Shown piece after piece: positions 1 to 64,000 of a DNA stretch of 64,000 bases. The notes below the pieces were generated by a model that saw only the letters and a program-made list of their open reading frames with translations, did not search any database and was not told the DNA's origin. Every line of letters begins with the position of its first letter. Positions within the stretch are counted from its first letter, which is position 1. The stretch lies in contig OZ241883.1 in the NCBI GenBank assembly GCA_965203445.1, forward strand, positions 1,248,001-1,312,000. Reading direction: 5' to 3'. The stretch is from Candidatus Oxydemutator sp. (GTDB lineage Bacteria > Pseudomonadota > Gammaproteobacteria > Poriferisulfidales > Oxydemutatoraceae). The translations under genes were made by a program, and so were the position numbers.

Positions 1-2
1 CA

Positions 3-3000
3 AACGACGAGGAAAGATGGCTGCTCGGACAACTGTCGCGGACTGATACGACGTACAAAGCAAACGGCCGCTCCCCGGTAACGCGCTCCACCGACTATAC
101 GCGCGACCCGCAAACGGGCGTCGTCACCGCGGAAGCCGCCGCTGGCTTCTACCGCTCGTGGGATAAGCCGCGGCGCTCGTATCGCTACGACCGTTTCGGC
201 AATCGCGTCGCACGGATCGAAGAGGGATGGGCGTATATCCCGTCCGGGTCGATGAAGTACATGCGTCATGAAACCCGCACTTTGTACGGCGAGGACGGAC
301 GCTTCCTGGTGCGCACGATCAACCCGTTGGGCCACACCGTTGCGACCAGGTTCGGCTTCCGCTATGGCCAGCTTCGCATCAATACCGACGCCAACGGGCT
401 GAGAACGTTGAGGGAGCACAACCTCTGGGGGCAGCAGATTACCGAGTACCGCCCGGGCGGGATCACTTTGCGGCGGTTCCGCCGCTGGATCTGCCCGCAT
501 CGCCGTGCGAACTGCTCTTCCGGCAGGGAGTGGGGCGGCGCGCCCGACGGCGCCGTGTATTTCTCGGCCGAGACGATGAGCGGACGGCCGCCGCGCGCCG
601 TCTTTTACAACCGTCGCCAGCAGAAAATACGGGAGGTGACCACCGGCGACCGCGGCCGCCGCGTGTTCCATGATTTTGCCTACGACCGCTTCGGGCGCGT
701 CGTCGCCGAGAGCATGCCGTATTTCGAGGGCGATCCGGTGCACTGGACGCGCACGCGCTACGACGCCCTGGATCGCGTCGTCGAGAGCGAGACGCCGTCG
801 GACGACGGCACCGTGTCGTCGCGGATCGAGTACCGCGGCCGCTCCACCGACTACGTCAACGCCGACGGCGCGCGCAAGACCGTCACCGCGGACGCGCTCG
901 GGCGCACCGTGCGCGTCACCGAGCCCGAAGGCGCGGTGATAGAAAAGTCCTACGATGCGGCGGGCAACCTGGTGCGCATCCGCGACGCCGGCGGCAACTT
1001 GACGATGATGGAATACGATTCCCTCGGCCGGCAGACTTGGATTTACGATCCCGACGCGGGCCGCAGGAACTATTACTACGACGCCTTCGGCCACGTCTCC
1101 ATGGAGATCTCCGACGCCGACCTTTCCAGCTTCGCTCGATCGAGCTGGACGTGGAACATATACGACGCCCTCGGCCGTTTGATCATGCGCTACGAGAACG
1201 AGGGCAGGAGCACCTGGACCTACGACACCGCTGAAAACGGCGTCGGCAAACTGGCGAAGAAGAAAGGCCCCGGCGGTCACCTGGAGCAGTACCGCTACGA
1301 TGCTCTTGGACGCCTGATCGAGGTCAATGACCTGCGCGGCTACGTGATAAGCACCGAGTACGATCGCCACGGGCGCGTCGCACGGGTCACGCGCCCCGGC
1401 GGTTTCACCGTGCGCCACGCCTACGACGGGCAGGGGCGCCTCGCGTCGCTCAGCAGTCCGCAGGCGCAAGTTCCTGGCTTTCGAGCCGCAAGGCTGACGG
1501 CGGCACGACGCGAGGCATCGCAAAGTGCCGCGCGGGCGCGCTCGAGCGCGCGCGTGTACGAGGTACAGGTGGCCCGGTACGAGCGCCGGGTTTCCCTCTA
1601 CCGCGCCGCCGCCGAGGCCTATCTGGAGAACCCGGAGAACCTGCCGTGGTCGGGCGCGCGCGGCGCCGAGTTCGCAAAACGTCTCGGTGGCATCGCGGAC
1701 GGCCTCGCCCGCAAGATCCTGGCGCTGAGAAGCGAGATTGCGTCGCTCACGCGGCGAGCAGGGAAAAAAAGATGGCTGGCCGAGATTCGCCGCGGCCCGG
1801 CCTGGGTACCGGTGGGCTTTCCGAGCTACTACATGGCAGGGGGAACCAGCTCGTACGGAACGGGCGCTTTCGCATATGGTGCTCACGGCTACGGATACGG
1901 GCATTGGGTGCCCGGCCCGATGGTAATCTCGCTGCAATATCGGGCCGAGGAGCGGCGACTGCTGATGGCGGCGCGTATTAAGCGGGAAGAACTCCGGCGT
2001 GAGGCAGAGAAGCTTGAACTAAGAACGCGCAAAGTCACCGGCAATGACTGGCGGATAATGGCGAGGTGGGTTCTGGTCGGCGAGGAACTGCAAACCTTGC
2101 AATCGCACCTCGCCGATCTCGACGCCGCGCGTCGCCGTCTGGCGGCGGCGCGCGAGCAGGTCGCGCACTACGCGAACCTGGCCGAACACTACCGCACCGC
2201 GAACGCCGGCGGCCACGTCTATTATTGGCGCGCCATCGCGCGCGACGCCGCCGGGCGCGTCACCTCGGAAGCCTACGGCAACGCGCTGCACAACGAAAGC
2301 CACTACGACCCCGCCACCGGACGCCTGGTGGAGAGTGCCACGCTGACGCCTTCCGGCAATCACGTGCGACGCTTTGCCTACACCTACGACGCGCTCGGCA
2401 ATCTCGTCAGCCGCAACGATCACGTGCGCGGCGTAGAGGAATCCTTCGGCTACGATGCGCTCGACCGGCTGGTCTCGTCGGTCGTCTCCGGCGGCGGCCT
2501 CGGTGACGACTACAATCGGAGCACCACGTACCGCTACGACGCGCTCGGCAACCTGACGTTCAAGTCCGGCGTCGGCGAGTATGCATACGGCCGATACGGG
2601 CGTCCGCCGCACGCCGTCACCCACACGCCGCGGGGGCGCTACCGTTATGACCGCACCGGACGCATGGTTGAAAGCCCCGACCTTCGGGTCGCGTGGAAGT
2701 CGTACGGCAAGCCGGCGTCGTTCACGCGCAAGTCCGACGGGCGCACGCTGCGCTTCGGTTACGGCGCTGACCGCCGCAAGATCAAGCAGTCGGATTCCGC
2801 GGGCGGCACGACGATCTACGTCGGCGGGCTCTACGAGAAATTCACGAACAACGGCGTCACCCGGCATCGCCACTACCTATACGCCGAAGACCGCCTGGTC
2901 GCCGTCAAGTCGCTCACCGGGCGCGGCAGCGCGCAGACCGGCCAATTCCGCTACTTCCACTGGGACGTGCTGGGTTCGCCCGATGCGGTCAGTGACGGCG

Positions 3001-4178
3001 ACGGCAACGTCGTCGAGACGTTGAGCTATACGCCGTTCGGCGAGCGTCGCGCGGTTCCCGGCGGCACCGGCGATGCGGCGCCCTCGGCGCACACGGCGCG
3101 CGGATTCACCGGCCACGAGCACCTCGACGCGTTCGGTCTGGTGGACATGGGTGGGCGCGTCTATGCGCCGCGCCTCGGGCGTTTTCTGAGCCCGGACCCG
3201 TACGTGCAGGCGCCCGACCGCACGCAAAGCTACAACCGCTACAGCTACGTGATGAACAATCCGATGAAGTACACCGACCCCAGCGGTTTCTTCTTCAAAA
3301 AGATCAGAAGGGCCGTCAAGCGCGTGTTCCGTTCGGTCAGGAAAGCGTTGAGCAGCCGGGCGCTGCGGCTGGCGGCCGCGATCGGGGGAAGTTACCTTGC
3401 CGGCCAATGGGCCTACAGCAAGTACTTCTCGAAATGGGCCGGCGCGAGCGGCGCGCTGGGCGGCGCCTCGAAGGCGGTGGTCGCAAAGGCCACGCTGCTC
3501 AAGGGCATCGTCGGCGGCGCCACGTTCAACGTATCGGCCATGGCCTTGAACGGCAACCTCGGCGGTGTCCTGAGCGGCGGCCTGCGCGGTGCCCTGGGCG
3601 GCAGCCTGAGCGGCGGTCTGGAAGCTTATTTCGGCGCCAATAAGTGGTCACTTGAACGCGTTTTTGCCGGCGGCCTGGCTAGCGGTGCGTCGGAAGTCAT
3701 ACACGGCGGGCGCTTCGCCGACGGCTTCAAGACCGGGCTTGGCATGTCCGCGTTTTCGGCGGCGGCGCTGTCCATGCGCGAGAAGATGATCGCGCAGTCC
3801 AGGCTCAATCCGCTCAACGCGGCGGGCGAAAGCGTCGGCTTTTTGGGCGACGGTTTCAAACTCGCCGGCGGTCGTTTCGTGCCGTGGCTGGCCGAGCAGG
3901 TGCCGAGTCCGTTCGGCGGCGTGCAGGGCGGGCAGGGCATGTTCTTCGGCCACGCCTATGAACCCGGCGCGTGGCTCGACCTGGTGCAGGAGGCGTACGC
4001 CGGGCCGCACGACTTCTTAAACAGCGGTTACTGGTACGACTCGATGGGCAACATCAAGCAACTGTCGGGCTTTGCCAGGGGTTTCGGCGAGGTTCTGAAC
4101 TTCGCAAACCTGGCCGTGGCGACCCCCTTCGTCGTCGCCTCGGTAACCCCGGCCTACGCCTACAACGCCCTGCGGTGA
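3..4178 (+). CDS. RHS/YD-repeat protein, 5'-partial, with RHS core and Gly/Ala-rich C-terminal domain
   Basis: Frame is open from base 3 (NDEERWLLGQL...) into ORF 252..4178. Many YD repeats; RHS core motifs RGFTGHEHLD, GRVYAPRLGRFLSPDP and NRYSYVMNNPMKYTDPSG. Confidence 0.93.
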   Translation, partial: NDEERWLLGQLSRTDTTYKANGRSPVTRSTDYTRDPQTGVVTAEAAAGFYRSWDKPRRSYRYDRFGNRVARIEEGWAYIPSGSMKYMRHETRTLYGEDGRFLVRTINPLGHTVATRFGFRYGQLRINTDANGLRTLREHNLWGQQITEYRPGGITLRRFRRWICPHRRANCSSGREWGGAPDGAVYFSAETMSGRPPRAVFYNRRQQKIREVTTGDRGRRVFHDFAYDRFGRVVAESMPYFEGDPVHWTRTRYDALDRVVESETPSDDGTVSSRIEYRGRSTDYVNADGARKTVTADALGRTVRVTEPEGAVIEKSYDAAGNLVRIRDAGGNLTMMEYDSLGRQTWIYDPDAGRRNYYYDAFGHVSMEISDADLSSFARSSWTWNIYDALGRLIMRYENEGRSTWTYDTAENGVGKLAKKKGPGGHLEQYRYDALGRLIEVNDLRGYVISTEYDRHGRVARVTRPGGFTVRHAYDGQGRLASLSSPQAQVPGFRAARLTAARREASQSAARARSSARVYEVQVARYERRVSLYRAAAEAYLENPENLPWSGARGAEFAKRLGGIADGLARKILALRSEIASLTRRAGKKRWLAEIRRGPAWVPVGFPSYYMAGGTSSYGTGAFAYGAHGYGYGHWVPGPMVISLQYRAEERRLLMAARIKREELRREAEKLELRTRKVTGNDWRIMARWVLVGEELQTLQSHLADLDAARRRLAAAREQVAHYANLAEHYRTANAGGHVYYWRAIARDAAGRVTSEAYGNALHNESHYDPATGRLVESATLTPSGNHVRRFAYTYDALGNLVSRNDHVRGVEESFGYDALDRLVSSVVSGGGLGDDYNRSTTYRYDALGNLTFKSGVGEYAYGRYGRPPHAVTHTPRGRYRYDRTGRMVESPDLRVAWKSYGKPASFTRKSDGRTLRFGYGADRRKIKQSDSAGGTTIYVGGLYEKFTNNGVTRHRHYLYAEDRLVAVKSLTGRGSAQTGQFRYFHWDVLGSPDAVSDGDGNVVETLSYTPFGERRAVPGGTGDAAPSAHTARGFTGHEHLDAFGLVDMGGRVYAPRLGRFLSPDPYVQAPDRTQSYNRYSYVMNNPMKYTDPSGFFFKKIRRAVKRVFRSVRKALSSRALRLAAAIGGSYLAGQWAYSKYFSKWAGASGALGGASKAVVAKATLLKGIVGGATFNVSAMALNGNLGGVLSGGLRGALGGSLSGGLEAYFGANKWSLERVFAGGLASGASEVIHGGRFADGFKTGLGMSAFSAAALSMREKMIAQSRLNPLNAAGESVGFLGDGFKLAGGRFVPWLAEQVPSPFGGVQGGQGMFFGHAYEPGAWLDLVQEAYAGPHDFLNSGYWYDSMGNIKQLSGFARGFGEVLNFANLAVATPFVVASVTPAYAYNALR

Positions 4179-4254
4179 CGCTCCCCCCGGTCGGCGACGG
4201 CACCATGGACGGTTCCGCCGCCGATCCGTGGTCAATTAGTTCGGTATGTTTTTG

Positions 4255-4260
4255 TATAAT
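4255..4260 (+). promoter_or_regulatory. Putative sigma70 -10 element for the methyltransferase gene
   Basis: Perfect TATAAT in an AT-rich gap about 57 bp upstream of the ORF start. Confidence 0.35.
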
Positions 4261-4316
4261 GCCCAAATCAAAGCGGATATTGCCCGACTCAAGCGGGCTT
4301 CAGGCGTTCGGTTGCG

Positions 4317-5462
4317 ATGATGCAGAATCGGTCTTTGCCGTTTGGCGGCGCGGCGGTTGAAATACCTCGTACTGAAGGCGTCAAATATGCAGGCTCGAAG
4401 CTCAAGCTGCTGCCCCAGATCCTCGGTTTGGCGAAGAAAACGGACGCAAAAAGCGTCTTCGACGGATTTTCCGGTTCGACTCGGGTCAGCCAGGCTTTCG
4501 CCCAAACCGGTTATCGCGTCGTTGCCAACGATCTTTCCGAATGGTCCAGGACTTTTGCCACGTGCTACCTGAAGAACGTAAAGAATCCAGGTGAGTATAA
4601 ACCGCTGATAGATCACCTGAATGCATTGCCCCCCGAGGAGGGCTGGTTTACCGAGCATTACGGCGGCGACGTTGCCCCGAGTGGGGAGAATAACGCCGTT
4701 CAAAGCAATGGCACCAAAAAGCCGTGGCAGAAGAAGAATACGAGAAAACTCGACGCCATCAGAAGGGAGATAGACGAACTGGAACTCGATGAAGTTTCGA
4801 GGTGCGTGGCGCTGACCAGTTTAATTCTGGCGCTCGATCAGGTTGACAGCACGTTGGGTCACTTCGCGTCTTATCTGAAGGACTGGTCGCCGCGATCGTT
4901 CAAGGATATAAAACTGCGGGTTCCCAAAGTCTGGCGCAACACGGCGCCCAACACCGTTCTTCAGGGCGACGTTTTTGCCGTGCTGCCCGACGTGGATGCC
5001 GATCTCGCCTACTATGATCCCCCGTATGGTTCGAATAACGAGAAGATGCCGCCTTCGAGAGTGAGATATTCTTCTTACTACCACCCGTGGACGACGATCT
5101 GCAAGAACGACCGGCCCGCTCTTTTCGGCAAGGCCCTGCGGAGAAAAGACACGTCGGATACGGTGGCGGCTTCCGTATTCGAGGAGTTTCGCAAAAACGG
5201 TTGCGGGAGGTTCCTCGTGGTGGAGGCTATCGAGCGTCTGCTGAAAGCGACCCGATGCCGATGGATCATGCTCTCTTACGGCTCGGGAGGAAGGGCGACG
5301 GCCGAGGAGTTGCACGAGGTCATTCGGGAGAGCGGGGAATTGATTGACGTCGTCAAGGTGGATTACAAAAGGAACGTGATGGCGACGATGAAATGGACCA
5401 ACGCCTGGCTGCGTGAAGCTGAAGAACCGAATCAGGAGTTTATTTTCCTGGTCAGGAAATAG
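4317..5462 (+). CDS. Orphan N6-adenine DNA methyltransferase (alpha/D12-class, FokI-M-like)
   Basis: KYAGSKLKLL, FDGFSGSTRVS (motif I) and AYYDPPY (motif IV); more AT-rich than its neighbours. Confidence 0.9.
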   Translation: MMQNRSLPFGGAAVEIPRTEGVKYAGSKLKLLPQILGLAKKTDAKSVFDGFSGSTRVSQAFAQTGYRVVANDLSEWSRTFATCYLKNVKNPGEYKPLIDHLNALPPEEGWFTEHYGGDVAPSGENNAVQSNGTKKPWQKKNTRKLDAIRREIDELELDEVSRCVALTSLILALDQVDSTLGHFASYLKDWSPRSFKDIKLRVPKVWRNTAPNTVLQGDVFAVLPDVDADLAYYDPPYGSNNEKMPPSRVRYSSYYHPWTTICKNDRPALFGKALRRKDTSDTVAASVFEEFRKNGCGRFLVVEAIERLLKATRCRWIMLSYGSGGRATAEELHEVIRESGELIDVVKVDYKRNVMATMKWTNAWLREAEEPNQEFIFLVRK

Positions 5463-5552
5463 ACGTAATGATCAAAGAGCGCATAGACAGGTGGCGTGCT
5501 TCGGCGTCCACAATGCAAAATGCGATGAACCCGTGAGTCTCGTCCTCCCTGC

Positions 5553-6623
5553 TCACGGGAAAACCACCAGGTGTTCGATGTCGAGGCGGATGCCGATGGC
5601 CTCGCCGACGCGGTGGTCGTGGTGGCTGGAGGCAAGACAGTGGATGGTCTCGCCCCCCGCAAGGCGCAGTTGATAGAGAAACTCGGCGCCGCGAAACTGC
5701 TTTTTCTCGATCACCGCGCGCAGGTCGCTGGCGTCGTCGTGGACGATGTCGTCGGGGCGGATCAGCACGTGGACTTCGGCGCCGTCGGCGAGGTCGGCGC
5801 GCGCCGCCCCCATCGAGAAGAAGCAGTTCAGCCTCGAGAGTTCGAGATAGCCAAGCGCGGTGCGTATGCCTCGTTTGGACGTCATCGTGCCCTTCAACAT
5901 CGTTCCCATGCCGACGGAGGTCGCGATCTCACGTGACACCGGGCGGTGATAGACGTTGTAGGCGGTGTCCCATTGCAGGATATGCCCGTCGCGCATGACG
6001 CCGAGCATGTCCGCCATCGCCAGCGCCTCGCTCTGGTCGTGCGTGATCAGCAGCGCGGTGATGTTTTCCTCGCGCAGAATATCGCGGATCTCGGCGGCTA
6101 ATTGCAGCTTCAACTCGGCGTCGAGGTTCGAGAACGGTTCGTCCAACAGCAGCAGGTCGGGGCGCGGCGCGAGCGCGCGCGCAAGCGCGGTGCGCTGCTG
6201 CTGACCGCCCGACAGTTCGTGCGGATAGCGGCGCGCATGGGACGCCATTTCGGTCACGGCGAGCAGCCGCGTCAAACGCTTGCGCCGCTCGCCCGCGGCA
6301 AAATTGCGGATGCCGAAGCAGACGTTCTGCTCGACGGTCAGGTGCGGGAACAGCGCGTAATCCTGGAACATCATGCCGATGCGCCGCCGCTCCGGCGGCA
6401 GGCAGCGATCGCGACTCTCGATGATGGTGCCTTCTATGCGGATGACGCCGCTGCAAAGGCGTTGGAAACCGGCGATGCAGCGCAGCAGCGTCGTCTTGCC
6501 GCCGCCGCTGGGCCCCAGCAGACAGCCGATGCGGCCGGCGCCCAGCTGCAACGTGACGCGTTCGACTATGCGTCGTCCGTCAATGTCCACGCCGACGTCT
6601 TCCATGGACAGCAAGGCGCTCAT
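5553..6623 (-). CDS. fbpC: Fe(III) ABC transporter ATP-binding subunit
   Basis: True start MSALLSMEDV, with an ATGA overlap to the permease stop. GPSGGGKT, LSGGQQQR, LLLDEPF. The 812 aa track ORF is over-extended. Confidence 0.88.
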   Translation of the reverse strand: MSALLSMEDVGVDIDGRRIVERVTLQLGAGRIGCLLGPSGGGKTTLLRCIAGFQRLCSGVIRIEGTIIESRDRCLPPERRRIGMMFQDYALFPHLTVEQNVCFGIRNFAAGERRKRLTRLLAVTEMASHARRYPHELSGGQQQRTALARALAPRPDLLLLDEPFSNLDAELKLQLAAEIRDILREENITALLITHDQSEALAMADMLGVMRDGHILQWDTAYNVYHRPVSREIATSVGMGTMLKGTMTSKRGIRTALGYLELSRLNCFFSMGAARADLADGAEVHVLIRPDDIVHDDASDLRAVIEKKQFRGAEFLYQLRLAGGETIHCLASSHHDHRVGEAIGIRLDIEHLVVFP

Positions 6624-8308
6624 ATCGCCGCCGCCCGGTCGCGGCCTCCGGTTCGCGCAATTTGCCGCGCCAGGATCATCAGCGGCAGCAGGCCCGCGGC
6701 GACGATGGTCAACGCCGGCAGTGCGACGTCGGGCAGCCGCTCGTCGGCGGCCATTTCGGCCGCGCGCACCGCCAGCGTGTTGAAGTCGAACGGGCGCAGC
6801 ACCAGCGTCGCCGGCAGTTCCTTGATGACCTCGACGAACACCAGCAGCATCGCCGTCAGCAGGCCCGAGCGAATAAGCGGCAGGTGTATTTTGCCGAGCA
6901 TCGCAAGGCCCGACGCCTTCAGCGTCGCGGCCGCGTAGTCCACGTTGCGCGACACCTTGGAGAGCGAGTTCTCGACCGTGTTGAAGCCGAACGTCAGAAA
7001 GCGCGTCGTGTACGCGAAGTACAGTACGAACAACGTGCCGCTCAAGAAAAGCCCCGGCGAGCCGAGGCCCGCAAATGCCGCGCCCGCGCCCGCGATTTTC
7101 TCGATCGAGGTGCACGTGATCATGACGCCGACCGCGACCACGACGCCCGGCACCGCGTAGCCGAAGGTCGCCGCCCGGTAGAGCCAGCGGCCGCGGTCGC
7201 GCGGATACAGGCGGCGGGTGTAACAGAGGACGACGGCGACAAGCGTCGTCGCCAGCGCCGCGCCCGCGCCTAGCAGCAGCGTGTTGCCGACCAGCTCGCG
7301 GTAGGCGGCGTCGAACGACGCGCCGCTCGTCAACGCCCATGCCGACAGTTGTCCGGCGGGCGCCGCGAAGCCGAGTGCGACCGGCAGCGCGCAGAAGGCG
7401 GCGGCACCCCACGCGCGCGCGCCGCGCAGCGGATAGGCGATGCCCAGCGGCTTGTGTGTGCCGGTTTCGGAATAACCGCAGCGCCGGCGCTGGTATCTTT
7501 CGATCAGGACCAACGCCGCCATGAACACCAGCAGCAGCAGCGACAGTTGCGCGGCGCCGGCCAGGCTGCCGAAGCCGAACCACGTGCGGATGATGCCGGT
7601 GCTGAACGTCTGGATGCCGAAATGCTGCATCGCGGCGTAATCCGACAACGTCTCCATCGCCACCAACGCGGCGCCGACGGCGACGCCCGGGCGCGCCACC
7701 GGCAATATCAGGCGCGTGAAAATTCGGCGCGGGTTCAGCCCCAGCGTGCGCGCCGCCTCGATCAGGCTGGCGGATTGTTGCAGCAACAGCGTGCGCGTCA
7801 GTAAATACACGTACGGATAAAGCGCCAACGCTAACACGATGACGCCGCCGCCGAGCGAGCGGATCGGCGGCGGGCGCAAGCCGAGACCGGCGTGCAGCGT
7901 CTCGTGCAGCCAGCCGCCGTAGCCGAGCATACCGGTATAGGCGTAGGCGATGATATAGGCGGGCAACGCCAGCGGCAGTATCAGCGCCCACTCGAAGAAG
8001 CGTCGTCCCGGAAAATCACATGCGGTGCACAACCACGCGCACGACGCACCGATGACGACGGCGAGCGACACCACGCCGATGGCCAGCGCCGCCGAGTTTC
8101 GCAGATAGCCGCCGAGCGTGGTCTCGACCAGATGCATCCACACGCCGTCGCTGGGCAACAGCGCATAGACGGCTAACGCGACTAGCGGCAGCGTGATTGC
8201 GATGGAGGCCAGACGCGCGCCGATACGCAGCGCGGTTCCTTCGGACGCGCGTCGCCCGGCGCGCACGGCCACCCCGGGTTTGGGTTGCGCGCCCTCGGCG
8301 GCGGCCAC
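6620..8308 (-). CDS. fbpB: Fe(III) ABC transporter permease
   Basis: Duplicated membrane domains with EAARTLG; IKELPATLVLRPFDFNTLA. Start is approximate. Confidence 0.9.
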   Translation of the reverse strand: MAAAEGAQPKPGVAVRAGRRASEGTALRIGARLASIAITLPLVALAVYALLPSDGVWMHLVETTLGGYLRNSAALAIGVVSLAVVIGASCAWLCTACDFPGRRFFEWALILPLALPAYIIAYAYTGMLGYGGWLHETLHAGLGLRPPPIRSLGGGVIVLALALYPYVYLLTRTLLLQQSASLIEAARTLGLNPRRIFTRLILPVARPGVAVGAALVAMETLSDYAAMQHFGIQTFSTGIIRTWFGFGSLAGAAQLSLLLLVFMAALVLIERYQRRRCGYSETGTHKPLGIAYPLRGARAWGAAAFCALPVALGFAAPAGQLSAWALTSGASFDAAYRELVGNTLLLGAGAALATTLVAVVLCYTRRLYPRDRGRWLYRAATFGYAVPGVVVAVGVMITCTSIEKIAGAGAAFAGLGSPGLFLSGTLFVLYFAYTTRFLTFGFNTVENSLSKVSRNVDYAAATLKASGLAMLGKIHLPLIRSGLLTAMLLVFVEVIKELPATLVLRPFDFNTLAVRAAEMAADERLPDVALPALTIVAAGLLPLMILARQIARTGGRDRAAAI

Positions 8309-8312
8309 CGGC

Positions 8313-9347
8313 TCAGCGCCAGCCGGCGCGGTTGGTCAGTTCGACCGCCTTGCGGTTCAGCCGTCCGAGGATCGCGAGGTCTATCGTATCGGCCTTGAAC
8401 TCGCCCCATGACTGTAGGATTTTACTGGGCGTAACGCCGGCGCGTACCGGATATTCGTTATTGGTCTCGCCGTACCAGCGCTGCGCGTCCTCGCTCGCCA
8501 GGTATTCGATCAACGCGACCGCCTCGTCGTAGTGGGTCGCGGTGCGCGTTACGCCGGCGCCGCTTATGTTGACGTGCACGCCACGGTCTTTCTGGTTGGG
8601 CCATACCACGCGCATCCGCTGCGCCGCCTTGCGCTGCGCCGGATCGCCGCCTTGCAGCATCATCGCCAGATAATAGGTGTTGACGACCGCGACGTCGCAC
8701 AAGCCTGCTGCCGCCGCCATGATCTGATCGCGGTCGCCACCGGCGGGCGGGCGCGCGAGATTCGCGGCAAGCCCCTCGGCCCACGCCAGCGTCGCGTCGT
8801 AGCCGTTGGCGTGTATCATCGAGGCCACCAGCGACTGGTTGTAGATGTTGTCGGAGGAACGAATGCATATGCGTCCGCGCCAGGCCGGGTCGGCCAGCGA
8901 CTCGTAGCGCGCCGGCACGCCGGGTCGCGCGCGCCCCTCGACGACGAGGATCGTCCGCGCACGCAGCGAAAGCCCGAACCACTGATCGTCCGGGTCGCGG
9001 TAACGCGCCGGTATCCGCGTGGCGAGCGTCTCGGATCGAACCGGCCGCAGCAGACCCGCCTCCTTCGCGCGGAACAGACGCCCGGCGTCGGTGGTAATCA
9101 GCAGATCGGCCGGGCTGTCCTTGCCTTCGAGCGTAAGCCGCGTAAGCAGCGCGTCGGCCTTGCCCGTGATCAGGCGCGTCTCGATGCCGTGGCGCGCGGT
9201 GAAACGCTCGAGCAGCGGCTTGATCAGACTCTCCTGGCGCGCCGAATAGACGTTGACCTCGGCGCCTGCGCCAGTGCACGCGAGCAGGCAGGCGGCCCAG
9301 CACGCGACGACCGCGATACGACGTCGGCGACGGCGATCCTTTTGCAT
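8313..9347 (-). CDS. fbpA: Fe(III) ABC transporter periplasmic binding protein (FbpA/FutA family)
   Basis: Signal peptide followed by EVNVYSAR, SPADLLITTDAGRL, NIYNQSL and VNTYYL. Confidence 0.9.
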   Translation of the reverse strand: MQKDRRRRRRIAVVACWAACLLACTGAGAEVNVYSARQESLIKPLLERFTARHGIETRLITGKADALLTRLTLEGKDSPADLLITTDAGRLFRAKEAGLLRPVRSETLATRIPARYRDPDDQWFGLSLRARTILVVEGRARPGVPARYESLADPAWRGRICIRSSDNIYNQSLVASMIHANGYDATLAWAEGLAANLARPPAGGDRDQIMAAAAGLCDVAVVNTYYLAMMLQGGDPAQRKAAQRMRVVWPNQKDRGVHVNISGAGVTRTATHYDEAVALIEYLASEDAQRWYGETNNEYPVRAGVTPSKILQSWGEFKADTIDLAILGRLNRKAVELTNRAGWR

Positions 9348-9382
9348 GGCAAATTTCCGTGTAAGCCCGTGTAAAGTTGAAT

Positions 9383-9407
9383 ACAAATGAGAATTATTAT
9401 TGATAAT
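9383..9407. promoter_or_regulatory. Fur box upstream of fbpA
   Basis: ACAAATGAGAATTATTATTGATAAT; the first 19 bases match GATAATGATAATCATTATC at 13 positions. Lies about 35 bp upstream of an iron-uptake operon. Confidence 0.75.
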
Positions 9408-9456
9408 ATATGCTAAGTCAATCGCACCAAGTTCTCGGCCCATGGTTCTTGGCCCA

Positions 9457-9477
9457 CCCTCTCCTAGGGGGAGAGGG
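9457..9477. repeat. Palindromic REP-like hairpin CCCTCTCC...GGAGAGGG
   Basis: Inverted repeat in the fbpA-ilvE intergenic region. Confidence 0.4.
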
Positions 9478-9607
9478 TTACATTACGGGCCGGGGGAAGG
9501 TCAGGTCAGCCGGACATATAATATAATTCTCGATTTTCCTACAATACCGATTATTGGCCGGAGCAGTCGTTGGCGGGGCCGATTGTTGGCGGCGGCAGCA
9601 AGGAGTG

Positions 9608-10525
9608 ATGATGGAGCAACGCGACGGCTGGATCTGGTTTGACGGCGAGTTTGTGCCCTGGCGCGAGGCCAAGGTGCACGTTCTGACGCACACGTTGCAC
9701 TACGGCACCGGCGTGTTCGAGGGCGTGCGCGCGTACCGCACCGAGGACGGCACCGCGATTTTCCGCCTGCACGACCACACCAGGCGGCTGTTCGATTCGG
9801 CCGCGATTATCGGCATCAAAATTCCGCTCGCGCGCGACGATCTGAACGAGGCGCAATGCGAGGCGGTGCGCAAGAACGGTCTCGAAACCGCCTATCTGCG
9901 GCCGATGATCTTCTACGGCGCCGAGGGCATGGGTCTGCGCGCCGACAACCTGAAAGTGCATTGCATTATCGCCGTGTGGCAGTGGGGAACCTACCTGGGC
10001 GAGGAGAACATCCGCCGCGGCATCCGCGTCAAGACCTCGTCGTTCGCGCGCCACCACGCCAACGCCGCGATGTGCAAGGCCAAGGCCAACGGGCATTACA
10101 TAAACTCGATGCTGGCGCTGCACGAGGCCTTGGCCGCCGGCTGCGACGAGGCGCTGATGTTGGACACCGACGGCTACGTCGCCGAAGGCAGCGGCGAGAA
10201 CGTGTTCGTCGTCGCCGACGGCGCGTTGCATACCCCCGATCTGAGCGCGGCGCTCAACGGCATCACGCGACGCACGGTGCTGCAACTGGCGCGCGACGAG
10301 GGCCTGGACGTTGTCGAGAGGCGTATCACGCGCGACGAGGTGTACATCGCCGACGAGGTTTTCCTGACCGGCACCGCGGCCGAAGTGACGCCGGTGCGCG
10401 AACTCGACGGGCGCGTCATCGGCGACGGCGCGCGCGGCCCGGTGACGGAACGTTTGCAGACGTTGTTCTTCGACGCCGTGCACGGACGCGCCGGCGCGCG
10501 CCGGGAGTGGCTTACCTTTGTCTGA
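9608..10525 (+). CDS. ilvE: Branched-chain amino acid aminotransferase
   Basis: HTLHYGTGVFEGVRAY, AKANGHYINS, EGSGEN, GTAAEVTP. SD AGGAG at 9601; start may be 9611. Confidence 0.95.
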   Translation: MMEQRDGWIWFDGEFVPWREAKVHVLTHTLHYGTGVFEGVRAYRTEDGTAIFRLHDHTRRLFDSAAIIGIKIPLARDDLNEAQCEAVRKNGLETAYLRPMIFYGAEGMGLRADNLKVHCIIAVWQWGTYLGEENIRRGIRVKTSSFARHHANAAMCKAKANGHYINSMLALHEALAAGCDEALMLDTDGYVAEGSGENVFVVADGALHTPDLSAALNGITRRTVLQLARDEGLDVVERRITRDEVYIADEVFLTGTAAEVTPVRELDGRVIGDGARGPVTERLQTLFFDAVHGRAGARREWLTFV

Positions 10526-11990
10526 CAACGGGGCCGGCGCAAAAGCGCGCGTACCGATGCGGCCCGGTTCCGCCGGTTCCGCAGGCCCCGACTTCGGCCG
10601 CGCGCACCTGCTGGTGGTCGGCGACGTGATGATAGACCGCTATTTTCACGGCGCGACCCGGCGCATCTCGCCCGAGGCGCCGGTGCAGGCGGTGCAAGTC
10701 ACCGACTGCGAGGAGCGCCCGGGCGGCGCCGCCAACGTCGCGGTCAACGTGCGCGGCCTCGGCGCGCGCGCGACGCTGATCGGGCTGACCGGCGAAGACG
10801 CCGAGGCCGGCGTGCTCGAGAGACTGCTGGCCGAGCACGGCGTCGAAGCGCGTCTTGTCGCGGTGCGCGGCAGCCCGACCATCGTCAAGATGCGCGTCGT
10901 CAGCCGCGCCCAGCAGCTGATACGCCTCGATTTCGAGGACGGCTTTGCAGGCGCCACGCCGTCGCGGGTGGAGACGCTGTTTGTTTCCTGTCTGGGCGCC
11001 GCCGACGCCGTCATCCTGTCCGATTACGCCAAAGGTTGTCTGCGCAACGTCCAGCGCCTGATCCGGTTTGCGCGCGACGCCGGCAAGCCGGTGTTCGTCG
11101 ATCCCAAAGGGCATGATTTTTCGCGCTACGCCGACGCCACCGTGCTGACGCCTAATTTTTCCGAGTTCGAGGCCGTCGTCGGCCGTTGCGGAGACGATGC
11201 CGAGATCGCCGCCAAGGGGCTTGCGCTGAAGCAGCGTCTCGGCCTCGACGCGCTGCTGGTGACGCGCGGCGAACACGGCATGTCGCTGATCGAGGGCGCC
11301 GACAGCGTTCACCATCTGCCGACGCACGCGCACGAGGTGTACGACGTGACCGGCGCCGGCGACACCGCGATCTCGGTGTTGGCCGCGGCGCACACGCTCG
11401 GCGTGTCGCTGCCGGAGGCGGTGCGGTTCGCCAACCGCGCGGCGAGCATAGTGGTCGAGAAATCCGGCACCGCGACCGTGGACGCCCGCGAGTTGCTCGA
11501 GGCCCCGCGCGCCGCGTCCGAAGACGCCGTCTGCACCGAGCGGGAATTGCTTACGCGCGTCGCTGCCGCGAGACGCGCCGGGCAGCGCATCGTGATGACC
11601 AACGGCTGTTTCGATCTGCTGCACGCCGGACATATCGCCTACCTGACCGAAGCCGCGTTGCTCGGCGAGCGCCTGGTGGTCGCGGTCAACGACGACGCAT
11701 CGGTGCGGCTGTTGAAGGGCGCCGCGCGCCCGATCAATCCGCTGCGCCTGCGTATGCGCCTGCTGGCCGCGCTTGCGATGGTGGACTGGGTGGTGCCGTT
11801 CTCGGAGTCCACGCCGCGGCGGCTGATCGAGCGCGTCTCGCCCGACGTCCTCGTCAAGGGCGGCGACTACGAAGCGCGCGCCGTCGCCGGCTACGACCAC
11901 GTCCGCGCCAGCGGCGGCGAGGTCGTCGTGCTCGATTATCTCGAAGGCGTCTCGACCAGCGCGTTGATCAGCGAGATACGCAAGCAATAG
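10518..11990 (+). CDS. hldE: Bifunctional heptose-7-phosphate kinase / heptose-1-phosphate adenylyltransferase
   Basis: RISPEAPV, DVTGAGDT, MTNGCFDLLHAGH, LVKGGDY. Confidence 0.95.
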   Translation: MSDNGAGAKARVPMRPGSAGSAGPDFGRAHLLVVGDVMIDRYFHGATRRISPEAPVQAVQVTDCEERPGGAANVAVNVRGLGARATLIGLTGEDAEAGVLERLLAEHGVEARLVAVRGSPTIVKMRVVSRAQQLIRLDFEDGFAGATPSRVETLFVSCLGAADAVILSDYAKGCLRNVQRLIRFARDAGKPVFVDPKGHDFSRYADATVLTPNFSEFEAVVGRCGDDAEIAAKGLALKQRLGLDALLVTRGEHGMSLIEGADSVHHLPTHAHEVYDVTGAGDTAISVLAAAHTLGVSLPEAVRFANRAASIVVEKSGTATVDARELLEAPRAASEDAVCTERELLTRVAAARRAGQRIVMTNGCFDLLHAGHIAYLTEAALLGERLVVAVNDDASVRLLKGAARPINPLRLRMRLLAALAMVDWVVPFSESTPRRLIERVSPDVLVKGGDYEARAVAGYDHVRASGGEVVVLDYLEGVSTSALISEIRKQ

Positions 11991-11995
11991 TTTCG

Positions 11996-13027
11996 ATGGC
12001 GCGGCGTGTTCTGGTGGTCGCGCAGGCGTGGGTCGGCGACCTGGTGTTGTCGCAAAGCCTCTACAAGGCGATGAAGCGGCGCCAACCCGGCGTTGCGATA
12101 GACGTTCTCGCGCCGGCGTGGGGTGCGGCGTTGCTCGGCAGAATGCGCGAAGTCTCGCGCGCGATTGCAATGCCGTTGGCGCACGGCGAACTGGGCCCGT
12201 CCGCGCGCTTGCGGCTGGGGCGCGAACTGCGCGGCGTCTATGATCAGGCCATCGTGCTGCCGCGTTCGCTGAAAGCCGCGCTCGTGCCGTGGTTCGCGCG
12301 CGTGCCGCGGCGCACCGGTTTTCGCGGCGAGATGCGCTACGGTCTGATCAACGACGTGCGCCCGTTCGACGCCGGCGCGATGCCGCGCATCGTGGATCGC
12401 TTCGTTTTTTTGGGCGAGTCGCGCGGCGTGACGCCGGACACCCGCGACGCGCCGGCGCCGGAGTTGCGCGTGGACGAAGTGCGCGCCGCGGCCTGCGTGC
12501 GGGAACTGGCGCTCGATTTGCAAAAACCGGTGCTCGCGCTGATGCCGGGCGCCGCTTTCGGCAAATCGAAACAGTGGCCGCCCGCGTACTTTGCCGACGT
12601 CGCCGACCGCTACGCCGCCGACGGTTGGCAGACGTGGCTGTTCGGTTCGTCCGGCGACCGCCCGCTTGCGCGCGCAGTCGTCCGCGCCGCCTCGTCTCCG
12701 ATTGCCGATCTTTGCGGGCGCACCGATCTTGCCGACGTCGTTGATCTGATGTCGCTCGCGTCGTTCGCGGTAACCAACGACTCGGGATTGATGCACGTGG
12801 CCGCCGCCGTCGGCTGCCCGCTGGTTGCGATCTACGGCGCCACTTCGCCGGATTACACGCCGCCGATGCTCCCCGCCTCGCGCCTGTTCTGGCGCAACCT
12901 CGAATGCAGCCCGTGCTGGAAAAAAACCTGCCGCTACGGCCACTACGACTGCCTCACCGGAATTGCGCCAAACGAGGTGTACGCCGCGGCGCGCAAGGTC
13001 GAGGGAAAGGCGCGCGCCTCACAGTAG
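11996..13027 (+). CDS. waaF: LPS heptosyltransferase II
   Basis: WVGDLVLSQSL, RTGFRGEMRYGLIND, NDSGLMHVAAA, YGATSPDYTPP. ATG at 11996. Confidence 0.92.
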   Translation: MARRVLVVAQAWVGDLVLSQSLYKAMKRRQPGVAIDVLAPAWGAALLGRMREVSRAIAMPLAHGELGPSARLRLGRELRGVYDQAIVLPRSLKAALVPWFARVPRRTGFRGEMRYGLINDVRPFDAGAMPRIVDRFVFLGESRGVTPDTRDAPAPELRVDEVRAAACVRELALDLQKPVLALMPGAAFGKSKQWPPAYFADVADRYAADGWQTWLFGSSGDRPLARAVVRAASSPIADLCGRTDLADVVDLMSLASFAVTNDSGLMHVAAAVGCPLVAIYGATSPDYTPPMLPASRLFWRNLECSPCWKKTCRYGHYDCLTGIAPNEVYAAARKVEGKARASQ

Positions 13028-13121
13028 CGGCGCGCGGGCGCGCGCTAAAATCCGGGTTGCGTATCAAGGTGTAAGCTTTGGGGCTATATTGGACTCATGT
13101 TTTGAACAAGCCACCGCCCTG

Positions 13122-14684
13122 ATGATAGACAAAAGACTGAAAGAACTCTGGCCCCGCCTTCAGGGCAAAAAGCCGCATATGCCGCAGTTTTTGAAGGCGG
13201 TGCGCTTACAAGGTCTCCGAGGTATCCGCAACCTGCGGGTTGTGTTCGATTATCCGGTGTGTGTCATTGCCGGAATGAACGCCAGCGGCAAGTCCACCGT
13301 CCTGCTCGCCGCCGCCTGCGCCTACGAGGTGCCGGGCGCCGGGGCCAGGGATTACGTACCTTCGACGCTTTTTCCAAACTATGTCCCGAAGGGGGGCGCC
13401 CGTGGCGACGACCGCCCCGAGATTTCCATTGAATACGAGTATTCCGAAGGTAACGATGCTATTTTGATGGCTTGGCGGCGAAGAAAAGGCTGGACGCGCA
13501 GCTTTTTTGGGCGCAAAAAACAACGTCAACCGAAACGTGCGGTTTATCTGCGCACGCTCAGCAATCTGAGCAGCCCGCCGGAGGTGCGCGGCGTGCTCAG
13601 CATGTCGCATCTCAAGACTGTGCCCGAGGAACATCCACTGACGGCCGCGCAAATAGATTTTGCACAGAGTATGCTGCCTTTCCGTTACCGGGAGGTCGTA
13701 CGGCTCTCCAAGACGGGCAAAGGCGGTAGGGACCTTCTTTTTGCGACGCATAAGGACGACACCGCGTATTCCGAGTTGCACATGGCCGCCGGCGAGCGCG
13801 CCATCCTGCGTCTGTCCGGAGAAATCGCGCAACTGCGTGGTGCGCTGGTGTTGATTGATGAGATCGAGGCAGGCCTGCATCCGTGGGCGCAGCAACTGCT
13901 GATGCTCCAGTTGCAGCAGCTGGCCTTGCGCAACGACTTGCAGGTTATCGTCACTTCCCACAGCCCCGTCGTGCTGGACGCCGTTCCCGCCAACGCGCGT
14001 ATCTTTCTTGATCGAGATGAACACGGGGACGTCGAGGTTCGTCCGCCGTACCAGGACATCATCCAGAATGCCTTCTACGGCCGTTCCGTCAACGTGCTCA
14101 ATGTGCTTTGCGAAGATGAGGTTGCGGAGGGCATCCTGCGCGGCGTGTTGGATTATCTGGCCCCCAGGATGTTCATTCAGCACGATCAGATCCGCATTGG
14201 TTGTGACACGAGCGCCCAGGAATTTCCGGCCCATGCCGCGGCTTTTAAGAGAATTGATCTGCTTGACAATTTCGTTTTTGTCCTGGATGGCGATCAGCGT
14301 GACAAAGATGTAGAAAAAAGACTGCGCGCGCGTGCCGGCGACTGGCGAGGTCCCGTGCTTTTCCTGCCCGGCGATGTCGCGCCCGAGGTGTGGCTTTGGG
14401 AGTGCCTGGAGCGCAACCGGTCCATGTATGCGGAGCCTTTGGGCACCGATCCAGGCAATTTCGGCACGCTTATGGAGCAGTCGAGCGATACTTATAGCTT
14501 GGCTTCCGAGACCGAGGCGGAAATCGCCAAGTTCAAGCTTGGAGACCTCGCCGGAAAACTTAGCCGACCGGTTCCGGCAGTCTGTCGCATTGTTGCCTTT
14601 CAGGAGGTGCGACGGAAAGACAGCGCGCTCCGACCGCTGGCTGATCAACTCGCCGACGCCATCCAGGCGTGGCGGGCTGCCTGA
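13122..14684 (+). CDS. ABC/AAA ATPase fused to a TOPRIM-like domain (OLD/AriAB-like putative nuclease)
   Basis: Walker A GMNASGKS, signature MAAGE, Walker B LIDEIEAGLHP, H-loop TSHSP; C-terminal LCEDE and VLDGD. Confidence 0.75.
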   Translation: MIDKRLKELWPRLQGKKPHMPQFLKAVRLQGLRGIRNLRVVFDYPVCVIAGMNASGKSTVLLAAACAYEVPGAGARDYVPSTLFPNYVPKGGARGDDRPEISIEYEYSEGNDAILMAWRRRKGWTRSFFGRKKQRQPKRAVYLRTLSNLSSPPEVRGVLSMSHLKTVPEEHPLTAAQIDFAQSMLPFRYREVVRLSKTGKGGRDLLFATHKDDTAYSELHMAAGERAILRLSGEIAQLRGALVLIDEIEAGLHPWAQQLLMLQLQQLALRNDLQVIVTSHSPVVLDAVPANARIFLDRDEHGDVEVRPPYQDIIQNAFYGRSVNVLNVLCEDEVAEGILRGVLDYLAPRMFIQHDQIRIGCDTSAQEFPAHAAAFKRIDLLDNFVFVLDGDQRDKDVEKRLRARAGDWRGPVLFLPGDVAPEVWLWECLERNRSMYAEPLGTDPGNFGTLMEQSSDTYSLASETEAEIAKFKLGDLAGKLSRPVPAVCRIVAFQEVRRKDSALRPLADQLADAIQAWRAA

Positions 14685-14849
14685 TTATTACTGGAAGCAG
14701 ACGGCGTCATCTGGGGATGCACTTTGCCATTTCCCGGCGAACATAGAGTGCGTTTCGTTAAGCCGTTCGGCAATGACGCACCAAGGGGGGAGGCGATGAT
14801 GACGAACGTAAGAGTGCGGCAATGACGAAGAGAAGGCCGGCGGCGAGGT

Positions 14850-14858
14850 TGTTATAAT
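14850..14858 (+). promoter_or_regulatory. Extended -10 promoter (TGnTATAAT) for the membrane protein-hldD unit
   Basis: TGTTATAAT about 25 bp upstream of ATG 14884. Confidence 0.5.
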
Positions 14859-14883
14859 CCCCTTTCCCGCCACCCGAATCGTT

Positions 14884-15615
14884 ATGAACGACGCCATGCC
14901 AGCCCGCGAACTGCCGCCCGCGCTTTATTTGGGCTTGCCGTTGCTGGTCGTCTTGATTCCTTATGCGGCGCAGTGGGTCGGCGGGCCGCAGCCCTGGCTT
15001 TACCACGAATCGGGCGCCATCGAGTGGGTTACGGTGGTGTTTCTGCTGGTCGGGATTTTTTACGCGGCCGGCGCGTTGCGGTTCGTAATCGGCCGCGGTG
15101 TGCGTTGGCTTTGCGGCTGGGTCGTGCTGCTGCTGTTAGGTGCGGTGTATTTCGCCGGGGAAGAGTTGAGCTGGGGGCAGCACGTCTTTCAGTGGGGCAC
15201 GCCCGAGGAGTGGCGACGGCTCAACGACCAGCAGGAGACGAATCTGCACAACGTGCATGCGCTCTTCGATCAGCTGCCGCGGGCGCTGCTGACGTTGGGC
15301 GCGCTGGTCGGCGGCGTCGCGGTGCCGCTCTACCGCCGCTTTAGCGCGCAGCGCTGGCGCATGTTGTCGGGCACGGACGGCGACGCCTGGCCGTACTGGC
15401 TGTGGCCGACCTGGGCGTGCCTGCCGGTGTCGGTCGCGGTTCTCGTCGTCAGCCCCTTCGATAAACTGGTCGAGTCGTCCGGCGCGGCCGCGCCGGATTG
15501 GCTCTACATGAAAGGTGGCGAGCTGAAGGAGTGCCTGTTGGCGCTGTTCATCCTGATTTACCTGCTGTCGCTGCATCGCCGCCTGCGCGCGCGCGCCCGG
15601 CAGACACCGTGCTGA
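14884..15615 (+). CDS. Integral membrane protein of unknown function
   Basis: About six hydrophobic segments, with GEELSWGQH and NDQQETNLHN motifs. Overlaps the hldD start. Confidence 0.75.
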   Translation: MNDAMPARELPPALYLGLPLLVVLIPYAAQWVGGPQPWLYHESGAIEWVTVVFLLVGIFYAAGALRFVIGRGVRWLCGWVVLLLLGAVYFAGEELSWGQHVFQWGTPEEWRRLNDQQETNLHNVHALFDQLPRALLTLGALVGGVAVPLYRRFSAQRWRMLSGTDGDAWPYWLWPTWACLPVSVAVLVVSPFDKLVESSGAAAPDWLYMKGGELKECLLALFILIYLLSLHRRLRARARQTPC

Positions 15616-16586
15616 TCGTCACCGGCGCCGCCGGCTTCATCGGCAGCAACGTCATCGCCGCGCTCAACGAGCGCGGAGTGGACGACGTTCTCGCGGTGGA
15701 CAACCTTAGCGACGGGCGCAAGGTGCGCAACCTCGCCGGCCTGAAAATCGCCGACTATCTCGACAAGGACGACTTCCTCGCGCGCGTCGTCGCCGGCGAG
15801 TCGTTCGGTTCCAATATCGAGGCGGTGATCCACGAGGGCGCATGTACCTCCACCGTCGAGTGGGACGGGCGTTACATGATGCGCAACAACTACGAGTATT
15901 CCAAGCGCCTGCTCGACTACTGCCGCCGCCGCGGGCTCGCCCTGCAATACGCCTCGTCCGCCGGCGTCTATGGCAACAGCGGGGCCTTCTCGGAAGACGA
16001 GGCCAACGAGCGGCCGACGACGATCTACGCCTACTCGAAGTGGCTGTTCGACCGCCACGTCGCGCGCACGGCGATGACGCGCGGCCCGGCCGTCGCCGGC
16101 TTTCGCTATTTCAACGTGTACGGCCCGCGCGAGGCGCACAAGGGCTTCATGTGCAGCGCGCCGTGGCATTTCAATCGCCAGCTGCGCGAGGACGGCAAAG
16201 TGCGCGTGTTCGGCGCCAACGCCACCTGCGCCGCCGGCGAACACCGCCGCGACTTTACCCACGTCGAGGACGTCGTGCGCGCCAAACTCTGGTGGCTGGA
16301 ACACCGCCCGCGCGGCATCTTCAATCTCGGCAGCGGTGTCGCGCGCACCTTCCGCGAGGTCGCCGACGCGGTCATCGCATGGCACGGCACGGGCGAGGTC
16401 GAATACATCCCGTTTCCCGACGAATTGAAGGCGGTGTACCAGGACTACACCCAGGCCGACCTGACGCGCCTGCGCAAGGCCGGCTACGACGGCGGCTTCA
16501 TGACGCTGGAAGAAGGCGTCGGGCGGTATCTCAAGTATCTTGCGGGCGAGCGGGATCAGGGCAGGTCGAATTATCCACGGGCGTAG
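15609..16586 (+). CDS. hldD: ADP-L-glycero-D-manno-heptose 6-epimerase
   Basis: GTG start; VTGAAGFIGSN, WDGRYMMRNNYEYSK, YAYSK, FRYFNVYGPRE, YQDYTQADL. Confidence 0.95.
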   Translation: MLIVTGAAGFIGSNVIAALNERGVDDVLAVDNLSDGRKVRNLAGLKIADYLDKDDFLARVVAGESFGSNIEAVIHEGACTSTVEWDGRYMMRNNYEYSKRLLDYCRRRGLALQYASSAGVYGNSGAFSEDEANERPTTIYAYSKWLFDRHVARTAMTRGPAVAGFRYFNVYGPREAHKGFMCSAPWHFNRQLREDGKVRVFGANATCAAGEHRRDFTHVEDVVRAKLWWLEHRPRGIFNLGSGVARTFREVADAVIAWHGTGEVEYIPFPDELKAVYQDYTQADLTRLRKAGYDGGFMTLEEGVGRYLKYLAGERDQGRSNYPRA

Positions 16587-16818
16587 CCGGGTCATGTGGC
16601 TGTCTCATAGGAGATGGCATAAGCCCTGAAAAAATTGGACGGAACGCAATAAGTGCCGTATTCTTGCAACGTCCCATCCATAAGCGAACAGATTAACACC
16701 CCCTCGGCCCGTTCGGGCCCCTGGGGGCTTTGGGTATCTGCCACCAGTATTATTCCTTAAACTATTGATATAGAAATATTTTCGACAGCAGGACAGTGTC
16801 GGATACGGCGAGGGCCGG

Positions 16819-19800
16819 GTGGTGGCATCGTGCACGCTCGTCAGTCTTATAATAGGCGGCATGTCCTTGTTCTCTCGACAACTCCACCATGCATACGTGG
16901 CAAGTGTGCTATGCGTTGTGGTTTCTGGTGTCGGGAGCACCGCTTCGGCACAAACGGGCGACACCTCTTCGACACCGACGGTCAGCACCGCCGACTACGA
17001 CGCCAACCGCAACGGCCTGATAGAAGTATCAAGCCTGGAGCAACTCAACGCAATCCGCTGGGACCTGGACGGCGACGGCGTGCCGACGAGAGCCGGCGCC
17101 GCGTCATACGCCGTGGCCTTCCCGAACACGGGCGGAGTAGTCTGCCGTACGACGACGACGGCGACGGTTTCCTGCAAAGGCTACGAGTTGGTATCGGACC
17201 TGGACTTCAACACAGGCGATCCAAGCACACGCACCGACGACCTGTATTACAACGACGGCGCCGGTTGGGAACCGATTGGCACTTGCCGCAGACGGTGGTG
17301 TTCTGCATCCGACTCGTATGCCGCGACGTTTCGTGGCAACGGCCACGTCGTTCACAGTCTGTTCATCCGGCGTCTAGGTGAGAATTTTGTCGGGTTGTTC
17401 GATTCACTGGGTAACGGAAGCAGGATAGAGGAGGTGAGTCTGCGCGACGTGAGTGTTGAGGGGCGCGAGTATGTTGGCGGCTTGGTGGGGGCTGTTCCTT
17501 GGGACGTAACCGATGTAACGATTTCCACTAGCCATGTGACCGGCATGGTCAGCGGGACAGACTATTATGTAGGCGGCCTCGTGGGGTTCAACAGTGGAGA
17601 GATAGTCGCCAGTTACGCGACGGGCACGGTCAGCGGGACGGGGGAGTTTGTAGGCGGCCTTGTGGGGCGCAACGATGGAGAGATAGTCGCCAGTTACGCG
17701 ACGGGCGCGGTCGGAGGGACGAATTTTTTTGTAGGCGGCCTCGTGGGGCAGAATTATGGAAAGATAGCCGCCAGTTATGCGACGGGTGCAGTCAGAGGAA
17801 CGAATTTTTATGTAGGCGGCCTCGTGGGGAGGAATTCTGGAAAGATAGCTACCAGTTACGCGACGGGCGCGGTCAGTGGTGGGATGGGTGATGTAGGCGG
17901 CTTCGTGGGGAGGAATTCTGGAAAGATAGCTGCCAGTTACGCGACGGGCGCGGTCAGCGCGAGCGGGACAGGCTTGTTTGTGTATGTAGGCGGCCTCGTG
18001 GGGGGCAACATGGGAGAGATAGCCGCCAGTTACGCGACGGGCGCGGTCAGCTGGAGCGGGACAGGCTTGTTTGTGGATGTAGGCGGCCTCGTGGGGTACA
18101 ACTATATACTCATGGGAGATATAGCCGTCAGTTACTGGGATACGCTGACCTCCGGCCGTGGATCGAGCGACGGCGGCACGGGCAAGAAGACCTTCGAGTT
18201 GCGTTCGCCCACGACGTACACCGGGATATACGCCGCCTGGAACGTGGACGTGGACGGCGACGGCGCAGCCGACGCCCCGTGGGATTTCGGCACCAGCACC
18301 CAATATCCGACGTTGCGGCATGGCCACGGCGCCGCGTCGGTAGCGTTGCAGCGGCCATCGCAGCCCGTGATTTCGGCGGACGGCAGTTTGCGCGGTTTGT
18401 CGGTCGGCGGTGCCACGTTGTCGCCTGATTTCCGTGCAGCGGTTACGTCGTATGACGCGGCGTCCGAATATGACGTGGTGACGGTTACGGCGCTGGTGGC
18501 GGACGCCGGGGCACGTGCCACGATCAGTCCGGAGGACGCGCAAAGCGATATTGACGGCCATCAGGTGAGACTGGCGGCGGGCACGACCGATACGGTAACG
18601 ATTACGGTAACGGTAACGGCGGCGGACGGTTCGGCGACGGAGTACGTCGTGGTGGTCGGTCATGGGGACGCGCCGTCGCCGCTTGAAGACACGGCGCCGG
18701 CGTTCGAGATCGCGGCGACGACGCTGACGTATACGGCCGGTGCATCGGTGGACCAGACGCTGCCGGCGGCGCGCGACGGCGATGGCGAGTTGCGCTATAG
18801 GCTGACCAACGCGGGCAGCACACCGACGCTGACACTCCCGTCCGGTTTGGAGTTCGACGCGGCGACACGCCGGTTGCACGGCAGGCTGACGACGGCGTCG
18901 TCGTCGGCGCGCTACACGCTGACGGCCACGGACGGCGACGGCAACCTCTCGCCCGCCGACGCCGCCCGGATGTCCATAGCAATCATAGTGTCGCCCGACC
19001 ACGACGCCAACCGCAACGGCCTGATAGAAATATCGAGCCTGGAACAACTCAACGCAATCCGCTGGGATCTGGATGGCAACGGCGTGCCGACGAGAGCCGG
19101 CGCCGTGTCATACGCCGCGGCCTTCCCGAACGCGGGCGGAGTAGTCTGCCGTACGACGACAGGGACGGTTTCCTGCAAAGGCTACGAGCTAATATCGGAC
19201 CTGGACTTCAATACCGGCGATGAGGGCACGCGCACCGACGACCTGTACTACAACAACGGCGCTGGCTGGGAACCTATCAGCGCTTGTGATCGGCCTTATT
19301 CCTATCCCTATCTTGTTTCTTGCCCGGGATACGCTGCGACGTTCAGCGGCAGCGGCCACGTGATCTACAACCTGTTCATCCAGCGTCCGCGTGAGAAATA
19401 TATCGGACTGTTCGGTGTTCTGATGGAAGCAAGCAAGATAGAGGGAGTGAAACTGCGCGACGTGAGCGTTGTGGGAGGTGGGTATGTTGGTGGCTTGGCA
19501 GGGAGTCTTGGTACTGATGGAGGCTGGTTCCAGTCGGTCCCTGGAGGAGAGATAACCGATAGTTACGCAGCGGGTAAGGTAAGCGGAGAGTATTCTGTAG
19601 GTGGCCTCGTGGGGTTCAACAATGGAGATATAGCTGCCAGCTACGCGATGGTCTCGGTCAGCGCGACGGAGGAAAAGTATATAGGTGGTTTCGTAGGGAT
19701 CAACTTGGGAGATATAGCCGCCAGTCACGCGACGGGCGCGGTCAGCGGGACGGAGTATGTAGGTGGCCTCGTGGGTCTCAACAAAGGAGAGATAGCCGCC

Positions 19801-22800
19801 AGCTACGCAACGGGTGCGGTCAGCGGGAGGGATGCAGGCGACATCGTGTGGTCCAAAACGGGAGAGTTTGTAGGTGGTCTCGTGGGGTACAACTGGCGAG
19901 GTGGAAGGATAGCCTCCAGTTACGCGACGGGCGCGGTCAACGGGACGGATAATTATGTAGGCGGCCTCGCGGGGCACAACAGTGGAGATATAGCCTCCAG
20001 TTACGCGACGGGCGCGGTCAACGGGACGGATAATTATGTAGGCGGCCTCGTGGGGATCAGCTGGGGAGGGATAATCGCCAGTTACGCGACGGGCGCGGTC
20101 GGCGGGAAGGATGAGGTAGGCGGCCTCGTGGGGTACAACTGGCGAGGTGGAAGGATAGCCTCCAGTTACGCGACGGGCGCGGTCAACGGGACAGACTATG
20201 TAGGCGGTCTCGTGGGGTTCAACAGGGGAGAGATAGCCTCCAGTTACGCGACGGGCGCGGTCAGCGGGACAGATTATGTAGGTGGCCTCGTGGGGGACAT
20301 CAGCATCGTGTGGTGGTGGTTGGGAAGAACAGTAACCGCCAGTTATTGGGATACGTTGACCTCCGGCCTTGAAAGGAGCGACGGCGGTACGGGCAAGAAG
20401 ACCTTCGAGTTGCGCTCGCCCACGACGTACACCGGGATATACGCCGCCTGGAACGTGGACGTGGACGGCGACAGGGCCGCCGACGCCCCGTGGGACTTCG
20501 GCACCGAGACCCAATATCCGATATTGCGGCATGGCCACGGCACCGCGTCGGTGGCGTTGCAGCAGTCGGCGCAGCCCGTGATTTCGGCGGACGGCAGTTT
20601 GCGTGGCTTGTCGGTCGACGGTGCCACGCTATCGCCCGATTTCCGTGCGGCGGTGACATCGTATCGCGTGGCGTCCGAGTATGACGTGGTTACGGTCACG
20701 GCGTTGGTGGCGAATGCTGGTGCGCGTGCCGAGATCAGTCCAAAGGACGCGCAAAGCGACGTTGACGGTCACCAGGTGAGACTGGCGGCGGGCACGACCA
20801 GCACGATAACGGTGACGGTTACGGCTGCGGATGGTTCGGCGACGGAGTACGTCGTGGTGGTCAGTCATGAAGGCGCGGTGCCGCCGCTCGAAGACACGGC
20901 ACCAGTGTTCGATGTCGCGGCGACGACGCTGACGTATATGGCCGGTGCATCGGTGGACGAGACGCTGCCGGCGGCGCGTGGCGGCGATGGGGAGTTGCGC
21001 TATAGGCTGACGGACGCTGGGCTGACCAACGCGGGCAGCACACCGACGCTGGTGCTGGCGCTCGCGCCCGGTTTGGAGTTCGACGCGGCATCGCGCCGGC
21101 TGTACGGTAGATTGACGACGGCGTCGTCGTCGGCGCGTTACACGCTGACGGCCACGGACGGCGACGGCAACCTCTCGCCTGCCGACGCCGCCCGGACTTC
21201 CATAGCCATCGTAGTGCTGCCTGACCACGATGCCAACCGCAACGGCCTGATAGAAGTATCGAGTCTGGAACAACTCAACGCGATCCGCTGGGATCTGGAC
21301 GGCGACGGCGTGCCGGCGAGAGCTGGTGCCACGTCGTACACCGCGGCCTTCCCGAACACGGGCGGAGTAGTCTGCCGTACGACGACGATGGTCTCCTGCA
21401 AAGGCTACGAGTTGGTATCGGATCTGGACTTCAACACGGGCGACCCGGGCACGCGCACCGACGATCTTTACTACAACAACGGTGCCGGCTGGGAACCGAT
21501 TGGCGTTTGTGATCGGTCTTCTTTTATTCGTTTTCTTGTTCCTTGTCCGGGGTACGCTGCGACATTCAGCGGCAACGGCCACGTGATCTACAACCTGTTC
21601 ATCCGGCGTCCGGGTGAGGACTATATCGGATTGTTCGGTGTTCTGATGGCAAGCAAGATAGAAGAAGTGGGGCTGCGCGACGTAAGCGTTGTGGGAAATG
21701 CTTACGTTGGTGGCTTGGCAGGGCATCTTCGTGATGCCGTCACCTGGCGTAAGTCGGGCCTTGGAGGAGAGATGATAACCGCCAGTTACGTGACGGGCGC
21801 GGTCCGCGGGACAGGCTGGCATGTAGGCGGCCTCGTGGGGGAAAATGATGGAAAGATAGCCTCCAGTTATGCAGCGGGTTCGGTCAGTGGGGCAGACGGG
21901 TATGTAGGCGGCCTCGTGGGGCTCAACGGATACGGAGGAGAGATAGCCTCCAGTTACGCGACGGGCACGGTCAGCGGGACGGAGAGTGTTGTAGGCGGCC
22001 TCGTGGGGGGCAGTTGGGGAAAGATAGTCGCCAGTTACAGTTACGCGACGGGCGCGACCAGCCGGCGCGAGACAGGCGGCTGGTATGAGCTTATAAGCAT
22101 AGGCGGCCTCGTAGGGAAAAACGGTCATACGGGAAAGATAGTTGCCAGTTATGCGACGGGCGCGGTCAGCGGGGCAGGCCGGTTTATTTATGTAGGCGGC
22201 CTCGCGGGGGTCAACAATGGAGGGATAACCGCCAGTTATTGGGATACGTTGACCTCCGGTCGCGGATCGAGCGCCGGTGGCACGGGCAAGAAGACCTCTG
22301 AACTGCACTCGCCCACGACGTACACCGGGATATACGCCGCTTGGAACGTGGACGTGGACGGCGACGGCGCAACCGACGCCCCGTGGGACTTCGGCACCAG
22401 CACCCAATATCCGACGTTGCGGTATGGCCACGGCGCTGCATCGGTGGCGTTGCAGCGGCCGTCGCAGCCTGTGATTTCGGCGGACAGCGGTTTGCGCGGT
22501 TTGTCGGTCGGCGGCACCACCCTACGGCCCGATTTCCGTGCGGCGGTTACGTTGTATCACGCGGTGTCCGAGTATGACGTGGTGACGGTTACGGCGGTAG
22601 TGGCGGACGCCGGGGCGCGTGCGGAGATCAGTCCGGAGGACGCGCAAAGCGACGTTGGCGGTCACCAGGTGAGACTGGCGACGGGCGCTGTCAGCACGGT
22701 AACGGTAACGGTAACGGCTGCGGACGGTTCGGCGACGGAGTACGTTGTGATGATCAGGCGCGTGGACGTGGCGCCGCTGTTCGACGTCGCGGCGACGACG

Positions 22801-25800
22801 CTGACGTACGTGGCCGGCGCATCGGTGGACGAGACGCTGCCGGCGGCGCGCGGCGGCGACGGCGAGTTGCGCTACGCGCTCACGGATGCTGAACTGACGG
22901 ACGCGGGCAGCACGCGGACGCTGACGCTCCCGCCCGGCCTGGAGTTCGACGCGACGGCACGCCGGCTGCACGGCAGGCTGACGACGGCGTCATCAATGGC
23001 CCGCTACACGCTGACGGCCACGGACGGCGACGGCAACCTCGCGCCCAGCGACGCCGCCCGGATGTCCATAGCAATCGTAGTGTTGCCCGACCACGACGCC
23101 AACCGCAACGGCCTGATAGAAATATCGAACCTGGAACAACTCAACGCAATCCGTTGGGATCTGGACGGCGACGGCGTGCCGACGGAAGCCGGCGCCGCGC
23201 CGTACGCCGCGGCCTTCCCGAGCACGGGCGGAGTAGTCTGCCGTACGACGACGGCGACGGTTTCTTGCAAAGGCTATGAGCTAATGTCGGACCTGGACTT
23301 CAACACGGGCGATGCGAACACGCGCACCGACGACCTGTATTACGACGACGGCGCCGGTTGGGAACCCATCGGCACTTGTGACGGAACGTATGAGTGCCAT
23401 GCGTTCGATCCCGGTTATGCCGCGACGTTCCGCGGCAATGGCCACGTCATCCGCAACCTGCTCATCCGGCGCCCGGATGAGCGCCGTGTCGGACTGTTCG
23501 GTTATCTGGCTGGTGGCAGCAGGATAGAGGAAGTCGGGCTGCGCGGCGTGCACGTCGAGGGCCGCAAATATGTCGGCGGCTTGGCGGGGCAGTCCGGCGT
23601 GCGCTACGCGACCGGGACAGCAGTAGTCTCGATAGGCTCCAGTTACGCGACGGGCGTGGTCAGCGGGACGTCGGTCGTGGGTGGCCTCGCGGGTTGGAAC
23701 CTTGGAGGAGAGATAACCGCCAGTTACGCGGCGGGCATGGTTTACGGCGGGGACATGACAGGTGGTCTCGTGGGGGTTCACGAACGGAAGCTGACCGCCA
23801 GTTCCGCAACGGCCACGGTCGGCGGGAGAGATTGGGCAGGCGGCCTTGTGGGGAGCAACGAGGGAGAGATAACCGCGAGCTACGCGACGGGCGCGGTTGG
23901 CGGAAGGGATAACGTAGGCGGTCTCGTGGGGTACAACTGGGGACGGATAGCCGCCGGTTACGCGACGGGTGCAGTCGGCGGAAGGGATAATGTAGGCGGC
24001 TTTGTGGGGGGCAACCCCTCCTCTGGGGAAATAGTCGCCAGTTACGCGACGGGCGTGGCCGGCGGGCGGGATGAGGTAGGCGGCCTCGTGGGGCACAACT
24101 GGGGACGGGTAGCCGCCAGTTACGCGACGGGCAAGGTCAGCGGGGAGAGATTTGCAGGCGGCTTCGTGGGGCACAACCACACCTGGGGAGCAATAACCGC
24201 CGGTTACTGGGATACGTTGGCCTCCGGCCTTGCATGGAGCGACGCCGGCACGGGCAAGAAGACCTTCGAGTTGCGCTCGCCCACGACGTACACCGGGATA
24301 TACGCCGCCTGGAACGTGGACGTGGACAGCGACGGCGCTGCTGACGCCCCGTGGGATTTCGGTACCAGCACCCAATATCCGACGTTGCGGTATGGCCACG
24401 GCGCCGAGTCGGTGGCGTTGCAGCGGCCGTCGCAGCCCGTGATTTCGGCGGACAGCGGTTTGCGCGGCTTGTCGGTCGGCGGCACCACCCTACGGCCCGA
24501 TTTCCGTGCGGCGATTACGTTGTATCACGCGGCGTCCGAGTATGACGTGGTTACGGTTACGGTGCTGGTGGCGGACGCCGGTGCGCGTGCGCAGATCAAT
24601 CCGGAGGATGCGCAAAGCGACGTTGACGGTCACCAGGTGAGACTGGCGACAGGCACGACCAGCACGGTGACGATAACGGTAACGGCGGCAGACGGTTCGG
24701 CGACGGAGTACGTCGTGATGATCAGGCACGAGGACGAGGCGCCAGTGTTCGACGTCGCGGCGACGACGCTGACGTACGTGGCCGGCGCGTCGGTGGACGA
24801 GACGCTGCCGGCGGCGCGCGGCGGCGACGGGGAGTTGCGCTACACGCTCACGGACGCTGGGCTGACGGACGCGGGCAGCACGCGGACGCTGACGCTCCCG
24901 CCCGGCCTGGAGTTCGACGCGACGGCACGCCGGCTGCACGGCAGGCTGACGACGGCGTCGTCAACGTCGCGCTACACGCTGACGGCAACGGACGGCGACA
25001 GGAACCTGTCGCCGAGCGACGCCGCCCGGACGTCCATAGCAATCATAGTGTTGCCTGACCACGATGCCAACCGCAACGGCCTGATAGAAATATCGAGCCT
25101 GAAACAACTCAACGCGATCCGATGGGACCTCGACGGCGACGGCGTGCCGACGGCAACCGGCGCCACGCCATACGCCGCGGCCTTCCCAAACGCGGGCGGA
25201 GTAGTCTGCCGTGCGACGACGACGAGGACGGTGTCCTGTAAGGGCTACGAGTTGGTATCGGATCTGGACTTCAACACGGGCGATCCAAGTACGCGCACCG
25301 ACGACCTGTATTACAACGCCGACGCCGGCTGGGAACCTGTCGGTGCTTGTGATCGGCCTTATATTGATCCTTTTCTTCCCGATCATGTTCCTTGCCCAGG
25401 ATACGCTGCGACGTTCAGCGGCAATGGCCACGTGATCTACAACCTGTTCATCCGGCGCCCGGGCGAGGACTATGTCGGACTGTTCGGTGTTCTGGGTAGC
25501 GGAAGCAGGATAGAGGGAGTGGGGCTGCGCGACGTGACAGTCAGCAGCGGAAAGGGAGCGGTAGGCAGCCTCGTGGGGGTCAACTATGAGGGAGAGATAG
25601 TCGCCAGTTACGCCACGGGCGCGGTCAGCGGGACGGGGTATGACGTGGGCGGCCTCGTGGGATCGAACGGTTCGACAATAACCGCCAGTTACGCGACGGG
25701 CGCGGTCAGCGGGCCGGATGTTGCGGGCGGCCTCGTGGGGTATAACTGGGAGGGAGAGATAGTCGCCAGTTACGCGACGGGTGCGGTCGGCGGAGAGAAC

Positions 25801-28800
25801 ATTGCAGGTGGTCTCGTGGGGTTCAACTGGGGAGATACGGCTGTCCGTTCCAGTTATTGGGACACGTCTGCCTCCGGCCTCGAGTGGAGCGACGGCGGCA
25901 CGGGTAGGAAGACCTTCGAGTTGCGCTCGCCCACGACGTACACCGGAATTTACGCCGCCTGGAACGTGGACGTGGACGGCGACGACGTCGCCGACGCCCC
26001 ATGGGACTTCGGCACCAGCACCCAATATCCGGTATTGCGGTATGGTCGCGGCGCCGCATCGGTGGCGTTGCAGCAGTCGTCGCAGCCCGTGATTGCGGAG
26101 GACGGCAGTTTGCGAGGCTTGTCGGTCAGCGGCACCACGCTGTCGCCCGATTTCCGTGCGACGGTTACGTCGTATCGCACGGTGTCCAAGTATGAAGACA
26201 TGGTGACGGTCACGGCGCTGGTGGCGGACGCCGGTGCGCGTACCGAGATCAGTCCGGAGGACGCGCAAAGCGACGTGGAAGGTCACCAGGTGAGACTGGC
26301 GATAGCCGCCGTCAGCACGATAACGGTTACGGTAACGGCTGCGGACGGTTCGCCGACGGAGTACGTCGTGATGATCAGGCACGAAAGTGCCGCGCCGCTG
26401 TTCGACGCCGCGGCGACGACGCTGACGTACGTGGCCGGTACAACGGTGGACGAGACGCTGCCGGCGGCGCGCGGAGGCGACGGAGAGTTGCGCTACACGT
26501 TGATGGATGCGTTGGCTGACAGGCTGATCGGCGCGCTGACCAACGTGGGCATCACGCAAACACTGGTGCCGACGCTGACGCTGCCGCCTGGCCTGGAGTT
26601 CGACGCGGCATCGCGCCGGCTGCACGGCAGTCCGACGACGGCGTCGTCCATGGCGCGCTACACGCTGACGGCCACGGACGGCGACGACGACCTCTCGCCC
26701 GCCGACGCCGCCCGGACGTCCATAGCCATCGTAGTGTCGCCCAACCACGACGACAACCGCAACGGCCTGATAGAAATATCGAGTCTGGAACAACTCAACG
26801 CGATTCGTTGGGATCAGGATGGCGACGGCGTGCCGGCGGAAGCCGGTGCCGCGTCATACGCCGCGGCCTTCCCGAGCGCGGGCGGAGTAGTCTGCCGCAC
26901 GACGACGGGGGTAGTTTCCTGCAAAGGCTACGAGTTGGTATCGGATCTGGACTTCAACACGGGCGATCCGAGCACGCGCACCGACGACTTGTACTACAAC
27001 AACGGCGCCGGCTGGGAGCCCATCGTCGGTTATGCCGCGACGTTCCGTGGCAACGGCCACGTCATTGACAACCTGTTCATCCGGCGTCCGGGCGAGGATC
27101 GGATTGGCCTGTTCGGTTTTCTGGCCGATGGCGGCAGGATAGAGAGAGTGGGGTTGCGCGGCGTGAGCGTCGTGGGCAAAGATAGCGTTGGCAGCCTGGT
27201 GGGGGTGCTGACCGGCGTGCGCTACGCGAGCAGAACAGCAATAGCCTCGATAGTCTCCGGTTATGCGACGGGTACGGTCGGCGGGGAGGATAATGTAGGC
27301 GGCCTCGTGGGGAGCAACTGGAGAGGAGGAGAGATAACCGCCAGTTACGCGACAGCCAAGGTCAACGGGACAGGCCAGTATGTAGGCGGCCTTGTGGGGG
27401 GCAACTGGAAGAGAGGAAGGATAGCCGCCAGTTACGCGACGGGCGCGGTCAGCGGGACAAAGTATGTAGGCGGTCTCGTGGGGGTCAGCTACAACGGGGG
27501 AGAGATAGCCGCCAGTTACGCCACGGGTGCGGTCAGCGGGACAAGTCGTGTAGGCGGCCTCGTGGGAGGCAACGGGAGATATGCAGAGATAGTCGCCAGT
27601 TACGCGACGGGCGCGGTCAGCGGGAGGGATCATGTAGGCGGCCTCGCGGGGATCAGCGCGGGAGAGATAGCTGCCAGTTACGCCACGGGTGCGGTCAGCG
27701 GGACGGAGGATGTAGGCGGCCTTGTAGGAGGGAACGGCAACGTGCGGTGGTTGAGCAAAATAGAAACCGCCAGCTACTGGGATACGCTGACCTCCGGCCT
27801 GGAAAGGAGCGACGGCGGCACGGGCAAGAAGACCTTCGAGTTGCGTTCGCCGACGACCTACACCGGGATATACACCGCCTGGAACGTGGACGTGGACGGC
27901 GACGATGTTGCCGACGCCCCATGGGACTTCGGCACCAGCACCCAATATCCGGTATTGCGGTATGGCCACGGCGGCGCGTCGGTTTCGTCGCAGCGCCCGG
28001 CGCAGCCCATGATTTCGGCGGACGGCAGTTTGCGTGGCTTGTCGGTCAGTGGTGCCATGCTTTCTCCAGATTTCCGTGCGGCGGTTACGTCGTATGACGC
28101 AGCGGCCGGCCACGATATGGCTACAGTCACGGCAGTGGTGGCGGACGCCGGTGCGCGTGCCGAGATCAGTCCGGAGGATGCACAAAGCGATATTGACGGC
28201 CACCAGGTGAGACTGGCGACGGGCGCTGCCAGCACGGTTACAGTTACGGTAATGGCGGCGGACGGTTCGGCGACGGAGTACGTCGTGATGATCAGTTATG
28301 AAGATACGGCGCCGGTGTTCGACGTAGCGGCGACGACGCTGACGTACGTGGCCGGCGCATCGGTGGACGAGACGCTGCCGGCGGCACGTGGCGGCAACGG
28401 CGAGTTGCGCTACACGTTGATGGATGGGTTGACTGGCAGGTTGACCAGTGCGCTGACCAACGTGGATGTCACGCAGACACTGGCGCGGACGCTGACACTC
28501 CCGCCCGGCCTGGAGTTCGACGCGACGTCACACCGGCTGCACGGCAGGCTGACGACGGCGTCATCAATGGCCCGCTACACGCTGACGGCCACGGACAGCG
28601 ATGGCAACCTCGCGCCCAGCGACGCCGCCCGGACATCCATAGCCATCGTAGTGTCGCCCGACCACGACGGCAACCGCAACGGCCTGATAGAAGTATCAAG
28701 CCTGGAACAACTCAACGCGATCCGCTGGGATCTCGACGGCAACGGCGTGCCGACGGCAACCGGCGCCGCGTCGTACGCCGCGGCCTTCCCGAGCACGGAT

Positions 28801-31800
28801 GGAGTAGTCTGCCGCACGGCGACGGAAGTGGTTCCCTGCAAAGGCTACGAGTTGGTATCGGATCTGGACTTCAACACGGGCGATCCAAGCACGCGCACCG
28901 ACGACCTGTATTACAACAACGGCGCCGGTTGGGAACCCATCGGCGGTTATGCTGCGACGTTCCGCGGCAACGGCCACGCCATCCGCAACCTGTTCATCCG
29001 GCGTCCGAGCGAGGATCGTATCGGGCTGTTCGGTTCTCTGGCCGGCGACAGCAGGATAGAGAGAGTGGGGCTGCGCGGCGCGAGCGTCGTGGGGAATGAT
29101 GACGTTGGCGCTCTGGCGGGGCAGGCCGGTGCGCAAGACGCGACCGGGACGACGATAATCGCCAGTCACGCGACGGGCGCGGTTCGCGGGGAAGAGAGGA
29201 TAGGCGGCCTTGTGGGGCGGAACTTGGGCAGGATAGCCGCCGGATACGCGATGGCCACGGTCGGCGGAGCATGGGACGTGGGCGGTCTCGCGGGTTGGAA
29301 CTCCGGCGAGATAGTCGCCGGTTACGCGACGGGCACGGCCAGCGGGCGATTGAATACCGGCGGCCTCGTGGGCGCGAACTCGGAGGGAGGAACGATAGCC
29401 GCCAGTTACGCCACGGGCGCGGTCGGCGGACAGTCGAATACGGGCGGCCTCGTGGGCGCGGACTCGAAAGGAGGGCCGATAACCGCCAGCTACTGGGATA
29501 CGATGACCTCCGGTCGTGCATGGAGCGCCGGCGGCGCGGGCAGGAAGACCTTCGAGTTGCGCTCGCCCACGACCTACACCGGCATCTATGCCGCCTGGAA
29601 CGTGGACGTGGACGGCGACGGTGCAGCCGACGCCCCGTGGGACTTCGGCACCAGCACCCAATATCCGGTATTGCGGTATGGCCGCGCTGCCGCGTCGGTG
29701 TCGCGGCAGCGCCCGGCGCAGCCCATGATTTCGGCGGACAGCAGTTTGCGCGGCTTGTCGGTCAGCGGTGCCACGCTTTCTCCCGATTTCCGTGCGGCGG
29801 TGACGTCGTATCGTGCGGTGGCCGACCGCGACGTGGTTACGGTTGCGGCGCTGGTGGCGGACGCCGGTGCGCGTGCCGAGATCAGTCCGAGGGACGCGCA
29901 AAGCGACGTTGACGGCCACCAGGTAAGGCTGGCGACGGACACCACCGACACGGTTACGGTAACGGTAACGGCGGCGGACGGTTCGGCGACGGAATACGTC
30001 GTGATGATCAGGCGCATGGACGTGGCGCCGGTATTCGACGTAGCCGCGACGACGCTGACGTACGTGGCCGGCGCATCGGTGGACGAGACGCTGCCGGCGG
30101 CGCGCGACGGCAACGGCGAGTTGCGCTACACGTTGATGGATGGGTTGACTGGCAGGTTGACCGGTGCGCTGACCAATGTGGGCGTCACGCAGACACTGGC
30201 GCGGACGCTGACACTCCCGCCCGGCCTGGAGTTCAACGCGGCGACACGCCGGCTGCACGGCAGCCTGACAACGGCGTCATCAACGTTGCGCTATACGCTG
30301 ACCGCTGTGGACGGCGACGGCAACCTCGCGCCCAACGACGCCGCCCGGACATCCATAGCAATCATAGTGCTGCCCGACCACGACGGCAACCGCAACGCCC
30401 TGATAGAAATATCGAGCCTGGAGCAACTCAACGCAATCCGGTGGGATCTGGATGGCGACGGCGTGCCGACGGAAGCCGGCGCCGCGTCATACGCCGCGGC
30501 CTTCCCGAGTACGGATGGAGTCGTCTGTCGCACAACGACGAGTGTGGTTCCCTGCAAAGGCTACGAGCTAATATCGGACCTGGACTTCAACACGGGCGAT
30601 CCAAGCACGCGCACCGACGACCTGTACTACAACGACGGCGCCGGCTGGGAACCGATTGGCACTTGTAGCTGGTGGTGTTTTGCATCCGATGGGTATGTCA
30701 CGACGTTCCGTGGCAACAGCCACGTCATTGACAACCTGTTCATCCGGCGTCCAGATGAGGATCGTATTGGACTGTTCGGTGTTCTGGGTAGCGGAAGCAG
30801 GATAGAGGGAGTGGGGCTGCGCGATGCGCGCGTCGAGGGAGATGATTATGTTGGTGGCTTGGCAGGGCTTGCTGTTGGTAGAACACCGATAATCTCCACT
30901 AACTACGTGACGGGCGCGGTCAGTGGGATGGATGATGTAGGTGGCCTCGTGGGGTACAACAATGGAGAGATAACCGCCAGTTACGCGACGGGCGCGGTTC
31001 GCGGGACGAATGCAGTAGGCGGCCTCGTGGGGTTCCACAGGGGAGAGATATTCGCCAGTTACGCGACGGGCGCGGTTCGCGGGAGAGATTCTGTAGGCGG
31101 CCTCGCGGGTCGCAACGAGAGTGTACAGATAGCCGCCAGTTACGCGACGGGCGCGGTTCGCGGGAGATATAATGTAGGCGGCCTCGTGGGGAAGAACGAT
31201 GTAGAGATATTCGCCAGTTACGCGACGGGTGTGGTTAGTGGAACGGGTGATGTAGGCGGCCTCGTGGGGGATAACTGGCGGGGAGAGATAGCCGCCAGTT
31301 ACGCGACGGGCGCGGTTAGTGGAACGGATGATGTAGGCGGCCTCGTGGGGTACAACAATGGAGAGATAACCGCCAGTTACGCGACGGGCGCGGTTCGCGG
31401 GAGATATAATATAGGCGGCTTCGTGGGACGGGGGAGAGGAACAGTAACCGCCAGTTACTGGGATACGCTGACCTCCGGACGAGACAGCAGTGCCGACGGC
31501 ACGGGCAAGAAGACCTTCGAGTTGCGTTCGCCGACGACGTACACCGGGATTTATGCCGCCTGGAACGTGGACGTGGACGGCGACGAGGCCGCCGATGCCC
31601 CGTGGGGCTTCGGCACCGAAACCGAATATCCGATATTGCGGTATGGCCACGGCACCGCGTCGGTGGCGTTGCAGCGCTCGGCGCAGCCGGTGATTTCGGC
31701 GGACAGCAGTTTGCGTGGCTTGTCGGTCGTCGGAACCACCCTGTCGCCCGATTTCCGTGCGGCGGTTACGTCGTACGACGCGGCGTCCGAGTATGACGTG

Positions 31801-34800
31801 GTTACGGTCACGGCGTTGGTGGCGGATGCCGGTGCGCGTGCCGAGATCAGTCCGGATGACGCGCAAAGCGACGTTGACGGCCACCAGGTGAGGCTGGCGG
31901 CGAGTGCCACCGGCACGGTTACGATTACGGTAACGGTAACGGCTGCGGATGGTTCGGCGACGGAGTACGTCTTGGTGGTTGGTCATGAGGACGTGCCGCC
32001 GCCGCTCGAAGACACGGCGCCGACGTTCGAGATCGCGGCGACGACGCTGACGTATACGGCCGGCGCATCGGTGGACGAGACGCTGCCGGCGGCGCGCGGC
32101 GGCGACGGCGAGTTGCGCTACACGTTGACTGATGGGCTGACGGACGCCGGGCCGACCAACGCGGGCAGTACGCCGACACTGACGCTGACGCTGCCGCCCG
32201 GCCTGGAGTTCGACGCGGCGACACGCCGGCTGCACGGCAGGCTGACGACGGCGTCATCAACGTCGCGCTACACGCTGACGGCTGTGGACGGCGACGGCAA
32301 CCTCGCGCCCAGCGACGCCGCCCGGACATCCATAGCCATCGTAGTGCTGCCCGACCACGATGCCAACCGCAACAGCCTGATAGAAATATCGAGCCTGGAG
32401 CAACTCAACGCAATCCGTTGGGATCTGGACGGCAATGGCGTGCCGACGGAAGCCGGCGCCGCGTCGTACGCCGCGGCCTTCCCGAGCACGGATGGAGTCG
32501 TCTGCCGCACGACGACGGGAGTAGTCTCCTGCAAAGGTTACGAGTTGGTATCGGATCTGGACTTCAACACGGGCGATCCAAGCACGCGCACCGACGACCT
32601 TTACTACAACAACGGCGCCGGCTGGGAACCTGTTGGCCAATGCCGCAGAACATTGGGGTGGTATTCGTGTTCTGCATCCGATTCGTATGCCGCAACGTTC
32701 CGTGGCAACGGCCACGTCATTCACAACTTGTTCATCCGGCGTCCGGGTGAGAATTATGTTGGGCTATTCGGTTATCTCAGAGGAGGCAGGATAGAGGGAG
32801 TAGGGCTGCATGACGTGCGCGTCGAAGGACATAGTGATGTCGGTGGTTTGGCAGGGAGGGCTGATGCTTGGTTAAATTTTGGGATTTGGACTAGTATAAC
32901 GATAATCTCCAATAGCCACGTGACGGGCGTGGTCAGCGGGACAGGCCGGAGTGTAGGCGGCCTCGTGGGATTCAATCGGGGAGAGATAACTGCCAGTTAT
33001 GCGACGGGTGTGGTCAGCGGGACAGGCCGGTATGATGCAGGCGGCCTCGTGGGGGACAACAGGGGAGAGATAACTGCCAGTTATGCGACGGGCGTGGTTA
33101 GTGGAACGGATAACGCAGGCGGCCTCGTGGGGCTCAATCGGGGAGAGATAACTGCCAGTTATGCGACGGGCGTGGTTAGTGGAACGGATAACGCAGGCGG
33201 CCTCGTGGGGATCAACGATGGAGAGATAGCTGCCAGTTACGCGACGGGTGCGGTCCGCGGGGTAACTGATGTAGGCGGCCTCGTGGGGTTCAATCAGGGA
33301 GAAATAGTCGCTAGTTATGCGACGGGCGCGGTCAGCAGGACAGTTTGGTATGGGTATGTAGGTGGCCTCGTGGGGTACAACAACTCGAATGGAAAGATAG
33401 CCGCCAGTTACGCGACGGGCGCGGTCCGCGGGAGATGGCGCGAGGGCGGCCTCATAGGGAACAACGGCAGTGCTGTGCGGTCGTGGAGAGGAACAGTAAC
33501 CGCCAGCTACTGGGACAAGCTGACATCCGGACATGCATGGAGCGACGGCGGCACGGGCAAGAAGACCTTCGAGTTGCGTGCGCCCACGACGTACACCGGG
33601 ATTTATGCCGCCTGGAACGTGGACGTGGACGGCGATGAGGCCGCTGATGCCCCGTGGGGCTTTGGCACCGAAACCGAATATCCGATATTGCGGTATGGCC
33701 ACGGCACCGCGTCGGTGGCGTTGCAGCAGTCGTTGCAGCCCGTGATTTCGGCGGACAGCAGTTTGCGTGGCTTGTCGGTCGTCGGAACCACCCTGTCGCC
33801 CGATTTCCGTGCGGCGGTTACGTCGTACGACGCGGCGTCCGAGTATGACGTAGTTACGGTCACGGTGTTGGTGGCGGACGCCGGTGCTCGTGCCGAGATC
33901 AGTCCGGATGACGCGCAAAGCGAGGTTGACGGCCACCAGGTGAGGCTGGCGGCGGGCGCTACCGGCACGGTTACGATTACGGTAACGGTAACGGCTGCGG
34001 ATGGTTCGGCGACGGAGTACGTCGTGGTGGTCGGTCATGAGGACGTGCCACCGCCGCTCGAAGACACGGCGCCGACGTTCGAGATCGCGGCGACGACGCT
34101 GACGTATACGGCCGGCGCATCGGTGGACGAGACGCTGCCGGCGGCGCGTGGCGGCGACGGCGAGTTGCGCTACACGTTGACTGATGGGCTGACGGACGCC
34201 GGGCCGACCAACGCGGGCAGCACGCCGACACTGACGCTGACGCTCCCGCCCGGCCTGGAGTTCGATGCGGCGACGCGTCGGCTGCACGGCAGTCTGACGA
34301 CGGCGTCGTCAACGTCGCGCTATACGCTGACGGCCACGGACGGCGACGGCAACCTCGCGCCCAGCGACGCCGCCCGGTTATCTGTAGCCATCGTAGTGCT
34401 GTCTATGCCCGATCACGACGGCAACCGCAACAGCCTGATAGAAATATCGAGCCTGGAACAACTCAACGCGATCCGTTGGGATCTGGATGGCAACGGAGTA
34501 CCGACGGAAGCCGGCGCCGCATCGTACGCCGCGGCCTTCCCGAGCACGGATGGAGTCGTCTGTCGCGCGACGACGGCGACGGTTCCCTGTAAAGGCTACG
34601 AGCTAATATCGGACCTGGACTTCAACACGGGCGATCCAAGCACGCGCACCGACGACCTGTACTACAACAACGGCGCCGGCTGGGAACCGATTGGCACTTG
34701 TAGCGGATGGTTGTGGTGGCCGCGTTGTTCTAAATCTGATGGGTATGCCGCGATGTTTAGCGGCAACGGCCACGTGATCTATAACCTGCTCATCCAGCGT

Positions 34801-37800
34801 CCGGGTGAGGACAATATCGGGTTGTTCGGTGTTCTGGGGATCGGAGGCAAGATAGAGGAAGTGGGGCTGCGCGACGTGAGTGTTGTGGGAGATGGTATGG
34901 TTGGTGGCTTGACAGGGAGGATTCATAATAGCCTGATCTGGGGTAGTTGGTCGGACCCTGGAGGAGAGATAACCGCCAGTTACGCGACGGGCGTGGTTAG
35001 TGGAACGGAATTTGTAGGCGGCCTCGTGGGAGGCAACAATGGAAGAATAGCCGCCAGTTCCGCGACGGGCGCGATCAGCGGAGAATTCAGTGTAGGCGGC
35101 CTCGCGGGGATCAACGATGGAGAGATAGCTGCCAGTTACGCAACGGGCGCGGTCCGCGGGACACGGGGCGTGGGTGGCCTCGTGGGGAGCAACATCGGAG
35201 AGATAGCCGCCAGTTCCGCGACGGGTGTGGTCAGTGGGACGGATGATGTGGGCGGCCTCATGGGTTACAGCCAGGGAGATATAGTTGCCAGTTACGCGAC
35301 GGGCGCGGTCCGCGGGACACGGGGCGTGGGTGGCCTCGTGGGAAGTAAATGGCAAGGAGATATAGCTGCCAGTTACGCGACGGGCGCGGTCCGCGGGGCG
35401 GAGGAGGTGGGCGGTCTCGTGGGGATCAACCATAGTGGAGAGATAGTCGTTAGTTATGCGACAGGCGCGGTCCGCGGGACATGGGGCGTGGGCGGCCTCG
35501 TGGGGATTCACGCAAAGGGCCGAGGAGATGGAGGGATAGCTGCCAGTTACGCGACGGGTGCGGTCAGTGGGGCACGGGGCGTGGGCGGCCTCGTGGGGGG
35601 CAGCACAGGAGAGATAGCTGCCAGTTACGCGACGGGTGCGGTCAGTGGGACAGATGATGTAGCGGTAGGGGGCCTCGTAGGGGGCGTTGGCATCGCGCGA
35701 CGGTGGTCGAGAGGAGCAGGAGTCGTGTGGTGGACAGGAACAGTAACCGCCGGCTACTGGGATACGTTGACCTCCGGACGTGGATCGAGTGCCGGCGGCA
35801 CGGGCAAGAAGACCTTCGAGTTGCGTTCGCCGACAACGTACACCGGGATTTATGCCGCCTGGAACGTGGACGTGGACGGCGACGAGGCCGCCGATGCCCC
35901 GTGGGGCTTCGGCACCGAGACCGAATATCCGATATTGCGGCATGGCCACGGCACTGCGTCGGTGGCGTTGCAGCAGTCGTTGCAGCCCGTGATTTCGGCG
36001 GACAGCAGTTTGCGCGGTTTGTCGGTCGGCGGTGCCACGTTGTCGCCTGATTTCCGTGCGGCGGTGACGTCGTATGACGCGGTGGCCGACCGCGACGTGG
36101 TTACGGTTGCGGCGTTGGTGGCAGGTGCCGGTGCGCGTGCCGAGATCAGGCCGAGGGACGCGCGAAGAAACGTTGACGGCCACCAGGTGAGGCTGGCGGC
36201 GGGCGCTACCGGCACGGTTACGATTACGGTAACGGTTACGGCGGCGGACGGTTCGGCGACGGAGTACGTCGTGGCGGTCAGTCGTGAGGGCACGGCGCCG
36301 GTGTTCGACGTGGCGGCGACGACGCTGGCGTATGTGGCCGGCGATCTGGTGGACGAGACGCTGCCGGCGGCGCGCGGCGGCGACGGGGAGTTGCGCTACA
36401 CGTTGACTGATGGGCTCACGGACGCCGGGCCGACCAACGCGGGCAGCACGTCGACGCTGACGCTCCCGCTCGGCCTGGAGTTCGACGCGGCATCGCGCCG
36501 GCTGCACGGCAAGCTGACGACGGCGTCGTCAACGTCGCGCTATACGCTGACGGCCACGGACGGCGACGGGAACGTCTCGCCGAGCGACGCCGCCCGGACG
36601 TCCATAGAAATTGTGGTCACGCCCGACCACGACCGCGACGATGACGGCCTGATTTCGATCACGACGCTGGCACAGTTGAACGCGGTACGTTGGGATCTGA
36701 ACGGCGACGGCGTGTCCGCCGATCCCGGATACGCCGCGGCCTTCCCCCACGCGGCCGCGGGCATGGGCTGCCCTGCATCCGGTTGCACGGGCTACGAACT
36801 GGACAACGACCTGGACTTCGACACCGACGGAAACGGCACCATCAACGCGAACGATGGTGCATTGAGTTGGGGCGCGGGCGCCGACGCCGGCAAAGGTTGG
36901 GCGCCCATCGGTGGTTCGGGTTCGTTTGACGGCAGTTTTCGTGCCACGTTCATGGGCAACGGCCACGTGGTCAAAAACCTGTTCATAAATCGGTCGTCGG
37001 ACAAGTGGGTCGGCTTGTTCGGGCGCGTCTTCGCCGGCAGGATCGAAGGGTTGGGGCTGACCGGCGCGGTCGTCATCGGTGATTTCTACGTCGGCGGACT
37101 GGTCGGGTATAACCACGGGGAGATCATCGCGAGCTACGCCAACGCCACCGTCAGCGGCCGCGACCAAGCCGGTGGATTGGTGGGCAGAAACAAGAAGAAG
37201 ATCATCGCCAGTTACGCCAACGCGACCGTCAGCGGCGGGCGCGCCGTCGGCGGTCTGGTGGGCAGAAACAAAGGAGAGATCATCGCCAGCTACGCCAGCG
37301 CGGCCGTTCGCGGCGAGCGCGCCGTCGGCGGCCTGGTGGGCAGAAACAAGAGGAGAATCGCGGCCAGTTACGCCAGGGGCACCGTGCACGGGCGCAAATA
37401 CGTCAGCGGTTTAGTGGGCCGAGGGGGATCCGTGTTCAGCTACTGGGATACCAACGTTTCCAATCTGCCCCCCTATATCGGGGGCGCCGGCAGGACGACC
37501 GGCGAGCTGCAAACGCCGACGAGTTATACCGGCATCTACGCCCACTGGAACATGGACCTGGATAACAGCACGGTGACCGGTGTCGGCGGCAGGGACGACC
37601 CGTGGGACTTCGGCACGAGCAGCCAATATCCGGTGCTGCAATACCGCGGCCTCAGCACCGCCACCCAGTTCGCCGCGCAGCCGTTCGGCGACGCCGACCT
37701 GCGCTCCCTGGTGCTTTCGGTCGGCGTGCTGGAACCGGGCTTCGACGCCGCTATCACCAGTTACGCGGCGGTCGTCGGTTATGCGGCGTTGGTCGGCACG

Positions 37801-38871
37801 GGGCATTATCTGACGGTGACGGCGAGCGCCGCGCATAGCTCGGCTTCCGTAGCCTTCTCGCCCGCGGACGCGCAGGCCTCCGTCGTCGGCCACCAAGTAA
37901 GGTTCGAGAGCGGCGAGAGCAGAACCGTCGCCGTCACCGTAGTGGCCGCGGACGGAGTAACCCGCAAAATCTATACGGTGATGGTGGCCGGGATGCCGCT
38001 GGAAGGCGAATCGGAGCCGGGCTTTGCGGGCGAGATCACCAGATACATGGAGGCTATGCGCCGGGAGGCACCCGCGCCGATGGCGGCGTATGCCGTGGCG
38101 AACCAGATGATGGCGCATGCGGCGACGGCCACGGTGCGCGCCGGGGTATTCCTGCAGGGTGCGTATAACCGCGCAAGCGGGCGCATGAAGACCGCCTATC
38201 GCAACCTGCTGCCGACCGGCCAGCCGTACGACGACCTGGCGCCGTCGGTGGAACTGGATTTCGCCGTGTCCGAGGTCACGCGCACGGTCGTGGACTGGGT
38301 GGTGGTGGAATTGCGCGCCACGACGCAGGGCATCGCCGCGGCCACCGCCGAGACCCGCCTTGACAGGCGGGCGGCCCTGTTGCTTGGCGACGGCAGCGTC
38401 GTCGGCGTCGACGCGGACGCCGAGACGGCGCCCGCCACAATCGAGGCGGGCAACGTCGTCGAGTTTTCGTATTCGCAACATTCGACGACGACGGGCGCCG
38501 CCTTTTACGTGCTGATTCATCATCGCAATCACCTGTCGGTGATGACGACGGCCACCGACGGCGGCGCTTGCGACGGGGCCGATTATTGCGCCGACTTCAG
38601 GAACGGACAATCCTGGGGAGACGGCCAGCACGATATGGGCAACGGTGCTTATGCGACGTTCGCCGGCGATACCGACGGCGACGGCGATATTGATCCTGGC
38701 GACGAAGCCGCCGTCCGGCGCCACAACCTGACCACCATCAACGGCACCGGACGCTACACCGACGGCGCCGTCGACGGCGATCTGAACTTCGACGGCGACG
38801 TGCTTTCGGACGACCGCTACTTTATCCTGAGGAACAACGCCAGAAGAGCATGCGACGTATGCTCGCCGTAG
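16819..38871 (+). CDS. Giant secreted/surface protein with 11 modules of GLUG repeats, cadherin-like beta-sandwich and Ig-like domains, plus a C-terminal Ca-binding-like domain
   Basis: Uninterrupted 7350-codon frame. Signal-peptide-like N-terminus (likely ATG 16861, ending ASA-Q). About 79 VGGLVG repeats counted by eye; DxDxDG motifs. Confidence 0.9.
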   Translation: MVASCTLVSLIIGGMSLFSRQLHHAYVASVLCVVVSGVGSTASAQTGDTSSTPTVSTADYDANRNGLIEVSSLEQLNAIRWDLDGDGVPTRAGAASYAVAFPNTGGVVCRTTTTATVSCKGYELVSDLDFNTGDPSTRTDDLYYNDGAGWEPIGTCRRRWCSASDSYAATFRGNGHVVHSLFIRRLGENFVGLFDSLGNGSRIEEVSLRDVSVEGREYVGGLVGAVPWDVTDVTISTSHVTGMVSGTDYYVGGLVGFNSGEIVASYATGTVSGTGEFVGGLVGRNDGEIVASYATGAVGGTNFFVGGLVGQNYGKIAASYATGAVRGTNFYVGGLVGRNSGKIATSYATGAVSGGMGDVGGFVGRNSGKIAASYATGAVSASGTGLFVYVGGLVGGNMGEIAASYATGAVSWSGTGLFVDVGGLVGYNYILMGDIAVSYWDTLTSGRGSSDGGTGKKTFELRSPTTYTGIYAAWNVDVDGDGAADAPWDFGTSTQYPTLRHGHGAASVALQRPSQPVISADGSLRGLSVGGATLSPDFRAAVTSYDAASEYDVVTVTALVADAGARATISPEDAQSDIDGHQVRLAAGTTDTVTITVTVTAADGSATEYVVVVGHGDAPSPLEDTAPAFEIAATTLTYTAGASVDQTLPAARDGDGELRYRLTNAGSTPTLTLPSGLEFDAATRRLHGRLTTASSSARYTLTATDGDGNLSPADAARMSIAIIVSPDHDANRNGLIEISSLEQLNAIRWDLDGNGVPTRAGAVSYAAAFPNAGGVVCRTTTGTVSCKGYELISDLDFNTGDEGTRTDDLYYNNGAGWEPISACDRPYSYPYLVSCPGYAATFSGSGHVIYNLFIQRPREKYIGLFGVLMEASKIEGVKLRDVSVVGGGYVGGLAGSLGTDGGWFQSVPGGEITDSYAAGKVSGEYSVGGLVGFNNGDIAASYAMVSVSATEEKYIGGFVGINLGDIAASHATGAVSGTEYVGGLVGLNKGEIAASYATGAVSGRDAGDIVWSKTGEFVGGLVGYNWRGGRIASSYATGAVNGTDNYVGGLAGHNSGDIASSYATGAVNGTDNYVGGLVGISWGGIIASYATGAVGGKDEVGGLVGYNWRGGRIASSYATGAVNGTDYVGGLVGFNRGEIASSYATGAVSGTDYVGGLVGDISIVWWWLGRTVTASYWDTLTSGLERSDGGTGKKTFELRSPTTYTGIYAAWNVDVDGDRAADAPWDFGTETQYPILRHGHGTASVALQQSAQPVISADGSLRGLSVDGATLSPDFRAAVTSYRVASEYDVVTVTALVANAGARAEISPKDAQSDVDGHQVRLAAGTTSTITVTVTAADGSATEYVVVVSHEGAVPPLEDTAPVFDVAATTLTYMAGASVDETLPAARGGDGELRYRLTDAGLTNAGSTPTLVLALAPGLEFDAASRRLYGRLTTASSSARYTLTATDGDGNLSPADAARTSIAIVVLPDHDANRNGLIEVSSLEQLNAIRWDLDGDGVPARAGATSYTAAFPNTGGVVCRTTTMVSCKGYELVSDLDFNTGDPGTRTDDLYYNNGAGWEPIGVCDRSSFIRFLVPCPGYAATFSGNGHVIYNLFIRRPGEDYIGLFGVLMASKIEEVGLRDVSVVGNAYVGGLAGHLRDAVTWRKSGLGGEMITASYVTGAVRGTGWHVGGLVGENDGKIASSYAAGSVSGADGYVGGLVGLNGYGGEIASSYATGTVSGTESVVGGLVGGSWGKIVASYSYATGATSRRETGGWYELISIGGLVGKNGHTGKIVASYATGAVSGAGRFIYVGGLAGVNNGGITASYWDTLTSGRGSSAGGTGKKTSELHSPTTYTGIYAAWNVDVDGDGATDAPWDFGTSTQYPTLRYGHGAASVALQRPSQPVISADSGLRGLSVGGTTLRPDFRAAVTLYHAVSEYDVVTVTAVVADAGARAEISPEDAQSDVGGHQVRLATGAVSTVTVTVTAADGSATEYVVMIRRVDVAPLFDVAATTLTYVAGASVDETLPAARGGDGELRYALTDAELTDAGSTRTLTLPPGLEFDATARRLHGRLTTASSMARYTLTATDGDGNLAPSDAARMSIAIVVLPDHDANRNGLIEISNLEQLNAIRWDLDGDGVPTEAGAAPYAAAFPSTGGVVCRTTTATVSCKGYELMSDLDFNTGDANTRTDDLYYDDGAGWEPIGTCDGTYECHAFDPGYAATFRGNGHVIRNLLIRRPDERRVGLFGYLAGGSRIEEVGLRGVHVEGRKYVGGLAGQSGVRYATGTAVVSIGSSYATGVVSGTSVVGGLAGWNLGGEITASYAAGMVYGGDMTGGLVGVHERKLTASSATATVGGRDWAGGLVGSNEGEITASYATGAVGGRDNVGGLVGYNWGRIAAGYATGAVGGRDNVGGFVGGNPSSGEIVASYATGVAGGRDEVGGLVGHNWGRVAASYATGKVSGERFAGGFVGHNHTWGAITAGYWDTLASGLAWSDAGTGKKTFELRSPTTYTGIYAAWNVDVDSDGAADAPWDFGTSTQYPTLRYGHGAESVALQRPSQPVISADSGLRGLSVGGTTLRPDFRAAITLYHAASEYDVVTVTVLVADAGARAQINPEDAQSDVDGHQVRLATGTTSTVTITVTAADGSATEYVVMIRHEDEAPVFDVAATTLTYVAGASVDETLPAARGGDGELRYTLTDAGLTDAGSTRTLTLPPGLEFDATARRLHGRLTTASSTSRYTLTATDGDRNLSPSDAARTSIAIIVLPDHDANRNGLIEISSLKQLNAIRWDLDGDGVPTATGATPYAAAFPNAGGVVCRATTTRTVSCKGYELVSDLDFNTGDPSTRTDDLYYNADAGWEPVGACDRPYIDPFLPDHVPCPGYAATFSGNGHVIYNLFIRRPGEDYVGLFGVLGSGSRIEGVGLRDVTVSSGKGAVGSLVGVNYEGEIVASYATGAVSGTGYDVGGLVGSNGSTITASYATGAVSGPDVAGGLVGYNWEGEIVASYATGAVGGENIAGGLVGFNWGDTAVRSSYWDTSASGLEWSDGGTGRKTFELRSPTTYTGIYAAWNVDVDGDDVADAPWDFGTSTQYPVLRYGRGAASVALQQSSQPVIAEDGSLRGLSVSGTTLSPDFRATVTSYRTVSKYEDMVTVTALVADAGARTEISPEDAQSDVEGHQVRLAIAAVSTITVTVTAADGSPTEYVVMIRHESAAPLFDAAATTLTYVAGTTVDETLPAARGGDGELRYTLMDALADRLIGALTNVGITQTLVPTLTLPPGLEFDAASRRLHGSPTTASSMARYTLTATDGDDDLSPADAARTSIAIVVSPNHDDNRNGLIEISSLEQLNAIRWDQDGDGVPAEAGAASYAAAFPSAGGVVCRTTTGVVSCKGYELVSDLDFNTGDPSTRTDDLYYNNGAGWEPIVGYAATFRGNGHVIDNLFIRRPGEDRIGLFGFLADGGRIERVGLRGVSVVGKDSVGSLVGVLTGVRYASRTAIASIVSGYATGTVGGEDNVGGLVGSNWRGGEITASYATAKVNGTGQYVGGLVGGNWKRGRIAASYATGAVSGTKYVGGLVGVSYNGGEIAASYATGAVSGTSRVGGLVGGNGRYAEIVASYATGAVSGRDHVGGLAGISAGEIAASYATGAVSGTEDVGGLVGGNGNVRWLSKIETASYWDTLTSGLERSDGGTGKKTFELRSPTTYTGIYTAWNVDVDGDDVADAPWDFGTSTQYPVLRYGHGGASVSSQRPAQPMISADGSLRGLSVSGAMLSPDFRAAVTSYDAAAGHDMATVTAVVADAGARAEISPEDAQSDIDGHQVRLATGAASTVTVTVMAADGSATEYVVMISYEDTAPVFDVAATTLTYVAGASVDETLPAARGGNGELRYTLMDGLTGRLTSALTNVDVTQTLARTLTLPPGLEFDATSHRLHGRLTTASSMARYTLTATDSDGNLAPSDAARTSIAIVVSPDHDGNRNGLIEVSSLEQLNAIRWDLDGNGVPTATGAASYAAAFPSTDGVVCRTATEVVPCKGYELVSDLDFNTGDPSTRTDDLYYNNGAGWEPIGGYAATFRGNGHAIRNLFIRRPSEDRIGLFGSLAGDSRIERVGLRGASVVGNDDVGALAGQAGAQDATGTTIIASHATGAVRGEERIGGLVGRNLGRIAAGYAMATVGGAWDVGGLAGWNSGEIVAGYATGTASGRLNTGGLVGANSEGGTIAASYATGAVGGQSNTGGLVGADSKGGPITASYWDTMTSGRAWSAGGAGRKTFELRSPTTYTGIYAAWNVDVDGDGAADAPWDFGTSTQYPVLRYGRAAASVSRQRPAQPMISADSSLRGLSVSGATLSPDFRAAVTSYRAVADRDVVTVAALVADAGARAEISPRDAQSDVDGHQVRLATDTTDTVTVTVTAADGSATEYVVMIRRMDVAPVFDVAATTLTYVAGASVDETLPAARDGNGELRYTLMDGLTGRLTGALTNVGVTQTLARTLTLPPGLEFNAATRRLHGSLTTASSTLRYTLTAVDGDGNLAPNDAARTSIAIIVLPDHDGNRNALIEISSLEQLNAIRWDLDGDGVPTEAGAASYAAAFPSTDGVVCRTTTSVVPCKGYELISDLDFNTGDPSTRTDDLYYNDGAGWEPIGTCSWWCFASDGYVTTFRGNSHVIDNLFIRRPDEDRIGLFGVLGSGSRIEGVGLRDARVEGDDYVGGLAGLAVGRTPIISTNYVTGAVSGMDDVGGLVGYNNGEITASYATGAVRGTNAVGGLVGFHRGEIFASYATGAVRGRDSVGGLAGRNESVQIAASYATGAVRGRYNVGGLVGKNDVEIFASYATGVVSGTGDVGGLVGDNWRGEIAASYATGAVSGTDDVGGLVGYNNGEITASYATGAVRGRYNIGGFVGRGRGTVTASYWDTLTSGRDSSADGTGKKTFELRSPTTYTGIYAAWNVDVDGDEAADAPWGFGTETEYPILRYGHGTASVALQRSAQPVISADSSLRGLSVVGTTLSPDFRAAVTSYDAASEYDVVTVTALVADAGARAEISPDDAQSDVDGHQVRLAASATGTVTITVTVTAADGSATEYVLVVGHEDVPPPLEDTAPTFEIAATTLTYTAGASVDETLPAARGGDGELRYTLTDGLTDAGPTNAGSTPTLTLTLPPGLEFDAATRRLHGRLTTASSTSRYTLTAVDGDGNLAPSDAARTSIAIVVLPDHDANRNSLIEISSLEQLNAIRWDLDGNGVPTEAGAASYAAAFPSTDGVVCRTTTGVVSCKGYELVSDLDFNTGDPSTRTDDLYYNNGAGWEPVGQCRRTLGWYSCSASDSYAATFRGNGHVIHNLFIRRPGENYVGLFGYLRGGRIEGVGLHDVRVEGHSDVGGLAGRADAWLNFGIWTSITIISNSHVTGVVSGTGRSVGGLVGFNRGEITASYATGVVSGTGRYDAGGLVGDNRGEITASYATGVVSGTDNAGGLVGLNRGEITASYATGVVSGTDNAGGLVGINDGEIAASYATGAVRGVTDVGGLVGFNQGEIVASYATGAVSRTVWYGYVGGLVGYNNSNGKIAASYATGAVRGRWREGGLIGNNGSAVRSWRGTVTASYWDKLTSGHAWSDGGTGKKTFELRAPTTYTGIYAAWNVDVDGDEAADAPWGFGTETEYPILRYGHGTASVALQQSLQPVISADSSLRGLSVVGTTLSPDFRAAVTSYDAASEYDVVTVTVLVADAGARAEISPDDAQSEVDGHQVRLAAGATGTVTITVTVTAADGSATEYVVVVGHEDVPPPLEDTAPTFEIAATTLTYTAGASVDETLPAARGGDGELRYTLTDGLTDAGPTNAGSTPTLTLTLPPGLEFDAATRRLHGSLTTASSTSRYTLTATDGDGNLAPSDAARLSVAIVVLSMPDHDGNRNSLIEISSLEQLNAIRWDLDGNGVPTEAGAASYAAAFPSTDGVVCRATTATVPCKGYELISDLDFNTGDPSTRTDDLYYNNGAGWEPIGTCSGWLWWPRCSKSDGYAAMFSGNGHVIYNLLIQRPGEDNIGLFGVLGIGGKIEEVGLRDVSVVGDGMVGGLTGRIHNSLIWGSWSDPGGEITASYATGVVSGTEFVGGLVGGNNGRIAASSATGAISGEFSVGGLAGINDGEIAASYATGAVRGTRGVGGLVGSNIGEIAASSATGVVSGTDDVGGLMGYSQGDIVASYATGAVRGTRGVGGLVGSKWQGDIAASYATGAVRGAEEVGGLVGINHSGEIVVSYATGAVRGTWGVGGLVGIHAKGRGDGGIAASYATGAVSGARGVGGLVGGSTGEIAASYATGAVSGTDDVAVGGLVGGVGIARRWSRGAGVVWWTGTVTAGYWDTLTSGRGSSAGGTGKKTFELRSPTTYTGIYAAWNVDVDGDEAADAPWGFGTETEYPILRHGHGTASVALQQSLQPVISADSSLRGLSVGGATLSPDFRAAVTSYDAVADRDVVTVAALVAGAGARAEIRPRDARRNVDGHQVRLAAGATGTVTITVTVTAADGSATEYVVAVSREGTAPVFDVAATTLAYVAGDLVDETLPAARGGDGELRYTLTDGLTDAGPTNAGSTSTLTLPLGLEFDAASRRLHGKLTTASSTSRYTLTATDGDGNVSPSDAARTSIEIVVTPDHDRDDDGLISITTLAQLNAVRWDLNGDGVSADPGYAAAFPHAAAGMGCPASGCTGYELDNDLDFDTDGNGTINANDGALSWGAGADAGKGWAPIGGSGSFDGSFRATFMGNGHVVKNLFINRSSDKWVGLFGRVFAGRIEGLGLTGAVVIGDFYVGGLVGYNHGEIIASYANATVSGRDQAGGLVGRNKKKIIASYANATVSGGRAVGGLVGRNKGEIIASYASAAVRGERAVGGLVGRNKRRIAASYARGTVHGRKYVSGLVGRGGSVFSYWDTNVSNLPPYIGGAGRTTGELQTPTSYTGIYAHWNMDLDNSTVTGVGGRDDPWDFGTSSQYPVLQYRGLSTATQFAAQPFGDADLRSLVLSVGVLEPGFDAAITSYAAVVGYAALVGTGHYLTVTASAAHSSASVAFSPADAQASVVGHQVRFESGESRTVAVTVVAADGVTRKIYTVMVAGMPLEGESEPGFAGEITRYMEAMRREAPAPMAAYAVANQMMAHAATATVRAGVFLQGAYNRASGRMKTAYRNLLPTGQPYDDLAPSVELDFAVSEVTRTVVDWVVVELRATTQGIAAATAETRLDRRAALLLGDGSVVGVDADAETAPATIEAGNVVEFSYSQHSTTTGAAFYVLIHHRNHLSVMTTATDGGACDGADYCADFRNGQSWGDGQHDMGNGAYATFAGDTDGDGDIDPGDEAAVRRHNLTTINGTGRYTDGAVDGDLNFDGDVLSDDRYFILRNNARRACDVCSP
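16993..38000 (+). repeat. Intragenic tandem macro-repeat: ten 1.7-2.2 kb modules plus one shorter, diverged module
   Basis: Module starts (DHDxNRNGLIE) at about 16993, 18997, 21223, 23089, 25057, 26743, 28660, 30376, 32353 and 34411; diverged copy at 36625. Confidence 0.92.
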
Positions 38872-38892
38872 CCGGGCAAGGCGCGGTCGTGC

Positions 38893-39945
38893 TCACCCGG
38901 CCGAAAGCAACCGATCAAGCGTCGCGCACACCTCGGCGACTGTAATCCGCTCCATCACGCCCGGCGCTTCGAGCTTGGTTCCCCACGGGATTTCCTCTAC
39001 TTTCTTCCCCAACACGTCGCGCACGACCTCGGGGTAGCGGTTGACGCACCATTGCCGGCTTAGATAGGGTGCGGCGCGCTCGGGGTTGGTCGCCGCGTAC
39101 AGTCCGATGACCGGGGTCGCCGAGCACGCGGCGATATGCGCTGGTCCCGAGTCCGGCGCGAGTACCGCCGTGGCGCGTGCGATCAGCGCCGCCAGTTGCT
39201 TCAGGGTCGTGCGCCCGACGAGAGCGGTTGTCTCGCGGTTCGCGCGGCGCAGCATCTCGCTCTGACAGCGGTGCTCGATTTCGCTGCCGGCGCCGGTGAC
39301 CACGACGCGCATCGCGTGCTCGCGCGCGGCATAGTCGGCGACCTCGGCGTAGCGCGCGGCCGGCCAGTTGCGCAACGGATGGCTCGAACACGGGCTTATC
39401 AGCAGCGTCTTCTGCTCACCGGGCAGCAGGCGTTCGGCAAAGGCGGCTTCCTCGTCGCCGTGGCAGCGCGGCCAGTGCAGTTGTCTCTCCTCGATACCGA
39501 GCGCCTCGCTGAAACCGAACAGGCCGTCGAGCACGTGCTGGCGCGCGCGCGCGGCGATGCGGCGGTTGACGAAGCAGCCGTGCGCGTCCTTCGAGCGCGC
39601 GCGGTCGAAGCCGATGCGCAGCGGCGCCCTCACGCACAGGCTGGCCAAGTGTGCGCGCATCGAATACTGCATCAGCAGCAGCGCGTCGAAACGCCGCCGC
39701 CGCAGCCTGCGCGCAAGATCAAAATAGGCTTTGCCTCCCGCCGCCTTGTCGAATACGATGAACTCGATGCCGCCGAGACCCGCGACCAGCGAGTGCTCGG
39801 TTTTGCCGATGATCCAGGTGATTTTTGTCTTTTGCCGGGTATTTTTTATAGTATGGACGACGGGCAGGACGTGGACGACGTCGCCAATCGCCGACAGGCG
39901 CACCAAACAAAGGTTTTGCGGAGGCCGCGCGGGAAGCCGGGACAT
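38893..39945 (-). CDS. GT9 heptosyltransferase (OpsX-like)
   Basis: RLSAIGDVVH, PDSGPAHIA, GLYAATNPER. Divergent from the Kdo kinase gene. Confidence 0.85.
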   Translation of the reverse strand: MSRLPARPPQNLCLVRLSAIGDVVHVLPVVHTIKNTRQKTKITWIIGKTEHSLVAGLGGIEFIVFDKAAGGKAYFDLARRLRRRRFDALLLMQYSMRAHLASLCVRAPLRIGFDRARSKDAHGCFVNRRIAARARQHVLDGLFGFSEALGIEERQLHWPRCHGDEEAAFAERLLPGEQKTLLISPCSSHPLRNWPAARYAEVADYAAREHAMRVVVTGAGSEIEHRCQSEMLRRANRETTALVGRTTLKQLAALIARATAVLAPDSGPAHIAACSATPVIGLYAATNPERAAPYLSRQWCVNRYPEVVRDVLGKKVEEIPWGTKLEAPGVMERITVAEVCATLDRLLSAG

Positions 39946-39950
39946 AGCGT

Positions 39951-40676
39951 TTGAACGAATCACGTATTCAGATCGCGGATCGCCATATCCTATACGATAG
40001 CGACGGCGCCTTCGACCCCGCCTGGTTCGATACCGCTCCCGGTTCGGGTGCGCGCGCGCGCGCGGAATCGTCGTTCGAGGCCGCCGCCGGCGGCAGGAAC
40101 CGCGCGGAATTCTTCCAAGCCGACGGCGCCGAATACTTCATCAAGCACTACGCGCGCGGCGGTTTTCCGGCGCGCCTCGTCGCGGACCGCTATCTCTACA
40201 CCGGCCGGGATCGTTCGCGCTCGTTCGCCGAGTGGCGGCTGCTCGCCGCGCTCAGCCACGGCGGCCTGCCGGTGCCGCGACCGGTGGCCGCGTCGTGCGC
40301 GCGCCGTGGCGCGTGTTACACCGCCGGCTTGATAACGGCCAGTTGTCGTCCGGCGCGACCGCTGGCGAAGCTTCTGCGCGAGGCGCCGCTCGGCGAACGC
40401 GGATGGCGCGCCATCGGCAGGACTATCCGCCGTTTTCACGACGAGGGCGTATGGCATGCCGACTTGAACGCACATAATATTCTGATGACGGACGCCGCCG
40501 GCGTAGTTCTGGTGGACTTCGACCGCGCGCGCCTGCGCGCGGACGCCCGCGCCTGGAGGCGCGCCAATATCGAGCGCTTGCGGCGTTCCCTCGACAAACT
40601 GGCGGCGCGCTCCGGTGCGCTGCACTTTGGCGGCGACGACTTCGACGCGCTGCGCGACGCCTATTGCGGCGGCTGA
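39951..40676 (+). CDS. kdkA: 3-deoxy-D-manno-octulosonic acid (Kdo) kinase
   Basis: HYARGG, LPVPRPVAA, HADLNAHNIL, VDFDR. Confidence 0.92.
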   Translation: MNESRIQIADRHILYDSDGAFDPAWFDTAPGSGARARAESSFEAAAGGRNRAEFFQADGAEYFIKHYARGGFPARLVADRYLYTGRDRSRSFAEWRLLAALSHGGLPVPRPVAASCARRGACYTAGLITASCRPARPLAKLLREAPLGERGWRAIGRTIRRFHDEGVWHADLNAHNILMTDAAGVVLVDFDRARLRADARAWRRANIERLRRSLDKLAARSGALHFGGDDFDALRDAYCGG

Positions 40677-40686
40677 CGCGCGTGAA

Positions 40687-40730
40687 CCTCCCGCCTCCCG
40701 ATCCGTCATATAGGGGAGAGGCGGGGCGGC
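40687..40730. terminator. Possible hairpin terminator between convergent kdkA and waaA
   Basis: Imperfect inverted repeat CCCGCCTCCC...GAGAGGCGGG; no U-tract. Confidence 0.3.
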
Positions 40731-40739
40731 GCCTGCCGC

Positions 40740-41981
40740 TTACAGCCCAAGCGCTTGCAGGCGCTGTACGTAGCGCGTGGCGACGTCGCTTTGTTCGCGC
40801 ATCAACGCGGCGGCGTTGGCGGCCATCTCGCGGTAGCCGCCGCGGACCGCCCGCGCAAAAATCGGGCCGAGCTCGGAGGCGTCGTTCACGACTAACAAGC
40901 CGCCGGCCTCGCGCAGCGCGCGCGCCTCCTCGGCGACTTGCTCCAGGTGTGACCCGGTCGCCTGAGGCGTGCCGAGTCGTGCCGCTTCCAGCAGGTTGTG
41001 CCCGCCTTTTGCGACCAGCGAACCGCCGAGAAAAACGAATTGCGCGTGGCGTATCAGCACGGGCAGCCGGCCGATACCGCAAAACAGGCGAATGGCGGCG
41101 CCTTCTTCGTTTGTGCCTCGCGCGTCTTCGCCGCCCCGTGCGACCGCGAAACCGGCGCGCCGCAGTTGCCTTGCGATTGCGGCGCAGCGTTGCGGATGCC
41201 GGGGCGCTATGACCAGCGCCGCGTCGCCGACGTCGGCGGCGCGCCACGCGTCGGCGACGGCTATTTCCTCTCCGGCGTGGGTCGAGGCGGCGAGGCAATA
41301 CGGCCGCCCGATCAGAGGGCGCTCATTTGCCGGCGCGCGCGCCGCCAACCCGACCGCGTATTTCAGGTTGCCGCAGGTCTCGGTTTTCTCCGGCGGCGCG
41401 CCGAGCACGACGAAGTTGTCGCGGTCGCGCGCGGACTTCGCCAGCACCCTATGCACGTGGGCCAGGCTTTGGCGGTAGTAATCCCTGACGTAGCGCGCCG
41501 GTCGCAGCGTCTTGTCCGACAGCCGCCCGTTGACGATGATCACCGGAACGCCGCGCGTGGCGCATTCGCCGAACAGGTTGAGCCAGATCTCGGCTTCCAT
41601 GATCAGCGCGCAGCGTGGCCGCGTCTTTCGCAGAAAGCGCCTCGCCAGCGACGGGTAATCCAGCGGCAGGTAGCAATGACGCATACCGGCGGGCGCCTTT
41701 TGCAGAAACAGCCGGCGCGCGGTCGTCGTCGTGCTGGTCAACAGAACGTCGTCGTCGGGACGCGCGGCGCGCCACGCCTCGGCCAGCGCCAACGCGGTGT
41801 TGAGCTCGCCGACCGAGGCGCAATGTATCCATACCGGCGGTCGCCGCGACGCGGGCAGGCACAGTCCGAGGCGCTGCGGCAGGTAGCGCGCGCAGCGGTC
41901 GCGCGCGGCCAGCGTCGCGGTGTGCAGCAGCACCGCGGGAAACAGCAACCGCAGCAGATTACAGTACAGGAAAGGCAGCAT
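40740..41981 (-). CDS. waaA: Kdo transferase
   Basis: WIHCASVGE, YLPLD, NGRLS, GNLKY, ASTHAGEE, APRHPQR, GGHNLLEAA. Confidence 0.93.
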   Translation of the reverse strand: MLPFLYCNLLRLLFPAVLLHTATLAARDRCARYLPQRLGLCLPASRRPPVWIHCASVGELNTALALAEAWRAARPDDDVLLTSTTTTARRLFLQKAPAGMRHCYLPLDYPSLARRFLRKTRPRCALIMEAEIWLNLFGECATRGVPVIIVNGRLSDKTLRPARYVRDYYRQSLAHVHRVLAKSARDRDNFVVLGAPPEKTETCGNLKYAVGLAARAPANERPLIGRPYCLAASTHAGEEIAVADAWRAADVGDAALVIAPRHPQRCAAIARQLRRAGFAVARGGEDARGTNEEGAAIRLFCGIGRLPVLIRHAQFVFLGGSLVAKGGHNLLEAARLGTPQATGSHLEQVAEEARALREAGGLLVVNDASELGPIFARAVRGGYREMAANAAALMREQSDVATRYVQRLQALGL

Positions 41982-42037
41982 GATCGCGCGGCTTGGAAAA
42001 CACCGCGCTCACGCGGCGGGCGCGGGAGAGGCGTTGT

Positions 42038-45673
<3,636 letters not shown>

Positions 45674-45770
45674 GCAGCGCCGTTTTTGCAGCCCTGCTTT
45701 TGTTACTATAGCGGAGCTTGTGCCCACCCCACGGGCAACGTCGTGGTGACTACGGGCACTGGCCACGCGT

Positions 45771-47078
45771 ATGCAGACCCCTCCCTCGGATATGTTCGTC
45801 GACGGCGCAGAGACGCGCCAGCCCGAGGCTACTCGGAAAACCGCGACGGTTTATGAAAAGAGAGAGTACAGGGTGAAAAGTGCCGCTGAGGCGAAAAGAA
45901 TTTCCACCAGGTATATAGAAAGCATCGAGTTGGGGAAGGCCGTTTCTTTTGGCCTTCCCGAAGTGGATGATCGGTACCACGTCTGGCGCGTTCCACTGAA
46001 GAGCGAGGGCGGCTCCAAAATCGGCGAAATTGTGATAGACGCGCGCACGAGCTTGATTCAGGAGGAAAGAACCACCAGGAAGAAGATTCTTGAGGCAAGA
46101 ATTTTGGGCAGGGACGCGGGCGTAAAAACTGGGCGAACTTCCAAAAATGACGCGCCCAAATTGTCGAACGTCAGAAACACCGTGGGCTTGGGGGACAGCG
46201 AGACTTTGCTCATGGATACTCCTTCACAAGCCATTGATCTCGTTTTTACGTCGCCTCCTTACTACAACGCGAGGCTCGAATACTCGGACTACATTCAGTA
46301 TGAGGAGTATTTGCTAAAAATGAGGAAAGTAATCAGTCAATGCCACAGGGTTTTGAACGAGGGCCGCTTTTTCGTGATGAACGTGTCTCCGGTCTTGATC
46401 CGGCGGGCGAACCGCAATGCTTCTTCCAGAAGAATTGCGATACCGTTTGACTTTCACCGCCTCTTTATCGAACAAGGTTTTGAATTCGTTGACGACATTA
46501 TCTGGGTCAAGCCGGAGGGGGCGGGATGGGCCACCGGGCGCGGCCGAAGGTTTTCGGCTGACAGAAACCCGCTCCAATACAAACCCGTTCCGGTGACGGA
46601 ATATGTTCTGGTTTACAGGAAGAAAACGGACAAACTGATTGACTGGCACATCAGAAAGCACCCGTGCAGGGATTCGGTCGAAAAATCGAAAATCAAAGAC
46701 GGATACGAGGTTACAAACGTGTGGAGAATAAGTCCCAGCCGCAATAAAAATCATCCCGCCGTTTTTCCCCTCGAATTGGCCGAGAAGGTAATATCGTATT
46801 ATTCATTCGTCAATGACGTCGTCCTCGATCCTTTCGCGGGAATCGGAACCGTCGGTGAAGCCGCATGCCGGCTTGATCGGCGGTTTGTTCTTTTCGAGGT
46901 CAACGAAAAGTACGTCAATACGATAAAGAGTAACGTAGAAAACTGGCTGCCGAAAAAAGGGGCTGAAGACGTTAATTGGATTAACTGCGAGCCCATGGCA
47001 AATATAAACAACGGCTTCGATCCATGTCAATTCCGCGATGCAGGAGGTCAACGTCGGAGAATTCGTGGCCTGGACTAA
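45771..47078 (+). CDS. Orphan beta-class N4-cytosine/N6-adenine DNA methyltransferase with an N-terminal extension
   Basis: FTSPPYYN precedes HPAVFP and LDPFAGIGT; AT-richer than flanks. Confidence 0.9.
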   Translation: MQTPPSDMFVDGAETRQPEATRKTATVYEKREYRVKSAAEAKRISTRYIESIELGKAVSFGLPEVDDRYHVWRVPLKSEGGSKIGEIVIDARTSLIQEERTTRKKILEARILGRDAGVKTGRTSKNDAPKLSNVRNTVGLGDSETLLMDTPSQAIDLVFTSPPYYNARLEYSDYIQYEEYLLKMRKVISQCHRVLNEGRFFVMNVSPVLIRRANRNASSRRIAIPFDFHRLFIEQGFEFVDDIIWVKPEGAGWATGRGRRFSADRNPLQYKPVPVTEYVLVYRKKTDKLIDWHIRKHPCRDSVEKSKIKDGYEVTNVWRISPSRNKNHPAVFPLELAEKVISYYSFVNDVVLDPFAGIGTVGEAACRLDRRFVLFEVNEKYVNTIKSNVENWLPKKGAEDVNWINCEPMANINNGFDPCQFRDAGGQRRRIRGLD

Positions 47079-47097
47079 GGGCCCGTCGGATTGGTAG

Positions 47098-48948
47098 TTG
47101 ATTTCCCGTCCTCTCGCTGCGTTTTCGCTGCTCCTGTTTGCCGCTGCGATTGTGGACGCGCGCTCGGCGTCCGGCGACGCCGAGCGTCTGGTTGTGACCG
47201 CGACGCGGCTGCCGACGCCGCCGGAGCGCGTAGGCAACAGCGTCACCGTCGTCACGGCCGACGACATTCGGCGGCGCCAGTACCGCTCTTTGTCCGACGC
47301 GCTTGACGGCGTTCCCGGTCTGCACGTATCGCCGTCGGGCGGGCGCGGCGCGCAGACTTCGGTGTTCGTGCGCGGCGCCGAGTCCGATCACGTGCTGGTG
47401 CTGGTGGACGGCGTCGAGATGGGCGATCCGGCGTCCGGCTTCTTCGATTTCGGCGATTTCTCGCTGGACGACGTTGCGCGTATCGAGGTCGTGCGCGGCG
47501 CGCACGGCGCGCAGTACGGTTCTGAGGCGATCGGCGGCGTGATTCACGTGATCACGCGGCGCGGTGCGGGCGCCGCCACGTCGTCGTGGCGCGGGCGCGT
47601 CGAGGCCGGCTCGTTCGGCACCGAGCAGGCCGCGTTTGCGGCGTCCGGCGTCGCCGGCGCTTTTGATTATTCGGCGAACGTTTCGCGTCTCTACAGCGAC
47701 GGCGAGAGCTTCACGCCGCGCACTCCCGACTATGAGCGCGACGGCTACCAACGCCTCGCCGCCGGGCTGAACTTGGGCTGGCGCGCGGGCGACGCGACGC
47801 GGCTTTCGTTGTCGTCCGGTTACGAGGACTTTGCCGGCGAATACGACGCGGGTGCGGGCGAAAATCCGGCTTCTGAGGAGCGTGGCCACGCGCACCGCGC
47901 GGCGCTGTCCCTCGACGGCGAGTATTTCGACGGCTTTTGGAAACCGCGCTGGTCGGCGGCGTATTTCTCGAGAAGCGTGAAGGATCGCGAACGCGACGTG
48001 CGCACCAACGACTCCGACGGGCGGCGTTTCAAGACGCGCTGGCAGAACGTCTTTTCTTTCGGCGCGCGTTGGCGATTGCTGGCCGGCGTCGAGAGCGAAC
48101 TCGAGAAGGCGCGCACCGGCGCGAACTTCAGCGCGAGCGCGCGCACGCGCGCGGCGCACGCGCAGTTGGAGTTCACGCCTTCATCGGCCGTGTCCGTCGT
48201 CGCCGGCTGGCGTCACGAAGATGCGGACGATTTCTCTGGCGAGAGAAGCCACGGCCTGTCCGCGGTGTGGACGCCGCATCCCGCGCTGCGCCTGCGCGCC
48301 GTCTACGGTACCGGCTTCAAGGCGCCGTCGCTGGCCGACCGCTTCCGCGATTTTCCGGCCTTTAACTTTTTCTCGAATCCGAACCTCGGCCCCGAAACCA
48401 GCCGCGGCTGGGAGGCCGGTTTCGACTGGAGCGGGCGCGACTGGAACGCCGGCGGCGTCTATTTCCGCAACGCGATCCGCGATCTGATCGCGGCCGACGA
48501 TTCGTTCACGACGCTTGTCAACCGCCGCCGCGCCTCGATAGAGGGCATCGAAAGCCACCTCGCGTGGCATCCGCGCGGGACGCTCGAGGCGCGCCTGGAT
48601 TACACGCTGACCAGCGCCTACGACGAGGCCGACCACCGGCGTCTGTTGCGCCGCCCGTTGCGCAACGCGACGTTCGCGCTGTGGTGGCGTCCGTGGCCGC
48701 GCACGTCGCTGCACTTGCAGGCGCGTTACACCGGGGCGACGGCCGATTTCGCGCGCGACGGTTCCGGGAGGGTACGCAAAGGCGGCTATTCGGTGTTTCG
48801 CCTGAGCGCGCGCCATCGTCTGCGCGACGGCGTCCACTGGCTGGTGCGCGCGGAGAATCTGTTCGACAAGGACTACCAGCCGGTGGATGGCTTTCGGGGA
48901 GCCGGCGTTGAATGGTTCACCGGACTGTCGTTTGCAATACCGGAGTAA
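47098..48948 (+). CDS. TonB-dependent receptor, BtuB-like
   Basis: LVVTATR, plug region VRGAESDHVLVLVDG, YGSEAIGGVI, ENLFDKDY. Next to a BtuF-like gene. Confidence 0.85.
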   Translation: MISRPLAAFSLLLFAAAIVDARSASGDAERLVVTATRLPTPPERVGNSVTVVTADDIRRRQYRSLSDALDGVPGLHVSPSGGRGAQTSVFVRGAESDHVLVLVDGVEMGDPASGFFDFGDFSLDDVARIEVVRGAHGAQYGSEAIGGVIHVITRRGAGAATSSWRGRVEAGSFGTEQAAFAASGVAGAFDYSANVSRLYSDGESFTPRTPDYERDGYQRLAAGLNLGWRAGDATRLSLSSGYEDFAGEYDAGAGENPASEERGHAHRAALSLDGEYFDGFWKPRWSAAYFSRSVKDRERDVRTNDSDGRRFKTRWQNVFSFGARWRLLAGVESELEKARTGANFSASARTRAAHAQLEFTPSSAVSVVAGWRHEDADDFSGERSHGLSAVWTPHPALRLRAVYGTGFKAPSLADRFRDFPAFNFFSNPNLGPETSRGWEAGFDWSGRDWNAGGVYFRNAIRDLIAADDSFTTLVNRRRASIEGIESHLAWHPRGTLEARLDYTLTSAYDEADHRRLLRRPLRNATFALWWRPWPRTSLHLQARYTGATADFARDGSGRVRKGGYSVFRLSARHRLRDGVHWLVRAENLFDKDYQPVDGFRGAGVEWFTGLSFAIPE

Positions 48949-49832
48949 TCTGGTATGCGCGGCGACGTGCGCGGCCGTCGCGCGGCGATCAGGCGGCAGA
49001 TGGTCTCGACGCCGTCGGCCAGGCGCAGTGACGGACGCTGCACCAGATCGGGGTGGACGTAGGCGGTTTCGACGCGCTTGGCGAACAGCGCCGCGACCGC
49101 GTCTTCGCCGAAGTCCCGGGCGATGCCGTGTAACACCAGCTCGGCGCCGGTCATCAGCGCCGTCTCGCGGCTTACGATGGCGAATCCGGCGCCGGCGTCG
49201 GCGAGCACGTTGACGCCGCCGCAGGACTCGAGTGCGGCCGAGATCCAGGTATCGCGGCCGGCCGCCATCAACGGCGCGTCCCACACTATGTACAGCGTTT
49301 TTTGGCGGCGCGCGCCGGCGCCGTAGGTGACGCGCAGCGCATTCATGCGCCGCCGAAAGCGCTCCGCCTCGCGCGCCGCGTGCGCGGCGCGGCCGGTCAA
49401 TCTGCCGATGGCCTCGAGATTGCGCGCGACGTCGTCGAACGACTTCGGTTGCGATACCCAGACGTTCAGGCCGAGCGCGTCCATGCGCCGCAGAGCCGCG
49501 TGTTTCAAGCCCGCGCCCCAGACCAGCACCAGCTCGGGCGCGAGCATGACCAGCCGTTCATAGTTGATGGAGCGATAATCGGCGACGCGCGGCAGCGACG
49601 CCACCCGCGCCGGGTAATCGCAATGTGCCGAGACCCCGACCAGCCGCTCGCCGGCGCCGGCCGAGTACACCAGCTCGGTCAGATGCGGCGCGAGCGAGAC
49701 GACGCTCGCCGCGGGCGTATCGCGCGTGACTTCCCGGCCCCAGTCGTCGGTTGCGCCGATGCCCGCGGCCGCCGTGGGCACCGCCGCCAGACAACACGCC
49801 CAACGTGCCGCGACGATCGTCCGTCGTTTCAT
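48873..49832 (-). CDS. btuF: Cobalamin-binding periplasmic protein (BtuF-like)
   Basis: VVSLAPHLTELVYSAGAG, CDYP, CGGVNV, QRPSLRL. The 3' end overlaps the receptor gene by 76 bp. Start 49832 or 49847. Confidence 0.8.
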   Translation of the reverse strand: MKRRTIVAARWACCLAAVPTAAAGIGATDDWGREVTRDTPAASVVSLAPHLTELVYSAGAGERLVGVSAHCDYPARVASLPRVADYRSINYERLVMLAPELVLVWGAGLKHAALRRMDALGLNVWVSQPKSFDDVARNLEAIGRLTGRAAHAAREAERFRRRMNALRVTYGAGARRQKTLYIVWDAPLMAAGRDTWISAALESCGGVNVLADAGAGFAIVSRETALMTGAELVLHGIARDFGEDAVAALFAKRVETAYVHPDLVQRPSLRLADGVETICRLIAARRPRTSPRIPDYSGIANDSPVNHSTPAPRKPSTGW

Positions 49833-49908
49833 CGTCCGCGCGCCCATGGCCGGCATTGTATAAGCTAAGCGGCGCCTGTGGCACAATAGCGGCGCGTCGC
49901 GCGAACGC

Positions 49909-51861
49909 ATGAAGCTTATGTTGTTGATCGGCAAGTTGTCGGCGTGTCTTGCGGTGCTTTTGCTCCTCGTTCCGGCACCGGCGGCAGCGGCGGCGCCAGC
50001 GGCGGACGTCGAGGCGCAGAGAACGTCGTTCGACAGGATCGAGAGAGACCTCAAGCGCGGCAAGCGCGGGTCCTGGCGCAGATTCTCCGGGTCTTTGCGC
50101 GATTATCCGCTGTACCCGTACCTGGTCTATCGCGATCTGGAGCGGCGCCTCTCGCAGGTCGCCGACGACGAGGTCGTGGCCTTTCTTGCGCGCCACGACG
50201 GGTCGCCGGTGGCCGACAAATTGCGCCACAAGTGGCTCAAGCAGCGTGCGCGCCGCGGCCGCTGGCGCCCGTTCGTCGAGCATTACGCGCCGAGCAAATA
50301 CGTGATCGACAAGGCGATGCCGTGTCTGTACGCGAAAGCGCTGCTGCGCACCAAGCGCCTCGAGGAGGCCGCCGCGGCGGTGCGCGCGCTGTGGCTGGTC
50401 GGTTTCTCGCAACCTTCCGAATGCGACGAAGTTTTCCGGTGGGCCTTGCGCCGGGGCGTCGTCGGCGAGGCCCTGGTGTGGCAGCGGATCCTGCTGGTCG
50501 TGCGCCAGGGTCGGCTGCGCCTGGCCGGGCATCTGTCGCGGCATCTCGGCGTGCCCGCGCGCGCGCACTATCGCCTGCTTGTGCGCGCGCATCGGCACCC
50601 GTTTCGCACCTTGCGCGAGGTATCGCGCCATCCGCCGTCGTCGTCGCGCGTGCGCGACGTGCTGGCCCACGCCATGCGCCGCGCGCAGCGCGCCGACCTG
50701 GGGCGTGCGCGGGCGTCGTGGCCGGGTTTGCGCGGCGCTTTCGCCGATTATCCGGATTGGCTGCACCGTGCCGCGCACGACTTCGGCTTGGCGGCGGCGC
50801 GGCAACTGCAACCGGAGCTTGCCTACGAATTTTTGTCGCGCCTGCCGCCGGCGCACCGCAGCGAAGAGGCGCGCTTGTGGATGACGCGCTCGGCCTTGCG
50901 CATGGAGAACTGGCATTACGTGCTGCACGCGATCGCGTTGTTGGACGAGAAGCGGCGCGGCGAGGCGCAATGGCGCTACTGGAGGGCGCGCGCGTTGTAC
51001 GGCGTCGGACGGCGCGCTCAGGCCGCGGCGATCTGGCGGGCGCTCGCGCGCGACGGCAATTACTATGGTTATCTGGCCGCCGACAGGAGCGGCGCCGCCT
51101 ACCGCCTCGACGGCGCGCCGCCCGACTTCCTGGAGCGTGAACTGGCGACGTTGCAAAGCAGGCCGGCGGTGACACGCGCGTACGAATTTTTCACGTTGCG
51201 GCGGCCTTTCGACGCGCGCCGGGAATTGGCCTATCTGGTGGACGACCTCGATACGGCGACGCGCGTGAAGCTTGCGGTGCTGTGCCGTGACTGGGGTTGG
51301 GCCGCCGGCACCGTGCAGGCGCTCGCGCACGAAGATTTTCACGGCGAGCTTGCGTTGCGCTATCCGGTGCCGTGGCCCGAACTGGTCGCCCGGGAGGCGC
51401 GCCGCGCACGCGTTCCGGAGTACTGGCTATATGCGGTCATGCGCCGCGAGAGCGCGTTTTTGGCCGCGGTCAAGTCGCCGGCCGGGGCGATCGGCCTGAT
51501 GCAGCTGATGCCGGCAACCGCGCGCGTCGTCGCGCGCAAGCTGCGTCTGCGGCGGCCGTCGCGCCGCAGCCTGACCGAACCGGCCTTGAATCTTCGTCTG
51601 GGCGCGACCTACCTCAGGCAACTCTACAATCTGAACGGCGGCCGTCTGGCGCCGGCTCTGGCCTCCTACAACGCCGGCTACAGCCGCGCCAAGCGCTGGC
51701 TTGCGGCCACGCCGACGGCCGCGCCCGACGTCTGGGTGGACACGATTCCGATAGACGAGACCAGGCGCTACGTGCGCGCGGTATTGTTCTACGTGACCGT
51801 GTACCAGCACAAGCTCGAAGGGCGGGCGCAGCGGCTGCAATCGGTGATGGCGATACGCTGA
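49909..51861 (+). CDS. slt: Soluble lytic murein transglycosylase (Slt70-like)
   Basis: DYPLYPYL, MRRESAF, GAIGLMQLMPATA, SYNAG, ETRRYV. Confidence 0.92.
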   Translation: MKLMLLIGKLSACLAVLLLLVPAPAAAAAPAADVEAQRTSFDRIERDLKRGKRGSWRRFSGSLRDYPLYPYLVYRDLERRLSQVADDEVVAFLARHDGSPVADKLRHKWLKQRARRGRWRPFVEHYAPSKYVIDKAMPCLYAKALLRTKRLEEAAAAVRALWLVGFSQPSECDEVFRWALRRGVVGEALVWQRILLVVRQGRLRLAGHLSRHLGVPARAHYRLLVRAHRHPFRTLREVSRHPPSSSRVRDVLAHAMRRAQRADLGRARASWPGLRGAFADYPDWLHRAAHDFGLAAARQLQPELAYEFLSRLPPAHRSEEARLWMTRSALRMENWHYVLHAIALLDEKRRGEAQWRYWRARALYGVGRRAQAAAIWRALARDGNYYGYLAADRSGAAYRLDGAPPDFLERELATLQSRPAVTRAYEFFTLRRPFDARRELAYLVDDLDTATRVKLAVLCRDWGWAAGTVQALAHEDFHGELALRYPVPWPELVAREARRARVPEYWLYAVMRRESAFLAAVKSPAGAIGLMQLMPATARVVARKLRLRRPSRRSLTEPALNLRLGATYLRQLYNLNGGRLAPALASYNAGYSRAKRWLAATPTAAPDVWVDTIPIDETRRYVRAVLFYVTVYQHKLEGRAQRLQSVMAIR

Positions 51862-51922
51862 GACGGGACGCCGGGATGGGCGCCTAGGCGGGGCGCCGGC
51901 GCGCGCGCCTTGCCGCGCGGCG

Positions 51923-53191
51923 TCAGGCGACGGCCTTTTCGATGGCTTGGTCTATGTCGGCGATCAGATCGTCGACGTGTTCGATGCCGATGGACAGGCG
52001 CACCAGATCCTCGGTGACGCCGGCGTCTCGCAGCTCCGCGGCCGCCAGCTGGCGATGGGTGGTCGTCGCCGGGTGGCACGCCAGGGAGCGCGCGTCGCCG
52101 ATGTTGACCAGGCGCAGTATCAGTTGCAGCGCGTCTATGAAACGCGCCCCCGCCTCCTTGCCGCCCTCGATGCCGAAGCTCAGGATGCCGGCGGCCCTGC
52201 CGTTCATGTAGCGGTGCACCAGCGCGTGGTCGGGATGGTCCTCGAGTCCCGCGTAGTTGACCCACGTGACCTTCGGGTGCGCCTCGAGATGACGCGCGAC
52301 CGCCAGCGCGTTGTCGGAATGGCGCTCTATGCGCAGCGGCAGCGTCTCTATCCCCTGCAACACCAGGAAACTGTTGAACGGCGACAGCGCCGCGCCCATG
52401 TTGCGCAGCGGCACGACGCGCGCGCGCCCGATGTAGGCCGCCGCGCCCATGGCCTCGGTATAGGAGACGCCGTGATACGAGGGATCCGGTTCGGTCATCA
52501 TCGGATAGCGCGCGACGTGGTCGCGCCACGGAAAGCGCCCGGAGTCAATGATGACGCCGCCGATGGTGCTGCCGTGCCCGCCCATGTACTTGGTCAGCGA
52601 ATGTACGACGACGTCGGCGCCGTGTTCGAAAGGCCGGCACAGGCACGGCGTCGGCACCGTGTTGTCCACCATCAGCGGCACGCCGCGCGCGTGGCAGACC
52701 TCGGCCATCGCGGCCAGGTCGGCGACATTGCCCGCCGGGTTGCCTAATGATTCGCAGAATACGGCCTTGGTGGCGTCGTCCATCCTGCCGGCGATGTCCT
52801 CCGGTTCGGCGAAGCGCACCTCGATGCCGAGGCGCGGGAAGGTGTGCGCGAACAGGTTGTAGGTGCCGCCGTAGAGTTTGCTGGTCGAGACCACGTTGTC
52901 GCCGTTTTCGGCAATCGTCAGCACCGCGTAGGTGATGGCGGCCATGCCCGACGACAGCGCCAGGGCGCCGACGCCGCCCTCCATCTCGGCGACGCGCTTT
53001 TCCAGCACCGCGGTCGTCGGGTTCATGATGCGCGTGTAGATGTTGCCCTCGACCTTGAGGTCGAACAGGTCGGCGCCGTGCTGCGTGTCCTCGAAGGTGT
53101 AGGAGGTGGTCTGGTATATCGGTGTGACCGCCGCGCGCGTCGTCGGTTCCGACTGATAGCCGCCGTGGATCGCTATGGTTTCAATTTTCAT
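51923..53191 (-). CDS. metY: O-acetylhomoserine aminocarboxypropyltransferase
   Basis: PIYQTTSY, GNIYTRIMNPT, HSLTKYMGGHG, NIGDARSL, HPATTTH. Confidence 0.92.
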   Translation of the reverse strand: MKIETIAIHGGYQSEPTTRAAVTPIYQTTSYTFEDTQHGADLFDLKVEGNIYTRIMNPTTAVLEKRVAEMEGGVGALALSSGMAAITYAVLTIAENGDNVVSTSKLYGGTYNLFAHTFPRLGIEVRFAEPEDIAGRMDDATKAVFCESLGNPAGNVADLAAMAEVCHARGVPLMVDNTVPTPCLCRPFEHGADVVVHSLTKYMGGHGSTIGGVIIDSGRFPWRDHVARYPMMTEPDPSYHGVSYTEAMGAAAYIGRARVVPLRNMGAALSPFNSFLVLQGIETLPLRIERHSDNALAVARHLEAHPKVTWVNYAGLEDHPDHALVHRYMNGRAAGILSFGIEGGKEAGARFIDALQLILRLVNIGDARSLACHPATTTHRQLAAAELRDAGVTEDLVRLSIGIEHVDDLIADIDQAIEKAVA

Positions 53192-53296
53192 GTCGGTTGC
53201 TTCCGGTTCCGTGAACGTTGTAAAGGGAACCAAATACTATATGCCCTCGTTTCCGAAAAGTCTATTGCTCGGTGCCGCCGACGCGGGAAATTGTCA

Positions 53297-53327
53297 GACC
53301 GGGTTCCCGCTTTCGCGGGCAATGGCG
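53297..53327 (-). repeat. Palindromic dispersed repeat (dRS3/RPE-like), copy 1
   Basis: Reverse complement CGCCATTGCCCGCGAAAGCGGGAACCCGGTC closely matches 59144-59173. Confidence 0.75.
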
Positions 53328-53439
53328 GACGTATCGCCGGACGTTTGTCCTTTCGGCTTTTTATACGTTGCGGTGTGTTCGTGTGCCGTGCACCGCCGAT
53401 ATTTTGTTGTATATAATGACGTCGCCTGCAAGCGTTATC

Positions 53440-53874
53440 ATGGAACGGATATTTCATTACACGGTGCACGACGGGGGCAAGGAGCTGACCAGTCTCCTCA
53501 AGCGGGTGGCGGATACTCTTCAGGAACGCAAGGTTGCGCGGGGCATCATCTCGCGTTTCGAGATCGCGCTGGAGGAACTTGTGCTGAACATCTTTACGCA
53601 CGGCGGCGGCGAGCGCGCCGTGGAGGTCGCCATCACCGGCAAGTCCGACGGCCAGTGGATAGACGTGACGGTAGTCGACGACGCTGACCCGTTCAATCCC
53701 CTAGACCGCGCCACGCCTTCCTCGATCACCGCGAAACTGGAGGAACGGCCGATAGGCGGTCTCGGCATACATCTGGTGCTGGAATTGATGGACGAGGTCA
53801 GCTACCGCCATGAGCGGGGGCGCAACTGCATGATCCTGCGCTGTCGCCGCGGGGCGGACGAGGTCGCGGACTAG
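53440..53874 (+). CDS. RsbW-like anti-sigma factor Ser/Thr kinase (HATPase_c)
   Basis: ALEELVLNIFTH, DDADPFNP, RPIGGLGIHLV, MDEVSY. Alternative start at 53416. Confidence 0.88.
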   Translation: MERIFHYTVHDGGKELTSLLKRVADTLQERKVARGIISRFEIALEELVLNIFTHGGGERAVEVAITGKSDGQWIDVTVVDDADPFNPLDRATPSSITAKLEERPIGGLGIHLVLELMDEVSYRHERGRNCMILRCRRGADEVAD

Positions 53875-53901
53875 GTGCCGCCGCGGGTCGGGCGCTTTTG
53901 A

Positions 53902-54030
53902 TCAAGTGCCGGTGTAGCGCAGCGCGAACTGCGTGATGTCGTCGTAGCGCGGGGCTTCGCCGCGAAATTCCTCGACTGGGTGCCACACCAGGTCCACCAC
54001 CCCGCGCGGCGTCAGCGTGCCACCGCTGCC
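53902..54030 (-). pseudogene. C-terminal remnant of a SpoIIE/RsbU PP2C phosphatase
   Basis: Manual translation gives TPRGVVDLVWHPVEEFRGEAPRYDDITQFALRYTGT*. An in-frame stop lies just upstream, near 54070. Confidence 0.7.
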
Positions 54031-54083
54031 ACGGAGGTGTATAGGGCCAGAAACATTCTGGACAATATCTTAGCCGCAGAAAG

Positions 54084-54622
54084 GTAGCCGACGTTTGCCG
54101 CCTGGTGGACGCCAATCCGGTGGCGTGGCGCGGGACGCCCCTCGACCGGGAACAAGTGCGCGCGCGCTGCCGGGATCGCTCGCTGCTCTCGATCATGGCC
54201 GCGATCTACGATCAGCACGCCGCCGATTGCGGTGCCGCCGACTGGGTGAACAAGAGTCTCGCCAACGTCCATTATCTCGACGAGATAGCCGCGCACTTCG
54301 ACGGAGACGCCAGGTTCGTCTATCTCTACCGTGACGGGCGCGACGTCGCGCTGTCGTTCCAGAGGGCGGTCGTCGGCGAGAAGCACGTGTACTCGATAGC
54401 CGGGCAATGGCACCGCGATCAGCAGGCCGCGCTGTCCTTCTGCCGCGGCCACGAGGCCGCCGTTTTCCGCGTCGCCTACGAGGAACTGACCACCGCGCCG
54501 CGCCCGCTGCTCGAGAGGATGTGCGATTTTCTCGGCGTCGGTTTCGATCCGGCCATGCTTGAGGCGCACGCCTCGGACGAGGCCGCCGCGACCTCGAGCG
54601 CCGGCGAGCTGTGGTGCAACGT
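54084..54622 (+). pseudogene. Internal fragment of a sulfotransferase
   Basis: WVNKS, FVYLYRDGRDVALSF, VAYEEL, CDFLGVGFDPAML. No 5'-PSB motif seen; homology ends at LWCNV. Confidence 0.75.
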
Positions 54623-55479
54623 GCCGTGTTCGGCGGCATCATTCCGGCGGTGGTGGCGGTGATCCTGCAAGCCGGATGGAACATCGCGCGCAAAAACGTG
54701 ACCGGCGTCAAGCCGTTCGCGTTGGCGGCCGCGGCCGCGATTATCCTGATCAAGGGTTTTTACGTGACGCTGGCGGTGATCTTCATCGCCGGTCTGGTCG
54801 GGCCGTTGCTGTTCCGCGACGGCGCGGACGCAGGCGCGGGCGCCAAGGCCGCGCCGCCGCCGGGCGCCGCCGCGCGCGTCCTGCAATGGTCGTTCTCGGC
54901 GTCGCTGGCCGCGATGCTGCTGCTGTTTCTGTTGCCGTTGCCCGATTTCATTCGCGCCTCCCCGTTGGCGCACGTGTTCACGACCTTCTCCGGCATGAGC
55001 CTGACGCTGTTTGGGGCGGCTACGTGTTCATCCCGATGATCCAGAAGATCGTGGTCGAGGGTTACCGCTGGATCAGCGCCGATCAATTCAACGTCGCTAT
55101 CGCGCTCGGTCAGATCACACCGGGACCTATTCTGGTAAGCGCGACCTTCATCGGTTACAAGGTGGCCGGCCTGGCCGGCGCGCTCGTCGCCACCGTCGGT
55201 ATCTTCGTGCCGCCGGCGATGCTGATCGTGCTCGCCACGCACTGGCTCGACCGCATGCGCTCGCCGTTGTTGCAGCGCGCGCTGCGCGGCATCCGCGTCG
55301 CCGTTTGCGGCATGATCTTTGCCGCCGCCGCGCTGATCGCGCAGACGGTCGACAGGGAATGGCAGGCGCTGGCGGTGTTCGTGCCGGCGTTGGCGGCGTT
55401 GTTCTACTGGAAGCTCACGCCAGTGCTGGTGATTCCGGCGGCGGGCGCGCTCGGCCTGCTGCTACAGCGGATGACCTGA
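54623..55479 (+). pseudogene. chrA: ChrA chromate-transporter family gene, 5'-truncated and frameshifted
   Basis: GIIPAVVAVIL...SLTLFG in one frame, then GGYVFIP...GQITPGPI in another. Shift near 55013. Confidence 0.8.
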
Positions 55480-55516
55480 AGGCGCGCCCGGCGGCGCCCG
55501 CCGGGCCGGGAGGCCC

Positions 55517-55855
55517 TCAGCCGTTCAGGAATTCGACGTCTTTGCGCGAGGGGTAGGTCTTGATGATCTGGCTGAATCCGGAGACCTGAAAAATCTCCTC
55601 GACCAATTCGTTCAGGTCGCACAACCCGAATTCGCGCTGGTCCTTGCGCATCGTTTTGGCGATGATCAGGAACACGCGCAAGCCCGCGCTGCTGATGAAA
55701 TCTATTTGCGAGAGATCAATCAGTACGTCGCTGTCGCCCTCCTGCTCGATGGTCTCGTTGACCAGGCGCTGGAACACCGGCGCATTTTCGTGTTCTATCT
55801 TTCCCTGGGGCGAAAGCACCCATACGTTGTTGATCTTTTCCTTCGTTATTTCCAT
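55517..55855 (-). CDS. STAS-domain anti-anti-sigma factor (RsbV-like)
   Basis: IDLSQIDFISSAGLRVFL, EIFQVSGF. Confidence 0.92.
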   Translation of the reverse strand: MEITKEKINNVWVLSPQGKIEHENAPVFQRLVNETIEQEGDSDVLIDLSQIDFISSAGLRVFLIIAKTMRKDQREFGLCDLNELVEEIFQVSGFSQIIKTYPSRKDVEFLNG

Positions 55856-55938
55856 GAGTCGGATGCCGCGGGATCGAACCGGTTTCGGGGTAAGGCGGCG
55901 ATTATACCATTGGCCTTTGCGCTGCTACGGCGCGCCGC

Positions 55939-56808
55939 TCAGCTTTCCGGGACGCAGCCCAGCTCGCAGCCCATTTTGACCGCTACTCCTGATAGATACA
56001 GGGGGTTCCAGACGAGCGCGCGGTTGTCGGTCAGCAACACCACGGTCGAACCGAGATGGAAGCACCCCAACTCCTGGCCGCGCTCCAGGGTGACACCGGT
56101 CGCGCCGCCGTCGTAGCGAAAAAACGACGCGCCGTGCGAGCGCGGCGTGACCAGTCCGTGCCAGGCGGTCTCTATCGCACCGACGTTGACGGCGCCGATC
56201 ATCACCACCGCGAGCTTGCCGAGCGCGCCATCGAAGACGCATGCGACGCGCTCGTTCCTCGCGTACAGGCGCGGGATGGTGCGCGTCGCGTACGGTGCGA
56301 CGCTGAACAGCCGCCCGGGCACGTGTATCATCTCCTCGAGCACGCCCGTCGCCGGCATGTGTACGCGGTGGCAGTCCGCGGGCGACAGGTAGATGGCGCA
56401 GAACCCGCCGCGCTCGAAGTGCGCGCCGGCGCGCGGCCCGAGCAGCTCGGCGGCGTCGTAGGTTCTGTCTTTCGCCTGCACCAGCCGATGCGCCTCGAAA
56501 TTGCCTATCTGCACGATGGTGCCGTCGCACGGCGCCGCCAGCGCGCGCTCCTGCGTGCAGATTGCACGCGCCCCCGGGCGCAGGCGGCGCGTGAAGAACG
56601 CGTCGAAGCTGGCGTAGGCGCCGGCGTCGGTCTCCTCGGCCTCGCTCAGGTCTACGTCGAAGCGGCGGACGAACAGGCGCACCAGCGGCTGCACCAGCGG
56701 CGTCTCGAGGCGCGCAAGAAAAAACGTCAACCGCGACACCCAATGATGGGGGAAGCAGTAAAACAGCCACGCCCTGTATCGTTCCCAACGGGTTGTCTCT
56801 TGCATCAT
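55939..56808 (-). CDS. psd: Phosphatidylserine decarboxylase
   Basis: [28 protein letters not shown] and the self-cleavage motif FHLGSTV. Confidence 0.92.
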
Positions 56809-56886
56809 GCGAAGTTCCGATTGTCTTTGCAAAGAAGCCGAGCGTACTTTACCCCACTATCGTGGTTCCTTGCTACAATCCGCCGC

Positions 56887-57984
56887 ATGTCCGGCAACAC
56901 CACGGGAAGATTGTTCAGCGTCACCAGTTTCGGCGAGAGCCACGGCGCCGCCATCGGCTGCATAGTGGACGGCTGTCCGCCTGGGCTGGCGCTGGCCGAG
57001 GACGACTTGCAGATCGAGCTCGAACGCAGACGCCCGGGGCGCAGCCGCCACACCACGCAGCGGCGCGAACCGGACCGAGTGCGTATTCTATCCGGCGTTT
57101 TCGAGGGGCGCACGACCGGCGCGCCCGTCGGCCTGCTGATAGAGAACGTTGACCAGAGGCCCAAGGATTACTCGGGCATCAAGGACCTGTTCCGTCCGGG
57201 GCACGCCGATTACACCTACATGAAGAAGTACGGGATACGCGACTATCGCGGCGGCGGGCGCTCGTCGGCGCGCGAGACCGCGACGCGCGTGGCCGCGGGC
57301 GCGATCGCCAGGAAGTATCTGCGCGAGCGTCTCGGCATCGGCATAAAGGCGTATCTCACCCAGCTGGGGCCGATATTGATCGACTTCGTGGACGCCGACG
57401 CGATCGAGGACAACCCGTTTTTCTGCCCCGACCCGGCGCGCGTCGCCGAACTCGAGGACTACGTGGATCGTCTGCGGCGCGCCGGCGACTCGATAGGCGC
57501 GCGCCTGCACGCGACCGCGACCAACGTGCCGGCGGGGCTGGGCGAACCGGTGTTCGACCGCTTGGACGCCGACGTGGCGCACGCGATGATGAGCATCAAC
57601 GCGGTCAAGGCGGTGGGCATCGGCGCCGGTTTCGGCTGCGTCGAGCAGACCGGTTCCGAGCACCGCGACGAGATCACCGCGCGCGGCTTTTTGAGCAACA
57701 ACGCGGGCGGCGTGTTGGGCGGCGTGTCCAGCGGCCAGAATCTCGAGGTCGACGTGGCCTTCAAGCCGACCTCGAGCATCCGCGTCCCCGGACGGACGCT
57801 GGACGTCGACGGGCGCGAGCGCGAGATCGTGACCACCGGACGCCACGACCCGTGCGTCGCGCTGCGCGCCGCGCCCATCGTCGAGGCCATGCTGGCCCTG
57901 GTGCTGATGGACCACTGGCTGAGGCACCGCGCGCAGAACGCCGGCGCCGCGCGCGCCGAAGCCGCCCGCCGCGGCGCGTCGTAA
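56887..57984 (+). CDS. aroC: Chorismate synthase
   Basis: [36 protein letters not shown] at 56887. Confidence 0.97.
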
Positions 57985-57994
57985 GTCCGCCACG

Positions 57995-59206
57995 GTGCGC
58001 AGCCGCTTCGTCAGAATCTCGGCCTTTTATTTTTTCTATTTCGCGGTGTTAGGCGTCTATCTGCCGTATTGGCCGCTGTACCTGAAGGACGCGGGTTACG
58101 CGCCGCGCCAGATCGGCGAGTTGATGGCGCTGGTGTTGGCGGCCAAGATCATCGCGCCGTATCTGTGGGCCTGGCTAGGCGATCATACGCGCCGCCGCCT
58201 CTCGATCATACGCGCCGCGACGTTTCTGGCGTGCGCTTCGTTCGCGCTGACGTTCGCCGGCGGCGGCTACTACTGGCTTGCGTTCGCGTTGTTCCTGTTC
58301 AGTTTTTTCTGGAACGCGTCGTTGCCGCAGCTCGAGGTGGTGACGATAGACAGCCTTAAGTACCGCGCGCACAACTACAGCCGCATCCGCCTGTGGGGTT
58401 CGATAGGCTTCATCGCGTTGGCGGTCGTCGCGGCGCCGCTGATCGCGGCCTTCGGCAGCCGCCTGACGCCGTGGCTGATCGTCTCGGTGCTGGTCGCGCT
58501 GTGGCTGGCCAGCGTCGGCCTGCCCGACGGCCGCGCACGCCCACCGCCGGTCGCCGTGCGCGGTCTGTTCTCGGCCTGCAATCGGCGCATAGCGGCGCTG
58601 CTTGCGATTTGTTTCCTGATGCAGCTGACGCACGGCCCCTATTACACGTTCTTCACGATTTTCATGGAGGAGCACGGCTACAGCCGCGCCGTGATCGGGC
58701 AGTTCTGGGCGGTCGGCGTCGCCGCCGAGGTGGCCGTGTTGTGGTTCGTCGGGCGCCTGCTGCCGAGCACCGGCGCGGTGTCGCTGTTGCTGCTGGCAAT
58801 CGTGGCGACGGCGCTGCGCTGGCTGCTGCTCGCGACGTTTCCGGAGCAGGTCGCGGTCGTCGTGTTCTCGCAGAGTCTGCACGCGGTCACCTTCGGCATC
58901 TATCACGCGGCGATGATCCATCTCGTCTCGCGCCTGTTTCCCGCCGGCCTCGAGAGTCGCGGCCAGGCTTTGTACGCGTCGCTGAGCTTCGGCGTCGGCG
59001 GCGGCCTGGGCACGTGGCTTGCCGGTCTGCTGTGGGAGCCGCTCTCCGGCAGCGGCCTGTTCCTGGTATCAGCCGCCGCGGCCCTGACCCCGCTGCTGTT
59101 CCTGCCCGTGCTCGTCCGCAAAACCCCCGCCTCCATAGAGGTTCGTCATTCCCGCGAAAGCGGGAACCCGGTCAAAAAATCAGGCGACAACGCCGCCTCG
59201 CGCTAA
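57995..59206 (+). CDS. MFS transporter (HcaT/nucleoside permease-like)
   Basis: About 12 TM segments; YSRIRLWGSIGF, RGQALY. Confidence 0.88.
   Translation: MRSRFVRISAFYFFYFAVLGVYLPYWPLYLKDAGYAPRQIGELMALVLAAKIIAPYLWAWLGDHTRRRLSIIRAATFLACASFALTFAGGGYYWLAFALFLFSFFWNASLPQLEVVTIDSLKYRAHNYSRIRLWGSIGFIALAVVAAPLIAAFGSRLTPWLIVSVLVALWLASVGLPDGRARPPPVAVRGLFSACNRRIAALLAICFLMQLTHGPYYTFFTIFMEEHGYSRAVIGQFWAVGVAAEVAVLWFVGRLLPSTGAVSLLLLAIVATALRWLLLATFPEQVAVVVFSQSLHAVTFGIYHAAMIHLVSRLFPAGLESRGQALYASLSFGVGGGLGTWLAGLLWEPLSGSGLFLVSAAAALTPLLFLPVLVRKTPASIEVRHSRESGNPVKKSGDNAASR
59144..59173 (+). repeat. Palindromic dispersed repeat, copy 2, inside the 3' end of the MFS gene
   Basis: CGTCATTCCCGCGAAAGCGGGAACCCGGTC, translated as RHSRESGNPV. 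Confidence 0.75.
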
Positions 59207-59291
59207 AGGGGAAAGGCAAGAAGCGGTGACGTTGACACAGGAGTCGTCCAACCGAATTCCCGCGCCGGCGCGAGTAACGATTGGGGGGCGG

Positions 59292-59972
59292 TCACGGCCC
59301 TGGATAGATTACCGGTTCCGGGTCTATGCTGCGCCATAAGTACCAGGTGGCAACGGTGCGCCACGGTCGCCAGTTTGCGGTGATCACGGCGCGACGGGCT
59401 TTGCCGAGCGGGCGCCGGCGGGCGTATTGGCGCTCTATCGCCTGCACCAGGCCGAGGTCGCCCAGGGGCAGCACGTCGGGGTGTTGCAGATAGAAGATCG
59501 CGAACATCTCGAAAGTCCACGCACCGATTCCCGGAATGGCGAGCAGCGCGTCGCGCACCTGGTCGAAATCGCGCGTTCGGAAATAGCGGCGCGTTACGCG
59601 CTCGTGGACGAAGAAACGCGCGACGTTCTTCAGGTATGCCGACTTTTGCCGCGACAGGCCGCAGCGGTATAGCGTGTCGAAACGGCAACGGTGCAGACGT
59701 CGGGGGGCGACGGCGCCGAAGTGCGCAAGCAGCCGGCCCCAGATGCTGTCCGCGGCCTTCAGTGAAATCTGCTGGCCGACGATCGCGCGGCACAACGTCG
59801 CAAACGGGTCGCCACCGCCGCGCAGGTGGCAGCCGCCGTATTCCCTGATCAGGCGCGCCATCACCGGATCGCGCCGCGACAGCTCGGCGCAGGCGCGCGC
59901 CCAATAGGGGGGCGGCTTGCCGCCACCCTGTTTGTTACGTGCGGGCGGCGGCCGGCCGCGCCGTTCAGCCAC
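59292..59972 (-). CDS. DNA-3-methyladenine glycosylase (AlkA/HhH-GPD family)
   Basis: AIVGQQIS, IPGIGAWT, DVLPLGDLGL, WRPWRTVATWYLW. Confidence 0.9.
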   Translation of the reverse strand: MAERRGRPPPARNKQGGGKPPPYWARACAELSRRDPVMARLIREYGGCHLRGGGDPFATLCRAIVGQQISLKAADSIWGRLLAHFGAVAPRRLHRCRFDTLYRCGLSRQKSAYLKNVARFFVHERVTRRYFRTRDFDQVRDALLAIPGIGAWTFEMFAIFYLQHPDVLPLGDLGLVQAIERQYARRRPLGKARRAVITANWRPWRTVATWYLWRSIDPEPVIYPGP

Positions 59973-61815
59973 GCGCCCTCCCTCCTTCCTGCGCGCGTTC
60001 GGCTTGTTGCAGTTCCCAGAACGTGCGGTAGAGACCGCCGTGCGCCAGCAGTTGCGCGTGTGTGCCGCGCTCGACGATGCGCCCGTGCTCCATGACCAGA
60101 ATGAGGTCGGCGTTCACGACGGTGGACAGGCGGTGCGCGATGATCAGCGTCGTGATACCCGCCGACGCGCGCGCCAGCGCCTGCAGGATGGCGCGTTCCG
60201 AGCGCGAATCGAGGCTGGCGGTGGCCTCGTCGAAGACCAGGATGGATGGTTTTTTCAACACCGCGCGCGCAATCGCGATCTTCTGCCTTTCGCCGCCGGA
60301 GAGTTTCAGCCCGCGTTCGCCGACCATCGTGTCGTAGCCGTCGGGCAGGCGCGCGATGAAGTCCTCGAGGTCGGCGACGCGCACCGCCGCGCGCACCTGC
60401 TCTCGGCCGGCACCGGGCCAGCCGTAGAGTACGTTGTCGTAGATCGAGCGGTTGAACAACACCGTGTCCTGCGCGACGACGCCGATGAGGCGGCGCAGGC
60501 CGGCCTGGGTGTAGTCGCGCACGTCGCGCCCGCCGACGATGATGCGCCCGCGCTGCACGTCGTAAAAACGGAACAACAGCCGCGCCAGCGTGGACTTGCC
60601 CGCGCCCGAGGCGCCGACGACCGCGACCCGGGCGCCGGCGGGCACCGCGAAGTCGGCGCGCTCGATGATCTCGCGCCCCGGCCGGTAGTGAAAGCCGACG
60701 TTCTCGAACGTGACGTCGCGCGCGTCGGCGTCCGGTTCGACCGCGCCGGCGCGATCGCGCACCTCCTGACGCTGGTCGAGCAGGCGGATGATCAGGTCCA
60801 TGTCGGCCAGCGCGTAGCGCAGCGCCCGATAGACGACGCCCAGCATGCCGAGCGGCAGGAACAGTTGCAGCATCATCGTGTTGACCAGGATCAGGTCGCC
60901 CAGGGTCAAGTCGCCGGCGACGACGCCCGCGGCCGCGAAGAACATCACCGAGGTGACGCCGACGGCGATGATCAGTCCCTGGCCGAAGTTCAGCGCCGAC
61001 ATCGTCGTCTGGCTCATGACCGCGGTCTGCTCCCATTCCTTCAGGATCTCGCCGTAGCGTCGACATTCGAGGTCTTCGTTGTTGAAGTACTTGACGGTCT
61101 CGTAGTTGATGACGCTGTCCACCGCGAGCTGGTTGGCGCGCGAGTCGAGCTCGTTCATGCGGTAGCGAAAGCGCACGCGCCAGTTCGTGAACAGCACCGT
61201 GAAGCCGACGTAGATTGCGACCGTCGCGAACACCGCGGCCCCGAAGCGCGCCGGGTAGAGGCCGAACAGATAAAGCGCCACGAACGCGAACTCGGCCGCC
61301 ACCGGCAGGATATGGAACGCGAGATAGTTGAGTATCGTGGCGACGCTCTGGGTGCCGCGTTCGAGGTCGCGGAACACCGCGCCGGTCTCGCGCGCAAGAT
61401 GAAAGCGCAGCGACAGATGGTGCAGGTGCGCCAGTACCTTGAGCGACAGGCGGCGCATCGCGCGGTAGCGCACGCGCGCGAACACCGCGTCGCGCAGCTC
61501 GTTGAACAGCGAGGCGGCCATGCGCAGCGCGCCGTAGGCCAGCAGAAACACGACCGGCAGCACCAAGGTCCTGCCTTGCGCGGTGTCGAACGCGTCCACG
61601 ATCTGCTTCAGCACCAGCGGCACGCCGATGACCGCGAGCTTGGCGGCGATCAGACAGCCCAACGCCAGCAGCACGCGCCCGCGATATTCCCACAGGTACG
61701 GCAGGATGCGTCGCAGATTGCGCCAGTCGGTGCGCTCGCCGTGCGCCGCACCGACGCGCCGCAGCCGCGGCGAGATCACGCGCGACGAGGCCGCCTGGCT
61801 GCGGATTCCGTCCAC
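59965..61815 (-). CDS. ATM1/HMT-type ABC transporter (fused permease and ATPase); start approximate
   Basis: LSLRFHLARETG, INYETVKYF, GASGAGKS, LSGGERQ, FDEAT. Confidence 0.88.
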   Translation of the reverse strand: MDGIRSQAASSRVISPRLRRVGAAHGERTDWRNLRRILPYLWEYRGRVLLALGCLIAAKLAVIGVPLVLKQIVDAFDTAQGRTLVLPVVFLLAYGALRMAASLFNELRDAVFARVRYRAMRRLSLKVLAHLHHLSLRFHLARETGAVFRDLERGTQSVATILNYLAFHILPVAAEFAFVALYLFGLYPARFGAAVFATVAIYVGFTVLFTNWRVRFRYRMNELDSRANQLAVDSVINYETVKYFNNEDLECRRYGEILKEWEQTAVMSQTTMSALNFGQGLIIAVGVTSVMFFAAAGVVAGDLTLGDLILVNTMMLQLFLPLGMLGVVYRALRYALADMDLIIRLLDQRQEVRDRAGAVEPDADARDVTFENVGFHYRPGREIIERADFAVPAGARVAVVGASGAGKSTLARLLFRFYDVQRGRIIVGGRDVRDYTQAGLRRLIGVVAQDTVLFNRSIYDNVLYGWPGAGREQVRAAVRVADLEDFIARLPDGYDTMVGERGLKLSGGERQKIAIARAVLKKPSILVFDEATASLDSRSERAILQALARASAGITTLIIAHRLSTVVNADLILVMEHGRIVERGTHAQLLAHGGLYRTFWELQQAERAQEGGRARG

Positions 61816-61819
61816 CGTC

Positions 61820-62809
61820 TCAGTGGTCGCGCGCGACCACGAAATCGGCCAACGCCGCAAGCGCGTCCCCGTCGGCGTCGGCGGCGAGCGGAGCAAGGCG
61901 TTCGCGCGCGCGCGCGGCGTAGTCTTGTGCGCGCCGTCTCGTGTAATCAAACGCACCGTTGGTCTCGAGCACCGCAAGCGCCCGCTCGAAGTCGTCGCCG
62001 GTGGCGTCGCCGCGCCCGAAGACGCGCCGCAACAAGGCCTTTTCTTCCAGTGCGCACCGTGCGTGCGCGTGGATGAACGGCAGCGTCGGCTTGCCCTCGG
62101 CCAAGTCTTGCCCGCGCGTCTTGCCAGTGGCGGCGCCAGTGTAGTCGAGCAGGTCGTCCGTCAGCTGGAAGGAAAGCCCCAGGTGCAGGCCGTAGCCTTC
62201 CAGGGTCTCGGCGAGCGGCGGCGCGGCGTCCGCGATCATCGCCGCGGTGCGACAGGCCGCGGCGAACAGCGTCGCAGTCTTGCGCTCGATCACGCCCAGA
62301 TATTCGTCCTCGCCGGTGTCGGCGCGGCGCACCTGCACCAGCTGGCGCACCTCGCCCTCGGCGATCACGTTCGTCGCCCGCGTCAGCGTGGCGAGCGCGC
62401 CGGCGTGGCCGATCTCGCACATCATCTCGAACGCGCGCGAATACAGAAAGTCGCCGACCAGCACGCTGGCGGCGTTGCCCCAGATGTTTTTCGCGGTCTC
62501 GCGCCCGCGTCGCAGCGCCGAATCGTCCACCACGTCATCGTGCAGCAGGGTCGCGGCGTGGATGAACTCGACGACCGCCGCCAGCTGCACGTGGTCGCGG
62601 CGCACGCCGCCGCAGGCGCGCGCCGCCAGCAGCACCAGCGCCGGGCGCAGGCGTTTGCCGCCGCCGGCGACGTGGTCGGCGAGGCGGTTGATCAGGTCGA
62701 CGTCGGATCGCAGGCGCCGCCCGATCACGGCGTCCACCTGCTGCAACTCGTCGTTGATCTGCCGCGTTATTTGGGAAATGGTAAGCCGGGAACCATGCAC
62801 CGTGGCCAT
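61820..62809 (-). CDS. ispB: Octaprenyl-diphosphate synthase
   Basis: GGKRLRP, LLHDDVVD, FQLTDDLLD, DLAEGKPTLP. Divergent from the rplU unit. Confidence 0.92.
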   Translation of the reverse strand: MATVHGSRLTISQITRQINDELQQVDAVIGRRLRSDVDLINRLADHVAGGGKRLRPALVLLAARACGGVRRDHVQLAAVVEFIHAATLLHDDVVDDSALRRGRETAKNIWGNAASVLVGDFLYSRAFEMMCEIGHAGALATLTRATNVIAEGEVRQLVQVRRADTGEDEYLGVIERKTATLFAAACRTAAMIADAAPPLAETLEGYGLHLGLSFQLTDDLLDYTGAATGKTRGQDLAEGKPTLPFIHAHARCALEEKALLRRVFGRGDATGDDFERALAVLETNGAFDYTRRRAQDYAARARERLAPLAADADGDALAALADFVVARDH

Positions 62810-62824
62810 TGTAGCACCAGGCAC

Positions 62825-62852
62825 TTGCACACGAGGGTGGGACGGCTATAAT
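62825..62852 (+). promoter_or_regulatory. Sigma70-type promoter for the ORF62903-rplU-rpmA unit
   Basis: TTGCAC-N16-TATAAT. Confidence 0.55.
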
Positions 62853-62902
62853 GAAAGTTGCGTCCATGCCCCCGTACGGGCAGTCATCAGGAGGAAAACA
62901 CA

Positions 62903-63205
62903 GTGGCCGAGCAGGAGCAACAAACCGAGTTCCCCCAAATTGATTTCGACCAGTTGCCGGATATGCGCGAGACCGTCGCCGGCATCGTCGGGCTGATGTG
63001 CTACTCGGACGCGCAGCTGCGTTCCACGTTGTTGGACGAGGGCATGAACAGCGACAACATAGACATGATCATGGACAAAGGCAGTGCCTTCTACAAGCAG
63101 TTGGGCAAGGACGTGCCCGACCTGTCGTGGATGAGGGACACTACGTTCAACGTCCACAAAAACAACGAAAACACCTACGTAATCCCGCTGCCGCACACGG
63201 AATAG
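62903..63205 (+). CDS. Acidic 100-aa protein resembling an NHLP (nitrile hydratase-like) leader
   Basis: Strong SD AGGAGG before GTG; host-like codon usage; CYSDAQLRSTLL and VHKNNENTYVIPLP. Confidence 0.7.
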   Translation: MAEQEQQTEFPQIDFDQLPDMRETVAGIVGLMCYSDAQLRSTLLDEGMNSDNIDMIMDKGSAFYKQLGKDVPDLSWMRDTTFNVHKNNENTYVIPLPHTE

Positions 63206-63240
63206 CGGGGAAACGGTTTAAGAAAGACGGGGGAACGGGC

Positions 63241-63552
63241 ATGTACGCGGTAATCGCCGCCGGCGGCAGACAATACAAGGTCTCGCCCGGAGACGTTATC
63301 GAGGTCGAGAAGCTGGCCGAGGAAGAAGGCGGCGAGATTGTCTTCGACAAGGTGCTGTTGGTTCACGACGGCGCTGCCCTTGATATCGGCACCCCCTACG
63401 TCGAGAGCGTTTCGGTGTCCGGCAAGGTCGTCGCGCACGGCCGCGGCCGCAAAATCGGGGTGACCAAGTTCAAGCGCCGCAAGCGCTACCTGCGCCGCCT
63501 CGGTCACCGCCAGCCGTTCACCTCGGTCGAGATCACCGGCATCGCCTCCTGA
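63241..63552 (+). CDS. rplU: 50S ribosomal protein L21
   Basis: [14 protein letters not shown]...GHRQPFT. Confidence 0.97.
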
Positions 63553-63567
63553 CGCGGGGACCTCGGC

Positions 63568-63825
63568 GTGGCACACAAAAAAGCCGGCGGCAGCACGCGC
63601 AACGGGCGCGATTCCCGCTCCAAGCGTCTCGGCGTCAAGAAATTCGGCGGCGAGGCGGTGCGCGCCGGCAACATTCTCGTGCGCCAGCGCGGCACGCATT
63701 TTCACGCCGGCGACAACGTCGGCTGCGGCAACGACCACACGCTGTTCGCGCTGATCGAGGGGCGCGTCGCGTTTGCGCGCAAGGGGCCGCGGCGGCGCCG
63801 CTACGTCCACGTCGTTCCGGTCTGA
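63568..63825 (+). CDS. rpmA: 50S ribosomal protein L27
   Basis: [20 protein letters not shown]. Confidence 0.98.
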
Positions 63826-63935
63826 ATTGCTCCCGAGTTGTCCTTGAGTCGTTCTTGAGTCGAATTTCCCGGCCGCTCTGAGACAAGGCGTATGCCTGCC
63901 CGCCCCGCCGTCGCCGCGCGCGGCGCTTCCCTCCG

Positions 63936-64000
63936 ATGAAGTTCGTTGACGAGACTGAAATCACGATCACCGCCGGCGACGGCGGGAGCGGCTGCGTCAG
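63936..64000 (+). CDS. obgE: GTPase ObgE/CgtA, 3'-partial
   Basis: MKFVDETEITITAGDGGSGCV, downstream of rpmA. Confidence 0.9.
   Translation, partial: MKFVDETEITITAGDGGSGCV

What the first reader, a model, noticed from the sequence alone, without database searches (positions are those of the whole stretch)
16993..36624. Antibody-like repertoire in one giant protein: constant framework with hypervariable Cys-flanked, aromatic-rich loops
Seen: modules 1-10 share near-identical framework, but the loop after GAGWEP differs: CRRRWC, CDRPYSYPYLVSC, CDRSSFIRFLVPC, CDGTYEC, CDRPYIDPFLPDHVPC, absent, absent, CSWWC, CRRTLGWYSC, CSGWLWWPRC (at about 17281, 19282, 21504, 23374, 25345, 27025, 28942, 30661, 32638, 34696). 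The two Cys are gained or lost together. Two more variable sites flank the GLUG array (e.g. SLGTDGGWFQSVP and RADAWLNFGIWTS; DISIVWWWLGR and GIARRWSRGAGVVWW). Known: W/Y/R enrichment and length-variable loops typify binding sites in antibody CDR3 and lamprey VLRs. Inference: a string of ten differently specific binding heads on Ig/cadherin spacers, under diversifying selection.
Basis: partly seen in the sequence, partly recalled or inferred. Interest (0 to 1): 0.9.

Follow-up and report, generated by a model that had tools for sequence, protein, structure and literature searches.

The report
Many-headed giant surface protein, variable loops
A 7,350-residue secreted protein of a small-genome, sponge-type bacterium carries ten copies of one beta-helix "head", each decorated with different loops, and it looks like an inherited set of adhesin heads rather than an antibody-like, actively diversifying system.

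Summary
Window 16819-38871 (+) is one 7,350-aa ORF made of ten 562-742-aa modules, a divergent eleventh module and a C-terminal domain. Each module has an N-cap, a GLUG-motif helix of 26-residue rungs (4-10 rungs per head), a cadherin-like domain and a He_PIG Ig domain. The loop after GWEPIG differs as reported: 8 of 10 modules have a Cys-flanked loop and 2 have none. Two further variable sites lie in one turn of the first and last rungs.

- The ten heads form one clade, so the array arose by duplication in place, and exchange between modules has since made it mosaic.
- pN/pS is 0.21-0.39 in the framework and about 0.8 in alignable sister loops. This shows relaxed constraint, not demonstrated diversifying selection.
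- Only Trp (and Cys) is enriched in the loops. Tyr and Arg are not.
- The genome has no reverse transcriptase, so there is no DGR.
- Contigs from other samples carry the same loops at about 90-96% identity, so the set is inherited.
- Other sites also vary in length: the rung number, a linker and a He_PIG loop.

The family is large, with 43,344 representative proteins. This genome holds 184 such heads, and its main GLUG-bearing giant ORFs take up about 17.5% of its 2.38 Mb.

The parts
16819..38871 (+). Giant ORF of 7,350 aa (P0001). It opens at GTG 16819; the likely start is ATG 16861.
16861..16950 (+). Signal-peptide-like N-terminus: a basic residue, a hydrophobic stretch, then ...STASA before Q. 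Read by eye; no predictor was run.
   Evidence: The other giant ORFs of the genome have similar N-termini.
16990..18993 (+). Module 1 (668 aa): N-cap, 8 GLUG rungs, C-cap, cadherin-like domain (nt 18421-18657), He_PIG (nt 18715-18948)
18994..21219 (+). Module 2 (742 aa), 10 rungs
21220..23085 (+). Module 3 (622 aa), about 7 rungs
23086..25053 (+). Module 4 (656 aa), 8 rungs
25054..26739 (+). Module 5 (562 aa), 4 rungs
26740..28656 (+). Module 6 (639 aa), 7 rungs, no V1 loop
28657..30372 (+). Module 7 (572 aa), 5 rungs. This is the 'bare' head: no V1 loop, short V2 and V3, no Trp in them.
30373..32349 (+). Module 8 (659 aa), 8 rungs
32350..34407 (+). Module 9 (686 aa), about 8 rungs
34408..36621 (+). 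Module 10 (738 aa), 10 rungs. This is the most decorated head, with 8 Trp in V1-V3.
36622..37986 (+). Divergent module 11: head (36622-37644, 51% identical to M9, no Cys loop) plus a cadherin-like domain (about 37705-37986). It has no He_PIG.
38131..38868 (+). C-terminal domain of about 250 aa with two Cys pairs and dockerin-like D-rich motifs. BLASTP finds it, at 30-47% identity, at or close to the C-terminus of 23 other stop-to-stop ORFs of at least 1,000 aa in this genome. No Pfam or NCBIfam family matches.
17278..17316 (+). V1 of M1 (GTCRRRWCSASDS)
   Evidence: An X1 contig covers it with 0 differences.
19279..19329 (+). V1 of M2 (SACDRPYSYPYLVSCPG)
21502..21552 (+). V1 of M3 (GVCDRSSFIRFLVPCPG)
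23371..23415 (+). V1 of M4 (GTCDGTYECHAFDPG)
25342..25401 (+). V1 of M5 (GACDRPYIDPFLPDHVPCPG)
27025..27030 (+). V1 position of M6: loop absent (VG)
28942..28947 (+). V1 position of M7: loop absent (GG)
30658..30693 (+). V1 of M8 (GTCSWWCFASDG)
   Evidence: X5 record 32 covers it with 14 differences over about 156 nt.
32635..32685 (+). V1 of M9 (GQCRRTLGWYSCSASDS)
34693..34743 (+). V1 of M10 (GTCSGWLWWPRCSKSDG)
   Evidence: X3 record 15 covers V1 and V2 with 20 differences in 548 nt and no gaps.
17491..17520 (+). V2 of M1: the turn after VGGLVG in the first rung
19504..19551 (+). V2 of M2 (SLGTDGGWFQSVPGGE)
21724..21774 (+). V2 of M3
23590..23631 (+). V2 of M4
25579..25596 (+). V2 of M5 (short, 6 aa)
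27205..27249 (+). V2 of M6
29122..29154 (+). V2 of M7
30868..30888 (+). V2 of M8
32857..32901 (+). V2 of M9 (RADAWLNFGIWTSIT)
34918..34968 (+). V2 of M10 (RIHNSLIWGSWSDPGGE)
18097..18120 (+). V3 of M1: the same turn, in the last rung before SYWDT
20296..20331 (+). V3 of M2 (DISIVWWWLGRT)
22210..22224 (+). V3 of M3 (short)
24172..24192 (+). V3 of M4
25822..25842 (+). V3 of M5
27730..27762 (+). V3 of M6
29458..29478 (+). V3 of M7
31429..31443 (+). V3 of M8 (short)
33460..33495 (+). V3 of M9
35683..35742 (+). V3 of M10 (GVGIARRWSRGAGVVWWTGT)

Best explanation
The gene encodes a Sec-exported giant cell-surface protein of a diderm, sponge-type gammaproteobacterium. It is a chain of ten (plus one divergent) adhesin-like heads held apart by cadherin-like and Ig-like (He_PIG) spacers.

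Each head has three parts: a Ca-loop-like N-cap with an invariant Cys pair, a helix of 26-residue GLUG rungs, and a conserved C-cap. The helix is homologous to the N-terminal beta-helix of streptococcal M26 IgA1 proteases and to Bacteroides 3N6Z.

The array arose by tandem duplication in place. Its framework has been kept similar by purifying selection and by segmental exchange between modules.

A few tolerant turns have drifted apart, mainly by in-frame insertions and deletions. These are the loop before the first rung (V1, stapled by a probable disulfide) and the turn after VGGLVG in the first and last rungs (V2, V3). The result is a fixed, inherited set of differently decorated heads, running from bare (M7) to Trp-rich (M10).

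Inferred, not shown: the Trp-rich stapled loops tune what each head binds (host matrix, glycans or other cells), so the protein works as a multivalent, multi-specific adhesin. Nothing generates new variants within a cell's lifetime.
For: Architecture
- Pfam Glug scores 89.4 bits against a cut-off of 20.5, and Cadherin-like and He_PIG also match.
- A profile of 44 heads hits PDB 3n6z (E 9e-17, covering W..loop..FxGxxH and the rungs) and IgA1 proteases 6xja, 7jgj, 7uvk and 7uvl (E 1e-16 to 9e-14).
- The rungs are 26 residues long, with 4-10 per head.
- In IgA1 protease the NTD is a beta-helix and binds the IgA1 Fab (PMC7695701, passages read).

Export
- The N-terminus looks like a signal peptide.
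- All 42 mature Cys lie in 21 local pairs.
- C52 and C61 are invariant in 44 of 44 aligned heads.
- LPS-core genes lie next door, which indicates a diderm.

Origin
- The ten heads form one clade (SH-aLRT 100), with M11 as sister (90).
- Trees of four regions are incongruent with 72-99 support. For example, M10 groups with M2/M3/M5 just after the loop but with M8/M9 elsewhere.

Selection
- Framework dN/dS is 0.21-0.39. Sister loops give a pooled pN/pS of 0.80.
- Sister loops differ by 3-5-codon indels while keeping both Cys.

Loops look more than random
- Trp makes up 6.8% of the variable sites. The framework has 1.2%, and random codons of the same base composition would give 3.0% (binomial p=2e-4).
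- At matched framework identity the loops are more diverged than in the other giant ORFs.

Inherited
- There is no RVT_1 in the genome.
- Contigs from other studies carry the loops.
- Close homologues have related stapled loops.
Against: - No binding, expression or localisation data exist. No structure model could be made, so it is unknown whether V1-V3 share a face. V2 and V3 sit in the same turn but 4-10 rungs apart, which argues against one compact paratope.
- pN/pS of about 0.8 fits loss of constraint as well as it fits adaptive tuning.
- Length variation also occurs in spacer parts: the linker before He_PIG and a He_PIG loop, with column entropies of 0.87-0.97.
- The bare head M7 shows that the loops are dispensable for the scaffold.
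- Part of the Trp excess is shared by descent among M1, M8, M9 and M10, so the counts are not independent.
- In the nearest foreign homologues (P0006, P0010), 3 of 6 heads carry nearly the same loop, so diversification is not a rule of the subfamily.
- The signal peptide was judged by eye only.
Confidence: 0.55

Rival explanations
1. Neutral decoration. The heads all do the same job (spacer, coat or generic adhesion). V1-V3 are simply the turns of a beta-helix that tolerate insertions, so they drift by indels and near-neutral substitutions with no difference in specificity.
For: - pN/pS of about 0.8 in the loops, against 0.2-0.4 in the framework, is the signature of relaxed constraint.
- The same V1 site varies in length (5-54 aa) in 184 heads of this genome and (5-43 aa) in 907 heads of 239 foreign homologues.
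- 3n6z also has an insertion at the V2 turn.
- Spacer loops and the rung number vary too.
- M6 and M7 lack V1 altogether.
Against: - Trp occurs at 2.3 times the random-codon expectation in solvent-side turns.
- The Cys pairing is strict: 0 of 184 loops have a single Cys.
- Both Cys are retained across indels.
- A related CxWWC loop is kept in a foreign homologue whose N-cap is 91-93% identical.
- The loops are more diverged than in the other giant ORFs at the same framework identity.
Confidence: 0.3
2. Enzyme array. The GLUG beta-helices are catalytic, for example polysaccharide lyase- or hydrolase-like as in many right-handed beta-helices, and the loops shape substrate grooves.
For: It is general knowledge that many parallel beta-helix proteins are carbohydrate-active enzymes. 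Sponge symbionts are reported to be enriched in enzymes that target sponge glycans (PMC8163846, abstract and passages read).
Against: - No catalytic Pfam or NCBIfam family was found in the parts scanned, namely module 1, modules 10-11 and the C-terminus.
- There is no HExxH motif anywhere in the protein.
- The solved relatives use this helix as a binding and gating domain.
- The invariant columns are mostly structural residues: G, L, W, P and C.
Confidence: 0.1
3. Active diversification. The loops are rewritten during the organism's life by a DGR, by cassette recombination between modules, or by slippage, giving a truly antibody-like changing repertoire.
For: - Incongruent region trees show past exchange between modules.
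- Some loops contain short codon repeats, such as CCTTAT/TCCTAT/CCCTAT in M2 and runs of TGG.
Against: - No reverse transcriptase is found in a 100%-complete single-contig genome, while the control genomes do give hits.
- Modules differ by dS of 0.12-0.5 in the N-cap and tail, so the exchange is old.
- Contigs of the best-holding run match the loops with 0 differences. Contigs from two other studies carry the loops at about 90-96% identity, some without gaps.
Confidence: 0.03
4. Assembly artefact. The array, or its loop differences, come from collapsed or chimeric repeats.
For: No single contig of the runs laid spans the array. The region is repetitive.
Against: - The longest exact stretch shared by any two modules is 110 nt, so the modules are easy to tell apart.
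- The frame stays open for 22 kb.
- Eight independent-assembler contigs of run X1 match unique parts, including V1 and V2 of several modules, with 0 differences. That run may be the source sample.
- The genome is one contig, 100% complete, with 0.19% contamination.
Confidence: 0.02

Closest known systems
GLUG-motif beta-helix of M26 IgA1 metalloproteases (S. pneumoniae IgA1P/ZmpA, PDB 6XJA/7JGJ; G. haemolysans and related 7UVK/7UVL) and Bacteroides 'putative IgA1 protease' 3N6Z
   Same: Homologous rungs: the profile E-value is 1e-16 to 9e-17 and Pfam Glug matches. 3N6Z also aligns through the W..loop..FxGxxH start and has an insertion at the V2 turn. In IgA1P the helix is a ligand-contacting, independently folding domain.
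   Different: There is no protease part: no HExxH and no M26 catalytic family in the parts scanned. Here the helix is repeated 11 times in one chain, each copy with its own N-cap and C-cap and Ig-type spacers. The host is a diderm marine bacterium, not a Gram-positive pathogen.
Giant repetitive adhesins of Gram-negative bacteria (LapA, SiiE, Marinomonas MpIBP; recalled from general knowledge, not from a call)
   Same: Very long, Ca-dependent-looking, Ig or cadherin-type extender domains, and surface display.
   Different: Those proteins have one ligand-binding region at the tip, RTX repeats and a C-terminal type-1 secretion signal, and few Cys. This one has no GGxGxD repeat and an N-terminal signal-like peptide. 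It has 21 Cys pairs and candidate binding heads all along the chain. Its unclassified C-terminal domain is shared with 23 other large ORFs of the genome.
Beta-helix autotransporter adhesins with polymorphic surface loops (e.g. pertactin; recalled)
   Same: A conserved beta-helix with variable loops emerging from its turns.
   Different: No autotransporter barrel family was found in the C-terminal 408 aa. The variation here is between paralogous heads within one protein, not between strains.
Diversity-generating retroelement targets and lamprey VLR / antibody CDRs
   Same: A constant scaffold with a few length-variable, aromatic-rich loops.
   Different: There is no reverse transcriptase, no somatic mechanism, and the loops are stable across samples. 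This is an analogy of form only.
Cadherin- and fibronectin-domain attachment proteins reported as enriched in sponge symbionts (Robbins et al. 2021, PMC8163846; abstract and cadherin passages read)
   Same: The ecological setting and the spacer domains. Homologous heads occur in MAGs whose titles name typical sponge-associated lineages of several phyla.
   Different: That paper counts cadherin and fn3 genes. It does not mention GLUG heads in the passages I read. Full-text searches for 'GLUG motif' found 2 papers, neither on sponges.

Membership tests
GLUG motif proteins (Pfam PF07581) | Match to the Glug model above its gathering score | tested here: met
   89.4 bits for module 1 and 83.9 bits for modules 10-11, against a cut-off of 20.5
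GLUG motif proteins (Pfam PF07581) | Homology to solved GLUG beta-helices | tested here: met
   A profile of 44 heads against the PDB gives 3n6z at E 9e-17 and 6xja/6xjb/7jgj at 1.2e-16
GLUG motif proteins (Pfam PF07581) | Right-handed parallel beta-helix fold of the rungs in this protein | not testable with these tools
The fold is inferred from the 26-residue periodicity and from homology.
M26 IgA1-specific metalloendopeptidases | Zinc-binding HExxH catalytic domain | tested here: not met
   No HExxH in the 7,350 aa. No peptidase family in the parts scanned with Pfam.
Cadherin-like beta sandwich (PF12733) and He_PIG Ig (PF05345) spacers | Matches above the gathering scores | tested here: met
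   29.0 and 48.5 bits against a cut-off of 24.2; 32.9 and 24.3 bits against a cut-off of 24
DGR-diversified variable proteins | A reverse transcriptase (with template repeat) in the genome | tested here: not met
   PF00078 gives 0 matches in the 100%-complete genome, while the controls hit in 3 of 14 genomes
RTX / type-1-secreted giant adhesins | RTX nonapeptide repeats near the C-terminus | tested here: not met
   No GGxGxD motif. No HemolysinCabind hit in the last 408 aa at E<=5.
Type V autotransporters | C-terminal beta-barrel translocator domain | tested here: not met
   Only Cadherin-like (and a sub-threshold DUF5018) were found in the last 408 aa
Adaptive-immune-type repertoires (antibody, VLR) | Somatic generation of variants from germline segments | tested here: not met
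   The loops are fixed in the genome, matched exactly by contigs of the best-holding run and at 90-96% identity in other studies. No diversifying enzyme was found.
Sites under diversifying selection | dN/dS above 1 at the variable sites | tested here: inconclusive
   Pooled pN/pS is 0.80 and 1 of 14 comparisons exceeds 1. Most loop pairs cannot be aligned, and no codon-model software was at hand.

The most novel reading that the evidence does not exclude
A reduced (2.38 Mb) sponge-type sulfur-oxidiser relative devotes about a sixth of its genome to an inherited library of 184 beta-helix heads. Its three congeners in the set searched gave no match. In this one protein the heads have gained disulfide-stapled, Trp-rich loops that act like CDRs on a non-immunoglobulin scaffold. 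On this reading each head recognises a different host, glycan, microbial or phage target. It would be a germline-encoded, many-specificity recognition array, and a new natural binding scaffold shared across sponge-symbiont phyla.
Probability: 0.15. Interest if true: 0.8.

Novelty: new variant of a known kind. Interest (0 to 1): 0.5.

Why it matters
If the loops do set specificity, this would be a compact, disulfide-stapled beta-helix scaffold with natural loop diversity. That would bear on how symbionts hold on to, or are recognised by, sponge hosts, and it would interest protein engineers.

Apart from function, the genome-level picture is notable. About 17.5% of a 2.38-Mb genome lies in giant GLUG-head ORFs. 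The head gave no match in the 3 congeners searched (1.6-1.8 Mb). Homologous heads occur in MAGs of several other phyla whose titles point to sponge-associated lineages.

I found nothing in print on this multi-head arrangement with the full-text searches I ran.

Tried and rejected
- **Strain comparison.** One locus (L024) lies on a contig of nearly the same length as this genome, so I checked whether it was a near strain. It is a different organism, with only short 64-91% DNA matches, so no orthologue-by-orthologue comparison was possible.
- **Sequencing runs.** No RNA holder was listed. That says nothing about expression.
- **Read laying.**
  - The many 'skips' and 'goes back' joints were laid at 88% likeness in a repeat and in metagenomes, so I do not read them as rearrangements.
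  - No contig spans the array.
  - The tables were cut, so I could not tell whether the differences in X3-X5 concentrate in the loops.
- **V2 and V3 in the other giant ORFs.** My patterns found them in only 25 and 27 of 184 heads. Those heads are built differently, mostly with 3-4 rungs. I dropped that comparison.
- **Sliding-window dN/dS across the GLUG array.** This is unreliable because rungs of different modules are not one-to-one. Windows near 1 there (for example columns 310-330 at 1.13 and 530-550 at 1.06) are not taken as evidence.
- **First V2 pattern.** It overran into later rungs in M2, M6 and M9. One search replaces it.
- **NCBIfam.** No family for module 1, modules 10-11 or the C-terminus.
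- **Literature.** 'GLUG' with 'sponge' gave no relevant paper. 'GLUG motif' gave 2 papers, one on a haloarchaeon and one on a cockroach-gut methanogen. 'PF07581' gave 0. The giant-protein and symbiont search gave nothing on this family.
- **DGR.** Considered and rejected because there is no RT.
- **Misassembly.** Considered and rejected.

Full report
WHAT IS THERE. Window 16819-38871 (+) is a single open frame of 7,350 codons. A likely ATG start lies at 16861, followed by a signal-peptide-like stretch (judged by eye). The protein consists of ten modules of 562-742 aa, starting at nt 16990, 18994, 21220, 23086, 25054, 26740, 28657, 30373, 32350 and 34408. A divergent eleventh module follows (36622-37986, head at 36622-37644), and then a C-terminal domain of about 250 aa.

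Pfam finds three families in the parts scanned: the GLUG motif (89.4 bits against a cut-off of 20.5), a cadherin-like beta sandwich, and a He_PIG Ig domain. NCBIfam finds nothing.

Splitting the heads at the VGGLVG anchor shows 26-residue rungs of the form VGGLVGxNxGxIxASYATGxVxGxxx, with 4 to 10 rungs per head. TRF sees the same 78-81-nt period. A profile of 44 heads matches PDB 3n6z (E 9e-17) and streptococcal IgA1 proteases (E about 1e-16). In IgA1 protease this region is a beta-helix, and the N-terminal domain that holds it binds the Fab of IgA1 (PMC7695701, passages read).

THE OBSERVATION. Every loop string and coordinate in the finding checks out. Eight of the ten modules have a V1 loop bracketed by two Cys, and M6 and M7 have none. 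V2 and V3 occupy the same turn (after VGGLVG, before IxxSYATG or SYWDT), in the first and the last rung respectively.

All 42 Cys beyond residue 32 occur in 21 local pairs spaced 3-15 residues apart: one N-cap pair per module, the eight V1 pairs, and two pairs in the C-terminal domain. The N-cap pair is invariant in 44 of 44 aligned heads. Among the 184 heads of the whole genome, 171 V1 loops have no Cys, 13 have two and none has one. Among 907 heads of 239 foreign homologues the counts are 882, 9 and 16 for zero, one and two Cys. This is good indirect evidence for disulfide-stapled loops in an exported protein. 'Gained or lost together' is explained most simply by whole-loop deletions.

HOW VARIABLE, AND WHY.
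- The ten heads are one clade (SH-aLRT 100), with M11 as sister. The array therefore grew in place.
- The modules are not recent copies. NG86 dS is 0.12-0.5 in the N-cap and the tail, and reaches about 1 just after the loop. Framework dN/dS is 0.21, 0.38 and 0.39 in the three regions measured.
- Trees of four regions disagree with 72-99% support, so segments have been exchanged between modules.
- The loops fall into families: M2/M3/M5, M1/M8/M9/M10, M4 alone, and no loop in M6/M7. Sister loops differ by indels of 3-5 codons that keep both Cys.
- In 14 alignable sister-loop comparisons the pooled pS is 0.33, pN is 0.26 and the ratio is 0.80. Only one comparison exceeds 1, on 1 synonymous and 6 non-synonymous changes. 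This shows relaxed constraint, not demonstrated positive selection. Aligning by protein similarity biases pN downward, and most loop pairs cannot be aligned at all, so the test is inconclusive rather than negative.

Two results argue that the loops are more than noise. First, Trp is 6.8% of V1-V3. That compares with 1.2% elsewhere (OR 5.9, p=3e-10) and with 3.0% expected from random codons of the same base composition (p=2e-4). Tyr and Arg are not enriched. Second, at matched framework identity (0.80-0.90) the loop cores are about 0.23-0.24 identical here, against about 0.65 in the other giant ORFs (the pairs are not independent).

Several results argue against a CDR-like picture. The rung number, the turns of internal rungs, the linker before He_PIG and a He_PIG loop also vary in length. 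V2 and V3 are 4-10 rungs apart. M7 carries essentially no decoration.

NO ACTIVE DIVERSIFIER, NO ARTEFACT.
- The genome is one contig, 100% complete, and has no RVT_1 match, although the control genomes do.
- The longest exact stretch shared by two modules is 110 nt.
- Eight contigs of the best-holding run match unique parts with 0 differences, including V1 and V2 of M1, M2, M4 and M9. That run may be the source sample.
- Contigs of runs from two other studies cover V1+V2 of M10 (20 differences in 548 nt, no gaps), V1 of M8 and V2 of M1 and M9, at roughly 90-96% identity. The loops are therefore inherited.
- A foreign fragment, P0125, has an N-cap 93% and 91% identical to M9 and M8 and a CDWWC loop like M8's CSWWC.
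- In P0006 and P0010 (62-64% identity), 3 of 6 heads share nearly one loop. The diversity seen here is thus particular to this protein.

CONTEXT.
- This genome. The window lies at 1,248,001-1,312,000 of a 2,378,814-bp genome. A pattern scan finds 184 heads in 22 giant ORFs of up to 17,496 aa, with 135 distinct V1 sequences of 5-54 aa. ORFs with more than five GLUG-like motifs total 138,844 aa, or 17.5% of the genome by stop-to-stop length.
- Shared C-terminal domain. BLASTP finds the C-terminal domain of this protein at or near the end of 23 other large ORFs. Some of them have no GLUG heads.
- Relatives. The head is found in 0 of 3 congeners (1.6-1.8 Mb; 98, 85 and 98% complete). It is found in 6 of 12 genomes of the family and in 0 of 8 genomes of three other families of the order.
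- Wider distribution. In one-genome-per-species contigs, 49 loci encode relatives at 29-59% identity. Their titles name Dehalococcoidia, Binatia, Vicinamibacterales, Terriglobia, Acidimicrobiales, Ca. Poriferisocius, Ca. Spongiisocius, Latescibacterota, Thermodesulfobacteriota and others. In a library of 1.84 billion representatives, 43,344 proteins match at E<=1e-3 and 9,247 at E<=1e-30.
- Names given by sources. Of the 120 best longer homologues listed, 2 carry a name: 'hypothetical protein' and 'GLUG motif-containing protein'.
- Organism. The neighbouring Kdo transferase is 69% identical to one in a record titled Ca. Porisulfidus. LPS-core genes flank the ORF, so the organism is a diderm.

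VERDICT. The protein is a new, striking member of a large but unstudied class of multi-head GLUG surface proteins. Its loop-diversified, Cys-stapled heads are an unusual variant: stapled V1 loops make up 1.8% of the foreign heads sampled.

The antibody analogy describes the shape of the variation, not its mechanism. Diversifying selection and differential binding remain untested. The main untested step, which I could not run, is a structure of a bare head and a decorated head, followed by binding screens.

Noticed in passing
whole genome G000 (window = C1:1248001-1312000): ORFs with more than five GLUG-like motifs total 138,844 aa, or 17.5% of a 2.38-Mb genome. The head gave no match in 3 of 3 congeners (1.6-1.8 Mb), so these genes may account for much of the size difference.
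   Followed up: partly
window 38131-38868, and the ends of 23 other large ORFs of G000: A shared C-terminal domain of about 250 aa, 30-47% identical between ORFs. It has dockerin-like D-rich motifs and Cys pairs and matches no Pfam or NCBIfam family. It is a likely common sorting or anchoring module for the whole set of giant proteins, including some without GLUG heads.
   Followed up: partly
G000 giant ORFs of 16130, 10540, 4326 and 3521 aa: Four heads carry very long V1 loops (45 or 54 aa) with a Cys pair. They occur in two near-identical pairs across different proteins, so whole heads are shared or copied between genes.
   Followed up: no
G000 ORFs of 11262 and 2941 aa (C-termini): These two GLUG-bearing giants end instead in a Gly-rich stretch, a hydrophobic helix and an Arg cluster. 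This resembles a PEP-CTERM-type sorting tail, but that is read by eye only.
   Followed up: no
window 252-4178 (+): A 1,308-aa RHS-repeat protein (Pfam RHS_repeat, E 5e-41) lies at the left edge of the window.
   Followed up: no
window 4317-5462 (+) and 12825-14684 (+): A D12-class N6-adenine DNA methyltransferase and an AAA_21/AAA_15 ATPase lie upstream. They may be defence-related genes.
   Followed up: no
window 38893-39963 (-) and 40740-41981 (-): A heptosyltransferase (GT9) and a Kdo transferase lie directly downstream, on the opposite strand. The organism therefore makes LPS, although many of the nearest head homologues are in Chloroflexota MAGs.
   Followed up: partly
window 14884-15615 and 15842-16696 (+): Two ORFs (243 and 284 aa) just upstream of the giant gene match no Pfam family at E<=1e-5.
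   Followed up: no
alignment columns about 740-760 and 790-820 of the module alignment (e.g. window about 18660-18720 and 18790-18850 in M1): The linker before He_PIG (with or without ...PPLEDTAP) and a He_PIG loop (0-13 extra residues) are also length-variable between modules.
   Followed up: partly
loci L009-L057: On the tree of heads, labels cluster by phylum but not cleanly. For example, a Latescibacterota head pairs with a Dehalococcoidia head at 98 support. This hints at transfer between co-resident lineages, or at old paralogy.
   Followed up: no

What the first reader, a model, noticed from the sequence alone, without database searches (positions are those of the whole stretch)
17470..35760. 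Nested ~66-bp GLUG unit with variable copy number and fixed hypervariable codon slots
Seen: the unit GTAGGCGGCCTCGTGGGG-nnn-AAC-nnn-GGAGAGATAGCCGCCAGTTACGCGACGGGCGCGGTC-variable occurs about 8, 10, 6, 8, 4, 7, 5, 8, 8 and 10 times in modules 1-10 (counted by eye). Synonymous positions in the constant parts are largely conserved, while codons around AAC and before VGG vary freely, with small indels. Inference: a second tier of diversification in which rungs of a beta-solenoid are duplicated, deleted and exchanged via constant flanks, analogous to LRR cassette assembly in VLRs.
Basis: partly seen in the sequence, partly recalled or inferred. Interest (0 to 1): 0.75.

Follow-up and report, generated by a model that had tools for sequence, protein, structure and literature searches.

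The report
Giant surface protein with hypervariable rungs
A bacterium encodes one giant exported protein made of ten similar modules whose coiled rungs are kept alike by recombination while four positions per rung are driven to differ, a pattern known from fungal self/non-self receptors and here seen in a different, bacterial scaffold.

Summary
The region lies inside one intact gene of about 7,336 aa with 11 modules. Modules 1-10 hold exactly 8, 10, 6, 8, 4, 7, 5, 8, 8 and 10 GLUG units; the true period is 78-81 bp, not 66. Each unit is one coil of a beta-helix that matches the IgA1-protease NTD2 fold, without a protease site.

Four codons per unit evolve under diversifying selection: omega 2-9 depending on the model, against about 0.4 elsewhere. 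An unguided model picks the same four, and 8 neutral recombining simulations gave at most 1.17. Constant codons are shared by recent descent and homogenisation, and are no more conserved than the rest of the modules. Slots are shuffled in tracts shorter than one unit, mostly within a module, and whole modules are mosaics.

No donor cassette, reverse transcriptase or recombinase was found in the window, so VLR-like assembly is unsupported. The closest known regime is that of Podospora HNWD WD40 repeats and PRDM9. A transversion excess at the slots remains unexplained. The rest of the genome and population reads were not seen.

The parts
16861..38871 (+). Giant exported multi-module protein gene, about 7,336 aa (ORF tool start GTG 16819; ATG 16861 preferred)
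   Evidence: Single open frame; start chosen by likeness to the N-terminus of relative P0123 (inference)
16861..16950 (+). Probable Sec signal peptide ending in an A-x-A site
   Evidence: Read by eye from the translation; no signal-peptide tool was run
16993..36624 (+). Ten variable modules (starts 16993, 18997, 21223, 23089, 25057, 26743, 28660, 30376, 32353, 34411): N-cap + GLUG array + C-cap (one beta-helix domain), cadherin-like domain, putative Ig domain
   Evidence: Pfam Glug, Cadherin-like, He_PIG on module 1; fold of module 8
17473..18141 (+). GLUG array, module 1, 8 units
19486..20352 (+). GLUG array, module 2, 10 units
21706..22245 (+). GLUG array, module 3, 6 units
23572..24213 (+). 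GLUG array, module 4, 8 units
25561..25863 (+). GLUG array, module 5, 4 units
27187..27783 (+). GLUG array, module 6, 7 units
29104..29499 (+). GLUG array, module 7, 5 units
30850..31464 (+). GLUG array, module 8, 8 units
32839..33516 (+). GLUG array, module 9, 8 units
34900..35763 (+). GLUG array, module 10, 10 units
17281..17313 (+). Hypervariable loop between two cysteines in the N-cap of module 1; equivalents at 19282-19326, 21505-21549, 23374-23412, 25345-25398, 30661-30690, 32638-32682, 34696-34740; absent from modules 6, 7 and 11
   Evidence: columns of this loop fall in the omega > 1 class; disulfide closure is inferred
36625..38112 (+). Module 11: divergent, non-variable terminal module with 5 units (37090-37449) using ordinary codons; internal control
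   Evidence: slots conserved in relatives P0002 and P0121
38113..38868 (+). C-terminal domain of no curated family, with two dockerin-like motifs (38665, 38776); possible anchor
   Evidence: No NCBIfam hit and no Pfam hit over it; Atlas look-alikes score 0.95-0.96, with Dockerin_1 on 15-19% of members; the anchor role is inference

Best explanation
A two-tier coding minisatellite under concerted evolution plus diversifying selection, in a giant exported multivalent binding protein. (1) Shown: each 26-27 codon unit is one coil of an IgA1-protease-NTD2-like beta-helix, and the four variable codons fall within an 11-residue stretch of each coil, so they stack along one side of the helix. (2) Shown by sequence statistics: units were homogenised recently, are shuffled in tracts shorter than one unit, mostly within a module, and whole modules exchange segments. 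(3) Shown statistically: amino-acid-changing substitutions at the four codons outrun silent ones 2-9 fold. (4) Inferred: the agent is ordinary homologous recombination (unequal crossover or short gene conversion) and slippage between repeats of the gene itself, with no dedicated enzyme or donor store. (5) Inferred: the aromatic-rich stripe, the long inserts in the first and last rungs and the two-cysteine loop form a binding surface, so one chain displays ten different specificities on cadherin/Ig spacers, selected by changing host or microbial ligands.
For: Fold: pLDDT 94.7 with 26-27 residue periodicity; VIA Z 28.4 to 7uvk 1017-1327 and 23.8 to 7jgj 774-1084, ranges that match the NTD2 boundaries in PMC9637739 (passages). 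Homogenisation: the conserved codons are rare in 13 other window genes (GTA 4%, GGA 5%, AGT 2%, ATA 16% of their families) but hold 80-100% in units; module 11 uses ordinary codons. Local turnover: within-module distance 8.6 vs 10.0 of 60 nt between modules, p = 5e-5; exact repeats of 64-71 nt occur only within modules 2, 8 and 9, at most 36 nt between arrays; 166 same-module pairs of shared derived alleles vs 98 expected. Sub-unit shuffling: 0 of 9 identical-slot pairs share a neighbouring slot; units 8.7, 2.5 and 10.3 each share slot A with one unit and slot B with another. Selection: omega 3.8-8.7 at slots vs 0.41-0.51 elsewhere; an unguided mixture picks exactly A1, A3, B-2, B-1 of 26 columns (2dL 77.7); the silent rate at slots is not significantly raised; 8 of 8 neutral simulations (6 with recombination) gave 0.57-1.17; the recombining cadherin/Ig part shows no signal (2dL 0.8) while the N-cap does (37.6); omega stays above 1 with free kappa (2.9) or whole-codon jumps (2.0, 2dL 9.4). 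Relatives: P0001 matches modules 8-10 at 54/59 to 60/60 residues in constant windows yet shares 0 of 8 slot-A peptides with the window's 55, whereas module 11 slots are conserved in P0002 and nearly so in P0121. Tyr/Trp/Phe make up 23% of 171 slot residues vs 8% of modules 1-10 overall.
Against: Slot-specific kappa is 1.4-1.7 vs 5.7-5.9 elsewhere, outside all 24 simulations (4.1-9.0), so plain point mutation with a uniform omega does not fully fit. Tree-based omega is not strictly valid for converting repeats (PMC3890296, passage); only 8 neutral simulations were run. The within-module signal is modest: 30 of 54 internal units have their nearest neighbour in another module. PHI on all 26 columns was not significant (p = 0.66). 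Only 3 of 10 related genes tested show omega above 3 at these slots; 7 give 0.5-1.4.
Confidence: 0.72

Rival explanations
1. Same genetics, different purpose: the slots vary to escape recognition by phages, grazers or host receptors rather than to create new binding specificities.
For: Exported, highly exposed protein; complete slot turnover between close relatives (P0001); the gene sits among LPS-core genes.
Against: The cadherin/Ig spacers and module 11 show no diversification; slots are enriched in Tyr/Trp/Phe (23% vs 8%), as binding surfaces tend to be (own knowledge).
Confidence: 0.25
2. A diversity-generating retroelement (DGR) or similar targeted mutator acting in trans rewrites AAC/AAT template codons into the slots.
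For: Third bases are kept across amino acids (A1 C in 38/54, B-1 T in 30/45), and among the 17 closest unit pairs 76% differ at A1 bases 1-2 but 6% at base 3. C is rare at slot positions 1-2 and there is a transversion excess. The three silent consensus adenines are all followed by G, the context where the BPP-1 enzyme errs least (10.1101/2025.03.24.644984, passages). At A1 alone the third-base-kept jump model fits best, by about 1 log unit.
Against: No RT in 93 ORFs scanned or by six-frame motif scan, and no template copy in the window. Silent adenines are retained more often (133/145) than silent C (378/458) or G (297/347). A3 ends in G in 16 of 36 units and B-2 in 12 of 36, which AAY templates do not give, and A1 is never AAC in 54 units. 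C at the second base of A1 is 2 of 54, although 26.8% is reported for NAC contexts (PMC12875486, passages). Over four slots the DGR-like model fits worse (-570.1) than whole-codon replacement (-561.3) or free kappa (-556.4).
Confidence: 0.08
3. VLR-like programmed assembly: rungs are copied in from a store of silent donor cassettes elsewhere in the genome.
For: Patchwork units and conserved flanks; two cross-module identical 9-nt slots (9.5/10.3 and 8.6/10.4).
Against: No copy of either constant half outside the gene in 64 kb beyond three isolated weak matches to the 18-nt half and one to the 24-nt half; the gene is complete; 50 of 54 A slots and 49 of 54 B slots are unique, and about 0.8 and 0.5 identical three-codon pairs are expected by chance; silent divergence has accumulated in flanks as in ordinary paralogues.
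Confidence: 0.06
4. Neutral reading: slots are merely unconstrained loop positions, or old sequence that conversion tracts skip.
For: The same positions are the variable ones in related genes with omega near or below 1 (7 of 10); indels cluster at the slots.
Against: Neutral sites cannot exceed silent diversity on average, yet slots reach 0.54-0.75 vs 0.26. The silent base of the Asn codon between A1 and A3 is as homogeneous as the flanks (0.27), so the slot region is not older DNA.
Confidence: 0.05

Closest known systems
Podospora HNWD/NWD WD40 repeats with high internal conservation (fungal NLRs)
   Same: Concerted evolution, repeat gain, loss and shuffling within and between copies, and diversifying selection on four positions per repeat (PMC4986451, PMC13449251; passages).
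   Different: Bacterial, exported, no NTPase or death domain; beta-helix rather than propeller; two nested repeat tiers in one gene; units are 68-71% identical, below the 80-85% used to define HIC.
PRDM9 zinc-finger coding minisatellite
   Same: Variable copy number, conversion and non-synonymous changes at fixed codons (PMC3890296, PMC5120217; passages).
   Different: PRDM9 binds DNA with one finger per triplet (own knowledge); here rungs form a continuous surface on an extracellular protein.
Xanthomonas TALE repeats
   Same: Bacterial repeat array evolving by substitution at fixed slots, recombination and repeat deletion (PMC5512977; abstract and outline).
   Different: In TALEs the RVD codons are conserved about as much as their flanks (same abstract); here slots are far more variable. 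No DNA-binding or injection features were seen.
GLUG / M26 IgA1-protease NTD2 beta-helix (7uvk, 7jgj, 3n6z)
   Same: Pfam Glug E 3e-23; structural Z 23.8-28.4; the link between 3n6z and GLUG is noted in PMC4021314 (passage).
   Different: No HExxH motif in the protein; eleven tandem copies; variable rung number.
Agnathan variable lymphocyte receptors
   Same: Solenoid with variable rung number, patchwork modules and a variable capping loop (analogy).
   Different: No incomplete germline gene, flanking cassettes or deaminase seen (features from PMC3308329, passages; tests).

Membership tests
GLUG-repeat beta-helix proteins (PF07581) | GLUG profile match above the curated cut-off | tested here: met
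   81 bits vs cut-off 20.5 for module 1; 44.5 for the C-terminal 823 aa
GLUG-repeat beta-helix proteins (PF07581) | Beta-helix like IgA1-protease NTD2 | tested here: met
   Model pLDDT 94.7; Z 28.4, rmsd 2.6, 267 aligned to 7uvk
M26 IgA1 metalloprotease | HExxH zinc motif and catalytic domains | tested here: not met
   No HExxH in the protein; fold match covers NTD2 only
HNWD-type HIC repeat regime | Repeat-number variation and shuffling within and between copies | tested here: met
   seen among paralogous modules and relatives, not among true population alleles
HNWD-type HIC repeat regime | Diversifying selection at a few fixed positions per repeat | tested here: met
   Four of 26 columns
HNWD-type HIC repeat regime | Repeat identity of 80-85% or more | tested here: not met
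   Mean amino-acid identity 0.68-0.71 (0.75-0.78 without slots); 2% of pairs reach 0.85
HNWD-type HIC repeat regime | NLR architecture (NACHT/NB-ARC plus effector) | tested here: inconclusive
   No such Pfam or NCBIfam hit in module 1 or the C-terminal part; modules 2-10 align to module 1 but were not scanned separately
HNWD-type HIC repeat regime | Selected positions map to a ligand-binding face | tested here: inconclusive
   Secondary structure puts the four slots within 11 residues of each coil; no coordinates or ligand
VLR cassette assembly | Incomplete germline gene flanked by donor cassettes | tested here: not met
   Gene complete; no unit copy in the 16.8 kb upstream or 25 kb downstream; distant loci unseen
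VLR cassette assembly | Dedicated deaminase or recombinase | tested here: inconclusive
   None among 93 of 174 window ORFs; rest of genome unseen
VLR cassette assembly | Clone-to-clone diversity generated within a generation | not testable with these tools
   No reads available
Diversity-generating retroelement | RT and template repeat | tested here: inconclusive
   Absent from the window; action in trans not excluded
Diversity-generating retroelement | Variation confined to template adenines | tested here: not met
   Silent A retained 92% vs C 83% and G 86%; 72 C>T and 28 G>A silent changes; many slot codons end in G; the A-before-G context weakens the first figure

The most novel reading that the evidence does not exclude
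The bacterium carries an actively diversified, antibody-like repertoire: a trans-acting targeted mutator or donor store elsewhere in the genome rewrites the first two bases of four codons in each beta-helix rung, and nested recombination recombines rungs and modules within populations, so each cell displays its own set of ten binders. The unexplained transversion excess and third-base retention at the slots leave this open.
Probability: 0.12. Interest if true: 0.88.

Novelty: new variant of a known kind. Interest (0 to 1): 0.55.

Why it matters
It extends the 'homogenised repeats with four selected positions' regime, described for fungal non-self receptors, to an exported bacterial beta-helix with two nested repeat tiers. 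It gives the poorly studied GLUG domain a testable role as a variable binding scaffold. Related multi-module GLUG genes are widespread among uncultured bacteria, including taxa named for sponges, and 3 of 10 tested show selection at the same slots. The four slots and the capped helix mark out a natural binder scaffold comparable to designed repeat proteins. I found no description of this in print: GLUG + sponge + symbiont gave 0 papers; GLUG + repeat gave 12 (10 listed), none on diversification by title or abstract start; searches listed none either. The library omits most subscription papers, and no supplements were read.

Tried and rejected
Sequence search of PDB with module 8 gave 0 hits at E up to 1. 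Single-sequence folding was poor (pLDDT 52) and was replaced by an 87-sequence alignment (11 window modules plus 76 of 91 locus modules). The first codon-model run left two parameters unoptimised and was superseded. Codon optimisation as the cause of silent conservation was rejected. An assembly artefact was rejected. Protease function was rejected. Rfam found nothing in the window. The promoter scan upstream was at chance level. A six-frame RT/recombinase motif scan of the window and 56 loci gave one hit, in L001, which looks group-II-intron-like by recalled motif; the patterns are recalled and of limited sensitivity. No synteny was found between 26 window ORFs and the 56 loci beyond generic families. 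The genome scan returned no locus above 54% identity, so the source genome and any distant donors stayed unseen. Names and organisms of the closest protein relatives could not be looked up. Metagenome and viral contigs and reads were not examined, so copy-number heterogeneity in populations is unchecked.
Full report
Anatomy. The finding lies inside a single open frame, 16819..38871 on the + strand, probably starting at ATG 16861 for 7,336 residues. It begins with a signal-like peptide and contains 11 modules. Each module has an N-cap, a GLUG array, a C-cap, a cadherin-like domain and a putative Ig domain (Pfam on module 1; alignments). A C-terminal domain of no curated family has dockerin-like look-alikes. 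The gene lies among LPS inner-core genes (hldE-like, waaF, hldD upstream; heptosyltransferase, Kdo kinase, waaA, tolC and thiC downstream), so the host is Gram-negative; its identity was not established.

Observation. The period is 78-81 bp. Column statistics use the 54 internal units of modules 1-10. The 10 first units, 10 last units and 5 module-11 units were dropped; A3, B-2 and B-1 were scored in 36, 36 and 45 units because of indels; unit 3.4 was re-parsed by hand. First and last units cluster by position across modules (8 of 10 and 10 of 10), so they behave as caps.

Structure. A model of the module-8 domain built from 87 sequences has pLDDT 94.7 and strands recurring every 26-27 residues, one coil per unit. 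It matches 7uvk (Z 28.4, residues 1017-1327), 3n6z (27.6) and 7jgj (23.8), well above other beta-helices (19.5 and below) (Foldseek agrees). These ranges coincide with the NTD2 beta-helix of IgA1 proteases (PMC9637739, passages). No HExxH motif is present. The four variable codons fall within 11 residues of each coil, so they stack on one side; that they face outward is inferred.

Why the constant parts are alike. The shared codons are rare in 13 other genes of the window (GTA 4%, GGA 5%, AGT 2%, ATA 16%, CTC 19% of their families) yet hold 80-100% in units, and module 11 uses the ordinary codons. This points to recent common descent, not codon optimisation. Silent divergence between units (0.197 within, 0.232 between modules) equals that between the non-repeat parts of modules (0.19-0.22). 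All rungs therefore coalesce at about the depth of the modules, which implies continuing homogenisation or a very recent expansion from one rung.

How units move. Units are closer within modules (p = 5e-5), and exact matches above 60 nt between arrays occur only within a module. Against a purely local process, 30 of 54 internal units have their best match in another module. No full unit is duplicated exactly; the longest within-array matches (71, 68, 64 and 61 nt) are shorter than one unit. Of 9 pairs with an identical slot, 7 lie in one module and none shares the adjacent slot on either side, one differing there by a single base. Units 8.7, 2.5 and 10.3 combine the A slot of one unit with the B slot of another. 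PHI supports recombination in non-slot columns (p = 0.013) but not over all columns (p = 0.66). Modules are mosaics: N-part and C-part trees reject each other and PHI gives p = 0.002 in both parts.

Why the slots differ. Without a tree, first and second bases of the slots have diversity 0.54-0.75 against 0.26 at 16 four-fold sites. Codon models give omega 3.8-8.7 at slots and 0.41-0.51 elsewhere. An unguided mixture assigns only A1, A3, B-2 and B-1 to the omega > 1 class (posterior 0.92-1.00), and the silent rate at slots is not significantly raised. Eight neutral simulations with 1-26 independent segments gave 0.57-1.17. The cadherin/Ig part, equally recombinant, gives no signal; the N-cap does, at the two-cysteine loop and at slot-equivalent positions. 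The silent base between A1 and A3 is as homogeneous as the flanks, which excludes slots being old unconverted DNA. Tree methods are imperfect for such repeats (PMC3890296, passage), hence the tree-free and simulated controls.

Relatives. Protein searches scored 8,000 and 7,999 candidates. P0001 is 54/59 to 60/60 identical to modules 8-10 in constant windows but shares 0 of 8 slot-A peptides with the window's 55. P0002 keeps all four scored module-11 slots (681/748 identity over module 11 and the C-terminus), while its preceding module is a patchwork best matching modules 2, 10, 7, 6/7 and 8. P0121 and P0123 (64-65%) have the same architecture with other rung counts. The genome scan gave 56 loci at 26-54% identity, 28 of them Dehalococcoidia and three named for sponge-associated taxa; that most are sponge symbionts is my recollection, not a call result. 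Of 10 related ORFs with at least 9 parsable units, 3 show omega above 3 at the same slots (two in L010, one in L037) and 7 give 0.5-1.4; the window is the most homogenised.

Rivals. VLR-like assembly needs an incomplete gene, donor cassettes and a deaminase (PMC3308329, passages); none was seen in the window. A DGR was considered seriously because third bases are retained and C is rare at slots, and because the silent adenines sit before G, a low-error context. Against it are the lack of RT and template nearby, many G-ending slot codons, no AAC at A1, abundant non-adenine silent change, and a poorer model fit. Still unexplained is the low transition bias at slots (1.4 vs 4.1-9.0 in 24 simulations); selection for radical residues plus whole-codon shuffling is my preferred but untested reading.

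Verdict. The feature is real and better supported than a by-eye reading could show. It works like Podospora HNWD repeats, where four positions per repeat are selected amid concerted evolution (PMC4986451, PMC13449251; passages), and like PRDM9. It is not a member of those families and falls below the formal identity threshold for high internal conservation. It is a new variant of a known kind: a bacterial, exported, two-tier beta-helix version. Binding function, ligands and the rate of change in populations are inferred or untested.

Noticed in passing
window 17281-17313 and equivalents in modules 2-5 and 8-10: A second hypervariable site: an aromatic-rich loop between two cysteines in the N-cap, missing from modules 6, 7 and 11; in modules 2, 3 and 5 its codons mostly end in T.
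   Followed up: partly
window 36625-38112: Module 11 has ordinary codons and slots conserved across relatives (basic R-N-K slots); it may have a fixed ligand or structural role.
   Followed up: partly
window 38113-38868: C-terminal domain without a curated family, similar to unnamed clusters mostly from Bacteroidota with partial dockerin hits; possible export or anchoring domain.
   Followed up: partly
window 12825-15615: Lower-GC pair inserted between waaF and hldD: an ABC-type ATPase (best PADLOC hit HEC-04, E 3e-38; also PtuA-like) and a 243-aa ORF with no family hit; probable defence locus.
   Followed up: partly
window 4317-5462 and 45771-47078: Two type II DNA methyltransferases in low-GC stretches; no partner endonuclease was recognised.
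   Followed up: no
window 3-4178: RHS/YD-repeat protein open at the window start, with a 12/24-bp tandem repeat at 3543-3620.
   Followed up: no
L010 (Ca. Porisulfidus) and L037: GLUG genes with omega 3.2-6.8 at the same four slots; candidates for the same regime in other lineages.
   Followed up: partly
L001 near 5529: Reverse-transcriptase-like motif in a 462-codon frame about 4.5 kb upstream of a GLUG module; looks group-II-intron-like by recalled motif.
   Followed up: no
P0121 and P0123: Two related proteins listed with the same longest contig length, one ending and one starting inside an array; possibly one interrupted giant gene.
   Followed up: no
window 17000-36000: Strong G-over-C skew (up to 0.28 per kb) confined to the giant gene, explained by the G-rich unit codons.
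   Followed up: partly
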